Shown: positions 1 through 64,000 of the stretch, in pieces | How positions within the stretch are numbered: position 1 is the first letter of the stretch | Layout: each line of letters begins with the position of its first letter | IMG/VR virus record: IMGVR_UViG_2551306416_000003 | Span: 444 to 64,443 of that record | Origin: a virus | Taxonomy: Duplodnaviria; Caudoviricetes | Length of the DNA: 64,000 nt | Strand: one strand, 5' to 3' | Notes under the pieces: model-generated | What the model was told of the DNA's origin: nothing | What the model saw: only the letters and a program-made list of their open reading frames with translations | The model's database searches: none | Program-made: the position numbers and the translations under genes

Positions 1-1
1 G

Positions 2-1540
<1,539 letters not shown>

Positions 1541-1577
1541 GACAATGGCACGCCCGCTTCAAGCGGGTGGCCAGCGA

Positions 1578-1628
1578 GCCGGCAGGGCAGGGCGCGGTGG
1601 TATGGGCGCCGGCCCTGCCGGCTTTTTT
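1578..1628 (+). terminator. Rho-independent terminator after acs
   Basis: GCCGGCAGGGC...GCCCTGCCGGC stem followed by TTTTTT. Confidence 0.75.
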
Positions 1629-1660
1629 ATGGTCTTTTTGGAAAAATATTGAGAAAAGAC

Positions 1661-1688
1661 TTGGCTTCGCTGTAAAGCTTGCTATAAT
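1661..1688 (+). promoter_or_regulatory. Sigma70-like promoter of tRNA-Ser
   Basis: TTGGCT-N16-TATAAT, 32 nt upstream of the tRNA. Confidence 0.6.
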
Positions 1689-1720
1689 GCATGGCTTCGC
1701 TGAACGCGAACCCGAATCCA

Positions 1721-1811
1721 GGAGAGGTGGATGAGTGGTTTAAGTCGCACGCCTGGAAAGCGTGTATAGGTTCATAGCCTATCGGGGGTTCGAATCCCCC
1801 CCTCTCCGCCA
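1721..1811 (+). tRNA. tRNA-Ser (anticodon GGA)
   Basis: GGAGAGG.../CCTCTCC acceptor stem, CACGC-CTGGAAA-GCGTG anticodon arm, long variable arm, GGTTCGAATCC T-loop, encoded CCA. Confidence 0.98.
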
Positions 1812-1817
1812 GAGCAG

Positions 1818-1858
1818 AACGCCTAACCTATTGATTTTCAATGGTTAGGCGTTTTTTT
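1818..1858 (+). terminator. Terminator after the tRNA
   Basis: AACGCCTAACC...GGTTAGGCGTT stem plus T tract. Confidence 0.8.
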
Positions 1859-1892
1859 ATGTCTCGTGAAATGGGGTGGAATAGGATGTGGT

Positions 1893-1922
1893 TGGCATTC
1901 GAATGCCAGCAAAAATGCCAGC
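1893..1922. repeat. Putative integrase arm-type sites
   Basis: AATGCCAGC twice in direct repeat plus an inverted TGGCATT, between the tRNA and the integrase 3' end. Confidence 0.45.
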
Positions 1923-1977
1923 CTAAAGATAGGGCATTGTCATCCAGCGCCGAGCCAAAGGCGAGGCGCTGAACTCA

Positions 1978-3132
1978 TTAGCGACTGAACATCTGGACAG
2001 CTTTGGAACCCGCGTCAGGCTGAGCGTCCTTGACCCAGCGCCCGTAAACCCGGGCGATCATTGTCCAGTCTGAATGCCCCATTTGTTGTGCAACCCACAT
2101 TGGGGATTCGCCTGCAGTAAGCATCATACTTGCATAGGTATGTCGTGTTTGGTATGGGCGGCGATATCTGACTTTGGCCGCATCAATGGCGCGTTTCCAT
2201 GCACTGCGAACTACCAAATCGCCACTCCATCGTTTCCCGGTCCTTGGATTAGTGAAAATAAAGTCAGTTTTCCCTAACGTATGAGCTTTTTGGCCTTCGA
2301 GTGCCTCTAATGCCGGAGTTAGCAGTTTAACGTCGCGTTTACCCGCACGTGTTTTTGGCGGCTCGGCATCGCTCTTGTTCGCAATCGCTGCACGAGTGAG
2401 AGCCCGTCTAACCTGGATTGTTTTCCGATGCCAATCTATATCGGACCACTCGATAGCAATCAACTCTGATGTACGCAAACCGGTCCAGAAGGCAAACTTG
2501 AACATGTTGCGATCTTGACCTTCCATACAACTGAGGATCTGCTGTTGCTCGTTAGCAGAAAAAGGATCAACGTCATCTTCTGTTTTCACGACAGCGCGAC
2601 TCTTCCACTGCCAACCGTATAGAGGATTGGTGTCGATTAGCTCGTCTTGTGCCGCTAAATTCAAAGCGGATCGCAAAACCGATAGTCGGTTTTTGATTGC
2701 TTTTAGACTGGTCTGCTGGCTTGAGCACCAGTCCTTAATTGTCTTTCGATTTAAATCGCTTAGTTTGGTGGTGCCGAATGCCGGAATCAGGTGGTTGTTT
2801 ACGACTTTGCGGTACCCATCATAGGTAGACGCTTTGAGGTGGCTTCTTTGAGCATCCAACCATGAGTCCAGATATTTCTCTACCGTTAGTATTTCTCCTT
2901 TTCGCTCGGCAAAATAAGCCGCCCGAGGACTATCTGGGAAAGTTACTCGATACTCAAATGTTTGCTTTTGAATAGCGTCGAGGATTGCTGCCCTATGCTG
3001 GGCCGCTCGCTTCATATTCGCAGGGGTTGGGGCGAGCTTGAGGCGTTCGCGGCAGCGCTTGCCACGATAGGTAAAGGTGATTTCGATTGACGTTTCACTA
3101 GCCGCGACGACGCCCGTGCCATTTCTACCCAT
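1978..3132 (-). CDS. int: Tyrosine integrase with N-terminal arm-binding domain
   Basis: TGLRTSEL, PYQTRHTYAS, QMGHSD...VYG catalytic motifs; adjacent to tRNA. Confidence 0.95.
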   Translation of the reverse strand: MGRNGTGVVAASETSIEITFTYRGKRCRERLKLAPTPANMKRAAQHRAAILDAIQKQTFEYRVTFPDSPRAAYFAERKGEILTVEKYLDSWLDAQRSHLKASTYDGYRKVVNNHLIPAFGTTKLSDLNRKTIKDWCSSQQTSLKAIKNRLSVLRSALNLAAQDELIDTNPLYGWQWKSRAVVKTEDDVDPFSANEQQQILSCMEGQDRNMFKFAFWTGLRTSELIAIEWSDIDWHRKTIQVRRALTRAAIANKSDAEPPKTRAGKRDVKLLTPALEALEGQKAHTLGKTDFIFTNPRTGKRWSGDLVVRSAWKRAIDAAKVRYRRPYQTRHTYASMMLTAGESPMWVAQQMGHSDWTMIARVYGRWVKDAQPDAGSKAVQMFSR

Positions 3133-3293
3133 TTACAATATCCTTCAATATCAATAAGCCTTCGGCCATCAGCGGCCTTGATCCAGACTTTTCCTTCCAA
3201 CCACACACCATCCCGAATTTTGCTGTTGATAGCGTCCTCGCTATAGCCAGATGCATCAGAAAACTTAGCGATCGTTACGTATCTCACACTCAT
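3012..3293 (-). CDS. xis: Excisionase overlapping the integrase start
   Basis: YVTIAKFSDASGYSEDAI..KIRDGVWLEG.VWIKAADGRRLID winged-helix pattern; position upstream of int. Confidence 0.8.
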   Translation of the reverse strand: MSVRYVTIAKFSDASGYSEDAINSKIRDGVWLEGKVWIKAADGRRLIDIEGYCKWVEMARASSRLVKRQSKSPLPIVASAAANASSSPQPLRI

Positions 3294-3354
3294 CTGGAGC
3301 TCCAATACGTTGGTTTTAGTAACAGGTGCTGTTTTTGCTCTGCACGACATGAAG

Positions 3355-3720
3355 TCATTTCGGCGCCTCCCCTAAGCGAAGTTGATCCGTTAATGTGCTG
3401 CTGTAGTCGCTAAGACAAAGGCGGCGGGATTCTTCTCGGGAGTTCGAATGCCGGCGGCTGATGCCTGTATCGTCGCAAGTGATGATGTCTGCCAGCGGTA
3501 CGCCTCGAAATTGGCCGGCCAGTTCGTTGTCCAGCTCGACCCAGGCGAATCGCTGACCGTTGCCCAGGTGCTGACGAATGACCGACACATAGCCGGCCAG
3601 CACGCCATCGTCGGGCGTGTTGAACGTGATGCGGTCCAGGGACTGCGGGGGCTGCATCACGAAGTCACGCGGCTTGCTGCTGGTGGTGGCGATCACATCA
3701 AATTTCACAGGTGCATTCAT
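3355..3720 (-). CDS. Phage hypothetical protein (paralog at 23592-23951)
   Basis: Near-identical N-terminal 85 aa in both elements; RBS GGAGAAG upstream. Confidence 0.7.
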   Translation of the reverse strand: MNAPVKFDVIATTSSKPRDFVMQPPQSLDRITFNTPDDGVLAGYVSVIRQHLGNGQRFAWVELDNELAGQFRGVPLADIITCDDTGISRRHSNSREESRRLCLSDYSSTLTDQLRLGEAPK

Positions 3721-3863
3721 TGCTTCTTCTCCTTGGTGGCCGTTACAGAGCACACGCCAAAGCGATCGACGGCGGCGGCGATCACGTCGCAGCTATGGGC
3801 TGCGATGGCGGTGTAGGAATGGCGTGCGTTGGCAGTGCGCACGACGACACGAAACGCGGTCAT
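3717..3863 (-). CDS. Small phage hypothetical protein (48 aa; paralog at 23948-24094)
   Basis: Conserved in both elements, stop overlaps the next start (ATGA). Confidence 0.65.
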   Translation of the reverse strand: MTAFRVVVRTANARHSYTAIAAHSCDVIAAAVDRFGVCSVTATKEKKQ

Positions 3864-5910
3864 GGGGGTTCCCTTTCGTTGGGTTGGGATCAATCGGAAG
3901 TTCGCTGACATCGAGCCTGCCGGCGCGCCAGTCGGCGACCTGGCGCGGCGTTCCGCGGCGCGGGGACTTGTCCGGCACAGGCACCACGCGTGGCCAGGGG
4001 CACGCCTTGATGGCATCCCAAGCCGCCAGTGCGTGGCGCTGCTCATCGGCGGTCACGGCTGGCGCTGGCCATGTCGGCATGTCGTTGACCACTGGTCGAG
4101 GCCAGGGACATGCGCCCAGGGCGAGCCAGGCATGATCGATCTGCGCGGCCTGGTCGGGCTGGAACATGACCGGTGCGGGTGCCGCTTTCGGCTCGAAGGA
4201 CACATCCGCCGCAAAGTCAGGCCCAGCGGGCTGCGTACAGTTATTTACACGAGTCCAAGGGAAACCCGAACCCGCCGATGCGCGGGCGTCGTGCCCTTGA
4301 ACGGGCCTCCATGTATGCCGAACGGATTTAAAGACCACACCGACCATCTGGCGGCACTGGACGCCATAGGGCATCACGCGTTCGCACTCTTCATAGCGAC
4401 CAGTCACAGTCTTGGTTTCCTTGGCCAGGGTGACCATCAGATCGTCACGCTTCACCAGTGCGCCGCCCTGCGCACGCAGGTAACTCGCCCAGCAGGCACG
4501 CTTTTCGCCTTCGACCTTCTGCACGGCATCCCAGGCGGCAGCCATCGCCGGTGGCGCCTCTTGCACCATCTCTGCCGGCACGCGGCGCAGCTCGCGCCAG
4601 ACGCTCACCGGCGCGCCGCCCCACTGCTGGAATTGACGAATGCCCCAACGGGCCGCCCAGGCTTCCACACGGGCCGAGGGCGTTAGCTCACGATCCCCCG
4701 CCATATCGGTGGTGATGAGATAACCCTCTTTGGTCTTGTGGTCGGCCACGCCATCAATGTTCTTGGCCACGTACTTGGCGATATAACCGGCAGCACTTCC
4801 TTTCGTCCAGTCAATACGCTTCACGTCGAGGCGGCGCTTGAACGCCCCCGGTTCGCCACGATCCACGCGCCATGCATATCTCTTCATGATGCGGATAGCG
4901 CGGCTGGCCACGTCCTTGATGTGCGGCGTGGTATAGCCCGGCAGAGCGCGCACGAATACCAGCATGTGCCAGTGCGGGCAACCGTCGTGGTGGGGTTCAG
5001 CAATTCGGAAGCCGTACAGACCGATATCGCGTCGGGCCAGCGCCGAGCGCGCCAGGGCCGTCATCTTGCCCAGGTATCGATTGGCTGTGCGCGGGTCCGA
5101 ACCGTCATACTTCGGATTCGGCTTGCCGGTATGCAGCGTCGCATGGAAGCGGGATGGGCAGGACCAGGTGAGAAACAGCCCTTGGTCGTTGCATTCCTTC
5201 GCGATCATCTCGAAGCCATTGATGCGCAGCATGAGTTCGCCGCGGCGAATGGTCTTATTGGCCGTGGTCTTCTCGGCTAGCTCGGCGATGCTGAATTCCT
5301 GGCCCGCCTCATTGCGCACAATGGTGGCTTCCAGCGCGGCAGCATTGCGCCTGTTCTGCGCTAGGCGAGACAATACGGCATCATTGCTGGCGTAGGGCTC
5401 GCCGTGGTAGTGGACATAGCCCAGGCGGATATTGCCGCCCTCGAAGGCCCGGCCGACCACCTTGCGCAACTGCCGGCGCCACCAGCGAGGATCAACCACG
5501 CGGGCAATGATGGCGCGCAAGTCGTTATCGTCCACTTCCGGCACGTCAATACCGTAGTTGCTGCATTCTTGTTCGATGAGGTCGCGTGCGTGGGTATCGG
5601 AGATTGCCTTCCACAGCATTTTCTTGACGTTGTCAGCGGCCTTTTCTGCCGTGGCGCAGATATCCGCATCGTCCTGAGAAAGATCGATGCCGGCCGGCAC
5701 GTATTTTTCTGCGAAGTCACGGACGAACTCGACGGCCACCGGCTCGAAGATGCGGCGCCAGTGCCAGACCGACATCAGCTCTAGAGCCTCACTGACCACA
5801 CGGCCACGCCACTTCAAGGGGATGCGCGCCAGCTCCCTGGCGAACTGCGGCGACTCCGTGAACGCCCTATGCTGGCGCCGAGTCTTCGCATCGACTTTCC
5901 TATACTGCAT
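3793..5910 (-). CDS. P2-type replication endonuclease gpA (HUH rolling-circle initiator)
   Basis: EPHHDGCPHWHML HUH motif, GYIAKYVAKNIDG tyrosine motif, WGIRQFQQ, PWTRVNNCT ori motif. Confidence 0.95.
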   Translation of the reverse strand: MQYRKVDAKTRRQHRAFTESPQFARELARIPLKWRGRVVSEALELMSVWHWRRIFEPVAVEFVRDFAEKYVPAGIDLSQDDADICATAEKAADNVKKMLWKAISDTHARDLIEQECSNYGIDVPEVDDNDLRAIIARVVDPRWWRRQLRKVVGRAFEGGNIRLGYVHYHGEPYASNDAVLSRLAQNRRNAAALEATIVRNEAGQEFSIAELAEKTTANKTIRRGELMLRINGFEMIAKECNDQGLFLTWSCPSRFHATLHTGKPNPKYDGSDPRTANRYLGKMTALARSALARRDIGLYGFRIAEPHHDGCPHWHMLVFVRALPGYTTPHIKDVASRAIRIMKRYAWRVDRGEPGAFKRRLDVKRIDWTKGSAAGYIAKYVAKNIDGVADHKTKEGYLITTDMAGDRELTPSARVEAWAARWGIRQFQQWGGAPVSVWRELRRVPAEMVQEAPPAMAAAWDAVQKVEGEKRACWASYLRAQGGALVKRDDLMVTLAKETKTVTGRYEECERVMPYGVQCRQMVGVVFKSVRHTWRPVQGHDARASAGSGFPWTRVNNCTQPAGPDFAADVSFEPKAAPAPVMFQPDQAAQIDHAWLALGACPWPRPVVNDMPTWPAPAVTADEQRHALAAWDAIKACPWPRVVPVPDKSPRRGTPRQVADWRAGRLDVSELPIDPNPTKGNPHDRVSCRRAHCQRTPFLHRHRSP
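4234..4261 (-). other. Putative rolling-circle origin inside gpA
   Basis: CCCTTGGACTCGTGTAAATAACTGTACG (minus strand) at the position of the P2 ori (xxVNNC motif); identical copy at 24466-24493. Confidence 0.7.
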
Positions 5911-6253
5911 TGAGCGCTCTTTCGTAGGTCGTAATGGTACGCAGCACGGCATGACGCATGGCCAGGCGTTCAGCTTCAGTAAAGGAGTGAATGGGGCATT
6001 CCCAGCGATCTGCTGATAGACCCGCCAGGGCCAGGATGTGTCGGCGCACCGGCTTGGCCATGGCCGCCCAGGAATAAGCAATCCCCGTTTGCAGATTGGG
6101 CCGCCTGCGATTGCGCAGCAGCGACATGGACTTAGTTAGCTCTGCCTTGGCAGCTTCATTGCCAGGAGGCGTCGGTACCCATGCAGCGCGCTCGCGCAGC
6201 AGGTCCGATGCCGGACGGAATGACGCATGATCTTTGATTCGAGCACCACGCAT
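5900..6253 (-). CDS. Phage early hypothetical protein (paralog 26132-26485)
   Basis: Conserved in both elements, overlaps the gpA start. Confidence 0.7.
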   Translation of the reverse strand: MRGARIKDHASFRPASDLLRERAAWVPTPPGNEAAKAELTKSMSLLRNRRRPNLQTGIAYSWAAMAKPVRRHILALAGLSADRWECPIHSFTEAERLAMRHAVLRTITTYERALNAV

Positions 6254-6255
6254 GG

Positions 6256-6342
6256 TTACCCCTTCACCAGGCCAAGTGCTGCCAGCAGGGCTGGCGCGAG
6301 CAGTAGGAAACCTGCGATGCAATGAGCAATCACGGCACGCAT
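6256..6342 (-). CDS. 28-aa hydrophobic peptide (paralog 26488-26574)
   Basis: TAATG coupling to the upstream gene; conserved LLLAPALL.ALGLVKG. Confidence 0.5.
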   Translation of the reverse strand: MRAVIAHCIAGFLLLAPALLAALGLVKG

Positions 6343-6563
6343 TACCATGCTCCCATCAAGCCACCGAGACGCTGCAGGCGCTGAGCAAGGCGATGCCCAA
6401 TCGCAGATTTCCCCTGCCAAATCACATTCCATTGCAGGTCGTCCTGAAGCACCGCCTTGCGCAGCAACATCCGCTGCGCACATTGAAATTCTTTGATGTC
6501 GTCGCCCAGACGAAGCCGTAACGAGGCGAGGGCAAGAGCGACCGGTTGCTGATCGAGAGCCAT
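6342..6563 (-). CDS. Phage early hypothetical protein (paralog 26574-26780)
   Basis: Shared motif LQW.VIW.G...IG.RLA.RLQ.LGGL.G.W. Confidence 0.6.
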   Translation of the reverse strand: MALDQQPVALALASLRLRLGDDIKEFQCAQRMLLRKAVLQDDLQWNVIWQGKSAIGHRLAQRLQRLGGLMGAW

Positions 6564-6666
6564 GGTGAGGTTTCTTTAGGGTGAGCGAATCCCGCGTGCG
6601 CCAAATGGCGCACGGCAGGCGTTAATCAAATTGGGTTCAGTGACCGGCTAGGCGGTCAGCAACAGG

Positions 6667-6912
6667 TCAGGCGGTGCCTGTTCCTTGGGGGGCGAGATAG
6701 GCACGGGGCGAGATGGGAAGACTCACCTCAGGATTGGGCATGGCCGACAGGGAAACGGTACGAGAAATCTCCAGCGTGGCAACGAAGGTATGGCCACAAT
6801 CGACGTTCTGGCATCGATAGGTGATTTCCTTCATCAGCGTAGACATGGTCCGGCTTTTGGCTGCACGCACTGGGCTTTGGCAATGAGGGCACGGCAGGCT
6901 GATTACACGCAT
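6667..6912 (-). CDS. ogr: Ogr/Delta-family zinc-finger late activator
   Basis: CPHC...YRCQNVDCGHTFVATLE. Confidence 0.92.
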   Translation of the reverse strand: MRVISLPCPHCQSPVRAAKSRTMSTLMKEITYRCQNVDCGHTFVATLEISRTVSLSAMPNPEVSLPISPRAYLAPQGTGTA

Positions 6913-7103
6913 GTTGTTTTCTTTCCCTTGATGGCATAGAGTGCACGCCCCTTGCCAGTAATACGTTTGATACCTTCTCGAACAGATTGGGCCAGCGCGA
7001 ACTCGGCCGCCTGTTCAATCGTGTCGAAGCCCTCGCGGATCATGATCACTTCCAGGGCGTCGACCAACTCAGGATGGATGAACGGCAGTTCGATATCAGG
7101 CAT
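6903..7103 (-). CDS. Phage hypothetical protein (paralog 27111-27308)
   Basis: Conserved in both elements. Confidence 0.65.
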   Translation of the reverse strand: MPDIELPFIHPELVDALEVIMIREGFDTIEQAAEFALAQSVREGIKRITGKGRALYAIKGKKTTCV

Positions 7104-7338
7104 TGCGAGGCACTGAAAAGTGGCTCGTGAGCGCCTTGGCTTGCACGTTCTGCTCGGATAAGATCGGCATCGAATAGGATTGCGCCAGGGCGATGGCCTG
7201 ATGCATCAGCAGATCATGGGCCAGCGTGGCCAGGTTCTCGCCCTGGTACTGTGCCAGGGCTTTCATGATGTCGTAGTTATCGTCGTTGACGCGCACAACG
7301 ATGCGGCGATGACGGATTTTGCGGGGATCGTCGTACAT
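7096..7338 (-). CDS. Phage hypothetical, possibly ribbon-helix-helix regulator (paralog 27301-27543)
   Basis: MYDDPR.IR..RIV.R conserved in both elements. Confidence 0.65.
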   Translation of the reverse strand: MYDDPRKIRHRRIVVRVNDDNYDIMKALAQYQGENLATLAHDLLMHQAIALAQSYSMPILSEQNVQAKALTSHFSVPRNA

Positions 7339-7353
7339 AGCGGTCTCCGATGC

Positions 7354-7554
7354 TCAAGCCCGTTCGGCTTTGACGTCTTTGTCGTAGGCGGCCATGCCGC
7401 GCAAGATCAGCAGACGGACGAACGAAGAGCGCGTGCGCAAATCCTGGCGAGCCAGCTCAGCCAGTCGTTGTTCTTCATCAGCTTCAAGGCGAAAGGTAAC
7501 GGCCACCGAGGTATCGATATGGGGACGGGCTACGTGCTTGGAGAAAGTAGGCAT
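7354..7554 (-). CDS. Ribbon-helix-helix-like early regulator divergent from the repressor (paralog 27557-27781)
   Basis: VTFRL...E..L..LA..D.RTRSSFVRLLIL; Cox/Apl position in the switch. Confidence 0.6.
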   Translation of the reverse strand: MPTFSKHVARPHIDTSVAVTFRLEADEEQRLAELARQDLRTRSSFVRLLILRGMAAYDKDVKAERA

Positions 7555-7568
7555 ATGGGATAATTGGT

Positions 7569-7593
7569 TGTACACGTCACTTAGCAATGACGG
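7569..7593. promoter_or_regulatory. Operator-like palindrome in the genetic switch
   Basis: TGTACACGTCACTTAGCAATGACGG containing CGTCA-N8-TGACG; copy with 1 mismatch at 27793-27817. Confidence 0.55.
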
Positions 7594-7638
7594 CACTTTA
7601 TCACTCAAACGAGTGATTTGCAAACATTATTAATTCAA

Positions 7639-8082
7639 ATGAGTGATTTTTCTGACCGTCTAAAGGAAGAGCGAAAACGCTTAGGGCTCAACCAAGAGGA
7701 ATTTGCCGCGCTTGGAGGAGTTAAGAAGGGCGCGCAATTTAATTATGAAAATGGGAGCCGTGCACCAGATACCGACTATCTTTTCTCTATCGCACTGGCG
7801 GGAGTAGATCTAGTGTATTTGATGACTGGTGAGCCATCGGCGAGCACCATGTCAGACGATGAAAACGAGTTGTTGGCTGGCTATCGGAAATTGGATCTTC
7901 GTGCGAAGGCCCGTGTTCTTGGTGTAGTCGAGGGAGCGAGCGATGCCGATACTTCTCCGTCCGCTCCTAAAAATCGATCAAACATAACCATTCACGGTGG
8001 CGTCGGACAACAAATTCACGGCGAGACCTTTAAAAAGGTCGTTGGTCCTCAGATGGGCAAAGCCCCGTCTAAGAAGAAATAG
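7639..8082 (+). CDS. XRE-family CI-like repressor of element 1
   Basis: RLKEERKRLGLNQEEFAALGGV..AQFNYENGSRAPD HTH. Confidence 0.92.
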   Translation: MSDFSDRLKEERKRLGLNQEEFAALGGVKKGAQFNYENGSRAPDTDYLFSIALAGVDLVYLMTGEPSASTMSDDENELLAGYRKLDLRAKARVLGVVEGASDADTSPSAPKNRSNITIHGGVGQQIHGETFKKVVGPQMGKAPSKKK

Positions 8083-8168
8083 ATTTCTAATTTTTCGTGA
8101 ATTAGAGCAGTGCCTTTGCGAAGTAGGTGGAAGGCTGCATTAAAGATTGTTTTTGGAAGTGGGTAGGA

Positions 8169-8696
8169 ATGGTAAGAAAAATAAATATTCGGGGGAATGT
8201 TTCTCAGCTCATCAATGGGGATGTGCATAATGTAGCCACACTCACGACCATTGAGACTCGGAATTCGAGCGAAGTAATAGACGTGGGGGAACCCCAAAGG
8301 ATCACTGAATTTCAGCGGAAAAGAATCAACGTATTGGTGAAAGAATGGTCTGCCCTTTCCGGTGAAAAAGAAGTCGAAATTTATAAGATCTTTATGAAAG
8401 ACTTTGGAATTCGATATTTCCGCGAGCTCCCAATTGAGCATTATTCGACCGTGAAAGAAACACTAGAAGAATGGATTTCGGCAGGCGTGACCAAACCGGG
8501 GCCGGTTGCGGTCCCAGAGGTGGTGGAAGCAGTACACATTGAAAGAGCTCAACATCAATATGGATGCCCCGCTTGTCTTGAAAAGGATGCATCTTTCTCC
8601 CGAGCTCAAAGGGAGCTATTGGCGCTTCGAGCTTTGGCTTTCGCGCTCGCGCTCTTATGCGGATGGCTTCTCTACAAGATGCCGGTGCAAATTTAG
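8169..8696 (+). CDS. Hypothetical protein with C-terminal transmembrane helix (paralog 28420-29082)
   Basis: Conserved ITE.QRKRIN.LVKEW, C..C, and TM ending in CGWLLYKMP. Confidence 0.7.
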   Translation: MVRKINIRGNVSQLINGDVHNVATLTTIETRNSSEVIDVGEPQRITEFQRKRINVLVKEWSALSGEKEVEIYKIFMKDFGIRYFRELPIEHYSTVKETLEEWISAGVTKPGPVAVPEVVEAVHIERAQHQYGCPACLEKDASFSRAQRELLALRALAFALALLCGWLLYKMPVQI

Positions 8697-8736
8697 CTTT
8701 GGCAAGGCCAAACTAGCAGGTTGCCGGTAGTCGAAG

Positions 8737-8773
8737 AAACGCCCGCCGATAAAAAACTGGCGGGCGTTTTATT
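8737..8773. terminator. Bidirectional terminator
   Basis: AAACGCCCGCC...GGCGGGCGTTT hairpin between convergent regions. Confidence 0.7.
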
Positions 8774-8779
8774 TTGGTT

Positions 8780-9345
8780 AGTGAAATACTCAAACCGACG
8801 GCGGTGTTGACGCTGGTGTTGTTGACGTTGATGTCGCGTCCGGCCGCCAGCGTGACGCTGCTGCTGCCGTCAATGGCGCCGCCCAGGTTGTTGACGTCCT
8901 GCGCAGCCGCTACCGTGACCGCACCGCCACTGATGCGCCCACCCAGGTTCTGCACATTGTTCCCCGCCAGCGACACGCTCTGCCGCCCGGCAATCGTGCC
9001 GCCACTCTTGACGATATCCTGCGCCGCCTGGAAGGCCACGTTATTGCCCTCAATCAGCGTGCCCTGGCCGGTCACTTCCACATTGGAGGCGTGGATATAC
9101 ACCTGCGGCACCAGCACTTCCTGCGTACTGCCATCGGCAAGCGTCACGTTCTGCTTGACCAGCCAGACGATATCGGTCTTCAGTTCCGCAATCTGCGCAT
9201 CGGTCAGCGCCACGCCCACGGTGTAGTGATTGGCCTGCGCCACTTGCACACCCGCGTTCATCAAGGCCTGGTATTGCGCTTCATTGCTGCTGTATCCGGG
9301 CAGATACCGCTGGCCGGTGATCTGCTGAACTTGGCATTCGATGTA
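8780..9345 (-). pseudogene. Orphan internal cdiA/filamentous haemagglutinin fragment
   Basis: QQITGQRYL...GVALT..QIAEL..DIVWLV..VTL.DG....VLVPQVY followed by FHA repeats; no start or N-terminus. Confidence 0.85.
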
Positions 9346-9355
9346 ACGCGAGACT

Positions 9356-9691
9356 TTAAGCCCAATCAATCGAGCCATCTTGCAACAACCACCCGATTCC
9401 GCAAGGACATGACGGGGTGAAAAACCAGATACCATTATTTAGGTCACCGTCATAAGCGGGAAACGCCATACGGAATTGATCAAGGACGTCTTCGATAGAA
9501 TCACGAATCAATATCCCGTCTTTCGCTAACGTGATGAGACGTTCATCAACCATTTTTTTCAGCATCCACAAGAATTTTTCTTTCCTTTCTTCGTATGATT
9601 GACTGTCGTCTTCCAAATAAAGCCAAACTGCATCAAGCGCCATGCCTTTGACGCGCTCAAGGATAAATTGGTATCTCTCATTCGATAACAT
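9356..9691 (-). CDS. DUF596-like CDI immunity protein
   Basis: 111 aa; RKEKFLW.L..MVDE..I.L and WFF..CP.GIGW pattern; directly downstream of a toxin tip. Confidence 0.75.
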   Translation of the reverse strand: MLSNERYQFILERVKGMALDAVWLYLEDDSQSYEERKEKFLWMLKKMVDERLITLAKDGILIRDSIEDVLDQFRMAFPAYDGDLNNGIWFFTPSCPCGIGWLLQDGSIDWA

Positions 9692-9694
9692 GTC

Positions 9695-9898
9695 TCACCT
9701 AAATTTCAGTTCAAATTGTTTAATAGAAGAATTTATATTCTGCAACTGCGGAGAACCGCGTAAGTCAATCGTCCATCTAGCCCCTGTCACCCCTTGAGAG
9801 CTAGATACTGAACGCAATGTAACTGTTTGACCTCCTCCAAGATCTGCGACCCAAACACTCGGAGTTTTCTGCTCTAGGGGTGACTTCCCAGCCAGTTG
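9695..9898 (-). pseudogene. Last 67 codons of a CdiA-CT toxin, out of frame with upstream cdiA
   Basis: Manual translation QLAGKSPLEQKTPSVWVADLGGGQTVTLRSVSSSQGVTGARWTIDLRGSPQLQNINSSIKQFELKFR*, ending 4 nt before the immunity start. Confidence 0.7.
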
Positions 9899-12570
9899 TT
9901 GTGCATACCCGACACCCCTGCATTGAAGAGTAAGCCATCGGTACCAATTGAGACACCCACCGATCCCGACATCGCCTTGTTGCTGCTGTGCTGTTCGGTC
10001 GTACTTTGCGCAGCCAGCAGGCGCACTTCGTTGTCGGCTTTCAGGAGCGTGTTGGCACCGGACCTAATGTCGCTGCCTTGCACAATGAGGTTGCTGTCAG
10101 CACCACCGCCCTGCGCAATCAGGCTGATGTTGCCACCCGCATTGAGGGTGGAACCGCGTGCGGTACTGGCATTGGATTGACTGTGGTTCTCGCTCTGGCT
10201 TGCGCCCAAGCTGATGGCTAGATTGATCCCACCTACCTTGTCAGCTGCCGTGGCGTCGCGGGTCTCGGGGTTGCCGTCGGCGCCGAGCTTGGGCTTGCCG
10301 TTTTCATCAAGGGCATTTGTCCGGACTTGCGGATTGTCTTTGCCATCGACCTGAAAGCCCTGGCCCGTTCGCACAGCATCCACTGCATTCTTGCCCGCAA
10401 AGCCGATATTAGCTGCAGCTAGCAATTGCATCCGCCCGCCCGAGGTGTTCTTCGCCGCGCGCGCCATCTGCTGCGCCGTCTCAATCGCCGACAACACCGG
10501 ACTGGTGATCTGAACCGTCAGGCCGCTTTGCTTGAAGACCATATCCTGCGTATTGCGTTCGGTCTCAGCCGCTGCAAGAATACTGATGCGCTTGGCCACA
10601 ACATCAATATCTCCCCTGGGGGCAATCACATTGCTGCCACTCTGCGTATAGGCATTGCCCGCCTTAATCGAGATATTGCCATCAATGCTGCCCACATTGG
10701 ATGACACTGCGGTGGTGCTGACGGTGGTGTTCTTGTTATCCAACTCGCGCGTGCCGATGGTGAAGCCGAATCCACCGCCACCAAGCAAACCGCTGCTCTT
10801 CTTATTGCTGCTGTTGGCGGATTCGAACTTGTCACTGGCAGAGACGACCGTGATGTTGTCACCCGCCACCAGCGAAGTCCCGGCGCTCGATACGACGTTG
10901 CTGCCGATGATGCTCATGTCCTTGCCCGCTTGCAGCACTGTCGTGTCGCCGCTCAAGGTACTGCCCACGGCATTGGTATAGGCACGCTTGCCATAGCTGG
11001 TGCGTGTGGTGCTGGAGGCCAGGCCGCGCGAGGTGCTTGTGGCGTATTCGCTATGGCTACGATAAGCATCTTCGGAAACCACATTAATATCACCGCTGGC
11101 CGCCACTGCCAGTGCCTTACCAGCAGTGATGTTGCTAGCAGCCACCTTGACGTCCGCTTGTTCCAGCAAGCCCGCCTTGATGCTAATTCCATCGGCGGCG
11201 TTGATGTTGCTGCCCACCACATTGACGCCTTGATCGTCTGCTCGCACGTAGGATCTGGAGGTGGTGTGGCTCACCATCGATTCGGACTGATCCAGTGCCG
11301 CCCCAATCGTCACCGCTCGTCCAGCCATCAGCGAGCCGCTACCAATGCCATTGCTGCCGATGTCAACCTGCGCCGCGGTCATGCTCAGATCGCGCTGCGC
11401 TACCAGCGTCAAGTTGCTACCGGCGTTGATGTTGGAGCCTACGCTGGCGACGCTTTGGGCGCTGCCCAGATAGCCACTGAAGTTGGCATTGTAAGTGCTG
11501 CTGGTCTTGATCGTGTCCAGCTTGATATCGCGACCGGCGCTTAAGCTCAGGTTGCCTGAAGTGGCATCTCCTAAGCGACCGCTGGCCAGCGTTGAGCCCA
11601 GATTGCTGATGTCTGCACCGGCACGAACGGTGAGGTTCTTGCCGGCCGCAATGCTACCCTGGTTCGACAGCGAGGTGTAACTGCCGCTGGTCTGGCCGTT
11701 AGCGTAGTTCTGGGTAACGGTGAGGGCTTCGTTGTTCACGTTCCTGCCGGCACTGATCACGATCTCGTCGCCGCTGATCTTCCCGCCCAAGTTGGAGAGG
11801 TCATTAGCGGCCACCAGAACGGTGCGGCCGTTGCCACTGGCGCGGCCGTCGATGAAGCCCCCCTTATTGGTAATGTTTTCGGCCTGGATGGTAATGTCGC
11901 TGCCGCTGATCAGGGCGCCGCTACTGAGCAGCGCGTCCTTGTCCACGTGCGCCAAGTAGAGCCTGGGGACCAGGACGTCTTCGGTACGACCATCAGGCAA
12001 GACCACCTTCTGTGATTCCAGCCATACGATGTCGCTGGTGAGATGGCTGACCTGTTCTGCCGTCAACGCCACACCGGGGCGCAGGTCCCAGCGTTTTGCC
12101 ACACTCACAGCATTGGTCAACAACCGCTGGTATTGGGAGTCGTCGTTGGCGCTGCCGCTGGGCCGACCGGTGAGTTGGGCCATTTGCTCACGCACCAAAC
12201 GCTGCTCGTAGAAACCATCACCAAGACGTTTTTGGGTAGTGGAGGGATCGACGTTGAGCGCTGTGAGCAGGTAGTCGCTGCTGAGCCAAGTACGGTGGTC
12301 AGTGAATTGGGAACGTGTCTCCAGTAGATAGCTGGCACTTGCCGAGGGCCGGAACAACACCCCTGGTCGAAGGGGGAGAGGAACGTTGCCGTTCTGCGGG
12401 AATGAGGCTCCGGCGGGGAAGCCGCTCATGCTCGGTAAGCCTCCAGTGGAGGGAAGTGCGCCGCCTGGTATCGTGACGCCAGGACGGCCGGCCACATTGC
12501 CCAGCAAGCCACCGATGGACTGGCCACTACCGGTTGTGGGAGTGATGTCATTGCGGATGTTGGCTGCACT
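9874..12570 (-). pseudogene. cdiA: Truncated cdiA-like exoprotein (YP region and FHA-2 repeats)
   Basis: LSSDYLL.AL...KRLGDGFYEQRLVREQ motif and haemagglutinin repeats; no signal peptide, TPS domain or CdiB nearby. Confidence 0.88.
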
Positions 12571-12916
12571 CCCATGTACCCAATCAAGAACAAGCCGGTG
12601 CCGGTGATCATCGGCACCGTCAACCTGCTGACAACGATGCAGAAAGTCATGGATCGCAAGCGCAACAGCAGAGCGATGCTCAAGAGCTCCAAGAAAAAGT
12701 GACCGATAAAAAGCACCTTTCGTTGGTGAAAACTCCGCTTGACCCGAGTTAGCGCTGCTACCACCCTCATCATTGCCATAATCTGTGTATAGCGGAGCTG
12801 GAGGATGAATGTCCGTTGTTGGGAAAGAGCTTTATACGCTGCCAGGGCCAATAAAAGAACATTGCCCCTGGCAATCTTTACCGGCGCATCTACGCTACTA
12901 ATTCGATAAGGGATGT

Positions 12917-13150
12917 ATGTCTACCTACCAAACTGCAGACAGCTCGGGCGCATTTATTTATGAGCTGAAATATTCGCATCATTCAGATGGATGGCAGATG
13001 AATAGCATCTCCGTTCTGCGAAGCGACAATGAGGTTTTTTCGAAGAAAGATCTTGCCGGCGTGTATCGGGCAGAAGCTGTCTTACTTGCGCAAGGTGTCA
13101 GTATGTGCGAAGCGGTAATTGCGCGGCTTCGCTCGCCTGTTTCTTTCTAA
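12917..13150 (+). CDS. Hypothetical protein
   Basis: 77-aa ORF with AAGGA RBS. Confidence 0.5.
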   Translation: MSTYQTADSSGAFIYELKYSHHSDGWQMNSISVLRSDNEVFSKKDLAGVYRAEAVLLAQGVSMCEAVIARLRSPVSF

Positions 13151-13677
13151 GCGCTAAACAAAAATTCAAATTGCAGATGTTCGACCGAAAGTATTTGCGA
13201 AAATTATCTGTTGCTTTTGGCGCAATTTTTCACAGGTTTCACTAGTTTTGTAACGTTCACTCTCCAACTGGAAATGCATCCGGTTGAGGTAGAGCCAGAT
13301 GGAGTTACCCCATCTCTTATAGCCAGGCGGCCACGATTCAAAGAACGGCCAAGCCGGCAAATCCCCCCCAATTGTCCTCCCCTATGTCATGCCACGCCTT
13401 CGCCGATTTTAGGGCGGCCTGTTCACGCCCCATTTCGTCGCCACATCATAGCCTTTGTTCGCCGCTAGTAACGCATGAATTAATTTTCCAGCTAGTGCGT
13501 GCGGAATCGCATTGCGCGGCACATCGAAGTTCTCAAATGACAATTTACGGTGCTCCCCAGCTCTGCTGAGCTGGACTAGGCTTGTCTGAATATTCTGTCC
13601 GGCAGGGTCATTAAGGTAGGGATGGAAGGAAATTATTAAAAATGCAACAATAATTTCGCTCGGACCCTGTGCGCGCG

Positions 13678-13696
13678 GTTGCCCCCACCCCGCGCC
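13678..13696 (-). other. P2-type cos site of element 1
   Basis: Minus strand GGCGCGGGGTGGGGGCAAC, a 19-mer resembling the P2 cohesive end GGCGAGGCGGGGAAAGCAC; identical copy at 56447-56465 with similar flanks over ~145 bp. Confidence 0.75.
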
Positions 13697-14224
13697 TGCC
13701 CGCTATATAGGTCGGATTTGACTCAAATTTGCATCAGATGCTGAAGCCTGTCCAATCTGGCCCGGCGGCACCGCCAATGGGCGCCAAACATGACGCATTT
13801 TGACGCAGGATAGGGTGTTTTTCGCGGCCCCCGATCCTTGGGCATAATTTTCGCTATAACATCTTTGGGGAGTGTAACCAAAGCGGTGCGCTTCAAGGAG
13901 GGAACCCGGCGAGATCGTTCTCGAACTGATCGATGTCCAGATCGAGGTCATCAAGTCTTCGCGCATGATTCTCCAAGGGAACGCCGGCAAGCTCAAGGTG
14001 TACCGGTTGAGTTCTCCAAGGGGCGGCTGTGCGGGCAGCATGCATCTACTTGAGGCCCCCAGTAGCGATTTTTAGCGTAATGGGGGAGACCGACGTCAGC
14101 TGCCAGGTTGCGTAGGGACTGCGGAACAACGGCGTTGGCTATCATTAGGCCGGTGTCGGCCATTGCTATGGAGCGCCAACATTGGGGAAGCATTTTCAAC
14201 CGAGACAACAAAAAAAATCTAATT

Positions 14225-15328
14225 ATGGATATCACATTCAGAGCGGCGTGGAGAATGCCTTTAGGCTTTAGTCTTAATCTAGATTCTCTCCCAATTGTGG
14301 TCCATTCCGAGGACGGAAAAAAATTTACTCTCGCCAATGAGCCAGTCGATGATTTCTTTTCAGAAATTGACAAAGGGCGAGCTCTGTGGGAACTGCATAC
14401 TGAGGTTTTGGAGTCCCACGAAGAACTCACCTATGCAGAATATAAATCGCGACTGGATACCTATATCTCCTTGCTGAGGAAAGACCGGCTAATCCAGCAT
14501 TGGAAAGGCAATGAAAATTTCATCACAGGGGCGCGTTACACCGTATTGCTGTTTGAAGTTACAGCAGATATCGAGCCGAAGGAAAAAATGGGGGGACTGC
14601 GCATATTCGGATTAGTGGATCTGATGGTTACGGAACCATTGGAGCAATACTTTCACAACCAATATAAACAAGAAATTGATCGCATTAAATTGGCCATCAG
14701 CTTGGAGAATGAAAGGCTGGAAACATTCGAATATATTGGGAGTGGGACCTTCTCCAAAAATGATGATGGCGAGGTTGTGCACCATGTGGGAGTCAGTTCG
14801 ACGTCAAATGGAATTTATATTCCCGACGAATACGAAAATGATCATCTAGAAAGAATAAAAAGAAGAATAAAAGTCATGCCTCTAACAAAGAACTTCATAC
14901 AAATACAAAATTTACTTTCCATTGGGTTGGTGCCTGGAGCAGATCAACGGCAATCATTTTTGTTAATTTGGAATGCATTCGAAAGGCTTATCGTCGACTG
15001 TCACGCCGAGATTGAAAACAGTGTTCTTTCCGAAAGCATCCCGCTTCAGACTTTTTACAATCAAAAAATTAAGAAAAACCTGTCTGAAAAACGAATAATA
15101 GGTCTTCCAGATCACTTTTTCAGAATGGCTGCTGCGCTTGATCCAACTGCGAGGGATATGGATGCAAACACCGAATTTGATCTATTCTTTTCGATTATAA
15201 GTATCAGAAATCGCATGTTCCACGGCTCGACTGTTGATGTCGGCCCTGATGTTTTGCACAGCCTTCGCAAGTTACTTAGAAAATACCTGTCACGCTGGAC
15301 CGATAGCAACCTCAGAAAAGATGAGTAA
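14225..15328 (+). CDS. Putative HEPN-domain protein (candidate anti-phage RNase)
   Basis: FLLIWNAFE helix and C-terminal RNRMFH (Rx4H); AT-rich; next to cos. Confidence 0.6.
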   Translation: MDITFRAAWRMPLGFSLNLDSLPIVVHSEDGKKFTLANEPVDDFFSEIDKGRALWELHTEVLESHEELTYAEYKSRLDTYISLLRKDRLIQHWKGNENFITGARYTVLLFEVTADIEPKEKMGGLRIFGLVDLMVTEPLEQYFHNQYKQEIDRIKLAISLENERLETFEYIGSGTFSKNDDGEVVHHVGVSSTSNGIYIPDEYENDHLERIKRRIKVMPLTKNFIQIQNLLSIGLVPGADQRQSFLLIWNAFERLIVDCHAEIENSVLSESIPLQTFYNQKIKKNLSEKRIIGLPDHFFRMAAALDPTARDMDANTEFDLFFSIISIRNRMFHGSTVDVGPDVLHSLRKLLRKYLSRWTDSNLRKDE

Positions 15329-15436
15329 CTATGGCGCTCGCTAAACCGCACACCGATGAAAATGGCGAAGTCCGCCCGCTCAAGCAAGGCAGTGATTGTA
15401 AAAAAAGGATCTATTTCTTGAGGAGGAATTGTTAGC

Positions 15437-15769
15437 ATGAGCACCATGGCGAACGCGATTAGAGAGAGTTTGCAAGATGCACCGACTGGAGCCACACGAA
15501 GTCAAATTAGAGACTACGTAGAAGCGAATTATCCTGGTAATTGGAAGCCAGGGACTTTAACTGCGCATCTATATGGCTGTCAGGTAAATAATGCGGTTGC
15601 CTATCGTCATCATCCCTTTGCTGAAAAGTTTTTGTTCAAAGCGGAAGATGGCCGTTTTCATATTTACGACGAAGCAAGGCATGGACCGAATATCTGGCGC
15701 GGTTCTGATGCCGACGTAGATATCGTTGACGAAAATGATATTGAGCAGCGAGTGGAAGCGTCAATCACT
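15437..15769 (+). pseudogene. 3'-truncated gene, winged-helix-like N-terminus (possibly of a NucS/Mrr-type nuclease)
   Basis: ORF runs into the IS21 relic after EASIT; family assignment is tentative. Confidence 0.45.
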
Positions 15770-16243
15770 GTTCCTTTGCTCGCAGAACTGACCCGGTCTA
15801 ACTGATCCACTTTCCACTGCCTAGCAAACGCTGCAACACGATCATATGAACCGTCGAATCCGAGCAAGCGTAGGTCTGCATGCATCTGCTTGAGGCTGCG
15901 TTTTTGCTTTCTAGATTTGGTGGATTCCGTTTTTAGCCACGTTGAAAGCTTGAATGCGTATGCATCCAAAGCACTGGCCGAACGGCGGTCTGCGTAGGCT
16001 GGCTCTACAGTTTCAGAGCGCAGGTAACGTCTAACGGTGTTCCTTGAAATGCCAAGTCGCTTGGCGATCTCTCTTAGCGATATCTGGTCTCGTAGGTGCC
16101 AGCGCCGAATAATTCCTAGTAATGCCACGTCGATCACTCCAATCTCCCACCTGATTGCCTAGGTAGGATTGTGTCTCAAACGTGGGTCAATTTTCGATGC
16201 AAAAAACCCAGCAAAGTGGGTCAGTTTTCGATGCAAATCTACA
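15770..16243 (-). mobile_element. istA: IS21-family relic: left end plus 5' third of istA
   Basis: MIDVALLGIIRRWHLRDQISLREIAKRLGISRNTVRRYLR; terminal TGTAGATTTGCATCGAAAACTGACCCAC with a second repeat at 16182-16203. Confidence 0.9.
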
Positions 16244-16585
16244 GCCAGTCTTCTGAGCAACGAGCTCCCGCCTGGCAATTTTATTTTCGATGTAAAAAAA
16301 TTTCGACTGATTGACGTTTTCCCACGCCGCATGAATACGGCGATTGCAGCAGGGGGCGGCGGCATTCTCGCCGGACTGACAGCTTCCATACCAGAAAATG
16401 AAGACAATATTACGTGTATGGTATCGGGACAATTACAGGAAAAACACATTGATCTCGCGATCAGCGAAATTTATCACCTCTCACCACTCGCAGGTCTAGT
16501 CGCCAACGACCCCAGCTTCAAGAACGCTGTCAATAATTGCCTGAAGAGACTCGCACATGAGGTGGCGAAGGACGAGAATAGATAA
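16244..16585 (+). pseudogene. 3' remnant of a gene interrupted by IS21
   Basis: Frame open from the IS end to TAG at 16585; no start outside the IS. Confidence 0.4.
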
Positions 16586-16793
16586 CCGGTTTCACTGGGT
16601 ACGAAGGGCTGGTGAGGCCCTCGACGTCTTCATTTAGGCGCGGATGAGGTAATACTTGCGATCAGTGCAAAACAAAGTTGTTGGAAAAAAATTACCGGAG
16701 ACAATGTCCTCAATCGGCCAGAAGAGGACTATGCATACGTCATCCGAGGGGATGCTCTAATTCGGCCAGACGCGAATCTTGGGAAACATAAAA

Positions 16794-17243
16794 ATGGCAT
16801 ATACCCTTCAGGCATTCGTCCTGCCGCGACCTTCTTTAGAAAATGGGGACTCGGCTAGCTTTCCGGGCCTGGTGGCGTTAAATCAGGGGGTGGCTATGAT
16901 TCCAATTACAAGCGCTCTGCGAGCGGCCACCGGCATTCCTTTCCTTCCTCTGACGGATGGTGGTGAAAAAGCGATGCCACGCTCGTTGATTGCTTTTTGC
17001 AAAAAAATCGCTCTTCCAGGTCCAGTCCTATACTTGGAAGCCGAATACTTTGGAGGCGTCGGGACGCAAGCGTATGCGGTGTTCAACGGCGGCGAATTGG
17101 TTTCAGGTCCGATTGTCGGCGCTGATGCAATTAATTCCGCGCTTGCTTTGGTCGGCGTCAATGTCTCCGAGGATCAGGATAGATTTGGCGTTGTGGGACT
17201 GAATAAATATCGCGATACGGATCAATGGGTTACAGGGTCGTAG
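16794..17243 (+). CDS. Cassette gene 1, hypothetical
   Basis: YLEAEYFGGVGTQ motif; stop codon 2 nt before a hairpin repeat. Confidence 0.75.
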   Translation: MAYTLQAFVLPRPSLENGDSASFPGLVALNQGVAMIPITSALRAATGIPFLPLTDGGEKAMPRSLIAFCKKIALPGPVLYLEAEYFGGVGTQAYAVFNGGELVSGPIVGADAINSALALVGVNVSEDQDRFGVVGLNKYRDTDQWVTGS

Positions 17244-17305
17244 ACGTCCGCAATCGGCCATAAGCGGACCTTCGGCACTTGATTTGCTAGTGGGCAATAA
17301 GTCTG

Positions 17306-17352
17306 TTTTTCAGCTTATTCTGAAGGGTAGATAACGGACAAATCCCGCCCCC
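17306..17352. repeat. 47-bp direct repeat of 21876-21922 (recombinase C-terminal tail and partial att core)
   Basis: TTTTTCAGCT[T/G]ATTCTGAAGGGTAGATAACGGACAAATCCCGCCCCC, 1 mismatch. Confidence 0.9.
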
Positions 17353-17522
17353 ACGCCCATCAACCACCTTCGCATGATTTGCTGGGATTCATACCGGATT
17401 CCACATCCGGACACCCCGATTTTTCTTTGAGCTAAGATGTCTGCTATCGGCCAGATTCAGGCAAAGAAATCGGCCAACGGCAGTAACTTGTTTAACCTAA
17501 ATCGGCGAGCTTCTTGAAAAGT

Positions 17523-18083
17523 ATGAAGGTCACTCCCCCATTCGACGAACTCGCCAAAGAATACGGCGTGGAAGTCGTACGTGATAAAGGCAATTCCGTA
17601 ATTTCGATACCAAGCATCTCAGAGGTGCAGTTGGATATCGGCTTTATATTGCATCGCCCGCCGTCGCTATTTGAGAAGTGGAGTTTTATTCGTACTGTGA
17701 CTATCGCCGAGGACTTATGCTGTTATGGCCGTGGTGCAGAGTCACTGGCAAAGTTTGTACAGCGTGACGAGGAGTTTCTGGCCTCCTTACGTCTTCTGTT
17801 AGAGAACTTTCGAAGCGAAATTGTATGGTCTGATTCGCTCTTATATACGAGATTAAGTCCTTATGTCGCTGAAAGCGATGTCACCGGTGGTAGACGATTT
17901 TTATCAAACTTTTCACTTCTAGCAGCACGTCTCCAAAAATACGCAAGCCAGGGAATTGGCGTTGATACAGATACAAACGGCTATGGTCCCAGGCACATTC
18001 GCCGCTTGGTGTCTTTGTTAATTATCCTGGTAGGAGTGGTTTTTGGGACCGGTATTTTTTACGTTCAAAATATCCGCCATTAA
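17523..18083 (+). CDS. Cassette gene 2, membrane protein with C-terminal TM helix
   Basis: LVSLLIILVGVVFGTGIFYV; flanked by repeats. Confidence 0.7.
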   Translation: MKVTPPFDELAKEYGVEVVRDKGNSVISIPSISEVQLDIGFILHRPPSLFEKWSFIRTVTIAEDLCCYGRGAESLAKFVQRDEEFLASLRLLLENFRSEIVWSDSLLYTRLSPYVAESDVTGGRRFLSNFSLLAARLQKYASQGIGVDTDTNGYGPRHIRRLVSLLIILVGVVFGTGIFYVQNIRH

Positions 18084-18179
18084 AGCGGCAGGACAGGAAG
18101 CTTAAATCCACAGGGATGTCCGCAACCGGCCAAAAGCAGTCGCCTGAAAACTGACGAAAATCCTAATGGCGAGGAACAA

Positions 18180-18629
18180 TTGATGATCAACGGTGAAAAA
18201 ATTCTAAGAGATATACCGCTGTCAAATAGGCTCGACGCGTTGCTACGCGCGGCTGATATTGCAAACGAGGTAAATAGGGTTAGTCATCCGAATACTTTTT
18301 GTGCTTGCAGACAGGCGATACAAAAATGTAGAGATTGGTTAGATAAGAAGGAGATTTCTCCAGAAGCTTTGGCTGAGTATGTTGATGCCGATGGTGATGC
18401 TAATCCTTGGATGCAGGAATCGATTTTCAAGCCCAATTCTAGTGGGCTGCAGTCACTAATATTCATAACAATGGTCGTGGGGCATGTCGCTCATTTTTCT
18501 TATCTTCGTGTCGGTGACTCAGAGAAAATGTCTGAGGCCGTCACCGAGGCTGGCGACAATGTATTGAAGTCTATCGCGGAGTACGGCGAGAAATATGGTC
18601 TTGATGAACTGATACAAAGAAATCATTGA
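18180..18629 (+). CDS. Cassette gene 3, hypothetical (immunity-like, acidic helical)
   Basis: 149 aa with RBS GAGG; flanked by repeats. Confidence 0.7.
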   Translation: MMINGEKILRDIPLSNRLDALLRAADIANEVNRVSHPNTFCACRQAIQKCRDWLDKKEISPEALAEYVDADGDANPWMQESIFKPNSSGLQSLIFITMVVGHVAHFSYLRVGDSEKMSEAVTEAGDNVLKSIAEYGEKYGLDELIQRNH

Positions 18630-18706
18630 GAAGGACGGTAACGTCTGCTATCGGCCAGAAGCTGCCGTTCTGGTAAAAAATCTTTCCAAGAAAAATTGCG
18701 GTATAA

Positions 18707-19117
18707 ATGGACCAAGAACCAACACCCGACTTAGCCATGAAAGAAAGCGACTCATCGGCAAATGAGGTTTATATCCAGGCAAATAGACATAGCTCCAAGA
18801 CACACGAAGGAGCGAGAAGTGACATCTTGGAAGCGGGTAATTTGCCTGCTGGAAAATTGCTTTCAATTAACCGTTGGGCCTATGATCCTAGTGGAAGAGG
18901 CTTCGTCGTTCGCCCTGATATGACTCTGGATCTGAGGCCAAATCGACCTAATCAAGTCCCACGGCACGTGGTAGATGGAAAATCTTCAATGAACGCGGCT
19001 GCGTCATCCGATTCACAGTTCAGTCTAACGAGCCGCTACCTGGAAACTTCTTTCATCAAGGCTGCTACGCCGCTGGGATTATGGACATGGCCCGGGGCCA
19101 TTAAAAAAGGAAAATAA
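18707..19117 (+). CDS. Cassette gene 4a, hypothetical (possible toxin tip)
   Basis: Ends 3 nt before gene 4b. Confidence 0.5.
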   Translation: MDQEPTPDLAMKESDSSANEVYIQANRHSSKTHEGARSDILEAGNLPAGKLLSINRWAYDPSGRGFVVRPDMTLDLRPNRPNQVPRHVVDGKSSMNAAASSDSQFSLTSRYLETSFIKAATPLGLWTWPGAIKKGK

Positions 19118-19120
19118 GGG

Positions 19121-19501
19121 ATGGGAAAGAAAGAGCTGCGAGAGCTTGAGAAAAATCTTGATTATGCGTTGATTGCCGTTAGCTGCTATCGCAAGGGCAG
19201 TGATGAGGATTTCATTCCTCACGGAATCAAAATGGTTAACGAAAGCCTCGAAGCGGCTAAACGCGATCTGGAAATGTTAGGTTTGTATGAACAATGTCGC
19301 GATGCATTGGTGTGTGCTGAATTGGTCAAGCCTGGGCCTGCGCACGATGATGAGGCCGAGAAGCTGCTTTTGCAGGCTTCCCGAGCTCTCATGGAAGCCT
19401 CAGGTAGCGCTGCAGCCATGCGTAAGAAGTTGCGAGAAAAACCTGACGCCACGCTGGATGACATCAGGTCTGGTCCAGATGACTGGGCGCAAGAAGGATG
19501 A
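19121..19501 (+). CDS. Cassette gene 4b, hypothetical (possible cognate immunity)
   Basis: 126 aa, AAGGG RBS, tightly coupled to 4a. Confidence 0.65.
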   Translation: MGKKELRELEKNLDYALIAVSCYRKGSDEDFIPHGIKMVNESLEAAKRDLEMLGLYEQCRDALVCAELVKPGPAHDDEAEKLLLQASRALMEASGSAAAMRKKLREKPDATLDDIRSGPDDWAQEG

Positions 19502-19662
19502 CATAGCTAAAGATTAGCTCTTCAATATCTCCGCCCCCGCACTTGGCATGCCGGCCCTTGTTTTTCAGGTGGCACGCAGGGAGCACCACTTCTTGAAACT
19601 GATGCGACATCACGTGTCCGCAACCGGCCAATTCAGGACGTTTAGCTTCTCCAAGACATTTT

Positions 19663-20280
19663 ATGCTCCAAGACTATTTCAATCAGCTAAAGCGCGCCGA
19701 CAGGACGTCCAGTGCCCTCTTTGACGCCGAGACGGTGGTAAAGCAAAGCAAACTTTTTGCATTTCACCCGGTGGTGCAAGAGCTCCGCGGCTACATGTTG
19801 GACGACGAAAACACAAGCAATCATCATCTTTTGATTACGGTCGAGCCACTGGCTGGAAGCGTTTTTTTTCTTTCGCACGATGACGATTCGCGAGTGGTTT
19901 TTGAAAGTACGGCTGATTTCCTGGATGCCGTCGGTAAGGCTGAAGCCGAAGGGCTGTCTGTGGCTGACCTGCATCCGCGCTTGAGCCCGGTTGCGAAGGA
20001 CCAGATTGCACTTGCGAAATTCATTCACGAGCTTCTACGCCGAGAATGTAATGATCTGGTCGTCTACCTCGTGCCTTCGCTGGACCTCGAAGATCTGTCG
20101 TTGCTTCAACTACTTGCAAATGACGATGACTTCTTCTTGGGAGAGGCGGTCGCCATAGAAATCGAGAAGCGGCCTTCGAAAGCGCTTTTGCCCGTCGCAG
20201 CTATATGTGCTGACCATGGACATCCCCAAGTTTCTAGCCCCGGACTGCGCGCTGTGCGGTGTATTCAGCAGCTTCTTTGA
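19663..20280 (+). CDS. Cassette gene 5, SUKH/SMI1-like N-terminal half plus helical-repeat C-terminus
   Basis: LAGSVFFLSHDDDSRVVFESTADFL resembles the SUKH C-terminal motif; stop 2 nt before a repeat. Confidence 0.6.
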   Translation: MLQDYFNQLKRADRTSSALFDAETVVKQSKLFAFHPVVQELRGYMLDDENTSNHHLLITVEPLAGSVFFLSHDDDSRVVFESTADFLDAVGKAEAEGLSVADLHPRLSPVAKDQIALAKFIHELLRRECNDLVVYLVPSLDLEDLSLLQLLANDDDFFLGEAVAIEIEKRPSKALLPVAAICADHGHPQVSSPGLRAVRCIQQLL

Positions 20281-20342
20281 ACGTACGCAACCGGCGAGAT
20301 GCGGACATTTTTAAAAATCACTGATACGCGAAAAAATTTCCT

Positions 20343-20756
20343 ATGAATCCGAACTTGGAACAAGCTCTTTTCTCAATCTCTTCGAATCAGGAGAAAAGTT
20401 CGGGGGACTATGACGAGAAAGCACTATTGGCTGTCGTGGAAGAATTTGGCCTTCCCGATCTCGGAGACCGAATTTACACAGAGATTCCTCCCACGGTTCC
20501 CTTTGAGCTCGTTTGCATACTCTTCGATCTGCTTGCTTGGAGAACCGATGACAATGGCTCCAGCGTTAGGCGCGCAACTGAACGTTGGCTCATAGAGGGC
20601 AGGGATGAGCGAAGAATGCTAATTGCACTGCATCTTGAAGCGTACCCGTTCATCTCCGAGAAAGAGATGGTAGAGGTGTTATCCAAGCTGAAATCGACTA
20701 ATCCACAGATCACACACCGTTGCGCGGAGCACGTACGGATGCGAAACGGTTTGTGA
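20343..20756 (+). CDS. Cassette gene 6, hypothetical immunity-like protein
   Basis: 137 aa, LAWRTDDNGSSVRRATERWL; flanked by repeats. Confidence 0.7.
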   Translation: MNPNLEQALFSISSNQEKSSGDYDEKALLAVVEEFGLPDLGDRIYTEIPPTVPFELVCILFDLLAWRTDDNGSSVRRATERWLIEGRDERRMLIALHLEAYPFISEKEMVEVLSKLKSTNPQITHRCAEHVRMRNGL

Positions 20757-20849
20757 AGCTAGCACCAGCACTCGCAATACAGCGCGGATGTCCGCAACCG
20801 GCCAGAAGCAGACAGGCGCAGTTTTTAGATCATACGTAGAACAGAAAAA

Positions 20850-21314
20850 ATGACGATCATAAAAAAGCAGTTCGTTCCGCTGGTGAGTAACGAAGCCATA
20901 GCTTCCTTCGAAATGGAGCTTGGGTATCAACTGCCCACTACTTATCGCAATTTTCTTTTGAAGTACAACGGTGGAGAGCCTTTCAATTGCGGGGTAATTT
21001 CATCCGATGGCTTTTACGGTGACGTATCCATTCGCTATTTCTTCTCGGTGTCACAAAATCCAACGTTCGGTCTAGCTCATAAATACGCAATCTATTCAGG
21101 CGCGGGCCGAACACCTAGGGAAATGCTGCCTGTAGGCGGTGATGTAGGTGGAAACCTAATCTTGCTGGCTCTGGCGGGGTCGCAACTCGGCAGCGTTTTC
21201 TTTTGGGATCACGACATCGAGGGATTGGTTGATGATCCGAATTCACCGAGACATCTCAGACTTCTGGCGGATACATTTGACGGGTTCATCGCAGGGCTGA
21301 GCCCGACTTCTTGA
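20850..21314 (+). CDS. Cassette gene 7, SMI1/KNR4 (SUKH) immunity protein
   Basis: IASFEMELGYQLPTTYRNFLLKYNGG...PVGGDVGGNLILL...GSVFFWDH...LADTFDGFI. Confidence 0.9.
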   Translation: MTIIKKQFVPLVSNEAIASFEMELGYQLPTTYRNFLLKYNGGEPFNCGVISSDGFYGDVSIRYFFSVSQNPTFGLAHKYAIYSGAGRTPREMLPVGGDVGGNLILLALAGSQLGSVFFWDHDIEGLVDDPNSPRHLRLLADTFDGFIAGLSPTS

Positions 21315-21400
21315 AACTGGTGCGGTATCACTTGTCCGCTTCCGGCCAATGTCCGCTATCGGCCAGAAGCAGACCATCATCCAAATGAAACCCAGTAATC

Positions 21401-21829
21401 ATGAATATACGTGAACTTGAGCAGCGTCTACATCAAGAAGGTTGTAACGGGGCCAACTACGCAATTGGGGAGCGAGGTACGGCCTCTGATGCCTTCTGTT
21501 TAACTAATAATGGCACGCAATGGATGGTGTACTACACGGAGCGAGGACAAGATACGGCTCCAATATATACATCTGGTAGTGAACATCAGGCTTGTGAGTT
21601 CTTTTTCACGCACATTATGGCGATGCGTCATGACCACTGCGTGGGATTCTATAAAAATAAAGCTAATGCCGAAGCTTTAATGGCCAGGTTGAATGTTATG
21701 AATATAGATGCTTGGCTCGATGAAATTCCGTTCGGAGGGCCTTCTGATCCGAGATTTCGCGTGTTTGTCCAAGGCAAAGCAATATTCGAAGTTAGAGACA
21801 CGCTTGGTATTTCACGACTTGAGGACTGA
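21401..21829 (+). CDS. Cassette gene 8, Imm59-like immunity protein with C-terminal extension
   Basis: YAIG....DAFCL....WMVYYTERG......SEHQACEFF. Confidence 0.65.
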   Translation: MNIRELEQRLHQEGCNGANYAIGERGTASDAFCLTNNGTQWMVYYTERGQDTAPIYTSGSEHQACEFFFTHIMAMRHDHCVGFYKNKANAEALMARLNVMNIDAWLDEIPFGGPSDPRFRVFVQGKAIFEVRDTLGISRLED

Positions 21830-21879
21830 CATCCGTGGTGGTCCGCAATCGGCCAGAAGCGGACCTTTTTAACTATTTT

Positions 21880-23466
21880 TCAGCTGATTCTGAAGGGTAG
21901 ATAACGGACAAATCCCGCCCCCGCAACCAGTTTTAGAGACATGCCGCTAGAAGCTAATAATAGTTTCTCAGCGGCATTGTTGTATTCAGCGTAGATATTC
22001 TCGCCCTCGGCGACGACATCGATCTTCCCATAAAGCTCGGCCACCAAAATGCGCGCCTGCTGCACGTCAGCGGCCAAGGCGCTTTCTAGGTTGGCCAGCG
22101 TCTTCCCGATCCTTTCCCCGATTTCTGCTGCAGACGGTCCGTCACTGCCGGCCTTTGGCTTGCTCGCCGCCAGTTGGCCACGCTCGGCCTCGGCCGCTCG
22201 CAGCCGATCCGCCAGAGCCTGAGAGGTACCAATGCTGGCAATGGCATCTACCAAGCGCTGAATTTCCCCATCCAGTTCCTTGCGCCGTCTGGCCGCTGTT
22301 GCGCCACCGCTCATACTGCTGCGCTGGTGCTCTGCCAGGATGGCTTGCACCTGCCGTCGCAACTGTTCCTGTGCGGCAGGGGAGAGCAGCTCATCGCGCA
22401 AGGTTTCCAGCAGGTTCTTGTCGGCGGTCTCTCGCTTGAAGTGAATGCCTTTGCAAACCGTTGGCCCGCGATCCTTTCTATTAGCGCAGCCATACAACCG
22501 GGAGTTGATGGCTATGATGGCACCCCGGCAATACGGGCAGGCCATCAGGCCGCCAAACAAGGTCCGTACCGGCGCTCCCTGTTTGCGGCCAGGTAGCCGG
22601 CCATCGATCCGCTTGCGCACGGTCTGCCACAGATCTTCATCGACGATGCGCAGCTCAGGCACCTGAATTTCTCGCCAATCCTCACGCGGTCGGTCCACTC
22701 GTTGCCGCTTGCCGGTGTCTGGATCTTTCACCCACTGCGAGCGGTTCCAGATATACAGACCCTGATACAGGCAGTTGTTGAGAATGCCGCTGCCCTTGTT
22801 GGGCGAGCCGTAGATGGCCGATACCACCCAGGTGCTGGCGCGCGGGGAGGGGACTTTGCGGGCGTTGAGTTCATGGGCGATACGCTGCACGCTCCAGCCT
22901 TCGGCATAGCGCCCGAAGATCCAGCGTACCCAGCCGGCCTGAACATCGTTGACCTGATACTTGCTGCCGAGGTGGTCGCGCACGATGTCATAGCCATAGG
23001 ACTTGCCGCCAGCGGCATAGCCGCGTTCGACCTGGCCGGCCTGGCCACGGTGCGTCTTGTGGCGCAGGTCATCGAGGAACATCTCGTTGATGAGCCCGCG
23101 CACGCCGCGCATGATCTTGCGGCCACCCATGCGACTGTCGTAGCTGTCGGCCACGCCGATGATGACGATGCCGCGATGCTCCAGGCGGCGCACCAGTTGC
23201 TCTTGCTCGACCTGGTCACGCGACAGACGGTCCAGGCCTTCCACGATCAACACATCGAAACGACCATTGAACGCATCCATGAGCAGCCGCGCGCCGCCAG
23301 CGCGGCGGGCTACCGGCGTGGAGCCGGATACCCCGTCATCACTGTAGCGCTGGGCCACGTCGAGATCTTCACGCTCGGCGCGCCGGGCGCAGATGGTGAA
23401 TTGATCCTCGATGGAGGCCTCGCGCTGCTTGTCGGTGCTATAGCGTGCGTAGATCGCTGCTTTCAT
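21880..23466 (-). CDS. Large serine recombinase (integrase of prophage 2)
   Basis: MKAAIYARYSTDKQ...DDGVSG...EGLDRLSRD, recombinase domain, CPYC...C zinc ribbon, coiled coil. Confidence 0.95.
   Translation of the reverse strand: MKAAIYARYSTDKQREASIEDQFTICARRAEREDLDVAQRYSDDGVSGSTPVARRAGGARLLMDAFNGRFDVLIVEGLDRLSRDQVEQEQLVRRLEHRGIVIIGVADSYDSRMGGRKIMRGVRGLINEMFLDDLRHKTHRGQAGQVERGYAAGGKSYGYDIVRDHLGSKYQVNDVQAGWVRWIFGRYAEGWSVQRIAHELNARKVPSPRASTWVVSAIYGSPNKGSGILNNCLYQGLYIWNRSQWVKDPDTGKRQRVDRPREDWREIQVPELRIVDEDLWQTVRKRIDGRLPGRKQGAPVRTLFGGLMACPYCRGAIIAINSRLYGCANRKDRGPTVCKGIHFKRETADKNLLETLRDELLSPAAQEQLRRQVQAILAEHQRSSMSGGATAARRRKELDGEIQRLVDAIASIGTSQALADRLRAAEAERGQLAASKPKAGSDGPSAAEIGERIGKTLANLESALAADVQQARILVAELYGKIDVVAEGENIYAEYNNAAEKLLLASSGMSLKLVAGAGFVRYLPFRIS
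21908..22064. repeat. ~155-bp direct repeat with 60691-60845, starting at the putative att core
   Basis: Identical first 49 bp, then scattered substitutions and a 2-nt gap. Confidence 0.92.
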
Positions 23467-23605
23467 GGTGCTGTATATAGAGTGCTTTTTCGGTTTCATC
23501 ATCGCCGGATAGTTCCGGCGCCTGCTGCAGAACTTCGTTTGCCACCTGCTCGGCCAGCATTCGTAGAAGCTGGCCCCAGGCGGTTGGATTTTTAATTGCG
23601 AGCAT
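23438..23605 (-). CDS. 55-aa ORF missed by the track; candidate recombination directionality factor
   Basis: Manual translation MLAIKNPTAWGQLLRMLAEQVANEVLQQAPELSGDDETEKALYIQHHESSDLRTL*; overlaps both neighbours; occupies the xis position. Confidence 0.45.
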   Translation of the reverse strand: MLAIKNPTAWGQLLRMLAEQVANEVLQQAPELSGDDETEKALYIQHHESSDLRTL

Positions 23606-23951
23606 CCATTCTCCCCCTGTCGATAATGTTGGCGCTGTAGTCGCTCAGGCACAGACGTCTAGCTTCGCGGTTCGGAGTATTGCGGCGCAGGTCTCCGGCA
23701 TCATCGCAAGTGAGGATGTCTGCCAACGGCACGCCGCGGAACAGCCCGGCGGGCTCGTTGTCGAGCTCGACCCAGGCGAATCGCTGACCGTTGCCCAGGT
23801 GCTGACGAATGACCGACACATAGCCGGCCAGCACGCCATCGTCGGGCGTGTTGAACGTGATGCGGTCCAGGGACTGCGGGGGCTGCATCACGAAGTCACG
23901 CGGCTTGCTGCTGGTGGTGGCGATCACATCAAATTTCACGGGTGCATTCAT
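23592..23951 (-). CDS. Phage hypothetical protein
   Basis: Paralog of 3355-3720. Confidence 0.7.
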   Translation of the reverse strand: MNAPVKFDVIATTSSKPRDFVMQPPQSLDRITFNTPDDGVLAGYVSVIRQHLGNGQRFAWVELDNEPAGLFRGVPLADILTCDDAGDLRRNTPNREARRLCLSDYSANIIDRGRMDARN

Positions 23952-24094
23952 TGCTTCTTCTCCTTGGTGGCCGTTACAGAGCACACGCCAAAGCGATCGA
24001 CGGCGGCGGCGATCACGTCGCAGCTATGGGCTGCGATGGCGGTGTAGGAATGGCGTGCGCTGGCAGTGCGCACGACGACACGAAACGCTGTCAT
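23948..24094 (-). CDS. Small phage hypothetical protein
   Basis: Paralog of 3717-3863; ATGA overlap with the gpA stop. Confidence 0.65.
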   Translation of the reverse strand: MTAFRVVVRTASARHSYTAIAAHSCDVIAAAVDRFGVCSVTATKEKKQ

Positions 24095-26142
24095 GGGGCG
24101 TTCCCTTTCGTTGGGTTGGGATTAATCGGAAGTTCGGTCACATCGAGCCGGCCGGCGCGCCAGTCGGCGACCTGGCGCGGCGTGCCGCGGCGCGGGGACT
24201 TGTCCGGCACAGGCACCACGCGTGGCCAGGGGCACGCCTTGATGGCATCCCAGGCCGCCAGTGCGCGGCGCTGCTCATCGGCGGTCACGGCTGGCCCTGG
24301 CCATGCCGGCATGTCGTTGACCACTGGTCGAGGCCAGGGACATGCGCCCAGGGCGAGCCAGGCATGATCGATCTGCGCGGCCTGGTCGGGCTGGAACATG
24401 ACCGGTGCGGGCGCCGCTTTCGGCTCGAAGGACGCATCGGCCGCAAAGTCAGGCGTGGCGGGCTGCGTACAGTTATTTACACGAGTCCAAGGGAACCCCG
24501 ACCCCGCCGATGCGCGGGCGTCGTGCCCTTGAACTGGCGTCCATGTATGCCGAACCGATTTAAAAACCACTCCGGCCATTTGGCGGCACTGCACGCCATA
24601 GGGCATGACGCGTTCACACTCTTCATAGCGGCCGGTCACGGTCTTGGTTTCCTTGGCCAGGGTGACCATCAGATCGTCACGCTTCACGATGGCACCACCT
24701 TGAGCCCGCAGATAGCTGGCCCAGCACGCACGCTTCTCGCCTTCGATCTTCTGGACAGCATCCCAGGCGGCGGCCATCGCCGGAGGCGCCTCTTGCACCA
24801 TGTCTGCCGGCACGCGGCGCAGCTCGCGCCACACGCTCACAGGCGCGCCACCCCACTGCTGGAATTGACGAATGCCCCAACGGGCGGCCCAGGCTTCCAC
24901 GCGGGCCGATGGCGTCAGTTCATAGTCGCCGGCTGTGTCGGTGGTGACCACATAGCCTTCTTTGGTCTTGTGGTCAGCCACGCCATCGATATTCTTGGCG
25001 ACGTATTTGGCGATATAGCCAGCAGCGCTTCCCTTTGACCAGTCGATGCGCTTTACATCAAGGCGACGCTTGAATGCACCCGGCTCACCACGATCCACGC
25101 GCCAGGCATATCTCTTCATGACGCGGATAGCACGGCTGGCCACGTCCTTGACGTGGGGCGTGGTGTAGTTCGGCAGAGCGCGCACGAATACCAGCATGTG
25201 CCAGTGCGGACATCCATCGTGATGCGGTTCAGCGATGCGGAAACCGTACAGGCCGATACCGCGCCGGGCCAGCGCCGAGCGCGCCAGCGCAGTCATCTTG
25301 CCAAGGTACTTATTGGCCGTGCGTGGGTCCGAGCCGTCATATTTGGGATTCGGCTTGCCCGTGTGCAGAGTGGCATGGAAGCGTGACGGGCAGGACCAGG
25401 TGAGAAACAGCCCCTGGTCGTTGCATTCCTTCGCGATCATCTCGAAGCCATTGATGCGCAGCATGAGTTCGCCGCGGCGAATGGTCTTATTGGCCGTGGT
25501 CTTCTCGGCCAGCTCGGCGATGCTGAATTCCTGGCCCGCCTCATTGCGCACAATGGTGGCTTCCAGCGCGGCAGCATTTCGCTTGTTCTGGGCCAGGCGA
25601 GACAGTACGGCGTCATTACTGGCATAGGGCTCGCCGTGATAGTGCACATAGCCCAGGCGGATATTGCCGCCCTCAAAGGCGCGGCCGACTACCTTGCGGA
25701 GTTGCCGGCGCCACCAGCGCGGATCCACGACACGCGCAATGATGGCGCGCAAGTCGTCATCGTCCACTTCAGGCATATCAATGCCGTAGTCGCTGCATTC
25801 TTGTTCGATGAGGTCGCGTGCGTGGGTATCAGAAATCGCCTTCCATAAGACCTTCTTGACGTTCTCTGCGGCTTTCTCGGCCGTAGTGCAAATATCCGCG
25901 TCATCCTGCGACAAATCGACGCCGGCCGGCACGTACTGCTCAGCAAAGTCACGGACGAACTCGACGGCCACCGGCTCGAAGATGCGGCGCCAGTGCCAGA
26001 CCGACATCAGCTCTAGAGCTTCGCTGACCACGCGGCCACGCCACTTCAACGGGATGCGTGCCAGCTCCCTGGCGAACTGCGGCGACTCGGTGAACGCCCT
26101 ATGCTGGCGCCGGGTCTTCGCATCGACTTTCCTATACTGCAT
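24091..26142 (-). CDS. P2-type replication endonuclease gpA
   Basis: Same HUH, tyrosine and ori motifs as copy 1. Confidence 0.95.
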   Translation of the reverse strand: MQYRKVDAKTRRQHRAFTESPQFARELARIPLKWRGRVVSEALELMSVWHWRRIFEPVAVEFVRDFAEQYVPAGVDLSQDDADICTTAEKAAENVKKVLWKAISDTHARDLIEQECSDYGIDMPEVDDDDLRAIIARVVDPRWWRRQLRKVVGRAFEGGNIRLGYVHYHGEPYASNDAVLSRLAQNKRNAAALEATIVRNEAGQEFSIAELAEKTTANKTIRRGELMLRINGFEMIAKECNDQGLFLTWSCPSRFHATLHTGKPNPKYDGSDPRTANKYLGKMTALARSALARRGIGLYGFRIAEPHHDGCPHWHMLVFVRALPNYTTPHVKDVASRAIRVMKRYAWRVDRGEPGAFKRRLDVKRIDWSKGSAAGYIAKYVAKNIDGVADHKTKEGYVVTTDTAGDYELTPSARVEAWAARWGIRQFQQWGGAPVSVWRELRRVPADMVQEAPPAMAAAWDAVQKIEGEKRACWASYLRAQGGAIVKRDDLMVTLAKETKTVTGRYEECERVMPYGVQCRQMAGVVFKSVRHTWTPVQGHDARASAGSGFPWTRVNNCTQPATPDFAADASFEPKAAPAPVMFQPDQAAQIDHAWLALGACPWPRPVVNDMPAWPGPAVTADEQRRALAAWDAIKACPWPRVVPVPDKSPRRGTPRQVADWRAGRLDVTELPINPNPTKGNAP

Positions 26143-26485
26143 TGAGCGCTCTTTCATAGGTCGTAATGGCACGCAGCACGGCATGGCGCATGGCTAGGCG
26201 TTCGGCTTCGGTGAAGGAGTGAATGGGAGATTCCCAGCGATCCGGCGAGAGTCCCGCCAGTGCCAGGATGTGTCGGCGTACCGGCTTGGCCGTGGCCGCC
26301 CAGGAATAGGCGACGCCAATCTGATGATTGGGCCGCTTGCGCGTGCGCAGCAGCGTCATGGCTTTTTCCAATTCAGCCTTAGCTGCCTCATCGCCAGGTG
26401 GCGTCGGCGCGAGTGCCGCACGCTCGCGCAGCAGATCCGTGACGGGACGGAATGACGCATGGTCCTTGATTCGGGCGCCGCGCAT
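26132..26485 (-). CDS. Phage early hypothetical protein
   Basis: Paralog of 5900-6253. Confidence 0.7.
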   Translation of the reverse strand: MRGARIKDHASFRPVTDLLRERAALAPTPPGDEAAKAELEKAMTLLRTRKRPNHQIGVAYSWAATAKPVRRHILALAGLSPDRWESPIHSFTEAERLAMRHAVLRAITTYERALNAV

Positions 26486-26487
26486 GG

Positions 26488-26574
26488 TCAGCCTTTCACC
26501 AGGCCGAGGGCCGACAACAATGCTGGGGCGAGTAGCAGTAAAGCCGCTACGCAGTGGGCAAATACGGTTCGCAT
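26488..26574 (-). CDS. 28-aa hydrophobic peptide
   Basis: Paralog of 6256-6342. Confidence 0.5.
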   Translation of the reverse strand: MRTVFAHCVAALLLLAPALLSALGLVKG

Positions 26575-26780
26575 TACCATTCCCCCAGCAGACCGCCCAG
26601 GATCTGAAGCCGCGATGCAAGACGCTTGCCGATGACGTTCCTCCCTTCCCAAATCACGTCCCATTGGAGGCCAGTGATAGAGCGGCGGTACAGCATTTTC
26701 TGTGCGCAAAGGTACGCGGCCAGATCATCGTTGAAATACTGCCTGATGACATCCTTTGCATTCAGATTCGCAGTGGTCAT
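26574..26780 (-). CDS. Phage early hypothetical protein
   Basis: Paralog of 6342-6563. Confidence 0.6.
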   Translation of the reverse strand: MTTANLNAKDVIRQYFNDDLAAYLCAQKMLYRRSITGLQWDVIWEGRNVIGKRLASRLQILGGLLGEW

Positions 26781-26859
26781 GATTTTTTAGGGTGAGCGAA
26801 TCCCGCGCGCGCCAATTGGCGCACGGCAGGTTTTGATTTATCGGGAGTTGGGCGGCTGC

Positions 26860-27120
26860 TTAAGCGGTCGCGAGGTCTAACGTCATTTGGTTCTTCGCAG
26901 CCAGAAACGCGCGCGAAGAGATCGGAATGCGCACTTCCGGGTTCGGCATGGCCGACATCGACACGGTGCGCGAAACTTCAAGCGTGGCCACGAAGGTGTG
27001 GCCGCACTCGACGTTCTGGCACTGGTAGGTGATTTCCTTCATCATCAACGACATGGTACGGCTCTTAGCCGCTCTCACACGATGTTGGCAGTGTGGGCAT
27101 GGAATGCTGATTACGCGCAT
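26860..27120 (-). CDS. ogr: Ogr/Delta-family late activator
   Basis: CPHC...YQCQNVECGHTFVATLE. Confidence 0.92.
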   Translation of the reverse strand: MRVISIPCPHCQHRVRAAKSRTMSLMMKEITYQCQNVECGHTFVATLEVSRTVSMSAMPNPEVRIPISSRAFLAAKNQMTLDLATA

Positions 27121-27308
27121 GGCTTCTTCCCCTCAACGGCATAAAGCACTCTTGCCTTGCCGGTAACACGCTTTGCACCTTCACGAACCGCTGCGGAAAA
27201 AACGAACTCGGCGGCGTCTTCGATTGTCTCGAATCCCTCGCACGCCATCAGTATTTCCAATGCCTCAACGAGTGCAGGGCTTATCAGCGTCAGTTCGATA
27301 TCAGGCAT
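27111..27308 (-). CDS. Phage hypothetical protein
   Basis: Paralog of 6903-7103. Confidence 0.65.
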   Translation of the reverse strand: MPDIELTLISPALVEALEILMACEGFETIEDAAEFVFSAAVREGAKRVTGKARVLYAVEGKKPCA

Positions 27309-27543
27309 TTTGAGGCACTAAAAAGTGGCTCTTCAGCGCCTTGGTTTGCATGTTTTGATTGATTACTATGGGCACATCACGAGCAACAACGAATTCGACG
27401 GCCATATGCAGCATCATGTCGTGGGCCAAGGTCGCCAAGTTTTCGCCCTGCAGTTGGGCGAGCGACTTCATGAAAGCGTAGTTGTCGGCGTTGCAGCGGA
27501 TCACGATTCGGTGATCGCGGATGTGGCGCGGATCGTCGTACAT
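27301..27543 (-). CDS. Phage hypothetical protein
   Basis: Paralog of 7096-7338. Confidence 0.65.
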   Translation of the reverse strand: MYDDPRHIRDHRIVIRCNADNYAFMKSLAQLQGENLATLAHDMMLHMAVEFVVARDVPIVINQNMQTKALKSHFLVPQNA

Positions 27544-27556
27544 AGATTTCCCCTGG

Positions 27557-27781
27557 TCAGGCGGTTGCGGATTGGAGTTCTTTTTCGTAAACCTGAATAC
27601 CTTTCAGAACCATGAGGCGGAGAAAGGAGGAGCGAGTTCGATGGTCTTGAACCGCATAGACCGAGACTTTTTCCGCCTCGCGAGAATCCAGGCGGGTGGT
27701 CATAACCACCGATGTGACATCCCTGATAGCTGGAATGTCAGTTTCATTTCTTTGTGGCAACGAAATGGCGGATGTAGACAT
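27557..27781 (-). CDS. Ribbon-helix-helix-like early regulator
   Basis: Paralog of 7354-7554 (RTRSSFLRL). Confidence 0.6.
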   Translation of the reverse strand: MSTSAISLPQRNETDIPAIRDVTSVVMTTRLDSREAEKVSVYAVQDHRTRSSFLRLMVLKGIQVYEKELQSATA

Positions 27782-27857
27782 AGGGTAAAATTTGTATACG
27801 TCACTTAGCAATGACGGAAGCATAGTCAAATAAATCGTACCAGTCAACAGAATTAAT

Positions 27858-28295
27858 ATGGAAATTTTGCCCTATGGGGAGCGACTTAAGAGCGAACGGC
27901 TGCGGCTCGGCTTTTCGCAAGACGCCTTTGCGGCGCTCGGCGGAGTCAGAAAACAAACGCAAATTTCCTACGAGCAAGGAAAAACTCTCCCGGATATTGG
28001 CTTTATGGCCGCTGTCTCGAAGATCGGGGTAGATGTTTCATACGTGATATTTGGGATTCCAACTGCGGACGCTTTGACCGCTGATGAACAGCAGGTTCTC
28101 CAGGGATTTAGGCGGCTCGACCTTATCGGCAAAGCTCGCGTGCTCGGCGTTATCGAAGGCGCGGCTCCAGCGGAGGTCGGTCGCAAAAACGCCTCACACA
28201 TAACCGTCGGTGGCAGCATCGGTCAGCATATTGTTGGCGATATTCACGGGACGCTCCAAGGCCCAGTCATGGGCAACAAAATAGAGAAGAAGTAA
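27858..28295 (+). CDS. XRE-family CI-like repressor of prophage 2
   Basis: ERLKSERLRLGFSQDAFAALGGVRKQTQISYEQG HTH. Confidence 0.92.
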   Translation: MEILPYGERLKSERLRLGFSQDAFAALGGVRKQTQISYEQGKTLPDIGFMAAVSKIGVDVSYVIFGIPTADALTADEQQVLQGFRRLDLIGKARVLGVIEGAAPAEVGRKNASHITVGGSIGQHIVGDIHGTLQGPVMGNKIEKK

Positions 28296-28419
28296 AAAAG
28301 AATATCGGTGTAGGGGTGCCGATTTCCGTTTGCGCGCGTGCTCGGAAGCTGCGCGAGTTTCAATTTGCCGTGACGCGTGATAGGAAGTTACGTCGAAGGT
28401 GTTAATAAGTAGGTTTTGA

Positions 28420-29082
28420 ATGTCAGAAAAAATAGAAGCACAGGGCGATATCGGCCAGATTATCGAAGGCAACGTTCATGAGGCGCCGCGGTTTAATAAC
28501 GTGGTAAATCTGAACTTGAGCGAAGCCAAAAAGGAAGTGCAAAGAATTACTGAGTACCAGAGAAAAAGAATCAATATGTTGGTGAAGGAGTGGGCAGCGA
28601 TATGCGGTGATAAAGAGATCGAAATTTATAAAATTTTCATCGCAGATTATGGCATCCAGTATTTCCGAGAATTACCTATCGAGCATTACACGAAGGTCAA
28701 GGAGACACTCGAAGGTTGGATTGATGCGGGTACCGCGAAAACTGATCGAGCGTTAGATCAAGCGCGTCTGCTGCCGCCGACCTGCGAACAGCACAAGGCC
28801 CATGAATGTGCGGTCTGTAGCGAAAAGGACATAGCGATCGCCCGAGCGCAGAAACAAGTGTTCATCAATTGGTTGCTAGTTTTGGTTCTGATTATGACTT
28901 GCGGATGGCTACTCTACAAAATGCCCGCGCCGGTTGAGCCGGAGCAGGTTGCAGACAATACCTGCTATTTCGAAGGCAAGGCGTACACGACAGGATTCAC
29001 TATCAGATCAGAAGGCGACTTGCGCCAAGAATGCATCTTCGATGCCACGAGCGGTAAATCGCTTTGGTCGAAACCAAGATAG
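28420..29082 (+). CDS. Membrane-anchored hypothetical protein with periplasmic Cys-pair domain
   Basis: Paralog of 8169-8696 plus C-terminal CYFEGKAYTTG..IRSEG..QEC. Confidence 0.75.
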   Translation: MSEKIEAQGDIGQIIEGNVHEAPRFNNVVNLNLSEAKKEVQRITEYQRKRINMLVKEWAAICGDKEIEIYKIFIADYGIQYFRELPIEHYTKVKETLEGWIDAGTAKTDRALDQARLLPPTCEQHKAHECAVCSEKDIAIARAQKQVFINWLLVLVLIMTCGWLLYKMPAPVEPEQVADNTCYFEGKAYTTGFTIRSEGDLRQECIFDATSGKSLWSKPR

Positions 29083-29140
29083 TCAGTCGAAATTGTTTTC
29101 TAAAATGATCGTGACTCCGCTTTCTGGATGAGGCTACAGA

Positions 29141-30061
29141 CTAACTAGATTTTCCTTCGACCCGATTGCGCCCATTCGCTTTGGCTCGATAGAGATGTTG
29201 ATCAGCCTCGAAGAACAGGCTCTCAGGCGAGATGCTATCGGTAATCTCTAAGGTAGACACGCCGATACTCGCTGTGACAGTGCCAAAAGACGATCCACTG
29301 TGTGGAATTGCCAGATCTTGGATTGCTTGTCTTAGTCTTTCACCAAATCCCAAAACATTTTTTGGGGACATGCCCGGCAGAATGCAGACAAATTCTTCTC
29401 CTCCGTATCTCGCAGCTAATTCATTCGTAGATTGAATTGATGCACTTATCGTGGCTGCTACGCGTTTTAAGCAATGATCGCCTTGTATATGCCCATATAG
29501 ATCATTGAATGCCTTGAAATAATCAACGTCGATAAGAACCAAAGAAAAAGGAATTTTCTGCTCAATAGCACGTTGAAGCTCTCTTTTAAACACCTCGTCA
29601 AAATGACGTCGATTCCCCAATTGGGTTAGGTCGTCGGTAATGCTCAGCAAATAGATTTGCTTGTTCAGTGCGAGCAGTGAGGCTTCAGTACGCTTCCTTT
29701 CAGAGATATTTCGAACGATAGAGCAATTGAATTTTTTTCCTTCAAATTGAACTAGGCTTGCGTTCACTTCAATTGGAATAATCTGTCCAGATTTGTTCCT
29801 GTTGGTCGTTTCCAAACAAACGGACCGCTTTATCTCAAGCTCCTTCCAATGATCCTTCCAGCGTACCTCGTCAAAGTCTGGATCAATATCACAGACTCTC
29901 AATTGTCCTAGCTCTTGAGATGTATAGCCTAAAAACTCTGTGGCGGCCTTATTGACGAATACGTAATATCCGTCTTCGTCGAGCCAAATAATCATGTCGC
30001 TCACTGCGTCAATTGAATATAACGCTAGCTCGGCCCCAAGTTCCGGTAATGTCGATCTCAT
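29141..30061 (-). CDS. PAS-GGDEF diguanylate cyclase (prophage moron)
   Basis: PAS (FVNKAATEFLGY...G.IIPIEV), TDDLTQLGNRR, DVDYFKAFNDLYGHIQGD, ARYGGEEF. Confidence 0.95.
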   Translation of the reverse strand: MRSTLPELGAELALYSIDAVSDMIIWLDEDGYYVFVNKAATEFLGYTSQELGQLRVCDIDPDFDEVRWKDHWKELEIKRSVCLETTNRNKSGQIIPIEVNASLVQFEGKKFNCSIVRNISERKRTEASLLALNKQIYLLSITDDLTQLGNRRHFDEVFKRELQRAIEQKIPFSLVLIDVDYFKAFNDLYGHIQGDHCLKRVAATISASIQSTNELAARYGGEEFVCILPGMSPKNVLGFGERLRQAIQDLAIPHSGSSFGTVTASIGVSTLEITDSISPESLFFEADQHLYRAKANGRNRVEGKSS

Positions 30062-30231
30062 TTGCTTATACGCCTTGATGCCTCTGCAATGCTGCTGAGA
30101 AAATATTGGTAGTCGACATTCTATTTAATTTCTTTGAGGCATCCTTCGCCCCCAAACAGCGGCATAAATGGGGGAGAAGGTACGTTTTGAGTACAGAGTA
30201 GATATGATATATCAGTGACAATGAGACCTTT

Positions 30232-31461
30232 CTAGTCTGTACTGTTCTCCCTAATAATCTCACGGACCTCCTTGATTTTGGCCCATTCCAGAGCAGCGGC
30301 GCGAGCAGCACTTTGCTTGGTGGCATAGATCCGTTTCAGTGTCTTGGCGTTGTCGGCCTTGCCTGCCAGCTCAGTGCCCTTGTTATTTTTCTTCTTTGCT
30401 TTGTCGTACCAATCCGCTTTCACGCCAGTGATGCCTTCCTCTGGATCGTGGTCAAGTTCACGCTCGGTGTCGGCCGGCTCAGATTTGGTTTCGAACTCAA
30501 TGCGCGTAGTAAAACCGCTGCCGCTGATCGAGTGCGTTACCGTTTTCGATAGCCATTCTGTCGCGTCGATGTCCGCCTTGAATCCGGTGACCACCACGGG
30601 TGATTGCGGCATGATGTTGGCATTCCCCAGTGCAAGCTGCATCTCGAAGGTGGCCAAGCCACGTTCAATACGCTGCCACTCGGCCACAGCGGCAGTACGC
30701 GCATCAGCCTCATTCGCAAAGGTCGTGCGCAGGCGCTTGCTGTTGCCAGCCTGGCCGGCGACCACGCTGCGCCGCCGTCCGTATTTCTCATCCATCCAGA
30801 AAGCGCGCACGCCGCTATAAGTATCCGACTCCGAGCTGTGATAGCGGTGCTGGTCACCCAGCGCACGCACCACCTTGACCACCGGCAACGGCTTACCGCT
30901 TGCAGTGCGGCCTTCGTTGATCGGCATGAATAGCAGCGTGTCATTTTTCACCGTGGCCACGGCATCATATTTCTTGCCCAGGCGGCGCAGCAGTGCAGAG
31001 TCGCTTTCATGGGTCTGGTCCAGGTGCTTGATGGCGATGCCACGCAGGCTGGCCGAGATACCGGACGCCAAGCCATTGCCGGCAGCGATGGCATCCACCA
31101 CTGCGCCAAGCGTGGTCTCATGGAAACTGCGGTCACGCTGCTGACGGAATGCGTCGATCATGCTGGCCGACCTGGCACGAATGGTGAGCCGATCCGGCGC
31201 GCCGCTGTGCTCCACCTCAGAAACCACGAACGCGCCCTTGTCCACCAATGGGGAGCCCAGCCAGCCCAACGCAAATTGCAGCTTCGCGCCTTTGGGCGGG
31301 ATCTTCAGCTTGCCGTCGCTATCGTCCAGCTCGATATCCAACTGGTCCGCTTCATCACCCCGGCACTCGCGCAGGGTGATGCTGATAAGCCGGTCAGAGA
31401 CCGGGCGGCTAATGTCCTTCTCTTCGATGACGATGCGGAATGCCGGCGCGGTGGTGGTCAT
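30232..31461 (-). CDS. P2 gpD-like tail/baseplate hub protein
   Basis: DEADQLDIELDDSDG...IKHLDQTHESD..LL.RL...YDAVATVK. Confidence 0.92.
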   Translation of the reverse strand: MTTTAPAFRIVIEEKDISRPVSDRLISITLRECRGDEADQLDIELDDSDGKLKIPPKGAKLQFALGWLGSPLVDKGAFVVSEVEHSGAPDRLTIRARSASMIDAFRQQRDRSFHETTLGAVVDAIAAGNGLASGISASLRGIAIKHLDQTHESDSALLRRLGKKYDAVATVKNDTLLFMPINEGRTASGKPLPVVKVVRALGDQHRYHSSESDTYSGVRAFWMDEKYGRRRSVVAGQAGNSKRLRTTFANEADARTAAVAEWQRIERGLATFEMQLALGNANIMPQSPVVVTGFKADIDATEWLSKTVTHSISGSGFTTRIEFETKSEPADTERELDHDPEEGITGVKADWYDKAKKKNNKGTELAGKADNAKTLKRIYATKQSAARAAALEWAKIKEVREIIRENSTD

Positions 31462-32105
31462 TGTCCGAGTCCCCCGATCTTGCCGGCGACAGAACTGGCC
31501 GCACCGCTCACGGCGCCAGACGCATTGCTGATAGCGCCCTTGGCGCTACTCACCGCCCCAGCCACACCACCGACCTTCCCGACAATCGCCCCGGCAGCAC
31601 TGGTCACGCCACCGATTGCACTACCCACCACATTGCGCGCCTTGTCGGCGATGCTATTGGTGATGCCGTCGATGTTGACCATATTGCGCAGGTCGGAGAT
31701 ATCGCCCAGGCCCAGCGCTGACAGCACGCTATCGTCGGTGCGCTTGAGTTTGATGGTGAACTCGATGCGCTTGGCGTCGCCGTCCCCGTCCAGCACCGTG
31801 CGGCCTTCGTCCATGCTCTCGATGACGTAGGAGCCATAGATGCGCCCGGTTCCCTGGATCAAGAACCAGCTCTTGCCGGTGTCGGCCATGAGGCGCAGGG
31901 CATCGAGCGAGAACGCGCTACCGGTCAGCTCAGGGGCAATCCAGCCCGACAAGGTGATGGCGTCATCGCCCTTGCCGGTGAATTGCAGCGCATCGCGCCG
32001 GCCCACGCGCGAATTGCTGGCGAACTTCCACTGCGTTTGCCGTTGCAGTTCCTGGTAGGCGAGCGTGGGCAGGCTGAAGACGAACATTCCCAAGACCATC
32101 ATCAT
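31458..32105 (-). CDS. P2 gpU-like tail protein with Ala/Gly/Ser-rich extension
   Basis: MMMVLGMFVFSL.TLAYQELQR...R.G.R...QFTG.GDD.ITLSG. Confidence 0.9.
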   Translation of the reverse strand: MMMVLGMFVFSLPTLAYQELQRQTQWKFASNSRVGRRDALQFTGKGDDAITLSGWIAPELTGSAFSLDALRLMADTGKSWFLIQGTGRIYGSYVIESMDEGRTVLDGDGDAKRIEFTIKLKRTDDSVLSALGLGDISDLRNMVNIDGITNSIADKARNVVGSAIGGVTSAAGAIVGKVGGVAGAVSSAKGAISNASGAVSGAASSVAGKIGGLGQ

Positions 32106-32116
32106 GATGTGATTCC

Positions 32117-34741
32117 TTAATCCCAATCGGCGAGGTTTGAACGCTGGCGCGATGCCTTCATGCGGTCGCGGCGATCCAGCTCGGCGGCCACCGCCCGGGC
32201 GATGGCTTGCTCATCCATGCCGGGCGCCGGCTGGATGATGATCTGCACCGTGTCGCCCTGGTAGACGACAGGCTGTGCGCTGCTGCCGCTGATGGGCGGG
32301 CGACTATCAAAGGCCATCGCCGGCACGCTGCCGGCACCGATGGCTACAGCGGCGCCAGCACTGGCCAGCTTGCCGGCAAGGCTGCTGACGGTGGACAGCG
32401 GGCCATCCTGGCCACGATTGAGCCCCACGGCCAGGCCCTGCATGGTGTAGTCGCCCAGCTCGGCAAAGACGCGGCTAGGGCTATGGATGTCCAGCTTTTC
32501 CTTGAACCATCCAATGACGCTGGCGCCCGCACCCAACACGGCATCCTTCACGGCACCAATGCCGCTGGTGATGCCGTTGACCAGGCCGCGGAGCATCATG
32601 GCGCCGAACTCGGTAAATTTTGCTGGCAGTTCGATACCGAACCAGCCCAGCACGCCCGCGAAAGCCTGGTAGAACAGCCCAGCCGGCGACCAGTTCACGA
32701 TCAGCGCGGCAACGCCGGCCAGGCCGCCCGCAAAGGCGCTGCGGACCTGTTGCCATAGGTTGCTGAAGAAACCGGCAATAGGCTCCCAATTGCGGTACAG
32801 CAGATAGGCGGCCACAGCAATGGCGGTTACCGCCAGGCCAATCGGGTTCATCAGGAACACACGCCCCAGCCACATGAAGACCGTCCCGATGCCGCGCAGG
32901 ATGGGCATGAGTAGACTGCCCTGCAAGCCGATCTTGGCGAACAGGACGTGGAGCATGGCATAGGGGCCGATGACGGAGGCCATGGCCAGCATCAGCGGTC
33001 CCATCACCACCAGAATGGCGGCGATAGTGCTGAAACCCACAATCATGGCTTTGGCCATGGTCGGGTTGCGCTCCATGAAGCCCGATAGCGCCTGGACGGC
33101 ATTGGCGGCCATCTGCAGGCCGGACGCATAGAGCGGCAGTATCTTGGTTCCCATCTCCAGCTTCAGGTCAGCCACTTTGGCCAGGGCTTCCAATTCCTTG
33201 CCGCTGGCTGTTTCCCGCCCGAGCTTGTCCAGTTCGTCGATATTGGCGGCGCCCCGGTTCAGTTTCTCGTTTTTGTGGATCTGCGCGCGCTGCTGGTACA
33301 TCGTGGAAAAGAGCTGCGCGGCCGTGCGGTTCGAGAAAATCCCGCCGATGGCATCGAGGATGCCTTTTTCGTCGGTGATGCCCTTACTGGCCAATTGTGG
33401 CAACAGTACCTTTTCCATCCATTCGAATTGATTCTCGCGGAAGAGGTCCGCGCCCTTGATGGCGCCCGGATTCAGGAACGAGACCTGGCCGGCCTTGTCA
33501 TGCTTGACCTTCGATTGGTCGCCAATCAGGCCCAGGTCCGACAGCATGGAAATGGAACGCTTGGTGGTGCGACCCTGATACAGGTTTTGGTAAGCGCTCA
33601 TCATGGACGTGCCGACCCGGTTACCGCCCATTTCCTGCACCAGAGATTCCATCTGATAATAAAAGGATTCATCCTTGAGCCCCTTCGCTGCGATACCACC
33701 GGTCTTGATCAGGTTCAACCACTCACCGGGGCCGACCCGGCCACCGGTGGCGGTCAGCACCTGCTGCACCATGTTGGCTTGCTTGGAGAACGTACCAATG
33801 TCCTTGGTGCCGTTGCGCATTTCGATGACCTTCAGCATGTCCATGAACTTGCGCTCGTTCTCCGCGCCTTCTTCTTCGCCATAGAAGGCGTGATTGCCGA
33901 ATTTCATCTTGGCCATCATGGGGGCGACCATTTCGGCGTGATGCGTATCACCAAAAGCGGTGATGCCATCGCGCAGCAATTGCAGGTTGTCGAGCTGGCT
34001 GGTGCCGTAGGTTTTCATCTCGCGCGCGAACTTGATCGCCTCTGCGGTCGCGGCCGGTCCCAGGCCGAGCGCACGCACCCGGCCGTTCTCGGTCTCGTAG
34101 TGCTTGGCCTCTTTCAGTCCGGCCAGGAGTGGCGCGCCCACGGCCGCGCCGCTGGCGGTAGCACCCACCCCGGCCGCAGCCAGTCCACCCGCCGTGCTGC
34201 GCAGCTTGTCGGCGCGCTGGCGAGCGTTGGCCATGACCTGCTGCTGACGATGGCTGGCGGTCAGCTTCTTCTGCTGGTCGGCCAATTCGGCATTGGTAGC
34301 GGCGATGCTGTTCTTGAGCCAGGTCTGTGCGTTGGCGAGCTGGCGCGATCCAATGCCGGCGTCGGTCAGGCGCTCGCGCAAGGCGCGATACTGGACACTC
34401 TGTTTCTCGCTGGCCTCTTGGAGCGACTTGACGCTGCGCACTGCGGCGTTAAATTCGCGCGTCATGGCGCGAGTAGGATTCTCGGTGGCCTTCATCTTGG
34501 CCGCCAGATCGGTAACGCGCTGCTGTGCGGTGGCCAGCTCGGCACTGGTCTTGCGCATTCCCTGGTGCAGCTCGCGCAGGCCGTTGAGGTCGTTCTGTTG
34601 CTTGTTCAGCTCGCGCAGGCGGTCACTGGTGTCTTTGAGTGCCTTGCCGGTATCTTTGGCGCCGCTGGAGATTTTCTTCAGCGGGGCGGTGATTTTCTCC
34701 ATCATCGAGAAAACCACCTGCATTTTCAGTTCGTTTGCCAT
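32117..34741 (-). CDS. Tail tape measure protein (gpT)
   Basis: 874 aa, coiled-coil N-terminus, hydrophobic middle, DIHSPSRVF motif. Confidence 0.95.
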   Translation of the reverse strand: MANELKMQVVFSMMEKITAPLKKISSGAKDTGKALKDTSDRLRELNKQQNDLNGLRELHQGMRKTSAELATAQQRVTDLAAKMKATENPTRAMTREFNAAVRSVKSLQEASEKQSVQYRALRERLTDAGIGSRQLANAQTWLKNSIAATNAELADQQKKLTASHRQQQVMANARQRADKLRSTAGGLAAAGVGATASGAAVGAPLLAGLKEAKHYETENGRVRALGLGPAATAEAIKFAREMKTYGTSQLDNLQLLRDGITAFGDTHHAEMVAPMMAKMKFGNHAFYGEEEGAENERKFMDMLKVIEMRNGTKDIGTFSKQANMVQQVLTATGGRVGPGEWLNLIKTGGIAAKGLKDESFYYQMESLVQEMGGNRVGTSMMSAYQNLYQGRTTKRSISMLSDLGLIGDQSKVKHDKAGQVSFLNPGAIKGADLFRENQFEWMEKVLLPQLASKGITDEKGILDAIGGIFSNRTAAQLFSTMYQQRAQIHKNEKLNRGAANIDELDKLGRETASGKELEALAKVADLKLEMGTKILPLYASGLQMAANAVQALSGFMERNPTMAKAMIVGFSTIAAILVVMGPLMLAMASVIGPYAMLHVLFAKIGLQGSLLMPILRGIGTVFMWLGRVFLMNPIGLAVTAIAVAAYLLYRNWEPIAGFFSNLWQQVRSAFAGGLAGVAALIVNWSPAGLFYQAFAGVLGWFGIELPAKFTEFGAMMLRGLVNGITSGIGAVKDAVLGAGASVIGWFKEKLDIHSPSRVFAELGDYTMQGLAVGLNRGQDGPLSTVSSLAGKLASAGAAVAIGAGSVPAMAFDSRPPISGSSAQPVVYQGDTVQIIIQPAPGMDEQAIARAVAAELDRRDRMKASRQRSNLADWD

Positions 34742-34913
34742 CTATTCCGCCCCGCTTCGTACCCTGGCGCGCTCGCGCCACTTCATGAGGTCTGCTAGTT
34801 CCAGCTCATCCATCGCGGCCGGTGGCCAGTGGAACACCGTCGCGATGTCGGCCATTGCGTCTTCTACTTCGATTGGGAGACCAAGGCGCGGTCCGCCTTC
34901 GGTGCCAAAAAAA
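34742..34913 (-). CDS. gpE' (read through a -1 frameshift from gpE)
   Basis: DAMADIATVFHWPP..MDEL.L.DLM.WRERA. Confidence 0.85.
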
Positions 34914-35181
34914 CAGAGACTTCCATGCCGCACTTGATCAGGTCAGCCGGGTCCATTGCGGCCACGTCGAACTGCGTCAGCGCCGGCTCGCTGATGCGTG
35001 GCAGCACCACCTGCAGGGCGCTCACGTTCATGTTCATCAGATCCATCAAGCTCACGCCACGCAAGGCACCGGACTTCGGACGGCGCAAGGTGAGTTCGGT
35101 GATTTGGGTAGTGCCGCGCGTGAGCGGTTCGTCCAGTTCGACAACAACGGTTTCGATCTTGGCGGGGGTGGTGGTGGTCAT
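34864..35181 (-). CDS. Tail assembly chaperone gpE
   Basis: LDEPL.RG...I...TLRRP.SG.LRGVSL. Confidence 0.9.
   Translation of the reverse strand: MTTTTPAKIETVVVELDEPLTRGTTQITELTLRRPKSGALRGVSLMDLMNMNVSALQVVLPRISEPALTQFDVAAMDPADLIKCGMEVSVFLAPKADRALVSQSK
34906..34914 (-). other. Programmed -1 frameshift slippery site GTTTTTTTG
   Basis: T7 run near the end of gpE that joins the E' frame, as in P2 E/E'. Confidence 0.8.
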
Positions 35182-35240
35182 GGCGTTTCCTTGTCAGAGA
35201 GAAAAATCGAAGAACCAGGCGGCCTGATGCCGCCCGGTGG

Positions 35241-35750
35241 TTACAGGCCGATGGCCTTGCGGATATCGGCGCGGCGGTCCACGCCGCCGACGATTTCGAT
35301 ACCGTTCATGAAGTCGAAATCGAAAATCACCTCGTTATCGATGGTGAGCTTGTAGGCGCTCAGAGGCATACTGAACTTGTGCGAGGTGTCGTCGCCACTT
35401 TTGGCATTGCCCATATCCACTTCTTTATAGCGGCCACGCACGGTGATTTCGACTGCCTGCACGGATGCATCGTCATCGTTCTGATAGGCGCCGGCGAAGC
35501 GCAATTGCACGGCGCCGTGGGTCTTGGCGGCATACTGCTTGAGCGCTTCCTTGACCAGGCCACCGGCCATCCATTCCAGTTGCATGGCTTCCTGGCCCAG
35601 GTCCGCCGAGACCGGGCCGGACATACCGGCCGCGCGGTATTCCTCCATCTTGCGCGACAGCTTGGGCAACGTTACTTCCGTGGCGATCCCGGAATAGTTG
35701 ATGCCGTTCTCGAAAACGTTGAAATCCTTCAGTTTGTGGGGCATACCCAT
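35241..35750 (-). CDS. Tail tube protein (FII)
   Basis: MGMPHKLKDFN...VTLPKL.RKMEEYR..GM. Confidence 0.95.
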   Translation of the reverse strand: MGMPHKLKDFNVFENGINYSGIATEVTLPKLSRKMEEYRAAGMSGPVSADLGQEAMQLEWMAGGLVKEALKQYAAKTHGAVQLRFAGAYQNDDDASVQAVEITVRGRYKEVDMGNAKSGDDTSHKFSMPLSAYKLTIDNEVIFDFDFMNGIEIVGGVDRRADIRKAIGL

Positions 35751-35806
35751 ATTGATGGCTCCTTGAAATAGGAAAAAGCTGGCGGCTAGCACCTGGCCGC
35801 CTAGGC

Positions 35807-36985
35807 TCAGGCGGCAGCGACGCGCGCGGCGAAGTCGGCCAGGTATTGATCGGTAATGCGCTGCTGGAAGAGCAGGTTTTCCACCGGGGGCACCGGGGTG
35901 TAGCCATAGTCGATGGTCAGCTTGCCGGTCTTCAAGGTGTCCTTGTCGTTGAACTGTTCATCGAACCAGGCCTCGCCGTCGATGATGTAGCCGCTGGCCT
36001 TCAGGGAACGGAACTTGGCATTGATGCTGGCCACCAGATCCTTCACCAGCGAGGGCGTCATCGGCAGATCGACGTAGACCATATGCGCTTCGGCGATGGT
36101 GTCGGCCAGCACTTGCGCGGTACGGGTGTAATTCTCGAAGGGGAAGAACCCGCCCTGGATTTCGCAGGTACGCGAGCCCCAGAACCGATAGCCGCTCATG
36201 TTGATGAGGGTGGTGACTTCCTTGGCATTGAGCACGCCGGCATCCGTGGCCGGGTCTTGCAAATCCCAGAACACGTCGCGGCTGATACCGGTCGGGCCAT
36301 TCACCACCACGTTGGACAGGGTCTTGTGCCAGCCGGTCTGTTCGTCGATCTTGGCGCGCAAGCCCAGGGCGTAGGCCACGGCCGAGATACTGGCATCGCT
36401 GCTGGTGGTCGTATCCCAGGACACGAATTCCGGCCAAATCAGCATCACTTCACGCTGCCCGAACTCGGAACGATAGGCGGTCGCTGCGACCACCGTCGCG
36501 CAATTCCAGCAGGAGGCATACACGAAGGCACGCAGAGTCTGCGCAAGGGAGGCCAGTGCATTGGTCACCGCCTTGGTATCCAAGCCAGGCGCGCCTAGGA
36601 TGCGCGGCTTGATACCCAGCTTGGACTGCGCGGCCAGCAGCGCCTTGGCGCCGGTATAGCGGCCTTCCGGGGACACGCCGCCGATGACCAGGCTGGTTTG
36701 CTCGGCCTCGTCTGCGCCTTCGGCCACGCGCACCAGTACAACCAGGGGCTTGGCTTGGGCGGCGATGGCTTCCAGCACGCGGCGCATGGTGCCACGCTTG
36801 CCGGCCTTGGCTTGGGCGGCGACAACATTGGTGATGAGCACGGCCGTGTCCAGAGGGAAGGCGTCTGCGTCGGCGTCGTCGGCCGTGACAATCACGCCGA
36901 TGACGGCGGTAGAGACGGTGCGAATGGGGCGCGTGCCTTCATTGATTTCGATGACGCGCACGCCGTGGTGGTAATCGGCTGGCAT
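35807..36985 (-). CDS. Tail sheath protein (FI)
   Basis: YHHGVRVIEINEGTRPI...GWHKTLSNV...GYRFWGSRT. Confidence 0.96.
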   Translation of the reverse strand: MPADYHHGVRVIEINEGTRPIRTVSTAVIGVIVTADDADADAFPLDTAVLITNVVAAQAKAGKRGTMRRVLEAIAAQAKPLVVLVRVAEGADEAEQTSLVIGGVSPEGRYTGAKALLAAQSKLGIKPRILGAPGLDTKAVTNALASLAQTLRAFVYASCWNCATVVAATAYRSEFGQREVMLIWPEFVSWDTTTSSDASISAVAYALGLRAKIDEQTGWHKTLSNVVVNGPTGISRDVFWDLQDPATDAGVLNAKEVTTLINMSGYRFWGSRTCEIQGGFFPFENYTRTAQVLADTIAEAHMVYVDLPMTPSLVKDLVASINAKFRSLKASGYIIDGEAWFDEQFNDKDTLKTGKLTIDYGYTPVPPVENLLFQQRITDQYLADFAARVAAA

Positions 36986-37009
36986 AGGGATAGCTCCTTG
37001 TGAGTTGGG

Positions 37010-37294
37010 TTAGGCTTGTGCCAGGGTGTCTTCGGCTGGCGCTTCAGGTTCTTCTGTCGGTGCTAGTGGCGGGATTTCTTCGATGATCCATTCGCCAGCA
37101 GTGTCGTATTCCGGGGCCATCGGTTGGAAGGGAGAAACCCAGCGCGCACGCTGGCCATCGGGGACTTCAGGCGGCGCAATCTGGACGGCCATGTACGGCA
37201 CATTGAGGCGCTCTTCCATCGGGAAGGGGTAAGCATCCACTAGGTGGGTAAAAATGCCGTTGTCGTCGGTCTGGTAGCAAGTAGTCGGTGTCAT
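37010..37294 (-). CDS. Tail fibre assembly-like protein
   Basis: CYQTDDNGIF...P..A...APP....Q.ARW. Confidence 0.6.
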   Translation of the reverse strand: MTPTTCYQTDDNGIFTHLVDAYPFPMEERLNVPYMAVQIAPPEVPDGQRARWVSPFQPMAPEYDTAGEWIIEEIPPLAPTEEPEAPAEDTLAQA

Positions 37295-37296
37295 GG

Positions 37297-37953
37297 TCAG
37301 AGATGAATACGTGGGGCGAAGGCTGTGTTCATGCCTCGGGTTTCAGATGCGCTGCGGGTGACCCGCGAAGAGTCAAAGGTGAACTGGTTAAAGTCACCAC
37401 TATTGCCAGTCGGATATGCGGCGTTCCCTGATGCGGCCAGAGCGAATGCACCAATCGCACTCGATTGGATATTGAGAACGGACCCGAAGGTGCCGGTGAT
37501 CTTTTGGAGCGCATCAGCCTGGTAGGAGCCAATTGCACGGGCCTGGTTGGTGTCCGCATTCGTTCCTGTAAAACGTGGCCCCACGTCGCGCAGATCGGGG
37601 AAGCGGAAGGTGTTGGCATCCACATCCGCGAACTTGAAGACCTTGGTCGTCCAAGCACTAGCGGTCACGGCATGGCCATTCTGCTGTGCCCATGCCCATA
37701 TCGAAGCCTGGCCAGTCTTGGAACCCAGGCCGCCTACCAAATCCGCCTCATAGGGGCGAGGCGCCACCGTGGTACCGAACTCCAGTGCGCCGCAGCGCAG
37801 AGTACGGTAGCCCTGGAATGCACCGACTCCTGTCACTTCTACCCATTCCAACCATCCCAGCCCAGGAACATAGATAAGCGTCGCCGCTTTTTCGGTTGGA
37901 ACGGTCTGCAATACCAGGGGGCCTTTGATGATGCTGTCTGCTAATTGGCTCAT
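37297..37953 (-). CDS. Second tail-fibre-like protein (collar and tip)
   Basis: FRFPDLR...F.G...R.IGSYQ.DA.Q.ITG...ETR..NTAF. Confidence 0.75.
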   Translation of the reverse strand: MSQLADSIIKGPLVLQTVPTEKAATLIYVPGLGWLEWVEVTGVGAFQGYRTLRCGALEFGTTVAPRPYEADLVGGLGSKTGQASIWAWAQQNGHAVTASAWTTKVFKFADVDANTFRFPDLRDVGPRFTGTNADTNQARAIGSYQADALQKITGTFGSVLNIQSSAIGAFALAASGNAAYPTGNSGDFNQFTFDSSRVTRSASETRGMNTAFAPRIHL

Positions 37954-37958
37954 GCGCG

Positions 37959-38498
37959 TTACTCCTGAATCTGCGCTTGGAGCGCGTCAATCTTTTGCTG
38001 AATCGACTTCAGCGCAGATGTGTCTCCGTTGAGGGCGAAGGCACGCTGTGCTGCCGGCTGTTCCTGTTGCTCGATGGCCGCGATTTGCGCAGCGATGGCG
38101 GCGTTGTGGGCGTTCTTCGCCGCTGATTGGTCTATCTCCCAGGCTGCCCCATTCCACTTGCCGAACCTCGGCGGCTCCTGGTCGGTTAAACCGGCTTCCT
38201 GAGGTGTCAGGCCCAGGCGGGTGAGTGTTTCTTTCTGGCCCGTATCAGTGCGCCAGTAGATTCCACGGAAATCAGCGACCTCACGCCACGCTCCGGCGCG
38301 GTAGTCATCCGGCGCGGTGCCGTCTTCATCCAGGTAGGCCAGTGCGTGGCCTGGATTGACAAAGCCCGGTGGCGTGTCGATGGTGGCGAAAGCTGGGAGA
38401 CGGAATTCGCCGGACAATTGCGGATCTTCGCGGGCGGTATCGCTTGACAGCAGCTCACCGGTTTCATGGCTGTAGTGAAAAATTTGCATGGCACTCAA
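37959..38498 (-). CDS. Tail fibre assembly chaperone
   Basis: IFHYSHETGELL...DP......LPAFAT...PP...W....DFRG. Confidence 0.75.
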   Translation of the reverse strand: MSAMQIFHYSHETGELLSSDTAREDPQLSGEFRLPAFATIDTPPGFVNPGHALAYLDEDGTAPDDYRAGAWREVADFRGIYWRTDTGQKETLTRLGLTPQEAGLTDQEPPRFGKWNGAAWEIDQSAAKNAHNAAIAAQIAAIEQQEQPAAQRAFALNGDTSALKSIQQKIDALQAQIQE

Positions 38499-40225
38499 TA
38501 GACGATGATGGGGAGATAAGCACGGTTCTTCGGTCTAGTCTCAATACCGCCATAGGAAAGCAATGGCGATGCACGGCTAACGTTGCCGCCGGACGCGTAG
38601 TCATACACTGCACCGCCTCCACCAAATACCCAGGACGCCGCGCCGTTTCCGTGGTTGTGTGATTCCACCGATTGGCCTTCTTCCGATCCAACTTGGCGCC
38701 CTGTGATGGTTGCGTTGACTGCGCCGCCGGCCGTGGCGGCTACCGATAGGGTGATGCTGGTTGCGGATGTAATTGATGCGACCGTGGCGCCGGCGGGAAT
38801 GCCTGGTGCCGTGAGGCTCTGCCCGACATAAAGGCCCTTGGTCGTGCCAATGCCTGTGACAGCTTTGGACCCGGCAGCGAGCGTCATTAAGAGAATGGAT
38901 TGGTCATAGCCACGACTACCATCTGTTGCACGTTCAAACAGGCCACGATCATCCATGAGGCCGAACGTTGTAGCTCCGCCGCCATTGCCGTAGCCGTGAA
39001 GAAAGAAGCGGCCGGCAGCATCTGCGGTGCTCGCGGTTGCATTGGCCGACAGCGTGATCTGGTTGGCGCTGTCGATACTCCTGATGGTTGTCCCTGCTGG
39101 TACGGTGTCATGCTCGTAAGGCATCCCTACCCAAAGATCAGTTGTACGAGAAAGGCCGCTCACAATGGCGCCGGCTGCATTCTGCGTAATGGTGCCGGTT
39201 CTGACCGGCGCCAGGATATTGAAGAGGCCAGGATACGTAGCGCGAGGGTAAGCGCTGCCATCACGCACCAGCGCCCACACCGGACAGTCCAGGGTCGGCC
39301 ACATGAGGGCGGTTCCTGTCAGGGCCGTAGCTGCGCCGATGTTTTTCCTGGCAGTGTCGGCGTTGGTAACGTCTTGCAGGTTCTTGCTGGCATCCAGAGG
39401 ATTGATGACTGTTCCAGCGGTTTCATTCTGCGCCACCGTGATGCGCGTACCCTTGGGATATGGCTTCGCAAGGATAAGACGATTGATACTGGCGATGGTG
39501 TAGTCAATGTCCTTATCCAGGCGAGCGCCACCGATGAAAACCACAATGCCATTAGTGGTCACTTTCATCAGGTCCACAATGGTCTGCTCCGCAGCCAAGG
39601 TAGTAGATTCTTCCGCCGTACTGACGTTGATCCTAACGCCGTCGGTCAGGTCTACCCATTCCACGTCCCCACTGGTATTGGTTTTCTTGCGCAAGACCTG
39701 GCCCACAAGGCCACCTGGAATAACATCGGCCGGGTTATGCGTATGAGCTTTCTGCGCCGCGTAGCTTTCCAGGTAGCTACGAGTCGCCAGTACCACGCTG
39801 GGATCAATTTTCAGTTCAACATTACTCGCGCTGGTCATGATGATGACCATGCGTACCACTTGGGTACGGCCGGAACCTTCGGCGAGCTGGGGCTTGTAGG
39901 TTGGCGGACAATTTCCGTAGGCAATCAGATCGCCATCTTCGTCATACAGGCCCAACTCGCGCATCCACCAGCCACCCTCCTTCTCGGGAATGACAAGTTC
40001 AGCGATCAACTGATTAGTATTGATGGGATCGCGTGAGAGTTGGTTCAGCAAGGCTTTGTACTGCTGGTTATAGAGCTTGGTGCGGCTCCTGTCTGGCGTA
40101 GGGACCACGCCCCCACCATCACCCACAGCCATCTGTTTGAATCGCAAGGGAATGCCCAAGGCTTTGGCATTCGCGTCCTTCGCCTCTCCTACAGCCGTCA
40201 GGATGCAATAAAAATTCTGTGCCAT
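38495..40225 (-). CDS. Tail fibre protein gpH
   Basis: P2 H N-terminus (MAVGDGGG...WWMRELGL.D.DG.LIA.GN.P.TYKP.L.EGSGR), collar, ETRPKN.A tip. Confidence 0.92.
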   Translation of the reverse strand: MAQNFYCILTAVGEAKDANAKALGIPLRFKQMAVGDGGGVVPTPDRSRTKLYNQQYKALLNQLSRDPINTNQLIAELVIPEKEGGWWMRELGLYDEDGDLIAYGNCPPTYKPQLAEGSGRTQVVRMVIIMTSASNVELKIDPSVVLATRSYLESYAAQKAHTHNPADVIPGGLVGQVLRKKTNTSGDVEWVDLTDGVRINVSTAEESTTLAAEQTIVDLMKVTTNGIVVFIGGARLDKDIDYTIASINRLILAKPYPKGTRITVAQNETAGTVINPLDASKNLQDVTNADTARKNIGAATALTGTALMWPTLDCPVWALVRDGSAYPRATYPGLFNILAPVRTGTITQNAAGAIVSGLSRTTDLWVGMPYEHDTVPAGTTIRSIDSANQITLSANATASTADAAGRFFLHGYGNGGGATTFGLMDDRGLFERATDGSRGYDQSILLMTLAAGSKAVTGIGTTKGLYVGQSLTAPGIPAGATVASITSATSITLSVAATAGGAVNATITGRQVGSEEGQSVESHNHGNGAASWVFGGGGAVYDYASGGNVSRASPLLSYGGIETRPKNRAYLPIIVY

Positions 40226-40232
40226 TTCTTCC

Positions 40233-40862
40233 TCAGTTAATACGTGGGGTTACTGTCATGGTGTCGATGATGTGGACGCAGGCATAGAATCCACATCCCA
40301 GAGATAACTCAATGGGGCCGGGCGAATAGGGATAGACGGTGGTCTCATCGCCCAAGAACGTCGCCACAGCAATACCAGCGATCCCCCTGACTTCCAGATG
40401 GATCGACAAGCCGGTGAGATGCCGCGACAGCGGCTTGGCATCATCAATGAGGCGTTCCATCTCAAGAAACATTTCATCGGTAATGCCGGCGTCCAGCACA
40501 CCAACTTCCAGCGCAAAGGTGCCACGCTGGCCGCGCGGTTCGGTTTGCCACCACTCACGAATCTTGATGATGTAGCCCAGGGACTCGACCACGCCGCGCA
40601 CGGCGGCAATGGTCCCCTTGTGCTGGTGGATATAGCGGGCGGCTTTGATGGTGCCGCGCTTGATCGACTCCGGCCAAGTGTCGTCCCAGCGATCCACTGA
40701 AAAAGACCAGGCCAGGAAGGGCAGCAGTTCTACCGGGCAACGGTCGGCATTCCATAGGTCTCGAATGGGCACGGGAGTGTCCGCCAGCGCCGCGCAGGCA
40801 CGCGCCATGGCTCGCTCCAAGGGCGTGGTATTCGGTGGCAAGGTCGGGACGGGGTTATACAC
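40233..40862 (-). CDS. Baseplate/tail protein gpI
   Basis: LPPNTT.LERA...CP..LLP.LAW.FSVD.W...HKGT. Confidence 0.93.
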   Translation of the reverse strand: MYNPVPTLPPNTTPLERAMARACAALADTPVPIRDLWNADRCPVELLPFLAWSFSVDRWDDTWPESIKRGTIKAARYIHQHKGTIAAVRGVVESLGYIIKIREWWQTEPRGQRGTFALEVGVLDAGITDEMFLEMERLIDDAKPLSRHLTGLSIHLEVRGIAGIAVATFLGDETTVYPYSPGPIELSLGCGFYACVHIIDTMTVTPRIN

Positions 40863-41778
40863 GGTCCACCTCTTCCAGTACCTCGGCGGTGATGCGAATG
40901 CCGGTACAGCGCGCGGCCTGTGTCCGGCCGCACAGAATGTCTGCGGCAGGCGATTTCACCAAGACATTGCGCACGCCCTCGACCTTGAGCGCAGCCACGT
41001 AGGCATTGCGATAGACGCTGTAGCCGAGCGGGCGCAGCGGCTCGGCCATGAGCGCAGCGTTTGCCCTGGCGGCATTGAGCGCAATCGAGGCTTCCGGGCC
41101 TTTCTCCACATACACCACGGCTTCCAGCTCGTAGTCCGTAACCTGACCCTGTACGACTGAAACCAGATCGCCCAGCGGCCGGACATCCTCGGCCGAGAGC
41201 GCCGCATCGACAGCCTCTAGCAGATCGGCTGGCGCTTGCCAATCGGCCGAGTTGGCCAGGACGGCCACCACGACTTCGCACGGCGCCGGGCTGACGGCGC
41301 GCGCGTCCAGCACACGGCCGTCAGCGCTGCGTGCGTGAAACTCATACGCATTGCGTGGCCCGGCCGTCGATAAGGCATCGGGTGCTTCCTGGATGCGCAG
41401 CCGGTAGGCATCATCACCTTCCAGCACTTCGGCCACGGGCGGCGAGGCATCAGGATCAGCCTCGATCAGCACCAGGCGCTTGACGGTGGTATTGGCGCCG
41501 ATCTGATCGAGGTCTGGACCGATGGCGAATGCCAGCATGACCGCCTTGGCGGCATCGTTCACCCGGTTGCGCAGCAGCAGCTCTTGATAGGCGTTCTCTT
41601 GCAGCAGCTTGGTGGCCGGCTCGGACTCCAGAGATAGCACATTGGCAGCGGCCTCGCGCTGGTCTTCCGGCAGCAGTGCAAGGACAGCCGCTTTGCGATT
41701 GGCGAGGATGGTCTCGTAATCGAGGCTTTCCAGCACTTGCGGCGCCGGCAGCAGGGACAGATCGATAGGCGAACTCAT
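40855..41778 (-). CDS. Baseplate protein gpJ
   Basis: MSSPIDLS.LPAP..LE.LDYE...STAGP..AYEFHARSADGRV. Confidence 0.93.
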   Translation of the reverse strand: MSSPIDLSLLPAPQVLESLDYETILANRKAAVLALLPEDQREAAANVLSLESEPATKLLQENAYQELLLRNRVNDAAKAVMLAFAIGPDLDQIGANTTVKRLVLIEADPDASPPVAEVLEGDDAYRLRIQEAPDALSTAGPRNAYEFHARSADGRVLDARAVSPAPCEVVVAVLANSADWQAPADLLEAVDAALSAEDVRPLGDLVSVVQGQVTDYELEAVVYVEKGPEASIALNAARANAALMAEPLRPLGYSVYRNAYVAALKVEGVRNVLVKSPAADILCGRTQAARCTGIRITAEVLEEVDRV

Positions 41779-42119
41779 TGCACGGTCCCTTCCCGGACCT
41801 GCACAGAGAATTCGACGGCCAGGCCGTTGGTGATGCCTTGCAAGACCACGGACACGGCGCCGGTAGCATCCCGGTTCAGATTGACCGACGATAGCGAGAT
41901 GCGCGGTTCCCACAGCGCCAGGCGATAGGCCACGGCGGCATAGATGCGCATGACGGTAACGCCATTCAGCGGCTGGTCGATCAGTTCGGGGATTTCGGAA
42001 CCGTAGTTGCGGCGGTAGATGCGACTGCCCAGCGGTGTCATGAGAATGTCGCGCACGCACTGGCGGATGTGGTCCAGCAGGGACATGCTGCGACCGGTTG
42101 AGGCGTTCATGGCGATCAT
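41775..42119 (-). CDS. Baseplate wedge protein gpW
   Basis: HIRQ.V.DIL.TPLGSR..RR.YGS. Confidence 0.93.
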   Translation of the reverse strand: MIAMNASTGRSMSLLDHIRQCVRDILMTPLGSRIYRRNYGSEIPELIDQPLNGVTVMRIYAAVAYRLALWEPRISLSSVNLNRDATGAVSVVLQGITNGLAVEFSVQVREGTVQ

Positions 42120-42760
42120 GGCAGCGGTGCTCCTGACTTCTCATCGCCGCGCTTGACCTGGCCATGCGGGTGATGGCGCAGGCTGATATCACCGGCCATC
42201 ACGTCGCCTGTTGCTTGCACCTGGCCATCGATGACCATCGCGGTGCCACCGTCGCCCCCTTGAACCCTGGCGCCATTGTTCAGCGCGCTAAAGCCTTCCA
42301 CCAGCAGATTGCCCTTGATGGTCACATTGCCTGTACAGGTGGTTTGCTGCGCGTCGGCGGTTACCGCATCGGCTTTTACCAGGGCCGAGCTGCCGGCCGG
42401 AAGGATGGCCGACAACGTGTGTCGGGCGAAGTCGTACAGCACCACGGCGCCATCGGGGTAGTGGATGGAGCGGATCTTGAGAGAGGATTGCGGCGCTGGC
42501 GAATCGGCCGAGAACAGGCCGGCCAGCACCTTGCCTTGCGTCAGGTCGCCATTTGGAGAAAAGACGATGACTTGCTCACCGATGGACGGCGGGCACCAAT
42601 CGATGACATCCCCGGCGCGCAATGCGATCCACTGCAGCCAGGTGGTCAGCAACGAGGGAGATAAGCGCACGCGCACCTTGTCCGCATTGATTTCGGCAAT
42701 CTTGCCGGTGCGGATCAAATTCGGGATGGTGCGAACGAGTTCGGAGAGGTCGGGCGTCAT
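42116..42760 (-). CDS. Baseplate spike gpV
   Basis: N.IR.G.I...W.PS.GEQV...HPHG tip. Confidence 0.93.
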   Translation of the reverse strand: MTPDLSELVRTIPNLIRTGKIAEINADKVRVRLSPSLLTTWLQWIALRAGDVIDWCPPSIGEQVIVFSPNGDLTQGKVLAGLFSADSPAPQSSLKIRSIHYPDGAVVLYDFARHTLSAILPAGSSALVKADAVTADAQQTTCTGNVTIKGNLLVEGFSALNNGARVQGGDGGTAMVIDGQVQATGDVMAGDISLRHHPHGQVKRGDEKSGAPLP

Positions 42761-42806
42761 GCAACCCATGTTGCCGGATCGCGCGCGGGAAGGCACGAAC
42801 CGGCGG

Positions 42807-42827
42807 GTTGATAACGATTTATCTAAC
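42807..42827 (-). promoter_or_regulatory. Putative Ogr-binding site of late promoter pV
   Basis: GTT-N15-AAC, 19 nt, CGCGCGCG, 19 nt, ATG; same architecture upstream of the terminase gene. Confidence 0.55.
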
Positions 42828-42867
42828 TAAGTAAGTAGGCGAGCAACATAGGTCCGATATTTCAATA

Positions 42868-44577
42868 TTAGAAGGTCTCCCAGTTCTCCTCATTTTCTTT
42901 TTTCTTGTTTTCTGGAGTGGGTAGAACCTGTATGTTTTTCCCCGTTCCATTTAACGTTCGTTGTTGCTCGCGCTTGGCGCCAGCCGTGGAATGCGGAACG
43001 ACCTTCGCTGCTGGCGCTTGAGGATGATCTAATGCATCGATTCTGAATACACTGACTACCGTAGACAGGCGTTTCGCTTGATCTTGCAAAGATTGGGCTG
43101 CGGCAGCAGCTTCCTCAACAAGAGCTGCATTTTGTTGGGTTACCTGATCCATTTGCATGACTGCTTGATTCACCTGCTCAATACCGTCGCTCTGCTCCCG
43201 GGTAGCTTCGGAAATCTCGGTAACTATGTTGGTGACTTGCTGGATGCTGGCAACGACCTCGTTCATCGTCTGTCCAGCTTCCGCGACCAATTCACTTCCA
43301 GAACTCACTTTATCGACCGAGTTCTGGATAAGTTCCTTGATCTCTTTTGCTGCAGTTGCAGAACGCTGCGCCAATACGCGAACTTCTGAAGCAACGACAG
43401 CAAATCCCCTACCTTGCTCACCAGCCCTTGCAGCTTCGACCGCAGCATTTAAAGCAAGGATATTCGTCTGAAACGCAATACCATCGATTACGGAAATGAT
43501 ATCGACAATTTTATTGGACGAGTCATTAATAGAACTCATCGTTTGAACGACCTTTTCGACAACGGTGCCACCTTGTTTTGCAATTTGCGAGGAATGCAAA
43601 GCGAGCTCACTTGCTTTACGCGAATGCTCTGCGTTTTGTTTTACCGTCGAAGTTAGCTCTTCCATGGAAGATGCGGTTTCCTCCAGCGAACTGGCTTGCT
43701 CTTCCGTCCGAGATGAAAGATCCAAATTGCCGGTGGCTATTTGCGTTGATGCGGTCACCATAGAATCCGTCCCGTGCCGGACCTCCTTAACGATGTCTTT
43801 CAACTTCTGATTCATCACTGCGAGGGCTTGCAGCAACCTGCCGGTTTCGTCTTTTTGTGATTGTTGTATATCGGAGGTTAGATCTCCTGCTGCCACCTGT
43901 TCGGCCACAGACAAGGCTTGGTTAAGCGGCGATGTGATTCCGCGAGAAATAAGTAGTGCAACGAGAACAGCGAAGATACTGGCAACTAATCCGCTTGCCA
44001 CCATGGTCAGACGAGTATTTTCATAATTCTCTTTTGCTTCGACGACCGCCTGATTCATTAACTCTTGTTGTGTATCGGACAGGCCATCTAGTTCCTTCAT
44101 GTATTTCTTTTGGAGCGGAGCCATTTTCGTCCGCAGCAGTTCGACAGCGCTATCTCGATCATCTAACTCCTGGAGTCGAATGACTTCCAGCATCACAGCG
44201 CTATACTCACCACGAGCTTGGATAACCCTTTCGAGCTGCGATTTTGCTTTCGGACGAATGATGAGTTGGGTGAGCTGTTCGTACAGCTTGGTGTTTTCTG
44301 CTAAAAGCCGATCAGCTTCGACTTTTTCCTGAGCGGCTTCCGTGCGATTTGATGAAATTAGCCGGTTGCGTACCGACAGCGCAATATCGTCTGTGTTGCT
44401 TGAAATCGTATTGATGATGGCGACCTTCTTGTAGCGGTCATTTACGACATGGTCCAAAGATTCATTGACTTCTGACAGCCGTGATAACCCCAGTATCACG
44501 ATGCCAATGATTATCAAGACGAGTGTCGCGAAGGCGATACCTAGTCGAGTACCTATGCTCAGATCTTGAAAACGCAT
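42868..44577 (-). CDS. Methyl-accepting chemotaxis protein (prophage moron)
   Basis: TM1, four-helix sensor, TM2, HAMP, and signalling hairpin [30 protein letters not shown]. Confidence 0.97.
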
Positions 44578-44712
44578 TATTTTCCCCATTGAAATAATCT
44601 GTGCGAACACTGGCTAGTGTTCGAGAGCTTTGGCGAAATCTTGTGTTCTTATGATGCATAAGATACATGGATCAACTAGACAATCAACTCGATTTTTCTT
44701 TTTTGCCCAGCT

Positions 44713-45189
44713 TTAATATCGCGCGTTCTCTTCCAAAGAGAAAAGAATAAATTGGCGAATTTTCTCAGTATCATTTGGCGAGAAACCAAGCAGTCTTCGC
44801 GCAGGATATTTGTAGCTCGGACCACGTGGCGCTACTTTGTCTTGCAGCCCTTCATGATGCACGCGAGCAATACGCGCCACCTTGCCGAAGAAGCCGACCG
44901 ATGCCTGATTGGCGTCTGCCTGGATCTGTAGGTAAGCATTCGTGCGCAGCTTGTTGAACATGGCCGCTTTCTGCCGCTTGATCCTTCCTGACTTGCTACG
45001 CAGTTCCTTGCGATTCTTACGTGCAGGATAGGGCGTGCCGTCCGGCGCTATCTGCTGCGCGATCATCCTGGCGTGCTCGCGCCGTAGATCGTTGGCCACC
45101 TGGCGAACGAGCTGGCGCCGTTGCGCTGGCTGTACCTTCGCGATGAGAGCGGCGGCCCATTCTTCCAGTCGTTGCAGGTCGTCACTCAT
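44713..45189 (-). CDS. Tail completion protein gpS
   Basis: I..Q..PDG.PY..R...MF.KL...ARIARVH.EGL...Y..R.LLG. Confidence 0.92.
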   Translation of the reverse strand: MSDDLQRLEEWAAALIAKVQPAQRRQLVRQVANDLRREHARMIAQQIAPDGTPYPARKNRKELRSKSGRIKRQKAAMFNKLRTNAYLQIQADANQASVGFFGKVARIARVHHEGLQDKVAPRGPSYKYPARRLLGFSPNDTEKIRQFILFSLEENARY

Positions 45190-45671
45190 GGCAGCTTCGG
45201 CACGTCCCATTCGGCCAGCAGGCTATCGCCCCGGTAGAGCTGCCAGAAATCATCGGAAAAGGGCGGGGTGAGCTGCGGTTCGGCTGCATGGCTAATTTGC
45301 AGCCGGCCACCATCCTGACGTTTCACGATGGTGCGCTCGGTGAGCGTGAGCTTGATCGACAGATCGAGAGATTGGGCGCTGTTCATGTCCACCTCGAAGC
45401 GCACGGCCTTCTTCGCGTTCTCAGGATTGGCGAAGGCTTCTCGCTGATGAACCCGCATCCAGGCCAAGAGGGGAACAAATACCACGTCAAGATCGAGACC
45501 AAAATCGGTCAAGATCAGGTTCAGCACGTATTCATACTCGAAGGACAGGCCCGCCGTACCGGTGGCACGGGTGCCGCCCTCATCGATGAAGATGTGCAGC
45601 TTGTCCGGGTTCTGGGCCAGTTCCTTAATGGCCTTGCGCAGGTAGTCCCGCAGATTGTTGGGCTTGTACAT
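45186..45671 (-). CDS. Tail completion protein gpR
   Basis: MYKP..LR...NPDKL.IFIDEG...LSFEY.Y.LN. Confidence 0.92.
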   Translation of the reverse strand: MYKPNNLRDYLRKAIKELAQNPDKLHIFIDEGGTRATGTAGLSFEYEYVLNLILTDFGLDLDVVFVPLLAWMRVHQREAFANPENAKKAVRFEVDMNSAQSLDLSIKLTLTERTIVKRQDGGRLQISHAAEPQLTPPFSDDFWQLYRGDSLLAEWDVPKLP

Positions 45672-46194
45672 TCAGTTTTTCTCGCAAGGCATTGTAGGCA
45701 TCGATCAGGGCATTGGCTTGTCGGATGGCGTCATCGCCTTGGCTGGCGATGTCGTCAAGAAACTCTGCTGCCGCTGGCGTAAGTTCGGCTCGCGCTTCCT
45801 GGCCAGCTCTCCCGGTAGTGCCGGAATCTGGGCAACTGGCCCCGGCTGGCATTGCGGCGATGACGGGGACTGACAGCCGGATAGCGCCACTGCGCACGCC
45901 AGCAATGTAAGTGTCTTTTTCATGGCGGGCTGCATCCCTTTCGTTCGTGAGCTTGTCGGTAATGGCCTGGATAGTATCGCGTGCGTTGCGCTCGGCCTGT
46001 AGAACCTTCTGCGTGCGTTCAGCCCTAGCGTCCGCCGCCGCCTGATTGGCCAAGGCAATCCCGGCCTTCAGGTGGTCAATGTCGGCATCCTTTCGCCATC
46101 CCTGGATTGCCCAGGCAGATGCAAAGGCCGCCGCCAGTAAGCCGACGCCGAGCCCGGCACACAACCGGGTGCGCCAGGCGTCGGTCAGCGTCAT
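45625..46194 (-). CDS. Rz-like inner-membrane spanin (LysB)
   Basis: N-terminal TM, coiled coil, G..RLSV motif. Confidence 0.85.
   Translation of the reverse strand: MTLTDAWRTRLCAGLGVGLLAAAFASAWAIQGWRKDADIDHLKAGIALANQAAADARAERTQKVLQAERNARDTIQAITDKLTNERDAARHEKDTYIAGVRSGAIRLSVPVIAAMPAGASCPDSGTTGRAGQEARAELTPAAAEFLDDIASQGDDAIRQANALIDAYNALREKLNVQAQQSAGLPAQGH
45705..45923 (-). CDS. Rz1-like outer-membrane lipoprotein spanin embedded in Rz
   Basis: MKKTLTLLACAVALSGC lipobox in an alternative frame; Pro-rich. Confidence 0.8.
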   Translation of the reverse strand: MKKTLTLLACAVALSGCQSPSSPQCQPGPVAQIPALPGELARKREPNLRQRQQSFLTTSPAKAMTPSDKPMP

Positions 46195-46721
46195 GCCAAC
46201 ACCCCACCGGCTTGTACGAAGGCCAGGTGCAGTTCTTCGCTGGTCTTCGGGATGGGCAGCACAATGGCCTCGCCGCCTTCGAGGAGGAAGGCTTGTTCCA
46301 GATCCGCATAACGGTGCTCAAACTGGCCGTAGCCAGCACCCGGCAACGACGCCCAGATGTTCTTGCACTTGGCGATCGCGTCACTCAGGCGGCCGGCATC
46401 AATATCGGGCAGCGCCCGGCACTCCTTTATCTGTTGCAGGGCGATGGCATCCTGCACATCCGGTGCAAAGCCCTTCAGTTTCAGTAGGGGCGCGTAATGG
46501 TCGTAGTAGCGCATCAGCAACTGATAGCCACCGGCTGCGGTGGACCACACCTTGTAGCGCGGCAGGTAGACCCGCACGCGCGGATGGTCGGCATAGCTGG
46601 TAAAGCGGGTGCGGCCGACAATCTGGTCATAGCCTCGGTCGCGCGTGGTCGGGGAATTCGAGGTGCCTTCAGAAAAACGGATCATGCCCAGGAAGGCGCG
46701 GCGGTTGTCGAGTGGATTCAC
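46191..46721 (-). CDS. Endolysin, lambda-R-like lysozyme/transglycosylase
   Basis: AFL.MI..SEGT...STAAG.YQ.L...QD..A...WASLPG.GYGQ. Confidence 0.93.
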   Translation of the reverse strand: MNPLDNRRAFLGMIRFSEGTSNSPTTRDRGYDQIVGRTRFTSYADHPRVRVYLPRYKVWSTAAGGYQLLMRYYDHYAPLLKLKGFAPDVQDAIALQQIKECRALPDIDAGRLSDAIAKCKNIWASLPGAGYGQFEHRYADLEQAFLLEGGEAIVLPIPKTSEELHLAFVQAGGVLA

Positions 46722-47128
46722 AGCGTTTCCTTCACGTCACGCGCCAGCTCGGCAATGTCCTTGCCCTGACGCCGTTGGAACCACAATGCCACGGCCCGCG
46801 TAACCCACCAGGCCGGCGCGCCGACCATCAGATCGACCGGCTTCGGCCCCAGCACGGTGGCCACGGTGGATGCATGTTGCACCAGCAGCGAAAACGCCAG
46901 GTCACCGAACATGATCGAGAACGCGCCCGCGCAGGCCAGGCGCACCACAAATTCCTTCTCATTGAAGGAGCCATCGGCATTGCGCGGCGGCAGGACGATG
47001 TACAGCAGCGCAGCACCTGCCATGCCCAGCACCGCCTTGATGCCGTAGATTTTCAGGACGGCAGCGATGCCGCCCGCGGATTCTGCTGCCATAACTTGGT
47101 TTCCCCTTGTCAGTGATTTCGTATTCAT
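46718..47128 (-). CDS. Holin
   Basis: Hydrophobic segments, basic C-terminus, directly upstream of the endolysin. Confidence 0.8.
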   Translation of the reverse strand: MNTKSLTRGNQVMAAESAGGIAAVLKIYGIKAVLGMAGAALLYIVLPPRNADGSFNEKEFVVRLACAGAFSIMFGDLAFSLLVQHASTVATVLGPKPVDLMVGAPAWWVTRAVALWFQRRQGKDIAELARDVKETL

Positions 47129-47132
47129 GTGT

Positions 47133-47342
47133 TCAATCCCACAGGCTGATGCTGTCTTGCGTGGTGGCCGATGCTTCCAGCGCGGCTGGTAGTGTGACGA
47201 TGGTCCCGGCCGGCAACACCGCGCCGAGTGCGGCGAGTGCCGGATTTAAGGCCAGCGCCTGTTCCACGTAGCCGCTGCTGGCGCCCAGGTAGCGAAACAC
47301 CAGCGCATCAAGCGTGTCGCCTTGCTGGCTGCGTACCTGCAT
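47133..47342 (-). CDS. Tail protein gpX
   Basis: QGDTLDAL..RY.G......L..NP.LA.LG..LP.GT.V.LP. Confidence 0.92.
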   Translation of the reverse strand: MQVRSQQGDTLDALVFRYLGASSGYVEQALALNPALAALGAVLPAGTIVTLPAALEASATTQDSISLWD

Positions 47343-47833
47343 CAGATCAACTCCACGGTGGCGTGCGTGCGGCCGAGAATGTCATTGATGGCCCAATGGC
47401 CATTACGGCGCTGCACGTCCGGCGCGGTATCCATCCATTCCATGTTTTTCTTGTCGGTCAGGGCGCTCGCTGTGGTGTCGTAGTCCCGATAGCTTTCGAA
47501 GATGTCGGCCTTGGCGAAGCTGTAGACGGCGCGCCGGTAGTGCGCCACGTACTGACTTTCACCGTCCACCTTGAGCGCGGGTACTTGGTCCAGCGTCTGG
47601 ATGCCGCTGGCCAGGTGGCCCGCTTGCCACTCTCGCAGCAGCCGGTTAGTGGTCAGGATTGCGTCCACCAGCGCCGGGCGCAGGCGGGCATCCGTGACTG
47701 TTGAATCCAGCCGCATGGCATCGCGCATGGCAGACATGCTGATGTCAGGGAAAAAGCCGTCATTGGTGATGTCCTTCACATCGGCCGGCGTGGTCGGCCC
47801 CGGTATCACCGGTACGTCATCAAGGTAGTTCAT
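47342..47833 (-). CDS. Head completion protein gpL
   Basis: NDGFFPDI...RLD.TVT..RL...Y.RAVY. Confidence 0.9.
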   Translation of the reverse strand: MNYLDDVPVIPGPTTPADVKDITNDGFFPDISMSAMRDAMRLDSTVTDARLRPALVDAILTTNRLLREWQAGHLASGIQTLDQVPALKVDGESQYVAHYRRAVYSFAKADIFESYRDYDTTASALTDKKNMEWMDTAPDVQRRNGHWAINDILGRTHATVELI

Positions 47834-47921
47834 GGTCTTGGAGAGAGTGGGGGCGGTGGCCGGGACATCCGACGAACTGTGTCGCTTCCGTCCCGGGCCG
47901 CCCTGCGCCGTGGGGTGCTCT

Positions 47922-48641
47922 TTACTTGGCCGGCTCGGCAAACTTCTTCAGGCGCCGTTCCAGCCGCTCGATTTCCTTCTTGACGCCGGCCGCCTGGTGC
48001 AGCTCGCTCGCACGGGTGAGGTGCTGGAGTGCGGCCGTGGCCTGGTCGGCAGAGGCCGGCGTGATGTTCTCGGCATCCACCTGATTGACCAGCTCCAGCA
48101 GGGCCAGGCCCAGCGCCTTATGCACCTTGGCGCGCGCCTGGTCGGGCGTGTCGGCATTGCCGGTCATGGCTAGCACCTGCTGCAGGATGTTGGCGGCGCG
48201 TGCGGGGTCGTCCTTCAGCTTGCCGCCCAGGCTGGCGCCGGCAAAGTCATCCTGCAGCAGCGTGGGCAAGGTGCGGTTATAGCGATCCGGCAGAGTGAAC
48301 CGGTGCTCCAGCGCATAGGCCGAGAGCTGCAAGGCCCGTTCGTAGTCGCCGACATCGATGTGCCACACCAGCACGTTCACCAGCACTTCGTCATGGGCGC
48401 CACGGCCGGCCGACAGCACGCCATCAATCCAGTCTTGATAGGCCGGCAGCATGGTGGCCTTCATCTCAATCTTGCGTTCGATGGATTGGATGTTGGACAG
48501 CGTGCGGCGGTCTTCGTGGAGCTTCATCAGCATCAGCTCATAGGCGCTGCCGGTGGTCACGCCGCCAGGCTCGCCGGCAGCCGCCGCCAGCTTGCCCAGC
48601 ATCCGTTCCCGATGGCGCGCAGCGGGAGACAGGCGCGACAT
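47922..48641 (-). CDS. Terminase small (endonuclease) subunit gpM
   Basis: SPA.RHR...K..ML..Y..W..GVL...W..D.G...GVKK.IE.LER. Confidence 0.93.
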   Translation of the reverse strand: MSRLSPAARHRERMLGKLAAAAGEPGGVTTGSAYELMLMKLHEDRRTLSNIQSIERKIEMKATMLPAYQDWIDGVLSAGRGAHDEVLVNVLVWHIDVGDYERALQLSAYALEHRFTLPDRYNRTLPTLLQDDFAGASLGGKLKDDPARAANILQQVLAMTGNADTPDQARAKVHKALGLALLELVNQVDAENITPASADQATAALQHLTRASELHQAAGVKKEIERLERRLKKFAEPAK

Positions 48642-49684
48642 CAGGCGCCACCCGCTGCCGCATCCTGCAGCACCACGTTTTCCACCAGGGCGGCCAGGCC
48701 CTCATCCTCGATCACGTAGGCATCGTTGGACGATTCATAGTTTTCGATGCGGTCGGCCTTCGGTTCATCAACCACGCGACGGCGGCGGCCACCGTTCTGG
48801 AAGTAGATCGACAGATTGTCCAGACGGGTAATCAACATGGCATTGGCTGGGAAGGACGGTACCCGCACAGCCGGCAGGCCGCCGATGCGCTTCTGGCTCA
48901 CGATGATGTCAGCGGCCAGGACTTCGGTCGGTGCTTGTGCCTTGTTGATCAGCGGGAAATACTTGTCATGCAGCAGTTCACGACCGACGATCACCACCAG
49001 ACCGGTATCGTCCTGATACCACGGGTCCAGATTGGTTACCGCGTCATACACGGCGGCATCGAGGTTCACATAATCGGCACCTTCGCCTTTGCCGATGATG
49101 ACCTTGCCCGGCAGATCCTGGCCGACCAGGCCCATGACACGCTGCGGGGACTGCTCGCGGATCTGCTGCAGCCAGCCCTTGTTCACGTCCTGCAGCAGCG
49201 GATACTGGTCGAGATTGGTATCGGCCGCGACCTTCACGCCGTTGAAGCCGATCATGATGCGGTCCAGTGCCTGGCGCTTCAGAATGGCATTAGCCAGGCG
49301 CAACTGGAAGTCCTGGAACTTGGCCCAGGCATCCAGCTTGGCATAGGTGATATGGGTGTCGAAGTTGGTTTTCTCGCAGCGATAGCGGGTGTTCGACAGG
49401 GCCGATGCATCGCGGGTGTTACGGCGCTTGTCGCCGCGGGTATCGGTGCGGCTGGCGATGGGGCCGGACACGCCCAGGCCGATCTTCTCGCCTTCCAGTT
49501 CATCGACGCCAATCAGGTTGATGCTGGACAGGAATTCCGACGATTCCTGCATTTTGTCTTCCAGCTTCTGCTGCACGCTCGGGTCTACCGAGAACGTCGA
49601 ATGGACGGCGCCGCCAGCGACATCATTCAGGCTCGCCAGGCGCGCAGTGTAGGCGTTATAGGCGGCACGGGTCTGATTCTTCAT
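48641..49684 (-). CDS. Major capsid protein gpN
   Basis: F.V.PSV.Q.LE..MQESS.FL..IN...LD.IMIGFNG...LQDVN.GWL. Confidence 0.96.
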   Translation of the reverse strand: MKNQTRAAYNAYTARLASLNDVAGGAVHSTFSVDPSVQQKLEDKMQESSEFLSSINLIGVDELEGEKIGLGVSGPIASRTDTRGDKRRNTRDASALSNTRYRCEKTNFDTHITYAKLDAWAKFQDFQLRLANAILKRQALDRIMIGFNGVKVAADTNLDQYPLLQDVNKGWLQQIREQSPQRVMGLVGQDLPGKVIIGKGEGADYVNLDAAVYDAVTNLDPWYQDDTGLVVIVGRELLHDKYFPLINKAQAPTEVLAADIIVSQKRIGGLPAVRVPSFPANAMLITRLDNLSIYFQNGGRRRRVVDEPKADRIENYESSNDAYVIEDEGLAALVENVVLQDAAAGGA

Positions 49685-49735
49685 GTGTTCTGCTCCAGGG
49701 TAAATGCGTAAAAGGGGGGACGGGCCAGGGCCGGC

Positions 49736-50578
49736 TTAGAACTCGGTCAGCGCAGCGCCGCTGCTGCCGCCACCGGTGGCCGGTGGGCGCTGCACGTTGC
49801 TCTTGTCGGTCAGATTGACGGTCTGGCGGAACTGCTCGGCGGTGGTCGATTCATCGCCGACGCGCTTCTCCAGCTTCTCCAGGCGCGCCACGGCCTCGGC
49901 AACATCCTTGCCAGTCTGCGCGGCGGCTTGTGCGAACTCGCCCACCTTTGCGGCCACGGCTGTCATGGCAGCAACCACGTCAGCGTGCTGGGCATCGGCC
50001 TTCTTCTCGCCGCCACCGATGCGGCTAAACAGTTGCTTGATGGTCTCGGCCACGCTCGGGCCGTCTTCCTCGAATTCGATCTTGGCCTCGATGGCTTCGG
50101 AGAACAGGTTCTCGGGTTTCAGCTTGCGCGGGGTGAAGGGGGATGCCTTGGGATTGGTGGCCGAGAACTGCAGAATTTCGGTGCCCAGGCTCGCGGGACT
50201 GTCGGTGACGGCCAGGCCGACCAGATAGGAACTGCCGGTATCGGCAAACTTGTCGGCCAGCTCGATGCTGGTGTAGATCTTCTGACGATCCTTGTTCATG
50301 GCGATGAGCGCGGGTGTCGGCTCGATCTGTGCGAACAGGGCCAGGCGCTTACCGTTCTCGGTATCGACTTCTTCCGCCTTCAGCGACAGCACATCGCCAT
50401 ACGCCTTGAACGGACCATCGGGCAGCAGGCTGCGCAGGTGTTCGACCCACACGCGAGCGCCATAGGTTTTCACGTTGTAGCTGTCGGCCATTTGCTGGAT
50501 TTGCTCGCGGGTGATGCTGCGGCCGTCAGTGGTCGCGCCCTCAGTCGCGACGCGGAAAAATTTGCTCTTGGTTGCCAT
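49736..50578 (-). CDS. Capsid scaffolding protein/protease gpO
   Basis: SKFFRVATEGATTDGR...QK.YTSIE...YLVGLAVTDSPASLGT. Confidence 0.96.
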   Translation of the reverse strand: MATKSKFFRVATEGATTDGRSITREQIQQMADSYNVKTYGARVWVEHLRSLLPDGPFKAYGDVLSLKAEEVDTENGKRLALFAQIEPTPALIAMNKDRQKIYTSIELADKFADTGSSYLVGLAVTDSPASLGTEILQFSATNPKASPFTPRKLKPENLFSEAIEAKIEFEEDGPSVAETIKQLFSRIGGGEKKADAQHADVVAAMTAVAAKVGEFAQAAAQTGKDVAEAVARLEKLEKRVGDESTTAEQFRQTVNLTDKSNVQRPPATGGGSSGAALTEF

Positions 50579-50655
50579 GAGTTTTCGCGCTCGTTATCGG
50601 TTGATCGGATAACGCCATCTTCTGCCGATGGGCGAAATGCTTCAATGAAGTGAGG

Positions 50656-50676
50656 GTTGAAAAGGGGGATAGCGAC
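50656..50676 (+). promoter_or_regulatory. Putative Ogr-binding site of late promoter pP
   Basis: GTT-N15-GAC, 18 nt, CGCGCGCG, 19 nt, ATG. Confidence 0.55.
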
Positions 50677-50721
50677 TCTGCAAAGTCCCCGCTACGCGCG
50701 CGCGCCGCCTACGCTTGCGGC

Positions 50722-52503
50722 ATGTTAGATATTCCAGAAGACATCAAGGACAACATCGATCAGGCGACCGAGCCTCGGCAGCTTGCGCGCCGCCTGTATT
50801 TCGAGGGCTGGCGCATCTCGTCGATTGCGCGCCACCTGAAGATTAAGCGTTCCACCGTCAATAGCTGGAAGCACCGCGATGAATGGGAAAAGGTCTCGCG
50901 CCTGGAGCGCGTAGAGATTGCCCTTGAAGCGCGCATAGTGCAACTGATCGCCAAGGAAGTAAAGGGCAATGGCGAGTACAAGGAACTCGATGCACTGATG
51001 CGCCAGCTTGTGCAGGCCGCGCGCGTGCGCCGCTATGAGCAGCCGGGCGGCAACGAAACCGATCTCAATCCCAAGATCGCCAATCGTAACGCCGGCCCCA
51101 AGAAGAAGCCGGTGCGCAATGAGTTCAGCGAGGAGGCGCAGCAGCGCATCGTCGAGGCCTTCAATGAGTCGCTGTTCGACTATCAAAAGGTCTGGTTCCG
51201 CAATGGCAGCGAGCGCACGCGCATCATTCTCAAGTCGCGTCAGATCGGCGCGACCTGGTACTTCGCACGCGAGGCATTGATTGATGCCATCCAGACCGGG
51301 CGCAATCAGATTTTTCTCTCAGCCTCGAAGTCGCAAGCGCACGTTTTCAAGCAGTACATCATCCAGTTTGCGAAGGATGCGTGCGGCGTGGAGTTGTCCG
51401 GCGATCCTATCGTCCTGCCCAATGGCGCGCACCTGTATTTCCTCGGCACGAACGCAAGAACCGCCCAGGGCTATCACGGCAATTTCTATTTCGATGAATT
51501 CTTCTGGACGCACAATTTCACGGAATTGAACAAGGTCGCGTCCGGCATGGCCTTGCACAAGAAGTGGCGCAAAACCTATTTCTCGACGCCCTCGGCCACC
51601 ACGCACCAGGCATACCCCTTCTGGACCGGCGAGGCGTTCAACAAGCGGCGCGCCAAGGGCGACAAGGTCAATATCGATATCAGCCACAAGCGGCTGTCAT
51701 CCGGCTTCACGGGCGAGGACAAAATATGGCGCCAGATCGTCACGATCATGGACGCTGCGGCCGGTGGTTGCGATCTGTTCGACATTGATGAACTGCGCGA
51801 CTTCGAATACTCGCCGGACCAGTTCGACAACCTGCTGATGTGCAATTTCATCGACGATTCTGCGTCGGTGTTTCCGCTCGCTGACCTACAGCGCGGCATG
51901 GTCGATTCGTGGGTGGATTGGGATGACTACAAGCCCTTTACGGCGCGACCCTTCGGCCACCGTCCCGTGTGGATCGGCTATGACCCTTCGCTGACGGGTG
52001 ACAGTGCCGGCTGCTCGGTGATTGCACCACCACTGGTCCCAGGCGGCAATTTCCGCATTCTGGAGCGCCACCAGTGGCGGGGTAAGGATTTTTCGGAACA
52101 GGCCGCGCTCATCAAGGAAATGTGCGGCCGGTACAACGTCCAGTACATCGGCATCGATACCACCGGCATGGGTGTGGGTGTCTTCCCGCTGGTCAAACAA
52201 TTCTTCCCCGCAGTGACGCCCATCAGCTATTCGCCGGAAGTCAAAACACGGATGGTGCTGAAGGCCCAAAACATCATCCGCAGTGGCCGCCTGCAATTCG
52301 ATGCCGGCTGGACTGATATCGCGCAGTCCTTCATGGCCATACGCAAGATCCTCACGCCCAGCGGACGCGCCGTCACCTATGACGCCGGTCGCTCGGAAGA
52401 AACCGGTCACGCTGACTTGGCCTGGTCGGTCATGCACGCCCTCGATTACGAACCGTTCGAAGGCACCACCGCTAACAACACCTCTTCCATGGAGTTCTTC
52501 TGA
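50722..52503 (+). CDS. Terminase ATPase subunit gpP
   Basis: LKSRQIGATWYFAREA, FDEFFW, GIDTTG. Confidence 0.96.
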   Translation: MLDIPEDIKDNIDQATEPRQLARRLYFEGWRISSIARHLKIKRSTVNSWKHRDEWEKVSRLERVEIALEARIVQLIAKEVKGNGEYKELDALMRQLVQAARVRRYEQPGGNETDLNPKIANRNAGPKKKPVRNEFSEEAQQRIVEAFNESLFDYQKVWFRNGSERTRIILKSRQIGATWYFAREALIDAIQTGRNQIFLSASKSQAHVFKQYIIQFAKDACGVELSGDPIVLPNGAHLYFLGTNARTAQGYHGNFYFDEFFWTHNFTELNKVASGMALHKKWRKTYFSTPSATTHQAYPFWTGEAFNKRRAKGDKVNIDISHKRLSSGFTGEDKIWRQIVTIMDAAAGGCDLFDIDELRDFEYSPDQFDNLLMCNFIDDSASVFPLADLQRGMVDSWVDWDDYKPFTARPFGHRPVWIGYDPSLTGDSAGCSVIAPPLVPGGNFRILERHQWRGKDFSEQAALIKEMCGRYNVQYIGIDTTGMGVGVFPLVKQFFPAVTPISYSPEVKTRMVLKAQNIIRSGRLQFDAGWTDIAQSFMAIRKILTPSGRAVTYDAGRSEETGHADLAWSVMHALDYEPFEGTTANNTSSMEFF

Positions 52504-53555
52504 TGAAACACAGAGCACGCCGCCGTGCGGCTGCATCCACCAACACGCCACCGACCACCGTGCCGGCGCCGGCCACGCCATCGGTCGAGGCATTCACGTT
52601 CGGCGATCCGTCGCCGGTTCTGGAAGGTCGGGACATGCTGGCCGATGCCGAGTGCTATCGCAATGGCGACTGGTACGAGCCGCCCTTGAGCATGGCCGGC
52701 CTGGCCAAGTCGCTCAATGCCAGCGTCCATCACGCCAGCGCCATCTGGTGCAAGGTCAACATCCTGGCCTCGACCTTCCAGCCGTCCGCCGTCTTGTCGC
52801 GCGCCGACTTCACACGCCTGGCCCTGGACTTCCTGCTGTTCGGCAATTGCTATGCCGAGCGGCGCGAGAGCATGACCGGCAAGCTGTTGAGTCTCAAGCC
52901 AGCACTGGCCAAGTACACGCGCGTGGGCGTGGAGCCGGGGCGGTACTTCTTCGTCAACGGCTGGCGCGCCAACTACGAATTTGAGCCGGATTCCATTTGG
53001 CACCTGCAAGCGCCGGATATCAACCAGGAAGTGTATGGCGTGCCGCAGTACGTGAGCGCATTGCAATCGGCCTGGCTCAATGAATCGGCCACGCTGTTCC
53101 GTCGCCGCTACTACCTCAACGGCTCGCACGCGGGCTTCATCCTCTACATGACCGACACGGCCAGCAACGTCAATGACGTGGACAAGCTGCGCGAGGCCAT
53201 GCGCAACAGCAAGGGGCCGGGCAACTTCCGCAACCTGTTTGTGTATGCGCCGGGCGGCAAGAAAGATGGCCTGCAAATCCTGCCGGTCTCCGAGATCGCG
53301 GCCAAGGATGAATTTTTCAACATCAAGAACTGCACGCGTGACGACGTACTGGCCGCGCATCGTGTGCCGCCGCAATTACTCGGGACCATGCCTAACAACA
53401 CCGGCGGATTCGGCGATGTGACGAAGGCCGCCGCCGTCTTTGGCTGCAACGAGATTGAGCCGTTGCAGGCGCAGTTCCTTTCCTTGAACGAGTGGGCCGG
53501 CCAAGAGGTGGTCCGCTTCCGTCCCTATCAACTTCCTACCAATGAGGGCAAATAA
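52503..53555 (+). CDS. Portal protein gpQ (PBSX family)
   Basis: FTFGDP...WYEPP...QEVYGVP.Y...RRRYY.NG.HAGFI. Confidence 0.96.
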   Translation: MKHRARRRAAASTNTPPTTVPAPATPSVEAFTFGDPSPVLEGRDMLADAECYRNGDWYEPPLSMAGLAKSLNASVHHASAIWCKVNILASTFQPSAVLSRADFTRLALDFLLFGNCYAERRESMTGKLLSLKPALAKYTRVGVEPGRYFFVNGWRANYEFEPDSIWHLQAPDINQEVYGVPQYVSALQSAWLNESATLFRRRYYLNGSHAGFILYMTDTASNVNDVDKLREAMRNSKGPGNFRNLFVYAPGGKKDGLQILPVSEIAAKDEFFNIKNCTRDDVLAAHRVPPQLLGTMPNNTGGFGDVTKAAAVFGCNEIEPLQAQFLSLNEWAGQEVVRFRPYQLPTNEGK

Positions 53556-53557
53556 TC

Positions 53558-53776
53558 ATGAGCGATCACGCCGACAACGCGGACAGCAGAATCTATCGAA
53601 CCATCGCGGCCGGCCTGGCCGCCGCACGACGCGCGCCAGCGCTTCAGCCAGACTGCCGCTGCCATTTCTGTGATGAGGTGGTGTCGCCGGATTTGCTGTT
53701 CTGCAATATCGACTGCCGTGATGACTATCAGCGCGAGAAAACTGCCTTGCAGCGAGCCGGCCTGAGCAGCAGGTGA
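53558..53776 (+). CDS. Small Cys-rich zinc-ribbon protein
   Basis: C.CHFC....FC..DCRDDY. Confidence 0.7.
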   Translation: MSDHADNADSRIYRTIAAGLAAARRAPALQPDCRCHFCDEVVSPDLLFCNIDCRDDYQREKTALQRAGLSSR

Positions 53777-54091
53777 GTCAATCGGTAGAAATAAAAAGGC
53801 CTCGCAGCAAATGCTACGAGGCGAAGATGCAAGCGTAGGGGCATCCTGCGTTGCATTGGGGAAGCCCCCGAGTAGGGGGCATCAGAATGTAGCATATTGC
53901 TGCCTATTTCGCATTTCTAAATGTTTTTCAAGTCCTTGATTTAGCTGGTGCAATGAAATAGATTGAAATCTCCTCCTCCAAATCAATGTGGTGGTTTGGT
54001 TTAAGCCCGCCTGCCAACCGGTAGCGGGCTTTTTTCTAGTAAAGTATTCGAGCAGCTTGCGCCATTGCCGTGCAGAGATGAAGCGCTCCAA

Positions 54092-54355
54092 CTACTGGTG
54101 TGCTTCATCTCTTACCTTGCTCGCTATCTTTGCATGCGCGGTCCAGATAGCCATGCTGCGCAGGCTGTCGAAGTCTGGATAAACGTTCGCGGTATCCCTG
54201 ATGATCTCAATGTCACTTCCTTTGCGGAGTTCAATGGCCATACGCCATCCGCCCCCGATTTCGTATCCGATGATGAGGATTTCGAATCCTTGATAGTCGA
54301 AGCTATAGTTGAGCGATTGCATCATGACATATTCTGGAAGTCGCCCGTATACCAT
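54092..54355 (-). CDS. Hypothetical protein
   Basis: 87-aa ORF, AT-richer than phage genes. Confidence 0.5.
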   Translation of the reverse strand: MVYGRLPEYVMMQSLNYSFDYQGFEILIIGYEIGGGWRMAIELRKGSDIEIIRDTANVYPDFDSLRSMAIWTAHAKIASKVRDEAHQ

Positions 54356-54533
54356 CCGCGGGGTGTTTTATTAGAAGGTGCAGGGAATTGCTCTTCCCAA
54401 TTTTTGTGCGTCGAAGATAGAGTTTAGACAAACGAGCGCTAACAACAAGCTGAGCCACGAAGACGTCAATGCTGAGTGCCGCCGGTTGACTTGAAGAACC
54501 TCTCTCGGGAAGTCTCGAATAAGGGTGTCCCCG

Positions 54534-54704
54534 CTAGCACGCACAGCCAGGCCTGAGCAAATTCCACAACGCCGCGTTCGGTCTGCCGTCGCCATCGTCG
54601 AAGACGACCACGCGCAGCTCCCCGATATTGTGCGCCTCATCGCCCAGCAGCTCGCGGGCAATCTCCACGCCGTTGCGGCGCATCTGATAAACGATCACTT
54701 GCAT
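54534..54704 (-). pseudogene. Degenerate small gene coupled to umuC
   Basis: MQVIVYQMRRNGVEI start follows the umuC stop; frame ends early. Confidence 0.4.
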
Positions 54705-54706
54705 GC

Positions 54707-55902
54707 TTACCTCACGCGCGGCAGCGCCGCCCAATCGGTTGTGTAATGGGGCGTCACGTGCTCGAAGCGCGCCGCCCAGCGGTGCGGACCGGCGGCGCTG
54801 GCCAGGCGCACGGTGTCGCGTCCGAAACGCTTGTTGATGATGTCGAAGGCCGCCATCAGCGGTGCCGATGACATCGCCGACACGCCGCGGCCAAAGAGCG
54901 TGCCCTGACGCGCCTGGCCCTCGGCCAGATCCATCAGCATGATGCCGGCCTTCTTGTAGAGGAACTCGGGCCGGTAGATCCGGCGCAGACCCCACATCGC
55001 CGCCTTGACGATCACCCGCAGATCATCGGTCGGCTCAGGCAGGGGCACGGTGCGGCCGTTGTTGTATTGCGGTTCGTCCAGCTTGAAGCGATCGGTCTCC
55101 ACGAAGACATGCACGGCACCGCAGGTGGAGCCCTGCGCGCGCAGCTTCTCGGCGGCGCGGGCGGCGTAGGTGCTGACGGACTCCTCGATCTCGCGCAGGC
55201 CCGACACGCGCTCGCCATAGGAGCGCGATGAGACAATCTGCTGACGCGGCGGTGCCACGTCCTCAGGGCCAGGCAGGAGACGCCGCGCAGCTCGGTGATG
55301 CGCCGGCCCACGTCCCAGACATCGCCCACTTCAATCTTGGCCAGCAACTGGTCGACCTCGGCCGGCGGCAGGCTGGACAGGTCGCACACGCCGGCGAATT
55401 GGGGCTGCTTCTTCGTGATGTGGTTGGCCAGCTTGGCCAGCGTCTTGGTGGCACCGATACCGACGCAGACGGGCACGCCGACCCAGCTCAGGACGTGGTG
55501 CCGGATGGCCTGGCCCATGTCGCTCATGCTCGGCCAGTGGCCGGCCAGGCCATCCAGGGCGAGGAAGCTCTCATCAATGGTGTAGACCTCCAGGCGCGGG
55601 CTGTACTGGCGCAGCACGTCGGTGACGCGGTTGCTCATGTCCGCATAGAGGGTGTAGTTGGAGGACAGGGCCACGATGCCGTGCTGGCGGGCCAGGTCCT
55701 GCATCATGAACCAGGGCGCGGCCATCTTGATGCCCAGCGCCTTGGCCTCGTTGGAGCGCGCCACGGCGCAGCCGTCATTGTTGGACAGCACCACCACCGG
55801 CCGCGCGAGCAGCTTGGGATCGAAGACCCGCTCGCAGGACACGTAGAAATTATTGACGTCGACCAGAGCGAAACCGGCCGGGCCGAGCGGCTGGGCGCTC
55901 AC
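54707..55902 (-). pseudogene. umuC: Y-family DNA polymerase V catalytic subunit, broken
   Basis: [14 protein letters not shown]...YTIDESF; GRRI/TELRG junction lacks the HhH segment and a 1-nt loss at GCCCTGAGGACG splits off the C-terminal half. Confidence 0.9.
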
Positions 55903-56366
55903 AGCATCTTCCTGGCCACGCCTACCACCACGCCGAAGACCTCCAGCACCTCGCCATCGCCGAAGCGGATCGGGCGGAAATCCGGGTTCTCGGGGTGGAG
56001 CTCATAGGCGCCGTTGACCAGGCGCAGGCGCTTGATGGTGAATTCGCCATTGACGATGGCCACCACGATGTGGCCGGGCTGGGCGAGATAGAGCGGTCCA
56101 CCACCACCTTGTCGCCCTCGACGATGTGTGCGTCGCTCATGCTCCAGCCGGCCACATCGAAGAGGAAGGTGCAGGCGACGCGATCTACGAGGTATTGATT
56201 CAGGTCCAGCGGATCGGCGGTGTAGTCAGCGGCGGGACTGGGGAAGCCGGCGTGCAGCTTGTGCGTGATATGCAGTGTCAGCGGCCCGCCGGCGAACTGG
56301 ATAGCCGGCACGGGCCTGACGGGACTCCCTGGCGGGATCGGTGCGGGATAGGTGAGGCGCGACATA
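55899..56366 (-). pseudogene. umuD: UmuD/LexA-family S24 peptidase, frameshifted
   Basis: AGFPSPAADY...G.SM...; frameshift near 56085 separates VVAIVNGEFTIKRL. Confidence 0.9.
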
Positions 56367-56397
56367 TTGACAACTAGGGATGGTGATTTTTCAATAA

Positions 56398-56417
56398 TAC
56401 TGTATGTGCGTACAGTA
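56398..56417. promoter_or_regulatory. LexA (SOS) box upstream of umuD
   Basis: TACTGTATGTGCGTACAGTA contains CTG-N10-CAG. Confidence 0.9.
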
Positions 56418-56446
56418 TAAATCACTTTCCCGGCCCTGCGCGCGCG

Positions 56447-56465
56447 GTTGCCCCCACCCCGCGCC
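56447..56465 (-). other. P2-type cos site of prophage 2
   Basis: Identical to 13678-13696; lies downstream of the portal gene as expected. Confidence 0.78.
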
Positions 56466-56958
56466 TGGCCGCTACATAGGTGGTTTTTGACTCAAATTTG
56501 CGTCATCAGCCGAAGCCCTCCCAGCCTGGCCGGACGCCCCAACCTTAGGACATCAAATGTGACGCATTTTGACGCATCGGCGCGCTGGTTACCCGTTGTC
56601 AAAGTGGAGCGATTCTGCTATTTCTTCTATAAATATTAAAATTTCAACAATGACTTTAGGTGCAAGGATGAGCGAACAAGGGGAAGCAAATCAGGAGAAT
56701 CAAAAGTCCGGAGCAACGGATCATGTCGTTAAAGCGCCAAAAATCCAACGACAAATAGCTACCACCGATCTGCCTCGCAAAACCTTGGAGGAATGCATGG
56801 CGGTCGCGCGTCCAATTTTTGAATTCTATGCAGGTAACGCAGCGACGTGAGGTAGATGCCCCTAGAGTCTTCCGGTCACACTTACCGAGTCTCACGTATA
56901 CAGACCTCTTAACGATCTGTTGTCATTTTAAAAAAGTTGGAACCTTTTAACGCATAGT

Positions 56959-58344
56959 TTGCATTGTCTTATACCGGGGGAGCTGGTGAGTAGCGAGAAA
57001 TTTAACGAGAACGGACAGGTAGGTTCAACTACCGTCAGAGTACTTACACAAGCAAAAAATACCGATAGCACGGAACGTCCAGCGGTTGCTTTAGTAGTAG
57101 AGCAATACGAAAAGGCTGTCAGGGTCATCTCGGAGACCGCGCGTATAGCTCTGCCCCATATCGTGCGATGGACCGCTGACGAGATGGATGCATTGCAAAA
57201 GAAAATCCAAGGTGTCGTCCCCCTTTCCTCAGACGATAACATCGTAACGATAAAGCTACCATCTGCCAGAAAATTCGCTGAGTTCCGAGACGACCTCAAA
57301 CGCTTCGATGACCTCCGTGCGATAAACACAGCTAGCGTATTGACGCGAAGCCTTTTTACACAGCTGTTCGCGGAATTTGATGCGTTCATAGGAGAACTCC
57401 TCAAAACCATATATCTGAAAAACGATAATCTCTTGAAGGGGATTTCAAGGGAAATTTCTTTAGCTGAGTTGTTAGATTTTTCTGATTTGTCGGCTGTAAA
57501 GAAGGCGCTCCTGGAAAAGGAAATCGACTCAATACGGCGCGACAGCTACGTTGAGCAATTTTCTGCGCTCGAAAAGAAATTTGGGATCACTTTGAAGAAA
57601 TTTTCTGAGTGGTCGCAATTTGTCGAACTCTCTCAGAGAAGGAATATTCTCACCCACAACGGAGGGGTAGTGAGTGATCAGTATTTGGCCGTATGTGGTC
57701 GGGAGGGCTATAAATTCAGTGGTGTTGCACCCAAAATCGGAGATTTGCTTGACGTACCTTTTGACTATTTTGTCTCGGCCTCTCGGCTGCTATCAAAAGT
57801 CGGTTTGATGCTTGGTTACACGCTCTGGAATAAAGTATATCCGGATGAAACCGACTCGATGCATCACGAACTAAACAACCTTCTCTATAGCTGTCTTGAG
57901 CAAAAGCGATTCAAATTCGTCGCTGAGTTAGGGGATTTCGTTTTTAGTGAGCCTATGCGAAAAAAGCTTGTGGACATCGACTATCGCGTTCGGATTGTGA
58001 ACATCGCAATCGGAATGAAATTCTCTGACAATCACGAACAAGCAATTCAGCTATTGAGATCGGTAGACTGGAGCGCAAGCTATCGCGACTTCCGGCTGGC
58101 CCAAGCCGTGTTGGAGGACAGATATGCGGAGGCTACGGAAATGATGAAGAATATCGGTAAAAAAGGAGAGATCCTCAATCAGGACGCCTACCACTCTTGG
58201 CCGCTATTCAGTCGATTCCGCGAAAGACCTGAATTCTATGACGCATATCTTGAAATTTACGGGGAACCCTTTTCTGAAAAGCTACCGGGAGAACAAGGTG
58301 AGGTTCAGGCTCCGACAGTAGCAGATGAGGAACTTCCCGAATGA
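56959..58344 (+). CDS. Putative HEPN-domain protein with helical-repeat C-terminus
   Basis: LFAEFDAFI and RNILTH (Rx4H); AT-rich; start may be GTG at 56986. Confidence 0.6.
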   Translation: MHCLIPGELVSSEKFNENGQVGSTTVRVLTQAKNTDSTERPAVALVVEQYEKAVRVISETARIALPHIVRWTADEMDALQKKIQGVVPLSSDDNIVTIKLPSARKFAEFRDDLKRFDDLRAINTASVLTRSLFTQLFAEFDAFIGELLKTIYLKNDNLLKGISREISLAELLDFSDLSAVKKALLEKEIDSIRRDSYVEQFSALEKKFGITLKKFSEWSQFVELSQRRNILTHNGGVVSDQYLAVCGREGYKFSGVAPKIGDLLDVPFDYFVSASRLLSKVGLMLGYTLWNKVYPDETDSMHHELNNLLYSCLEQKRFKFVAELGDFVFSEPMRKKLVDIDYRVRIVNIAIGMKFSDNHEQAIQLLRSVDWSASYRDFRLAQAVLEDRYAEATEMMKNIGKKGEILNQDAYHSWPLFSRFRERPEFYDAYLEIYGEPFSEKLPGEQGEVQAPTVADEELPE

Positions 58345-58602
58345 GGTAACACGGTCGAGAATTAAACTAGTCCTTCGGCATCAACTTGAGCCAGGTAGAT
58401 CGAAACTGCGTGGAACTAATCGTCAGATTCCGCCCATGACGGCATTGCCCACTGCGCTCTTATGTGGAGAAGAATACAGGAGCAGCGGGCGGGTTATTGA
58501 ACAAATCGTGATTCAATAAAATCAGTTGGTTAGCGCAGATGAGCGAAGATTTAAATAACCCAGATGCGACACCATAACCCTCTGATTTTTCTAATATTTC
58601 TG

Positions 58603-58663
58603 GCTGACGTGTAGCTAATTCGTAATCAGTAGGTCGACGGTACGATTCCACCCATCAGCACCA
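58603..58663 (+). pseudogene. Pseudo-tRNA-Thr(CGT)
   Basis: GCTGACG...CATCAGC-ACCA acceptor, TTCGTAA anticodon loop, GGTACGATTCC T-loop variant; D-arm and 5' anticodon stem missing. Confidence 0.65.
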
Positions 58664-58800
58664 GTTTATAAGGGGTTCTGGCTCAAAGGACTGTGCGGCG
58701 CTTTCGTATTACGCGAATACCTCTGGTGGGCCTTGTGGCATGAGTACTTCAGAAGATGCAAGTGTAGTAACATGCTGCATCATTTTCCCTCGAGCCTGTA

Positions 58801-59502
58801 ATGTTCGATACCAGTACTTTTGACGATCCTTTTGTCCTTGATCCGGTAATCCGCCGCCGATGGGCGTTCATAGAGACCAGTTCTGCTGCCGCAGTGTTAC
58901 GCTCAGTATGCCCTAACGAATGGGCCGATATCGTCCATGTATTAAGTTCGTTTGAGCTTGATCCTAAACAGTGGCTAAGGGCCGGCGGCAACCGAGGCGA
59001 TATCGCCCAGGTGATTGATGGAATGTTTTCCCAACGTGGCTGGAAGGAGACGCGAGTAGACTTGTCTACTCAAGGAATCTTGCTGTCAAAGAAGCTTGAA
59101 GTTATTGAGCGCTTGCCAGCAGTTCATCAGGAAGGGTACCTAGTCGATAACTTCAAGGGGCGAGTCGCTCTTGATGTTGAATGGAATGCGAAGGATGGTA
59201 ACCTGGACCGAGACTTATCAGCGTACCGCGCTTGGCATGAAGCCGGTGTAATTTCTGCCGCTGTTCTGATCACGCAGGACCGGGTACGATTGAAACAACT
59301 TGCCGAAACGTTGTGGTTTGACTATCAGCAAACGCTGCCCGAGGCTCAGCGAAACTCAAAACTCCCCATCGACCTCAATACATCCACTACGACTAACCTT
59401 GAAAAGGCAGCGCTCCGCGTTCGGAGGGGTGTTATGGGAACATGTCCGCTATTGATTGTCGCGGCAACTCCTGAAACTTGGAACGGTCAGCCGTACAGAT
59501 AA
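58801..59502 (+). CDS. BglII/BstYI-family restriction endonuclease
   Basis: VDNFKGRVALDVEWNAKDGNLDRDL catalytic pattern, GGN. Confidence 0.8.
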   Translation: MFDTSTFDDPFVLDPVIRRRWAFIETSSAAAVLRSVCPNEWADIVHVLSSFELDPKQWLRAGGNRGDIAQVIDGMFSQRGWKETRVDLSTQGILLSKKLEVIERLPAVHQEGYLVDNFKGRVALDVEWNAKDGNLDRDLSAYRAWHEAGVISAAVLITQDRVRLKQLAETLWFDYQQTLPEAQRNSKLPIDLNTSTTTNLEKAALRVRRGVMGTCPLLIVAATPETWNGQPYR

Positions 59503-59508
59503 AATTTT

Positions 59509-59532
59509 AAAGGGAGTTTCGCTAACTCCCTT
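59509..59532. terminator. Hairpin between convergent R and M genes
   Basis: AAGGGAGTT-TCGCT-AACTCCCTT. Confidence 0.65.
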
Positions 59533-59554
59533 ATCTCCTGTTAATCACTGCGGT

Positions 59555-60334
59555 TCATAACGTCACGATCAGGTCTGAGCGCGCAGGCTCAGCTTGCGAG
59601 TGATTTTGATAGGTATCCCAAGACGGGAAGTATGTTTCATCGGCTTGGTTGCCCCACACCGTCCAATTTTTCCGTTCACCACGAGCGAACATTTCAAGAT
59701 ACGGGCCAGGGCTACATGCTTCGATTAGCGGGTATTGCTCATCCGGTTTGCGGGAATGTTCACGCTTGCGAGTTGCTAAGAAATTTACTTGGCTTCTTGC
59801 AGGGGCAAGTGTTCTGGCATTTTTACCTCGCACTCCAAAGAGAATCAACTCTGTGACATTTCTGAAATAAAAACCGACCCCTCTGCCGTCAGGTCCTCCA
59901 TCCTTCCGGATCTTGTGCCAGACAAGGTTGCTTTTATATTCGAAGCCCCAAGCCTTAAGAACGGCAAGCCCCTCGGGCAACAGAGCGTTAGGCACCCAAA
60001 GGTAGAGATGGCTCGTCTCTGCAGCTGCCTCCGCGACTGGCAACGCCTTTATATCGTCTAAGGTCATGGTTGGATAGCGATTGAGGCGTTTATGTTCTGG
60101 TGCAACCTTGCCTGTGCGATTTTCAAATTGCCAGGGTGGGTCAGCGAGAATGGTTCCAAACTTCCTGCCGCCTACAAACTCGCGAAAATCTGCTGCTGCA
60201 TCCTGCGGCTTGTCCACTGGTGCGATTTCTTTCATATCTTCCTTGTTATGCATTTTGCGACAACTGCAAATTAATCTGTTTTGATCCACCAAACCGGCCT
60301 TTTGTTGCTCCCCCTCGAGGCTTATTGGCTTCAA
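59555..60334 (-). CDS. MT-A70-family DNA adenine methyltransferase
   Basis: ILADPPW, HLYLWVPN, WGF.YK, EHSRKP, YLEMFARG. Confidence 0.92.
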   Translation of the reverse strand: MKPISLEGEQQKAGLVDQNRLICSCRKMHNKEDMKEIAPVDKPQDAAADFREFVGGRKFGTILADPPWQFENRTGKVAPEHKRLNRYPTMTLDDIKALPVAEAAAETSHLYLWVPNALLPEGLAVLKAWGFEYKSNLVWHKIRKDGGPDGRGVGFYFRNVTELILFGVRGKNARTLAPARSQVNFLATRKREHSRKPDEQYPLIEACSPGPYLEMFARGERKNWTVWGNQADETYFPSWDTYQNHSQAEPARSDLIVTL

Positions 60335-60554
60335 ACTGGATACGATTCAGCGTCGCGCGATAATCCATCCCCGATTCAGCCATATCGCCCATTAACGCAG
60401 CGATGATCGCTAGATGAGGGGGAACCTCTCCATGTTTGGCATGGTTACTAATTGAGTTGGGACTTTGCTTAATTAGGTCAGCAAAGCCCTTTACGGTAAG
60501 CCCGGCTTTCCCGAGCTGCCGTCGGAATTCGTCGTAGGTCATGGCGGCAATCAT
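60246..60554 (-). CDS. Small HTH-like regulator of the R-M module
   Basis: F...L.KAGLTVK.FA.LI...NSISN; overlaps the methyltransferase start. Confidence 0.7.
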   Translation of the reverse strand: MIAAMTYDEFRRQLGKAGLTVKGFADLIKQSPNSISNHAKHGEVPPHLAIIAALMGDMAESGMDYRATLNRIQFEANKPRGGATKGRFGGSKQINLQLSQNA

Positions 60555-60583
60555 AACAGACGTGGTGCTTTACACATTATATA

Positions 60584-60627
60584 ATTTACCTATCAAATCA
60601 AATAGTGTGCATGGTAAATGATTTGAT
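60584..60627. promoter_or_regulatory. Overlapping inverted repeats upstream of the regulator
   Basis: ATTTACC/GGTAAAT and ATCAAATCA/TGATTTGAT. Confidence 0.5.
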
Positions 60628-60659
60628 GTTTTTGATGCTTCTGAGTGTAGTGTTGTGGT

Positions 60660-60845
60660 TTAGTTAAGCTTCAATCGTTGTTTCTGAATAACAAATCCCG
60701 CCCCCGCAACCAGTTTTAGAGACATGCCGCTAGAAGCTAGTAATAGTTTCTCAGTGGCATTGTTGTATTGAGCGTAGATATTCTCGCCTTCGGCGACGAC
60801 ATCGATTTTCCCATAGAGCTCGGCTACCAAAATGCGCCTGCTGCA
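60660..60845 (-). pseudogene. C-terminal remnant of a second large serine recombinase
   Basis: ILVAELYGKIDVVAEGENIYA.YNNA.EKLLLASSGMSLKLVAGAGF, nearly identical to the 21880-23466 tail. Confidence 0.9.
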
Positions 60846-60925
60846 GTCGCAACGTATCCGATCCGGCCGACCGCGCCATTGGATGATGCGCTCCAGCGAA
60901 CGGATCACGCGCTCCTTCCACGTGG
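60846..60925 (-). mobile_element. Internal scrap of an IS3-family transposase
   Basis: ERVIRSLERIIQWRGRPDRIRCD precedes the second catalytic Asp in IS3 OrfB. Confidence 0.7.
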
Positions 60926-60931
60926 GCATCG

Positions 60932-61450
60932 TTGTTTTTGGAGCCCCTCAATGCAGCCATGCAGGAATTCGGGATCGATACGCGCCTGCGCATGGCCGCC
61001 TTCCTGTCGCAGATCGGCCATGAGTCGGGCCAGTTCCATTTCATGGAGGAACTGGCCAGCGGCGCTGCTTATGACCATCGAGCAGATCTTGGTAACACCA
61101 ATCCAGAGGCGATTCGGATCGCGGCTGCAAACGGCAGCACGCCGGGCCGCTTCTGGAAGGGCCAGGGCCCGATCCAGATCACGGGCTACCTCAACCACCT
61201 GGCCGCCATGATGGCGCTGCACGTAGATTGCGTGGGGCAGCCCCGCCTGTTGTGCGAGCCGGTCCACGGCTGCCGCGCTGCCGGCTGGTTCTGGTAGGTC
61301 AATGGCCTGGCCAAGTGGGCTGATGCCGGCGACATCGATGGCGTGAGCGACGTGGTGAACCGGGGTAAGAAAACGGCGGCCATTGGCGATGCAAACGGTT
61401 TTGCCGAGCGCAAGGCCTGCTATGACCGTGCGCTGGAGGTGATCCCATGA
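60932..61450 (+). pseudogene. GH19 endolysin with in-frame amber stop
   Basis: AAFLSQIGHESG, KG.GPIQITG, AGWFW*; reading continues in frame VNGL...AERKACYDRALEVIP* and overlaps the Rz ATG. Confidence 0.85.
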
Positions 61451-61959
61451 ACCGGATTCAGGCGGTAATGACAGCCCTCGGCGCGGTCGTGCTGGCCCTT
61501 TGCCTGGGTCTGATTGGCGGTTACCTATGGGGTGGGCACCGCCAGGCTCAGATTGATGAGGGTAGGGCGGCGAAGGTCAGCGAGGAGCACGCCACCGCCC
61601 TGGCCAGCGCCACCGAACGATACCCGGAGGCCGAGCGCGGTGGCCAGGCTGCCGTCGCTGCGATCACAGCCGCCGTTCAACAGGAGAAAGAGAATGCAAA
61701 GAAGCAAATAGATGTTCTGCGCGCTGAGTTGCGCGCTGGTGCTGTGCGCCTGTCAGTTGCTGTCGACGCGGCTAGTGCAGCCGCTGCTGCCCAAGCTGCC
61801 GCCGCTGGGAATCGAGAAGCGCGAGCCGACCTTCTGCCAGCGGCTGCTGGGCGAATTTTCGATTTCGCCCTCGAAGGCGACGACATCGTGCGCGACCTCA
61901 ATGCCTGCATCGACAAGTACCGCCGTGCAGAGCAAGTGATTAACGAAGCAGGACAGTAG
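61447..61959 (+). CDS. Rz-like spanin
   Basis: N-terminal TM, coiled coil, GAVRLSV. Confidence 0.85.
   Translation: MNRIQAVMTALGAVVLALCLGLIGGYLWGGHRQAQIDEGRAAKVSEEHATALASATERYPEAERGGQAAVAAITAAVQQEKENAKKQIDVLRAELRAGAVRLSVAVDAASAAAAAQAAAAGNREARADLLPAAAGRIFDFALEGDDIVRDLNACIDKYRRAEQVINEAGQ
61712..61939 (+). CDS. Rz1-like lipoprotein spanin embedded in Rz
   Basis: ALVLCAC lipobox-like sequence and Pro-rich KREP segment in an alternative frame. Confidence 0.65.
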   Translation: MFCALSCALVLCACQLLSTRLVQPLLPKLPPLGIEKREPTFCQRLLGEFSISPSKATTSCATSMPASTSTAVQSK

Positions 61960-61964
61960 TAAAA

Positions 61965-62045
61965 GTAGAGCGCCCGACCGGTTGGCTAAGAACCGGACCG
62001 GGCCTCAATCCACTGAAGCGAGCAGTGAATCAAGCAAGGCTCTAC
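61965..62045 (+). ncRNA. Candidate structured RNA (three-way junction)
   Basis: GTAGAGC/GCTCTAC closing stem, GCCCG-CCGGTT/AACCGG-CGGGC arm, CACTG/CAGTG arm. Confidence 0.4.
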
Positions 62046-62317
62046 CAGCCTCATGATGCTGGTTGGTGTCAGCTTACCGTGGCACTGCTCGTTCTGTTAT
62101 TCCTTGTCTAAGCAGCAAGAGTGGAATAATCCAAATTAAATCAATAGCAAAAAATGACTTTTTTTCTTGCGCAGTAAGATTTGCTATGACGTAAAAAGAA
62201 TAGTAAATTTCTCCGCGGTGAGAATTCGAATAAAAATATATTTAACAAAAGTTGACATTTATATTCGGCACCACAGAAGTTCCACATCCACTCAAAGAAA
62301 TGTTGCAAAGGTGAAAT

Positions 62318-64000
62318 ATGACGAGCAAGAACGCTTACCTTGGAGTAAATCTGCTGCATGACACTTCCGCCGCTATTTTGTGCGATGGCGAGCTGGTCGC
62401 AGCGGTAGAACAAGAACGATTTGATGGAGTTCGCCACTCAACCAATTTTCCCCATGATGCAATCCAGTTCTGCTTGAAAGAGGCGGGTCTGAAAATCAGT
62501 GACGTGAAGAATATTGGCGTTACGTTTGATTATTCTTCATTTATCGCAAATAACAGACCATTTGAGCAAAACACTGTTAATCACGATGACATCAGCCTCG
62601 ACGGGCAAAAAGTTCAAATTGCGCGCAATATCACTACATATCGAAATGCCATACAAAGTATGCGTGAAAGCGGGCTTGGAAACTTTGTCAGCATCCGCCA
62701 CCATTTTTGCCATGCAGCGGCAACATTTTTCTCAAGCGGTTTTGAATCGTCGAACATTCTAGTGCTTGATGGGCGCGGTGAAGATGAATCTACTTCTCTG
62801 TATTTTGGCAATGGGATCTCAATTGAGAAGTTAAAGAGCTATCCAATCAAAGATTCTCTTGGTCATCTGTACACATATGTCACTAGTCTCTGCGGGCTTT
62901 ACTCTTACATAGGCCAGGAAGGTAAAACAATGGGCCTCTCGTCATATGGCCGCGGAAAAGTTTCTATCATTGATACCGTCCTTAAGTTTGATAAGAGCGG
63001 CTATTTCATCGACAGAGAGGCGATGCGAAAGCTCAGAGATATCGCTGACAAGAAGGCATTTTCAGATAGCTCAAAAGAGCTTGCATATGCAGTACAAAAA
63101 GCTATTGAAAGAGCTTTTGCATTTCTCGCAGAAGATCTTTACGGGCAAACAGGTAATCGGAATTTCTGCTTGGCTGGTGGTGTAGCACTAAATTGCAACG
63201 CAAATGGAGTTGTTGCAGGCTTGGACTTCGTAGATAACATTTACATTCAGCCTGCCGCGAATGATGCTGGCGCAGCCATTGGGGCCGCAATGTTGTTACA
63301 TGTAGGTGATTTAGAGACACGTCCGGTTGTAAGGGAGCAAGTATATTTAGGGCCAGATTTCTCATCTAAGGAAATTGTAGATTATCTTTCTTCTGAAAAA
63401 ATCTCATTTGAGAAGATCGCAAGCCCTCATCAGGAAGCTGCCAAGCTAATAAATTCCGGTATGGTAATCGGATGGTGTCAGGGAAAAATGGAGTTTGGAC
63501 CTCGCGCTCTCGGTAACCGGTCAATTCTCGCTGCGCCAACTTCGGCCTCCATTCGCGACCGCGTTAATGTAGTCAAGCAGCGCGAAAGTTGGAGGCCGTT
63601 AGCTCCGTCAGTTTTGGCAGAGCACGCAGCGAATTGGTTCGAAATGCCGGCACCGTCTCCGTTCATGCTAATAACCATGAAGGTCCGTGAAAAATATAAG
63701 GATTTAGTTGCGGCCATTACACATGTTGATGGAACCGCCAGAGTCCAAACTGTTTCAGAAAAAGACAATAAAAAATATTATGACTTGATCAATGAGTATC
63801 ATAAATTGTCAGGTATTCCAATGGTCCTGAATACATCTTTAAATACGAAAGGAAAGCCGATTGTGAGTTCGCCCGCTGACTGCATAGAATGTCTCTACGA
63901 AAGCGGGTTGGATGCCATTTTTATTGGTGACTATTTGATTTATAACACCAAAAAAATGAACAGCAACGAAACAGACTCCCTCTTGGAAGCGGCTGTCTAA
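62318..64000 (+). CDS. NodU/CmcH-family carbamoyltransferase
   Basis: HDTSAAI..DG.LVAAVEQERF, HH..HA, DGRGE, EGKTMGLS.YG, LAGGVALNC.AN, EFGPRALGNRSI, LNTS.N..G.P. Confidence 0.95.
   Translation: MTSKNAYLGVNLLHDTSAAILCDGELVAAVEQERFDGVRHSTNFPHDAIQFCLKEAGLKISDVKNIGVTFDYSSFIANNRPFEQNTVNHDDISLDGQKVQIARNITTYRNAIQSMRESGLGNFVSIRHHFCHAAATFFSSGFESSNILVLDGRGEDESTSLYFGNGISIEKLKSYPIKDSLGHLYTYVTSLCGLYSYIGQEGKTMGLSSYGRGKVSIIDTVLKFDKSGYFIDREAMRKLRDIADKKAFSDSSKELAYAVQKAIERAFAFLAEDLYGQTGNRNFCLAGGVALNCNANGVVAGLDFVDNIYIQPAANDAGAAIGAAMLLHVGDLETRPVVREQVYLGPDFSSKEIVDYLSSEKISFEKIASPHQEAAKLINSGMVIGWCQGKMEFGPRALGNRSILAAPTSASIRDRVNVVKQRESWRPLAPSVLAEHAANWFEMPAPSPFMLITMKVREKYKDLVAAITHVDGTARVQTVSEKDNKKYYDLINEYHKLSGIPMVLNTSLNTKGKPIVSSPADCIECLYESGLDAIFIGDYLIYNTKKMNSNETDSLLEAAV

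Follow-up and report, generated by a model that had tools for sequence, protein, structure and literature searches.

A nine-gene cassette array punctuated by short, conserved sites in the cargo zone of P2-like prophage elements

In the 64-kb stretch of viral DNA that we analysed, called the window throughout, nine genes are separated by co-oriented copies of a 24-base site, and homology between related cassettes breaks at or inside such sites. Our preferred reading, to which sequence comparison leads us to assign a probability of roughly 0.6, is that this is an eight-cassette array of an integron-like system that is not an integron, and that a Xer-like tyrosine recombinase of ~205 aa is its likely enzyme. 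The broader proposal would be that of a widespread, undescribed cassette system, in Proteobacteria and beyond, with ~28-bp sites, crossover in CGGCCA, a cassette-borne ~205-aa recombinase and arrays of up to ~60 cassettes, which would drive the turnover of P2-like cargo hotspots; we consider this an even bet. A preprint on P2/P4 hotspots explicitly left open the mechanism of their rapid gene turnover.

Layout of the array and its prophage setting

A search of the window for the 24-mer with up to six mismatches returned ten matches, all on the + strand and all within 16706-21864, and none in the remaining ~59 kb. These copies, with the consensus GTCCGC-WAYCGGCCARAA-GCGGAC, lie in one orientation between + strand genes and start at 16706, 17246, 17439, 18118, 18643, 19616, 20283, 20790, 21351 and 21841 (S1 to S10), in agreement with the preliminary description, which had reported about ten of them. 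The 12-nt loop by itself, with at most two mismatches, was found 18 times against 6.6 expected, a count of at least 18 being reached in 0 of 100 shuffles. Partial copies are present as well, one truncated at 21335 and degenerate cores near 16760, 17471 and 17503. In seven cases the site follows a stop codon by 2-36 nt, and the next start codon lies 23-51 nt beyond the site; a copy indeed separates almost every pair of same-strand genes, twice only 2 nt after the stop codon (17246 and 20283), as had been claimed. The junction at 19117/19121 has no site, and the two genes that meet there are therefore counted as one cassette. Seven of the eight cassettes hold a single gene and one holds two, all nine genes being on the + strand, where the array contains no sigma-70-like site.

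From left to right, with all features on the + strand, the array opens with S1 (16706..16729), which has perfect arms GTCCTC/GAGGAC and a folding z of -3.1, followed by a degenerate core copy (~16760-16771) and gene g1 (16779..17243, 154 aa). S2 (17246..17269), 2 nt past the g1 stop codon, precedes a relic of a prophage attachment region (17303..17359), which consists of a pseudo-tRNA-fMet half and a core with three mismatches; then come S3 (17439..17462), whose right arm has decayed, the degenerate cores at ~17471 and ~17503, and g2 (17514..18083, 189 aa). S4 (18118..18141), whose arms fail to pair and which we take for a hybrid built from two half-sites, is followed by g3 (18180..18629), S5 (18643..18666) and the two-gene cassette of g4 (136 aa) and g5 (126 aa), which spans 18707..19501 with a gap of 3 nt between the genes. 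The segment 19581..19639 holds the 3' tail of a SUKH-type gene, which we take to be the scar left by a cassette that was lost, and then S6 (19616-19639). Gene g6 (19663..20280, 205 aa) has S7 (20283..20306, core CGGCGA) 2 nt past its stop codon, and g7 (20343..20756, 137 aa) is followed by S8 (20790..20813). Behind g8 (20850..21314), a truncated site made of left arm and core (21335-21350) runs directly into S9 (21351-21374), which is complete, the two filling 21335..21374, and g9 (21401..21829, 142 aa) is followed by the last site, S10 (21841..21864), a perfect palindrome.

Pfam supports only two immunity families in the array, Imm6 for g3 (PF14434, E 2.3e-6, 27.9 bits at a cut-off of 25) and SUKH-1 for g8 (PF09346, E 3.6e-22). 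The latter upholds one half of an earlier pair of immunity-like assignments, SMI1/KNR4; the other half, an Imm59-like gene, had no Pfam match at E ≤ 0.1. Gene g6 gives a SUKH/HEAT-like lead (Atlas score 0.88 with a weak hhalign match), a Tox-REase-type toxin domain in g4 is a weak lead (Atlas scores 0.88-0.89), and six genes (g1, g2, g4, g5, g7 and g9) matched no family in Pfam or NCBIfam. Recognisable immunity genes thus amount to two or three of the nine. Arrays in other genomes contain unrelated small accessory genes, including GNATs, hydrolases, transporters and many proteins without known function, and with cargo so diverse elsewhere, and only Imm6 and SUKH-1 from Pfam here, the immunity content is partial and the idea of an array devoted to immunity is not supported.

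The array sits between cos and att, in the variable cargo zone of tandem P2-like elements that have decayed, and an intact P2-like prophage adjoins. Beyond S10 lies the left attachment junction of prophage B (21873..21929, + strand), a pseudo-tRNA half with a 20-nt core, which overlaps the gene for the serine recombinase (21880-23652) at the gene's 3' end and is 91-96% identical to the relic at 17303-17359. This recombinase has the 3' end of tRNA-fMet as its attachment core, with copies at 21910 and 60693. The junction at 21873-21929 is context, outside the cassette machinery.

Sequence conservation and breakpoints at the sites

The repeat had previously been taken for a hairpin, with a compensatory stem change in the copy at 16706. 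As single strands, three of the ten copies (16706, 17246 and 21841) fold beyond shuffles, and the other seven have z values from -0.9 to +0.5. Across 257 sites of the family, arm changes were one-sided in 294 cases and two-sided in 42, and among the latter a Watson-Crick pair was restored in 15, which is the chance rate; an excess of compensatory changes was sought over the same sites and none was found, which reduces the change at 16706 to an anecdote. Since the arms do not change in a compensatory manner and only three of ten copies fold well, we read the repeat as a sequence-conserved, double-stranded recombination site and not as a structural hairpin. A terminator scan called none of the ten sites, a T run follows only S10 among the ten sites, and Rfam gave no match for the site. 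The orientation of sites relative to genes is uniform inside any one array, with Lysobacteraceae opposite to Oxalobacteraceae.

The homology of related cassettes breaks off inside the sites, in line with the original suggestion of a cassette array whose repeat is the recombination junction. In a Noviluteimonas array, duplicated cassettes end exactly at or inside sites, and cassettes common to different genomes (pairs with 99%, 97% and 83% identity) have their ends likewise at or in sites. The five contexts of g6 can be aligned only once the CGGCCA core of the site upstream is reached, and they part again in the left arm of the site downstream; relatives of g6 have the same half-sites in other contexts, and one that is 41% identical is flanked by two clean sites. 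Within the array, the repeat 19581-19632/21299-21350 is 85% identical, and its homology ends just past the CGGCCA core. These comparisons support the view that the sites behave as recombination junctions. Homologous recombination could also produce breakpoints at 24-bp repeats.

The junction would be a double-stranded site of ~24-28 bp, in which two inverted arms of ~11 nt (ATGTCCGCnnn and its inverse) probably enclose a 6-nt central region, CGGCCA, and a tyrosine recombinase would exchange strands inside this region. Each junction would then be a hybrid, with the left arm from the upstream cassette and the right arm from the downstream cassette, and such a hybrid origin may be why most copies in the window are imperfect palindromes.

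We also compared the window with four sister isolates from four studies, in the form of assembled contigs. In these assemblies gene order differs between sister isolates, and cassette content differs with joints or loose ends at S3, S5, S9 and S10. Contig joints connect S3 with S5 (17455 to 18641/18643) and S3 with S10 (17455 to 21844), and further joints run from 21348 to 21875, from 13736 to 17306 and from 20005 to 21340; in several of them the intervening sequence is 'not known', and breakpoint 20005 lies away from any site. Loose contig ends fall in S2 (17259 and 17254) and in S10 (21845 and 21849). At S10, the upstream sequence is different in the window and in each of the four isolates, and the sequences meet within the left arm; the flank in isolate X1 is a MITE-like end, and those of X5 and X6 look related. 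A foreign end resembling a MITE terminal repeat adjoins the GGCC core of S2 in isolates X4 and X5, and a MITE-like end adjoins the core of S5 in X5. The centre of the sites is the target of a small transposable element (MITE).

The site family and its candidate enzyme

The exact motif occurs at at least 119 loci in many genera, in many Proteobacteria among others and across classes and phyla, and we found no published description of the site family. Strict matches, in co-oriented clusters, number 1-33 per genome in 33 genomes, compared with 0-1 for a reversed control; the motif keeps to clusters at the boundaries of genes and shows no REP-like spread over the genome. Neither the identical gene order nor the genome-wide spread that the preliminary description had named as grounds for refutation was thus seen. 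In Noviluteimonas, two arrays take 30 of the 34 perfect-stem matches, and one array has ~60 sites along 38.7 kb. Inverted site doublets, 13-34 nt apart, are limited to arrays of Lysobacteraceae. In phage P2, a family-like 24-mer with arms GTCCAC/GCGGAC and a loop that matches at 8 of 12 positions lies directly 3' of gene G, on the left border of fun(Z), whose right border has a degenerate inverted copy.

The best candidate for the enzyme acting on the site is, judging from gene neighbourhood, the ~205-aa Xer-like tyrosine recombinase, which is 65-74% identical across genera and intact in 9 of 35 site-bearing genomes. It is without an N-terminal domain, has the XerD catalytic domain as its closest solved relative, and scores 26 bits where the integron-integrase cut-off is 265. 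A family site begins 29-90 nt past its stop codon in seven of eight loci, at a background rate of one site-like match per 362 kb, and inverted sites bracket the gene in 6 of 22 loci. This catalytic-domain-only enzyme would thus itself travel as a site-flanked cassette; the gene could also be just another passenger cassette. Among 151 sampled Burkholderiales the recombinase was present in 23 (one of them the unpublished genome G061), the strict site in ten and both in one. This test of strict-pattern co-occurrence failed, and the link to the enzyme therefore rests on adjacency and on the assumption that sites diverge with the enzyme. In Noviluteimonas, where the largest array lies, the recombinase was not found. 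It is also absent from the window, so that the array here is currently recombinase-less and comparable to a CALIN; any enzyme that still works on it would have to act in trans.

The breakpoints would equally be those of true recombination sites if these were served by host XerC/XerD, as are the pdif sites of Acinetobacter plasmids, or by another host recombinase, the small recombinase being a frequent passenger. We consider this unlikely, yet less so than any other alternative. Large arrays with duplicated cassettes do exist in genomes that have two Xer-type genes and no small recombinase, the co-occurrence result points in the same direction, and the proposed length and 11-6-11 layout would suit Xer-type sites. 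A passenger amid diverse cargo would, however, be unusual in being site-flanked at seven of eight loci from different genera, and the arms presumably look unlike the dif consensus. The catalysts suggested at the outset, namely the window's own serine recombinase, tyrosine integrase or gpA HUH proteins, are barely credible. In their favour is proximity only, a gap of 16 nt separating S10 from the end of the gene for the serine recombinase, but that enzyme has its own attachment core at the tRNA-fMet 3' end, and 27 related prophage loci are without the site. The tyrosine integrase (1978-3132) sits at tRNA-Ser; the sole PF00589 match in the window is a 384-aa phage integrase with an Arm-DNA-binding domain. 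Arrays are moreover found in chromosomes far from any such genes, and in genomes without these enzymes.

Selfish palindromes of the REP/BIME or REPIN kind, inserting after genes and leaving breakpoints to homologous recombination or slippage, are a slightly more doubtful explanation than host Xer enzymes. Short imperfect palindromes right behind stop codons, inverted doublets in Lysobacteraceae that resemble REPINs, and a small transposable element aimed at the site centre all recall such elements, but the copies are few and clustered and not genome-wide, and no Y1/RAYT transposase (PF01797) was found at E ≤ 0.1 in Noviluteimonas, the genome with most copies. The site is furthermore conserved across classes and phyla, whereas REPs are lineage-specific, and the half-site pattern around g6 is unexpected from insertion of whole palindromes. 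A role on a polycistronic transcript, as processing or stabilising hairpins, terminators or translation attenuators, appears very improbable: the position of sites 2-36 nt past stop codons, the T run behind S10 and the three well-folding copies would agree with it, but compensatory covariation, terminator calls at the sites and an Rfam match are all lacking, seven of ten copies do not fold, the orientation relative to genes flips between clades, and the breakpoints would be left unexplained.

Comparison with known systems

Single-gene cassettes are, in the textbook view, stored and reshuffled by integrons. If our preferred reading of a separate cassette system with its own small recombinase is true, integrons would be joined by a second system of simpler mechanism, built on short double-stranded sites and a minimal recombinase, that reaches phage cargo slots and groups of bacteria in which integrons are uncommon. 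Such a system would provide a concrete, testable mechanism for the swapping of defence, immunity and accessory genes at prophage hotspots, to which the window contributes a case of sister isolates differing at sites, and the 205-aa recombinase with its 24-28-bp site would make an attractive small tool for genome engineering.

The rAID arrays of Bacteroidales, named for recombinase-associated acquired interbacterial defence, reportedly accumulated orphan immunity genes beside mobile-element recombinases, and we know of no small-site punctuation in them; the present array is in another phylum, and only two or three of its nine genes are recognisable immunity genes. With REP/BIME and REPIN-RAYT elements the sites share the short palindromes after stop codons and, in some clades, the inverted doublets, but this family is low-copy, clustered among accessory genes and conserved across phyla, and no RAYT was found. 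With pdif modules the sites would share a length of ~28 bp, two arms around a 6-nt centre, a place at the borders of small modules of genes and an enzyme working in trans, and the candidate enzyme has XerD as its closest solved relative. However, the orientation of pdif sites alternates around each single module, whereas all ten sites here are co-oriented and arrays are long; a small dedicated recombinase is found alongside the sites, which occur across many classes, both in chromosomes and in the cargo zones of prophages, and we take not only the arms but also the centre to be unlike the dif consensus. A cargo slot of a P2-like phage is also involved at Z/fun of P2-like coliphages, which is reportedly bordered by inverted repeats (Nilsson, Karlsson and Haggard-Ljungquist 2004, Mol Biol Evol 21:1), although there it is one slot between two sites and here a multi-cassette array; in the literature that we found, these repeats are assigned no enzyme.

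Integron attC sites are 57-141 bp long and conserved in structure, while the sites here are 24-28 bp and conserved in sequence, lack the RYYYAAC/GTTRRRY motifs and show no sign of requiring a folded single strand. The preliminary description was correct that they are not attC-like, having no GTTRRRY ends, and that the window has no IntI-type integrase; the candidate enzyme has ~205 aa and a cassette-borne gene, and no attI platform was seen. Shared with integrons and CALINs are co-oriented, mostly single-gene and apparently promoterless cassettes, each followed by a recombination site, cargo consisting mostly of small proteins of unknown function, GNATs and toxin/immunity genes, gain, loss and duplication by the cassette, and many arrays that, like CALINs, are without a recombinase.

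Layout and gene content of the array

A scan of the window with the 24-mer site, allowing up to six mismatches, recovered ten matches, all on the + strand and all within 16706-21864, and none in the remainder of the 64 kb, in agreement with the preliminary description. The 12-nt loop alone was also enriched (18 matches against 6.6 expected, with 18 or more in 0 of 100 shuffles). The gaps between the sites are occupied by nine + strand genes, and the sites start 2-36 nt past a stop codon in seven cases and 23-51 nt ahead of the next start. The junction at 19117/19121 has no site, so that this cassette (18707-19501, +) holds two genes, the sole case in the array. With a G+C content of 0.485, the array is AT-richer than the adjoining prophage (0.58-0.60).

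Pfam assigned the gene at 18180-18629 to Imm6 and that at 20850-21314 (g8) to SMI1/KNR4; the Imm59 resemblance suggested earlier was not reproduced, and Imm59 was not found. For g6 (19663-20280), a SUKH/HEAT-like character is a lead only, and hhalign of g6 against g8 returned a probability of 7%. The gene at 18707-19117 gave a weak lead (Atlas) to Tox-REase toxin domains, and the two-gene cassette may thus be an orphan toxin-immunity pair. Five other array genes had neither a family match nor a lead in Pfam/NCBIfam. The window cassette proteins had no match in the site loci compared by tblastn, and g6 found two distant matches across 251 genomes of the family, both without sites.

Distribution of the sites and their role as breakpoints

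At least 119 loci carry the exact core pattern, usually in the form ATGTCCGC...GCGGACAT; they come from Lysobacteraceae, Oxalobacteraceae, Pseudomonas, sphingomonads, Acidobacteria and others. Counts in 33 genomes ranged from 1 to 33 per genome, as compared with 0-1 for the reversed control, and the matches were grouped as co-oriented clusters. The largest array seen, in Noviluteimonas caseinilytica (G001 C1:2772770-2811429, loci L120-L122), has approximately 60 sites across 38.7 kb; together with a small second array it contains 30 of the 34 perfect-stem matches of that genome. Two near-inverse site variants are found in this array, often as doublets 13-34 nt apart between genes. The cargo of other arrays is mixed, including GNATs, hydrolases, transporters, GGDEF, CHAT, AbiGi, an Imm33-like gene and many unknowns, and Pfam tallies of 29 and 100 array ORFs contained no recombinase. 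Clustering of the ORFs around 119 site loci likewise returned generic families as the recurrent ones (LysR, SDR, response regulators, AcrB, sigma factors), besides one Imm33-like gene. The clustered counts and the mixed cargo elsewhere argue both against an ordinary REP scattered genome-wide and against the earlier proposal of an array dedicated to immunity genes, as other arrays carry unrelated accessory genes.

The sites had also been described as hairpins with compensatory stem changes. Among 257 family sites, however, we counted 294 one-sided arm changes against 42 two-sided ones, of which only 15 re-establish pairing, the proportion expected by chance; among the ten copies in the window, seven do not fold better than shuffled sequence. 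A terminator scan called none of the window sites, and an Rfam search of 16000-22500 gave a single chance lncRNA match. Furthermore, the genes share the strand on which the site reads forward in Oxalobacteraceae and in the window, but are on the opposite strand in Lysobacteraceae. Taken together, the one-sided changes, the poor folding, the lack of terminator or Rfam matches and the clade-dependent orientation speak against the site being an RNA element or requiring a folded hairpin.

The sites do coincide with the ends of duplicated and shared segments. In the Noviluteimonas array, four segments are duplicated (90-98% identical) and six of their eight ends fall at or in a site; segments shared between genomes (99%, 97% and 83% identity) end in sites as well. 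The g6 homologues on five metagenome contigs can be aligned starting exactly at the upstream site's CGGCCA core, through the stop codon and on into the downstream site's left arm, after which the sequences diverge. A 41%-identical relative is flanked by two clean sites. Within the window, a scar at 19581-19639, consisting of the tail of a SUKH-type gene and a site, matches 21299-21350, and the match ends just past the core. Such a left-arm/right-arm mosaic is the product of strand exchange in a central region, and it accounts for the imperfect palindromes at most junction sites.

Contigs of four sister isolates of one species (X1, X4, X5 and X6), from four studies, were compared over window positions 12500-24000, and stretches without contig cover were excluded from the evidence. 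Gene order was not identical in these assemblies. Contig joints connect the left part of S3 (17439) with S5 (18643), S3 with S10 (21841), 21348 with 21875, 20005 with 21340, and 13736 with 17306. Upstream of S10, the sequence differs from the window in all four isolates, the change-over falling at 21845 or 21849, inside the left arm; among the upstream ends one is MITE-like, and the flanks in X5 and X6 look mutually related. We regard the joints as supportive rather than decisive, since they come from assemblies in which several are marked 'between: not known'.

A candidate enzyme and a MITE-like element

A search for tyrosine recombinases in five array-bearing genomes pointed to a 205-aa gene of Herbaspirillum robiniae (L155:4819-5436) located 1.2 kb from a site. 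NCBIfam offers no dedicated model for this small recombinase; among solved structures, its nearest relative is the XerD catalytic domain. Among 35 site-bearing genomes, homologues 65-74% identical to it are intact in nine and broken in three more. A family site begins 29-90 nt past the recombinase stop codon in seven of eight loci, and the gene is bracketed by inverted sites in 6 of 22 loci; the background rate is one site-like match per 362 kb searched. No copy was found in the window or in Noviluteimonas, nor was a RAYT found in the latter genome, and among 151 sampled Burkholderiales, 23 of them recombinase-positive (including the unpublished genome G061, which enters into this count alone), strict site and recombinase coincide in only one; in some cases diverged CGGCCA-centred sites flank the recombinase gene. 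Given these absences and the negative strict co-occurrence, we put the odds that the small recombinase is the enzyme acting on the sites at roughly even. A conserved stem-loop (GACTCCG...AAGGAGTC) lies approximately 20-45 nt upstream of its start (L190, L192-L194, L197), overlaps the ribosome-binding site in several genomes, and may control translation of the enzyme.

Two Herbaspirillum-type genomes contain a MITE-like element of approximately 135-150 nt (L152:7751-7900, L152:1445-1600 and L084:1865-2015), whose terminal inverted repeats start with GAGGCTGTGTAAAAAC. Its insertions lie precisely within the GGCC centre of family sites and are accompanied by a 4-bp GGCC duplication. In the sister isolates X1, X4 and X5, foreign ends matching this terminal repeat directly adjoin the GGCC core at S2, S5 and S10 (window 17254/17259, 18656 and 21849); a reading of these ends as an inserted cassette was rejected, as they match the end of a small transposable element. 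The element appears to target family sites, comparably to the targeting of integron attC sites by IS1111-attC elements.

Prophage setting and known systems

An intact P2-like prophage spans 21910-60712, and its integrase is the serine recombinase encoded at 21880-23652. The prophage is delimited by a 20-nt core identical to the 3' end of tRNA-fMet; relatives of this prophage in 27 loci had no sites. Close relatives occupy a genuine tRNA-fMet gene, whereas the left junction in the window has a phage-type pseudo-tRNA half in its place, and the window, unlike the related loci L130 and L128, contains no real tRNA-fMet gene. A third, decayed copy of the pseudo-tRNA half and core lies at 17303-17359, giving cores at 17340-17359, 21910-21929 and 60693-60712, and past the prophage there is a relic of a second serine-recombinase 3' end (60691-60845, 155 nt). 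Repeated integrations at a single site have made the attachment locus a palimpsest.

Another P2-like element, this one virion-less and equipped with a tyrosine integrase, is located at tRNA-Ser. It contains a CdiA-like ORF of 877 aa (9874-12507, -) that has filamentous-haemagglutinin repeats and is apparently a fragment. The segment 13665-13807 matches prophage segment 56434-56576. We infer that the array lies within the cos-to-att cargo zone of decayed tandem P2-like elements. Just past the cos-like segment, this AT-rich zone encodes a 406-aa protein without family followed by a DUF7669 protein (14108-15805, +), possibly a defence module. The corresponding zone of the intact prophage (58801-60334 and 56959-58344) carries a BglII-like restriction endonuclease, an MT-A70 methyltransferase and a 461-aa protein without family, and has no family sites. 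An IS21-type IstA relic, the N-terminal HTH part, lies at 15664-16137 (-), with related relics near the arrays of two other genomes (L154, L156). A segment conserved ahead of three arrays proved to be an IS21 istA N-terminal relic.

We found no description of the cassette system in the literature searched, and the preprint on P2/P4 hotspots leaves the exchange mechanism open. The array would operate like an integron, or, where no recombinase accompanies it, like a CALIN, but it has neither the IntI nor the attC by which an integron is defined. Site size and proposed layout are shared with Xer/pdif modules, whereas the pdif orientation pattern is not. A family-like site is also present in P2 itself, at the left boundary of the fun(Z) slot, which fits the inverted repeats that Nilsson and colleagues reportedly described there in 2004.
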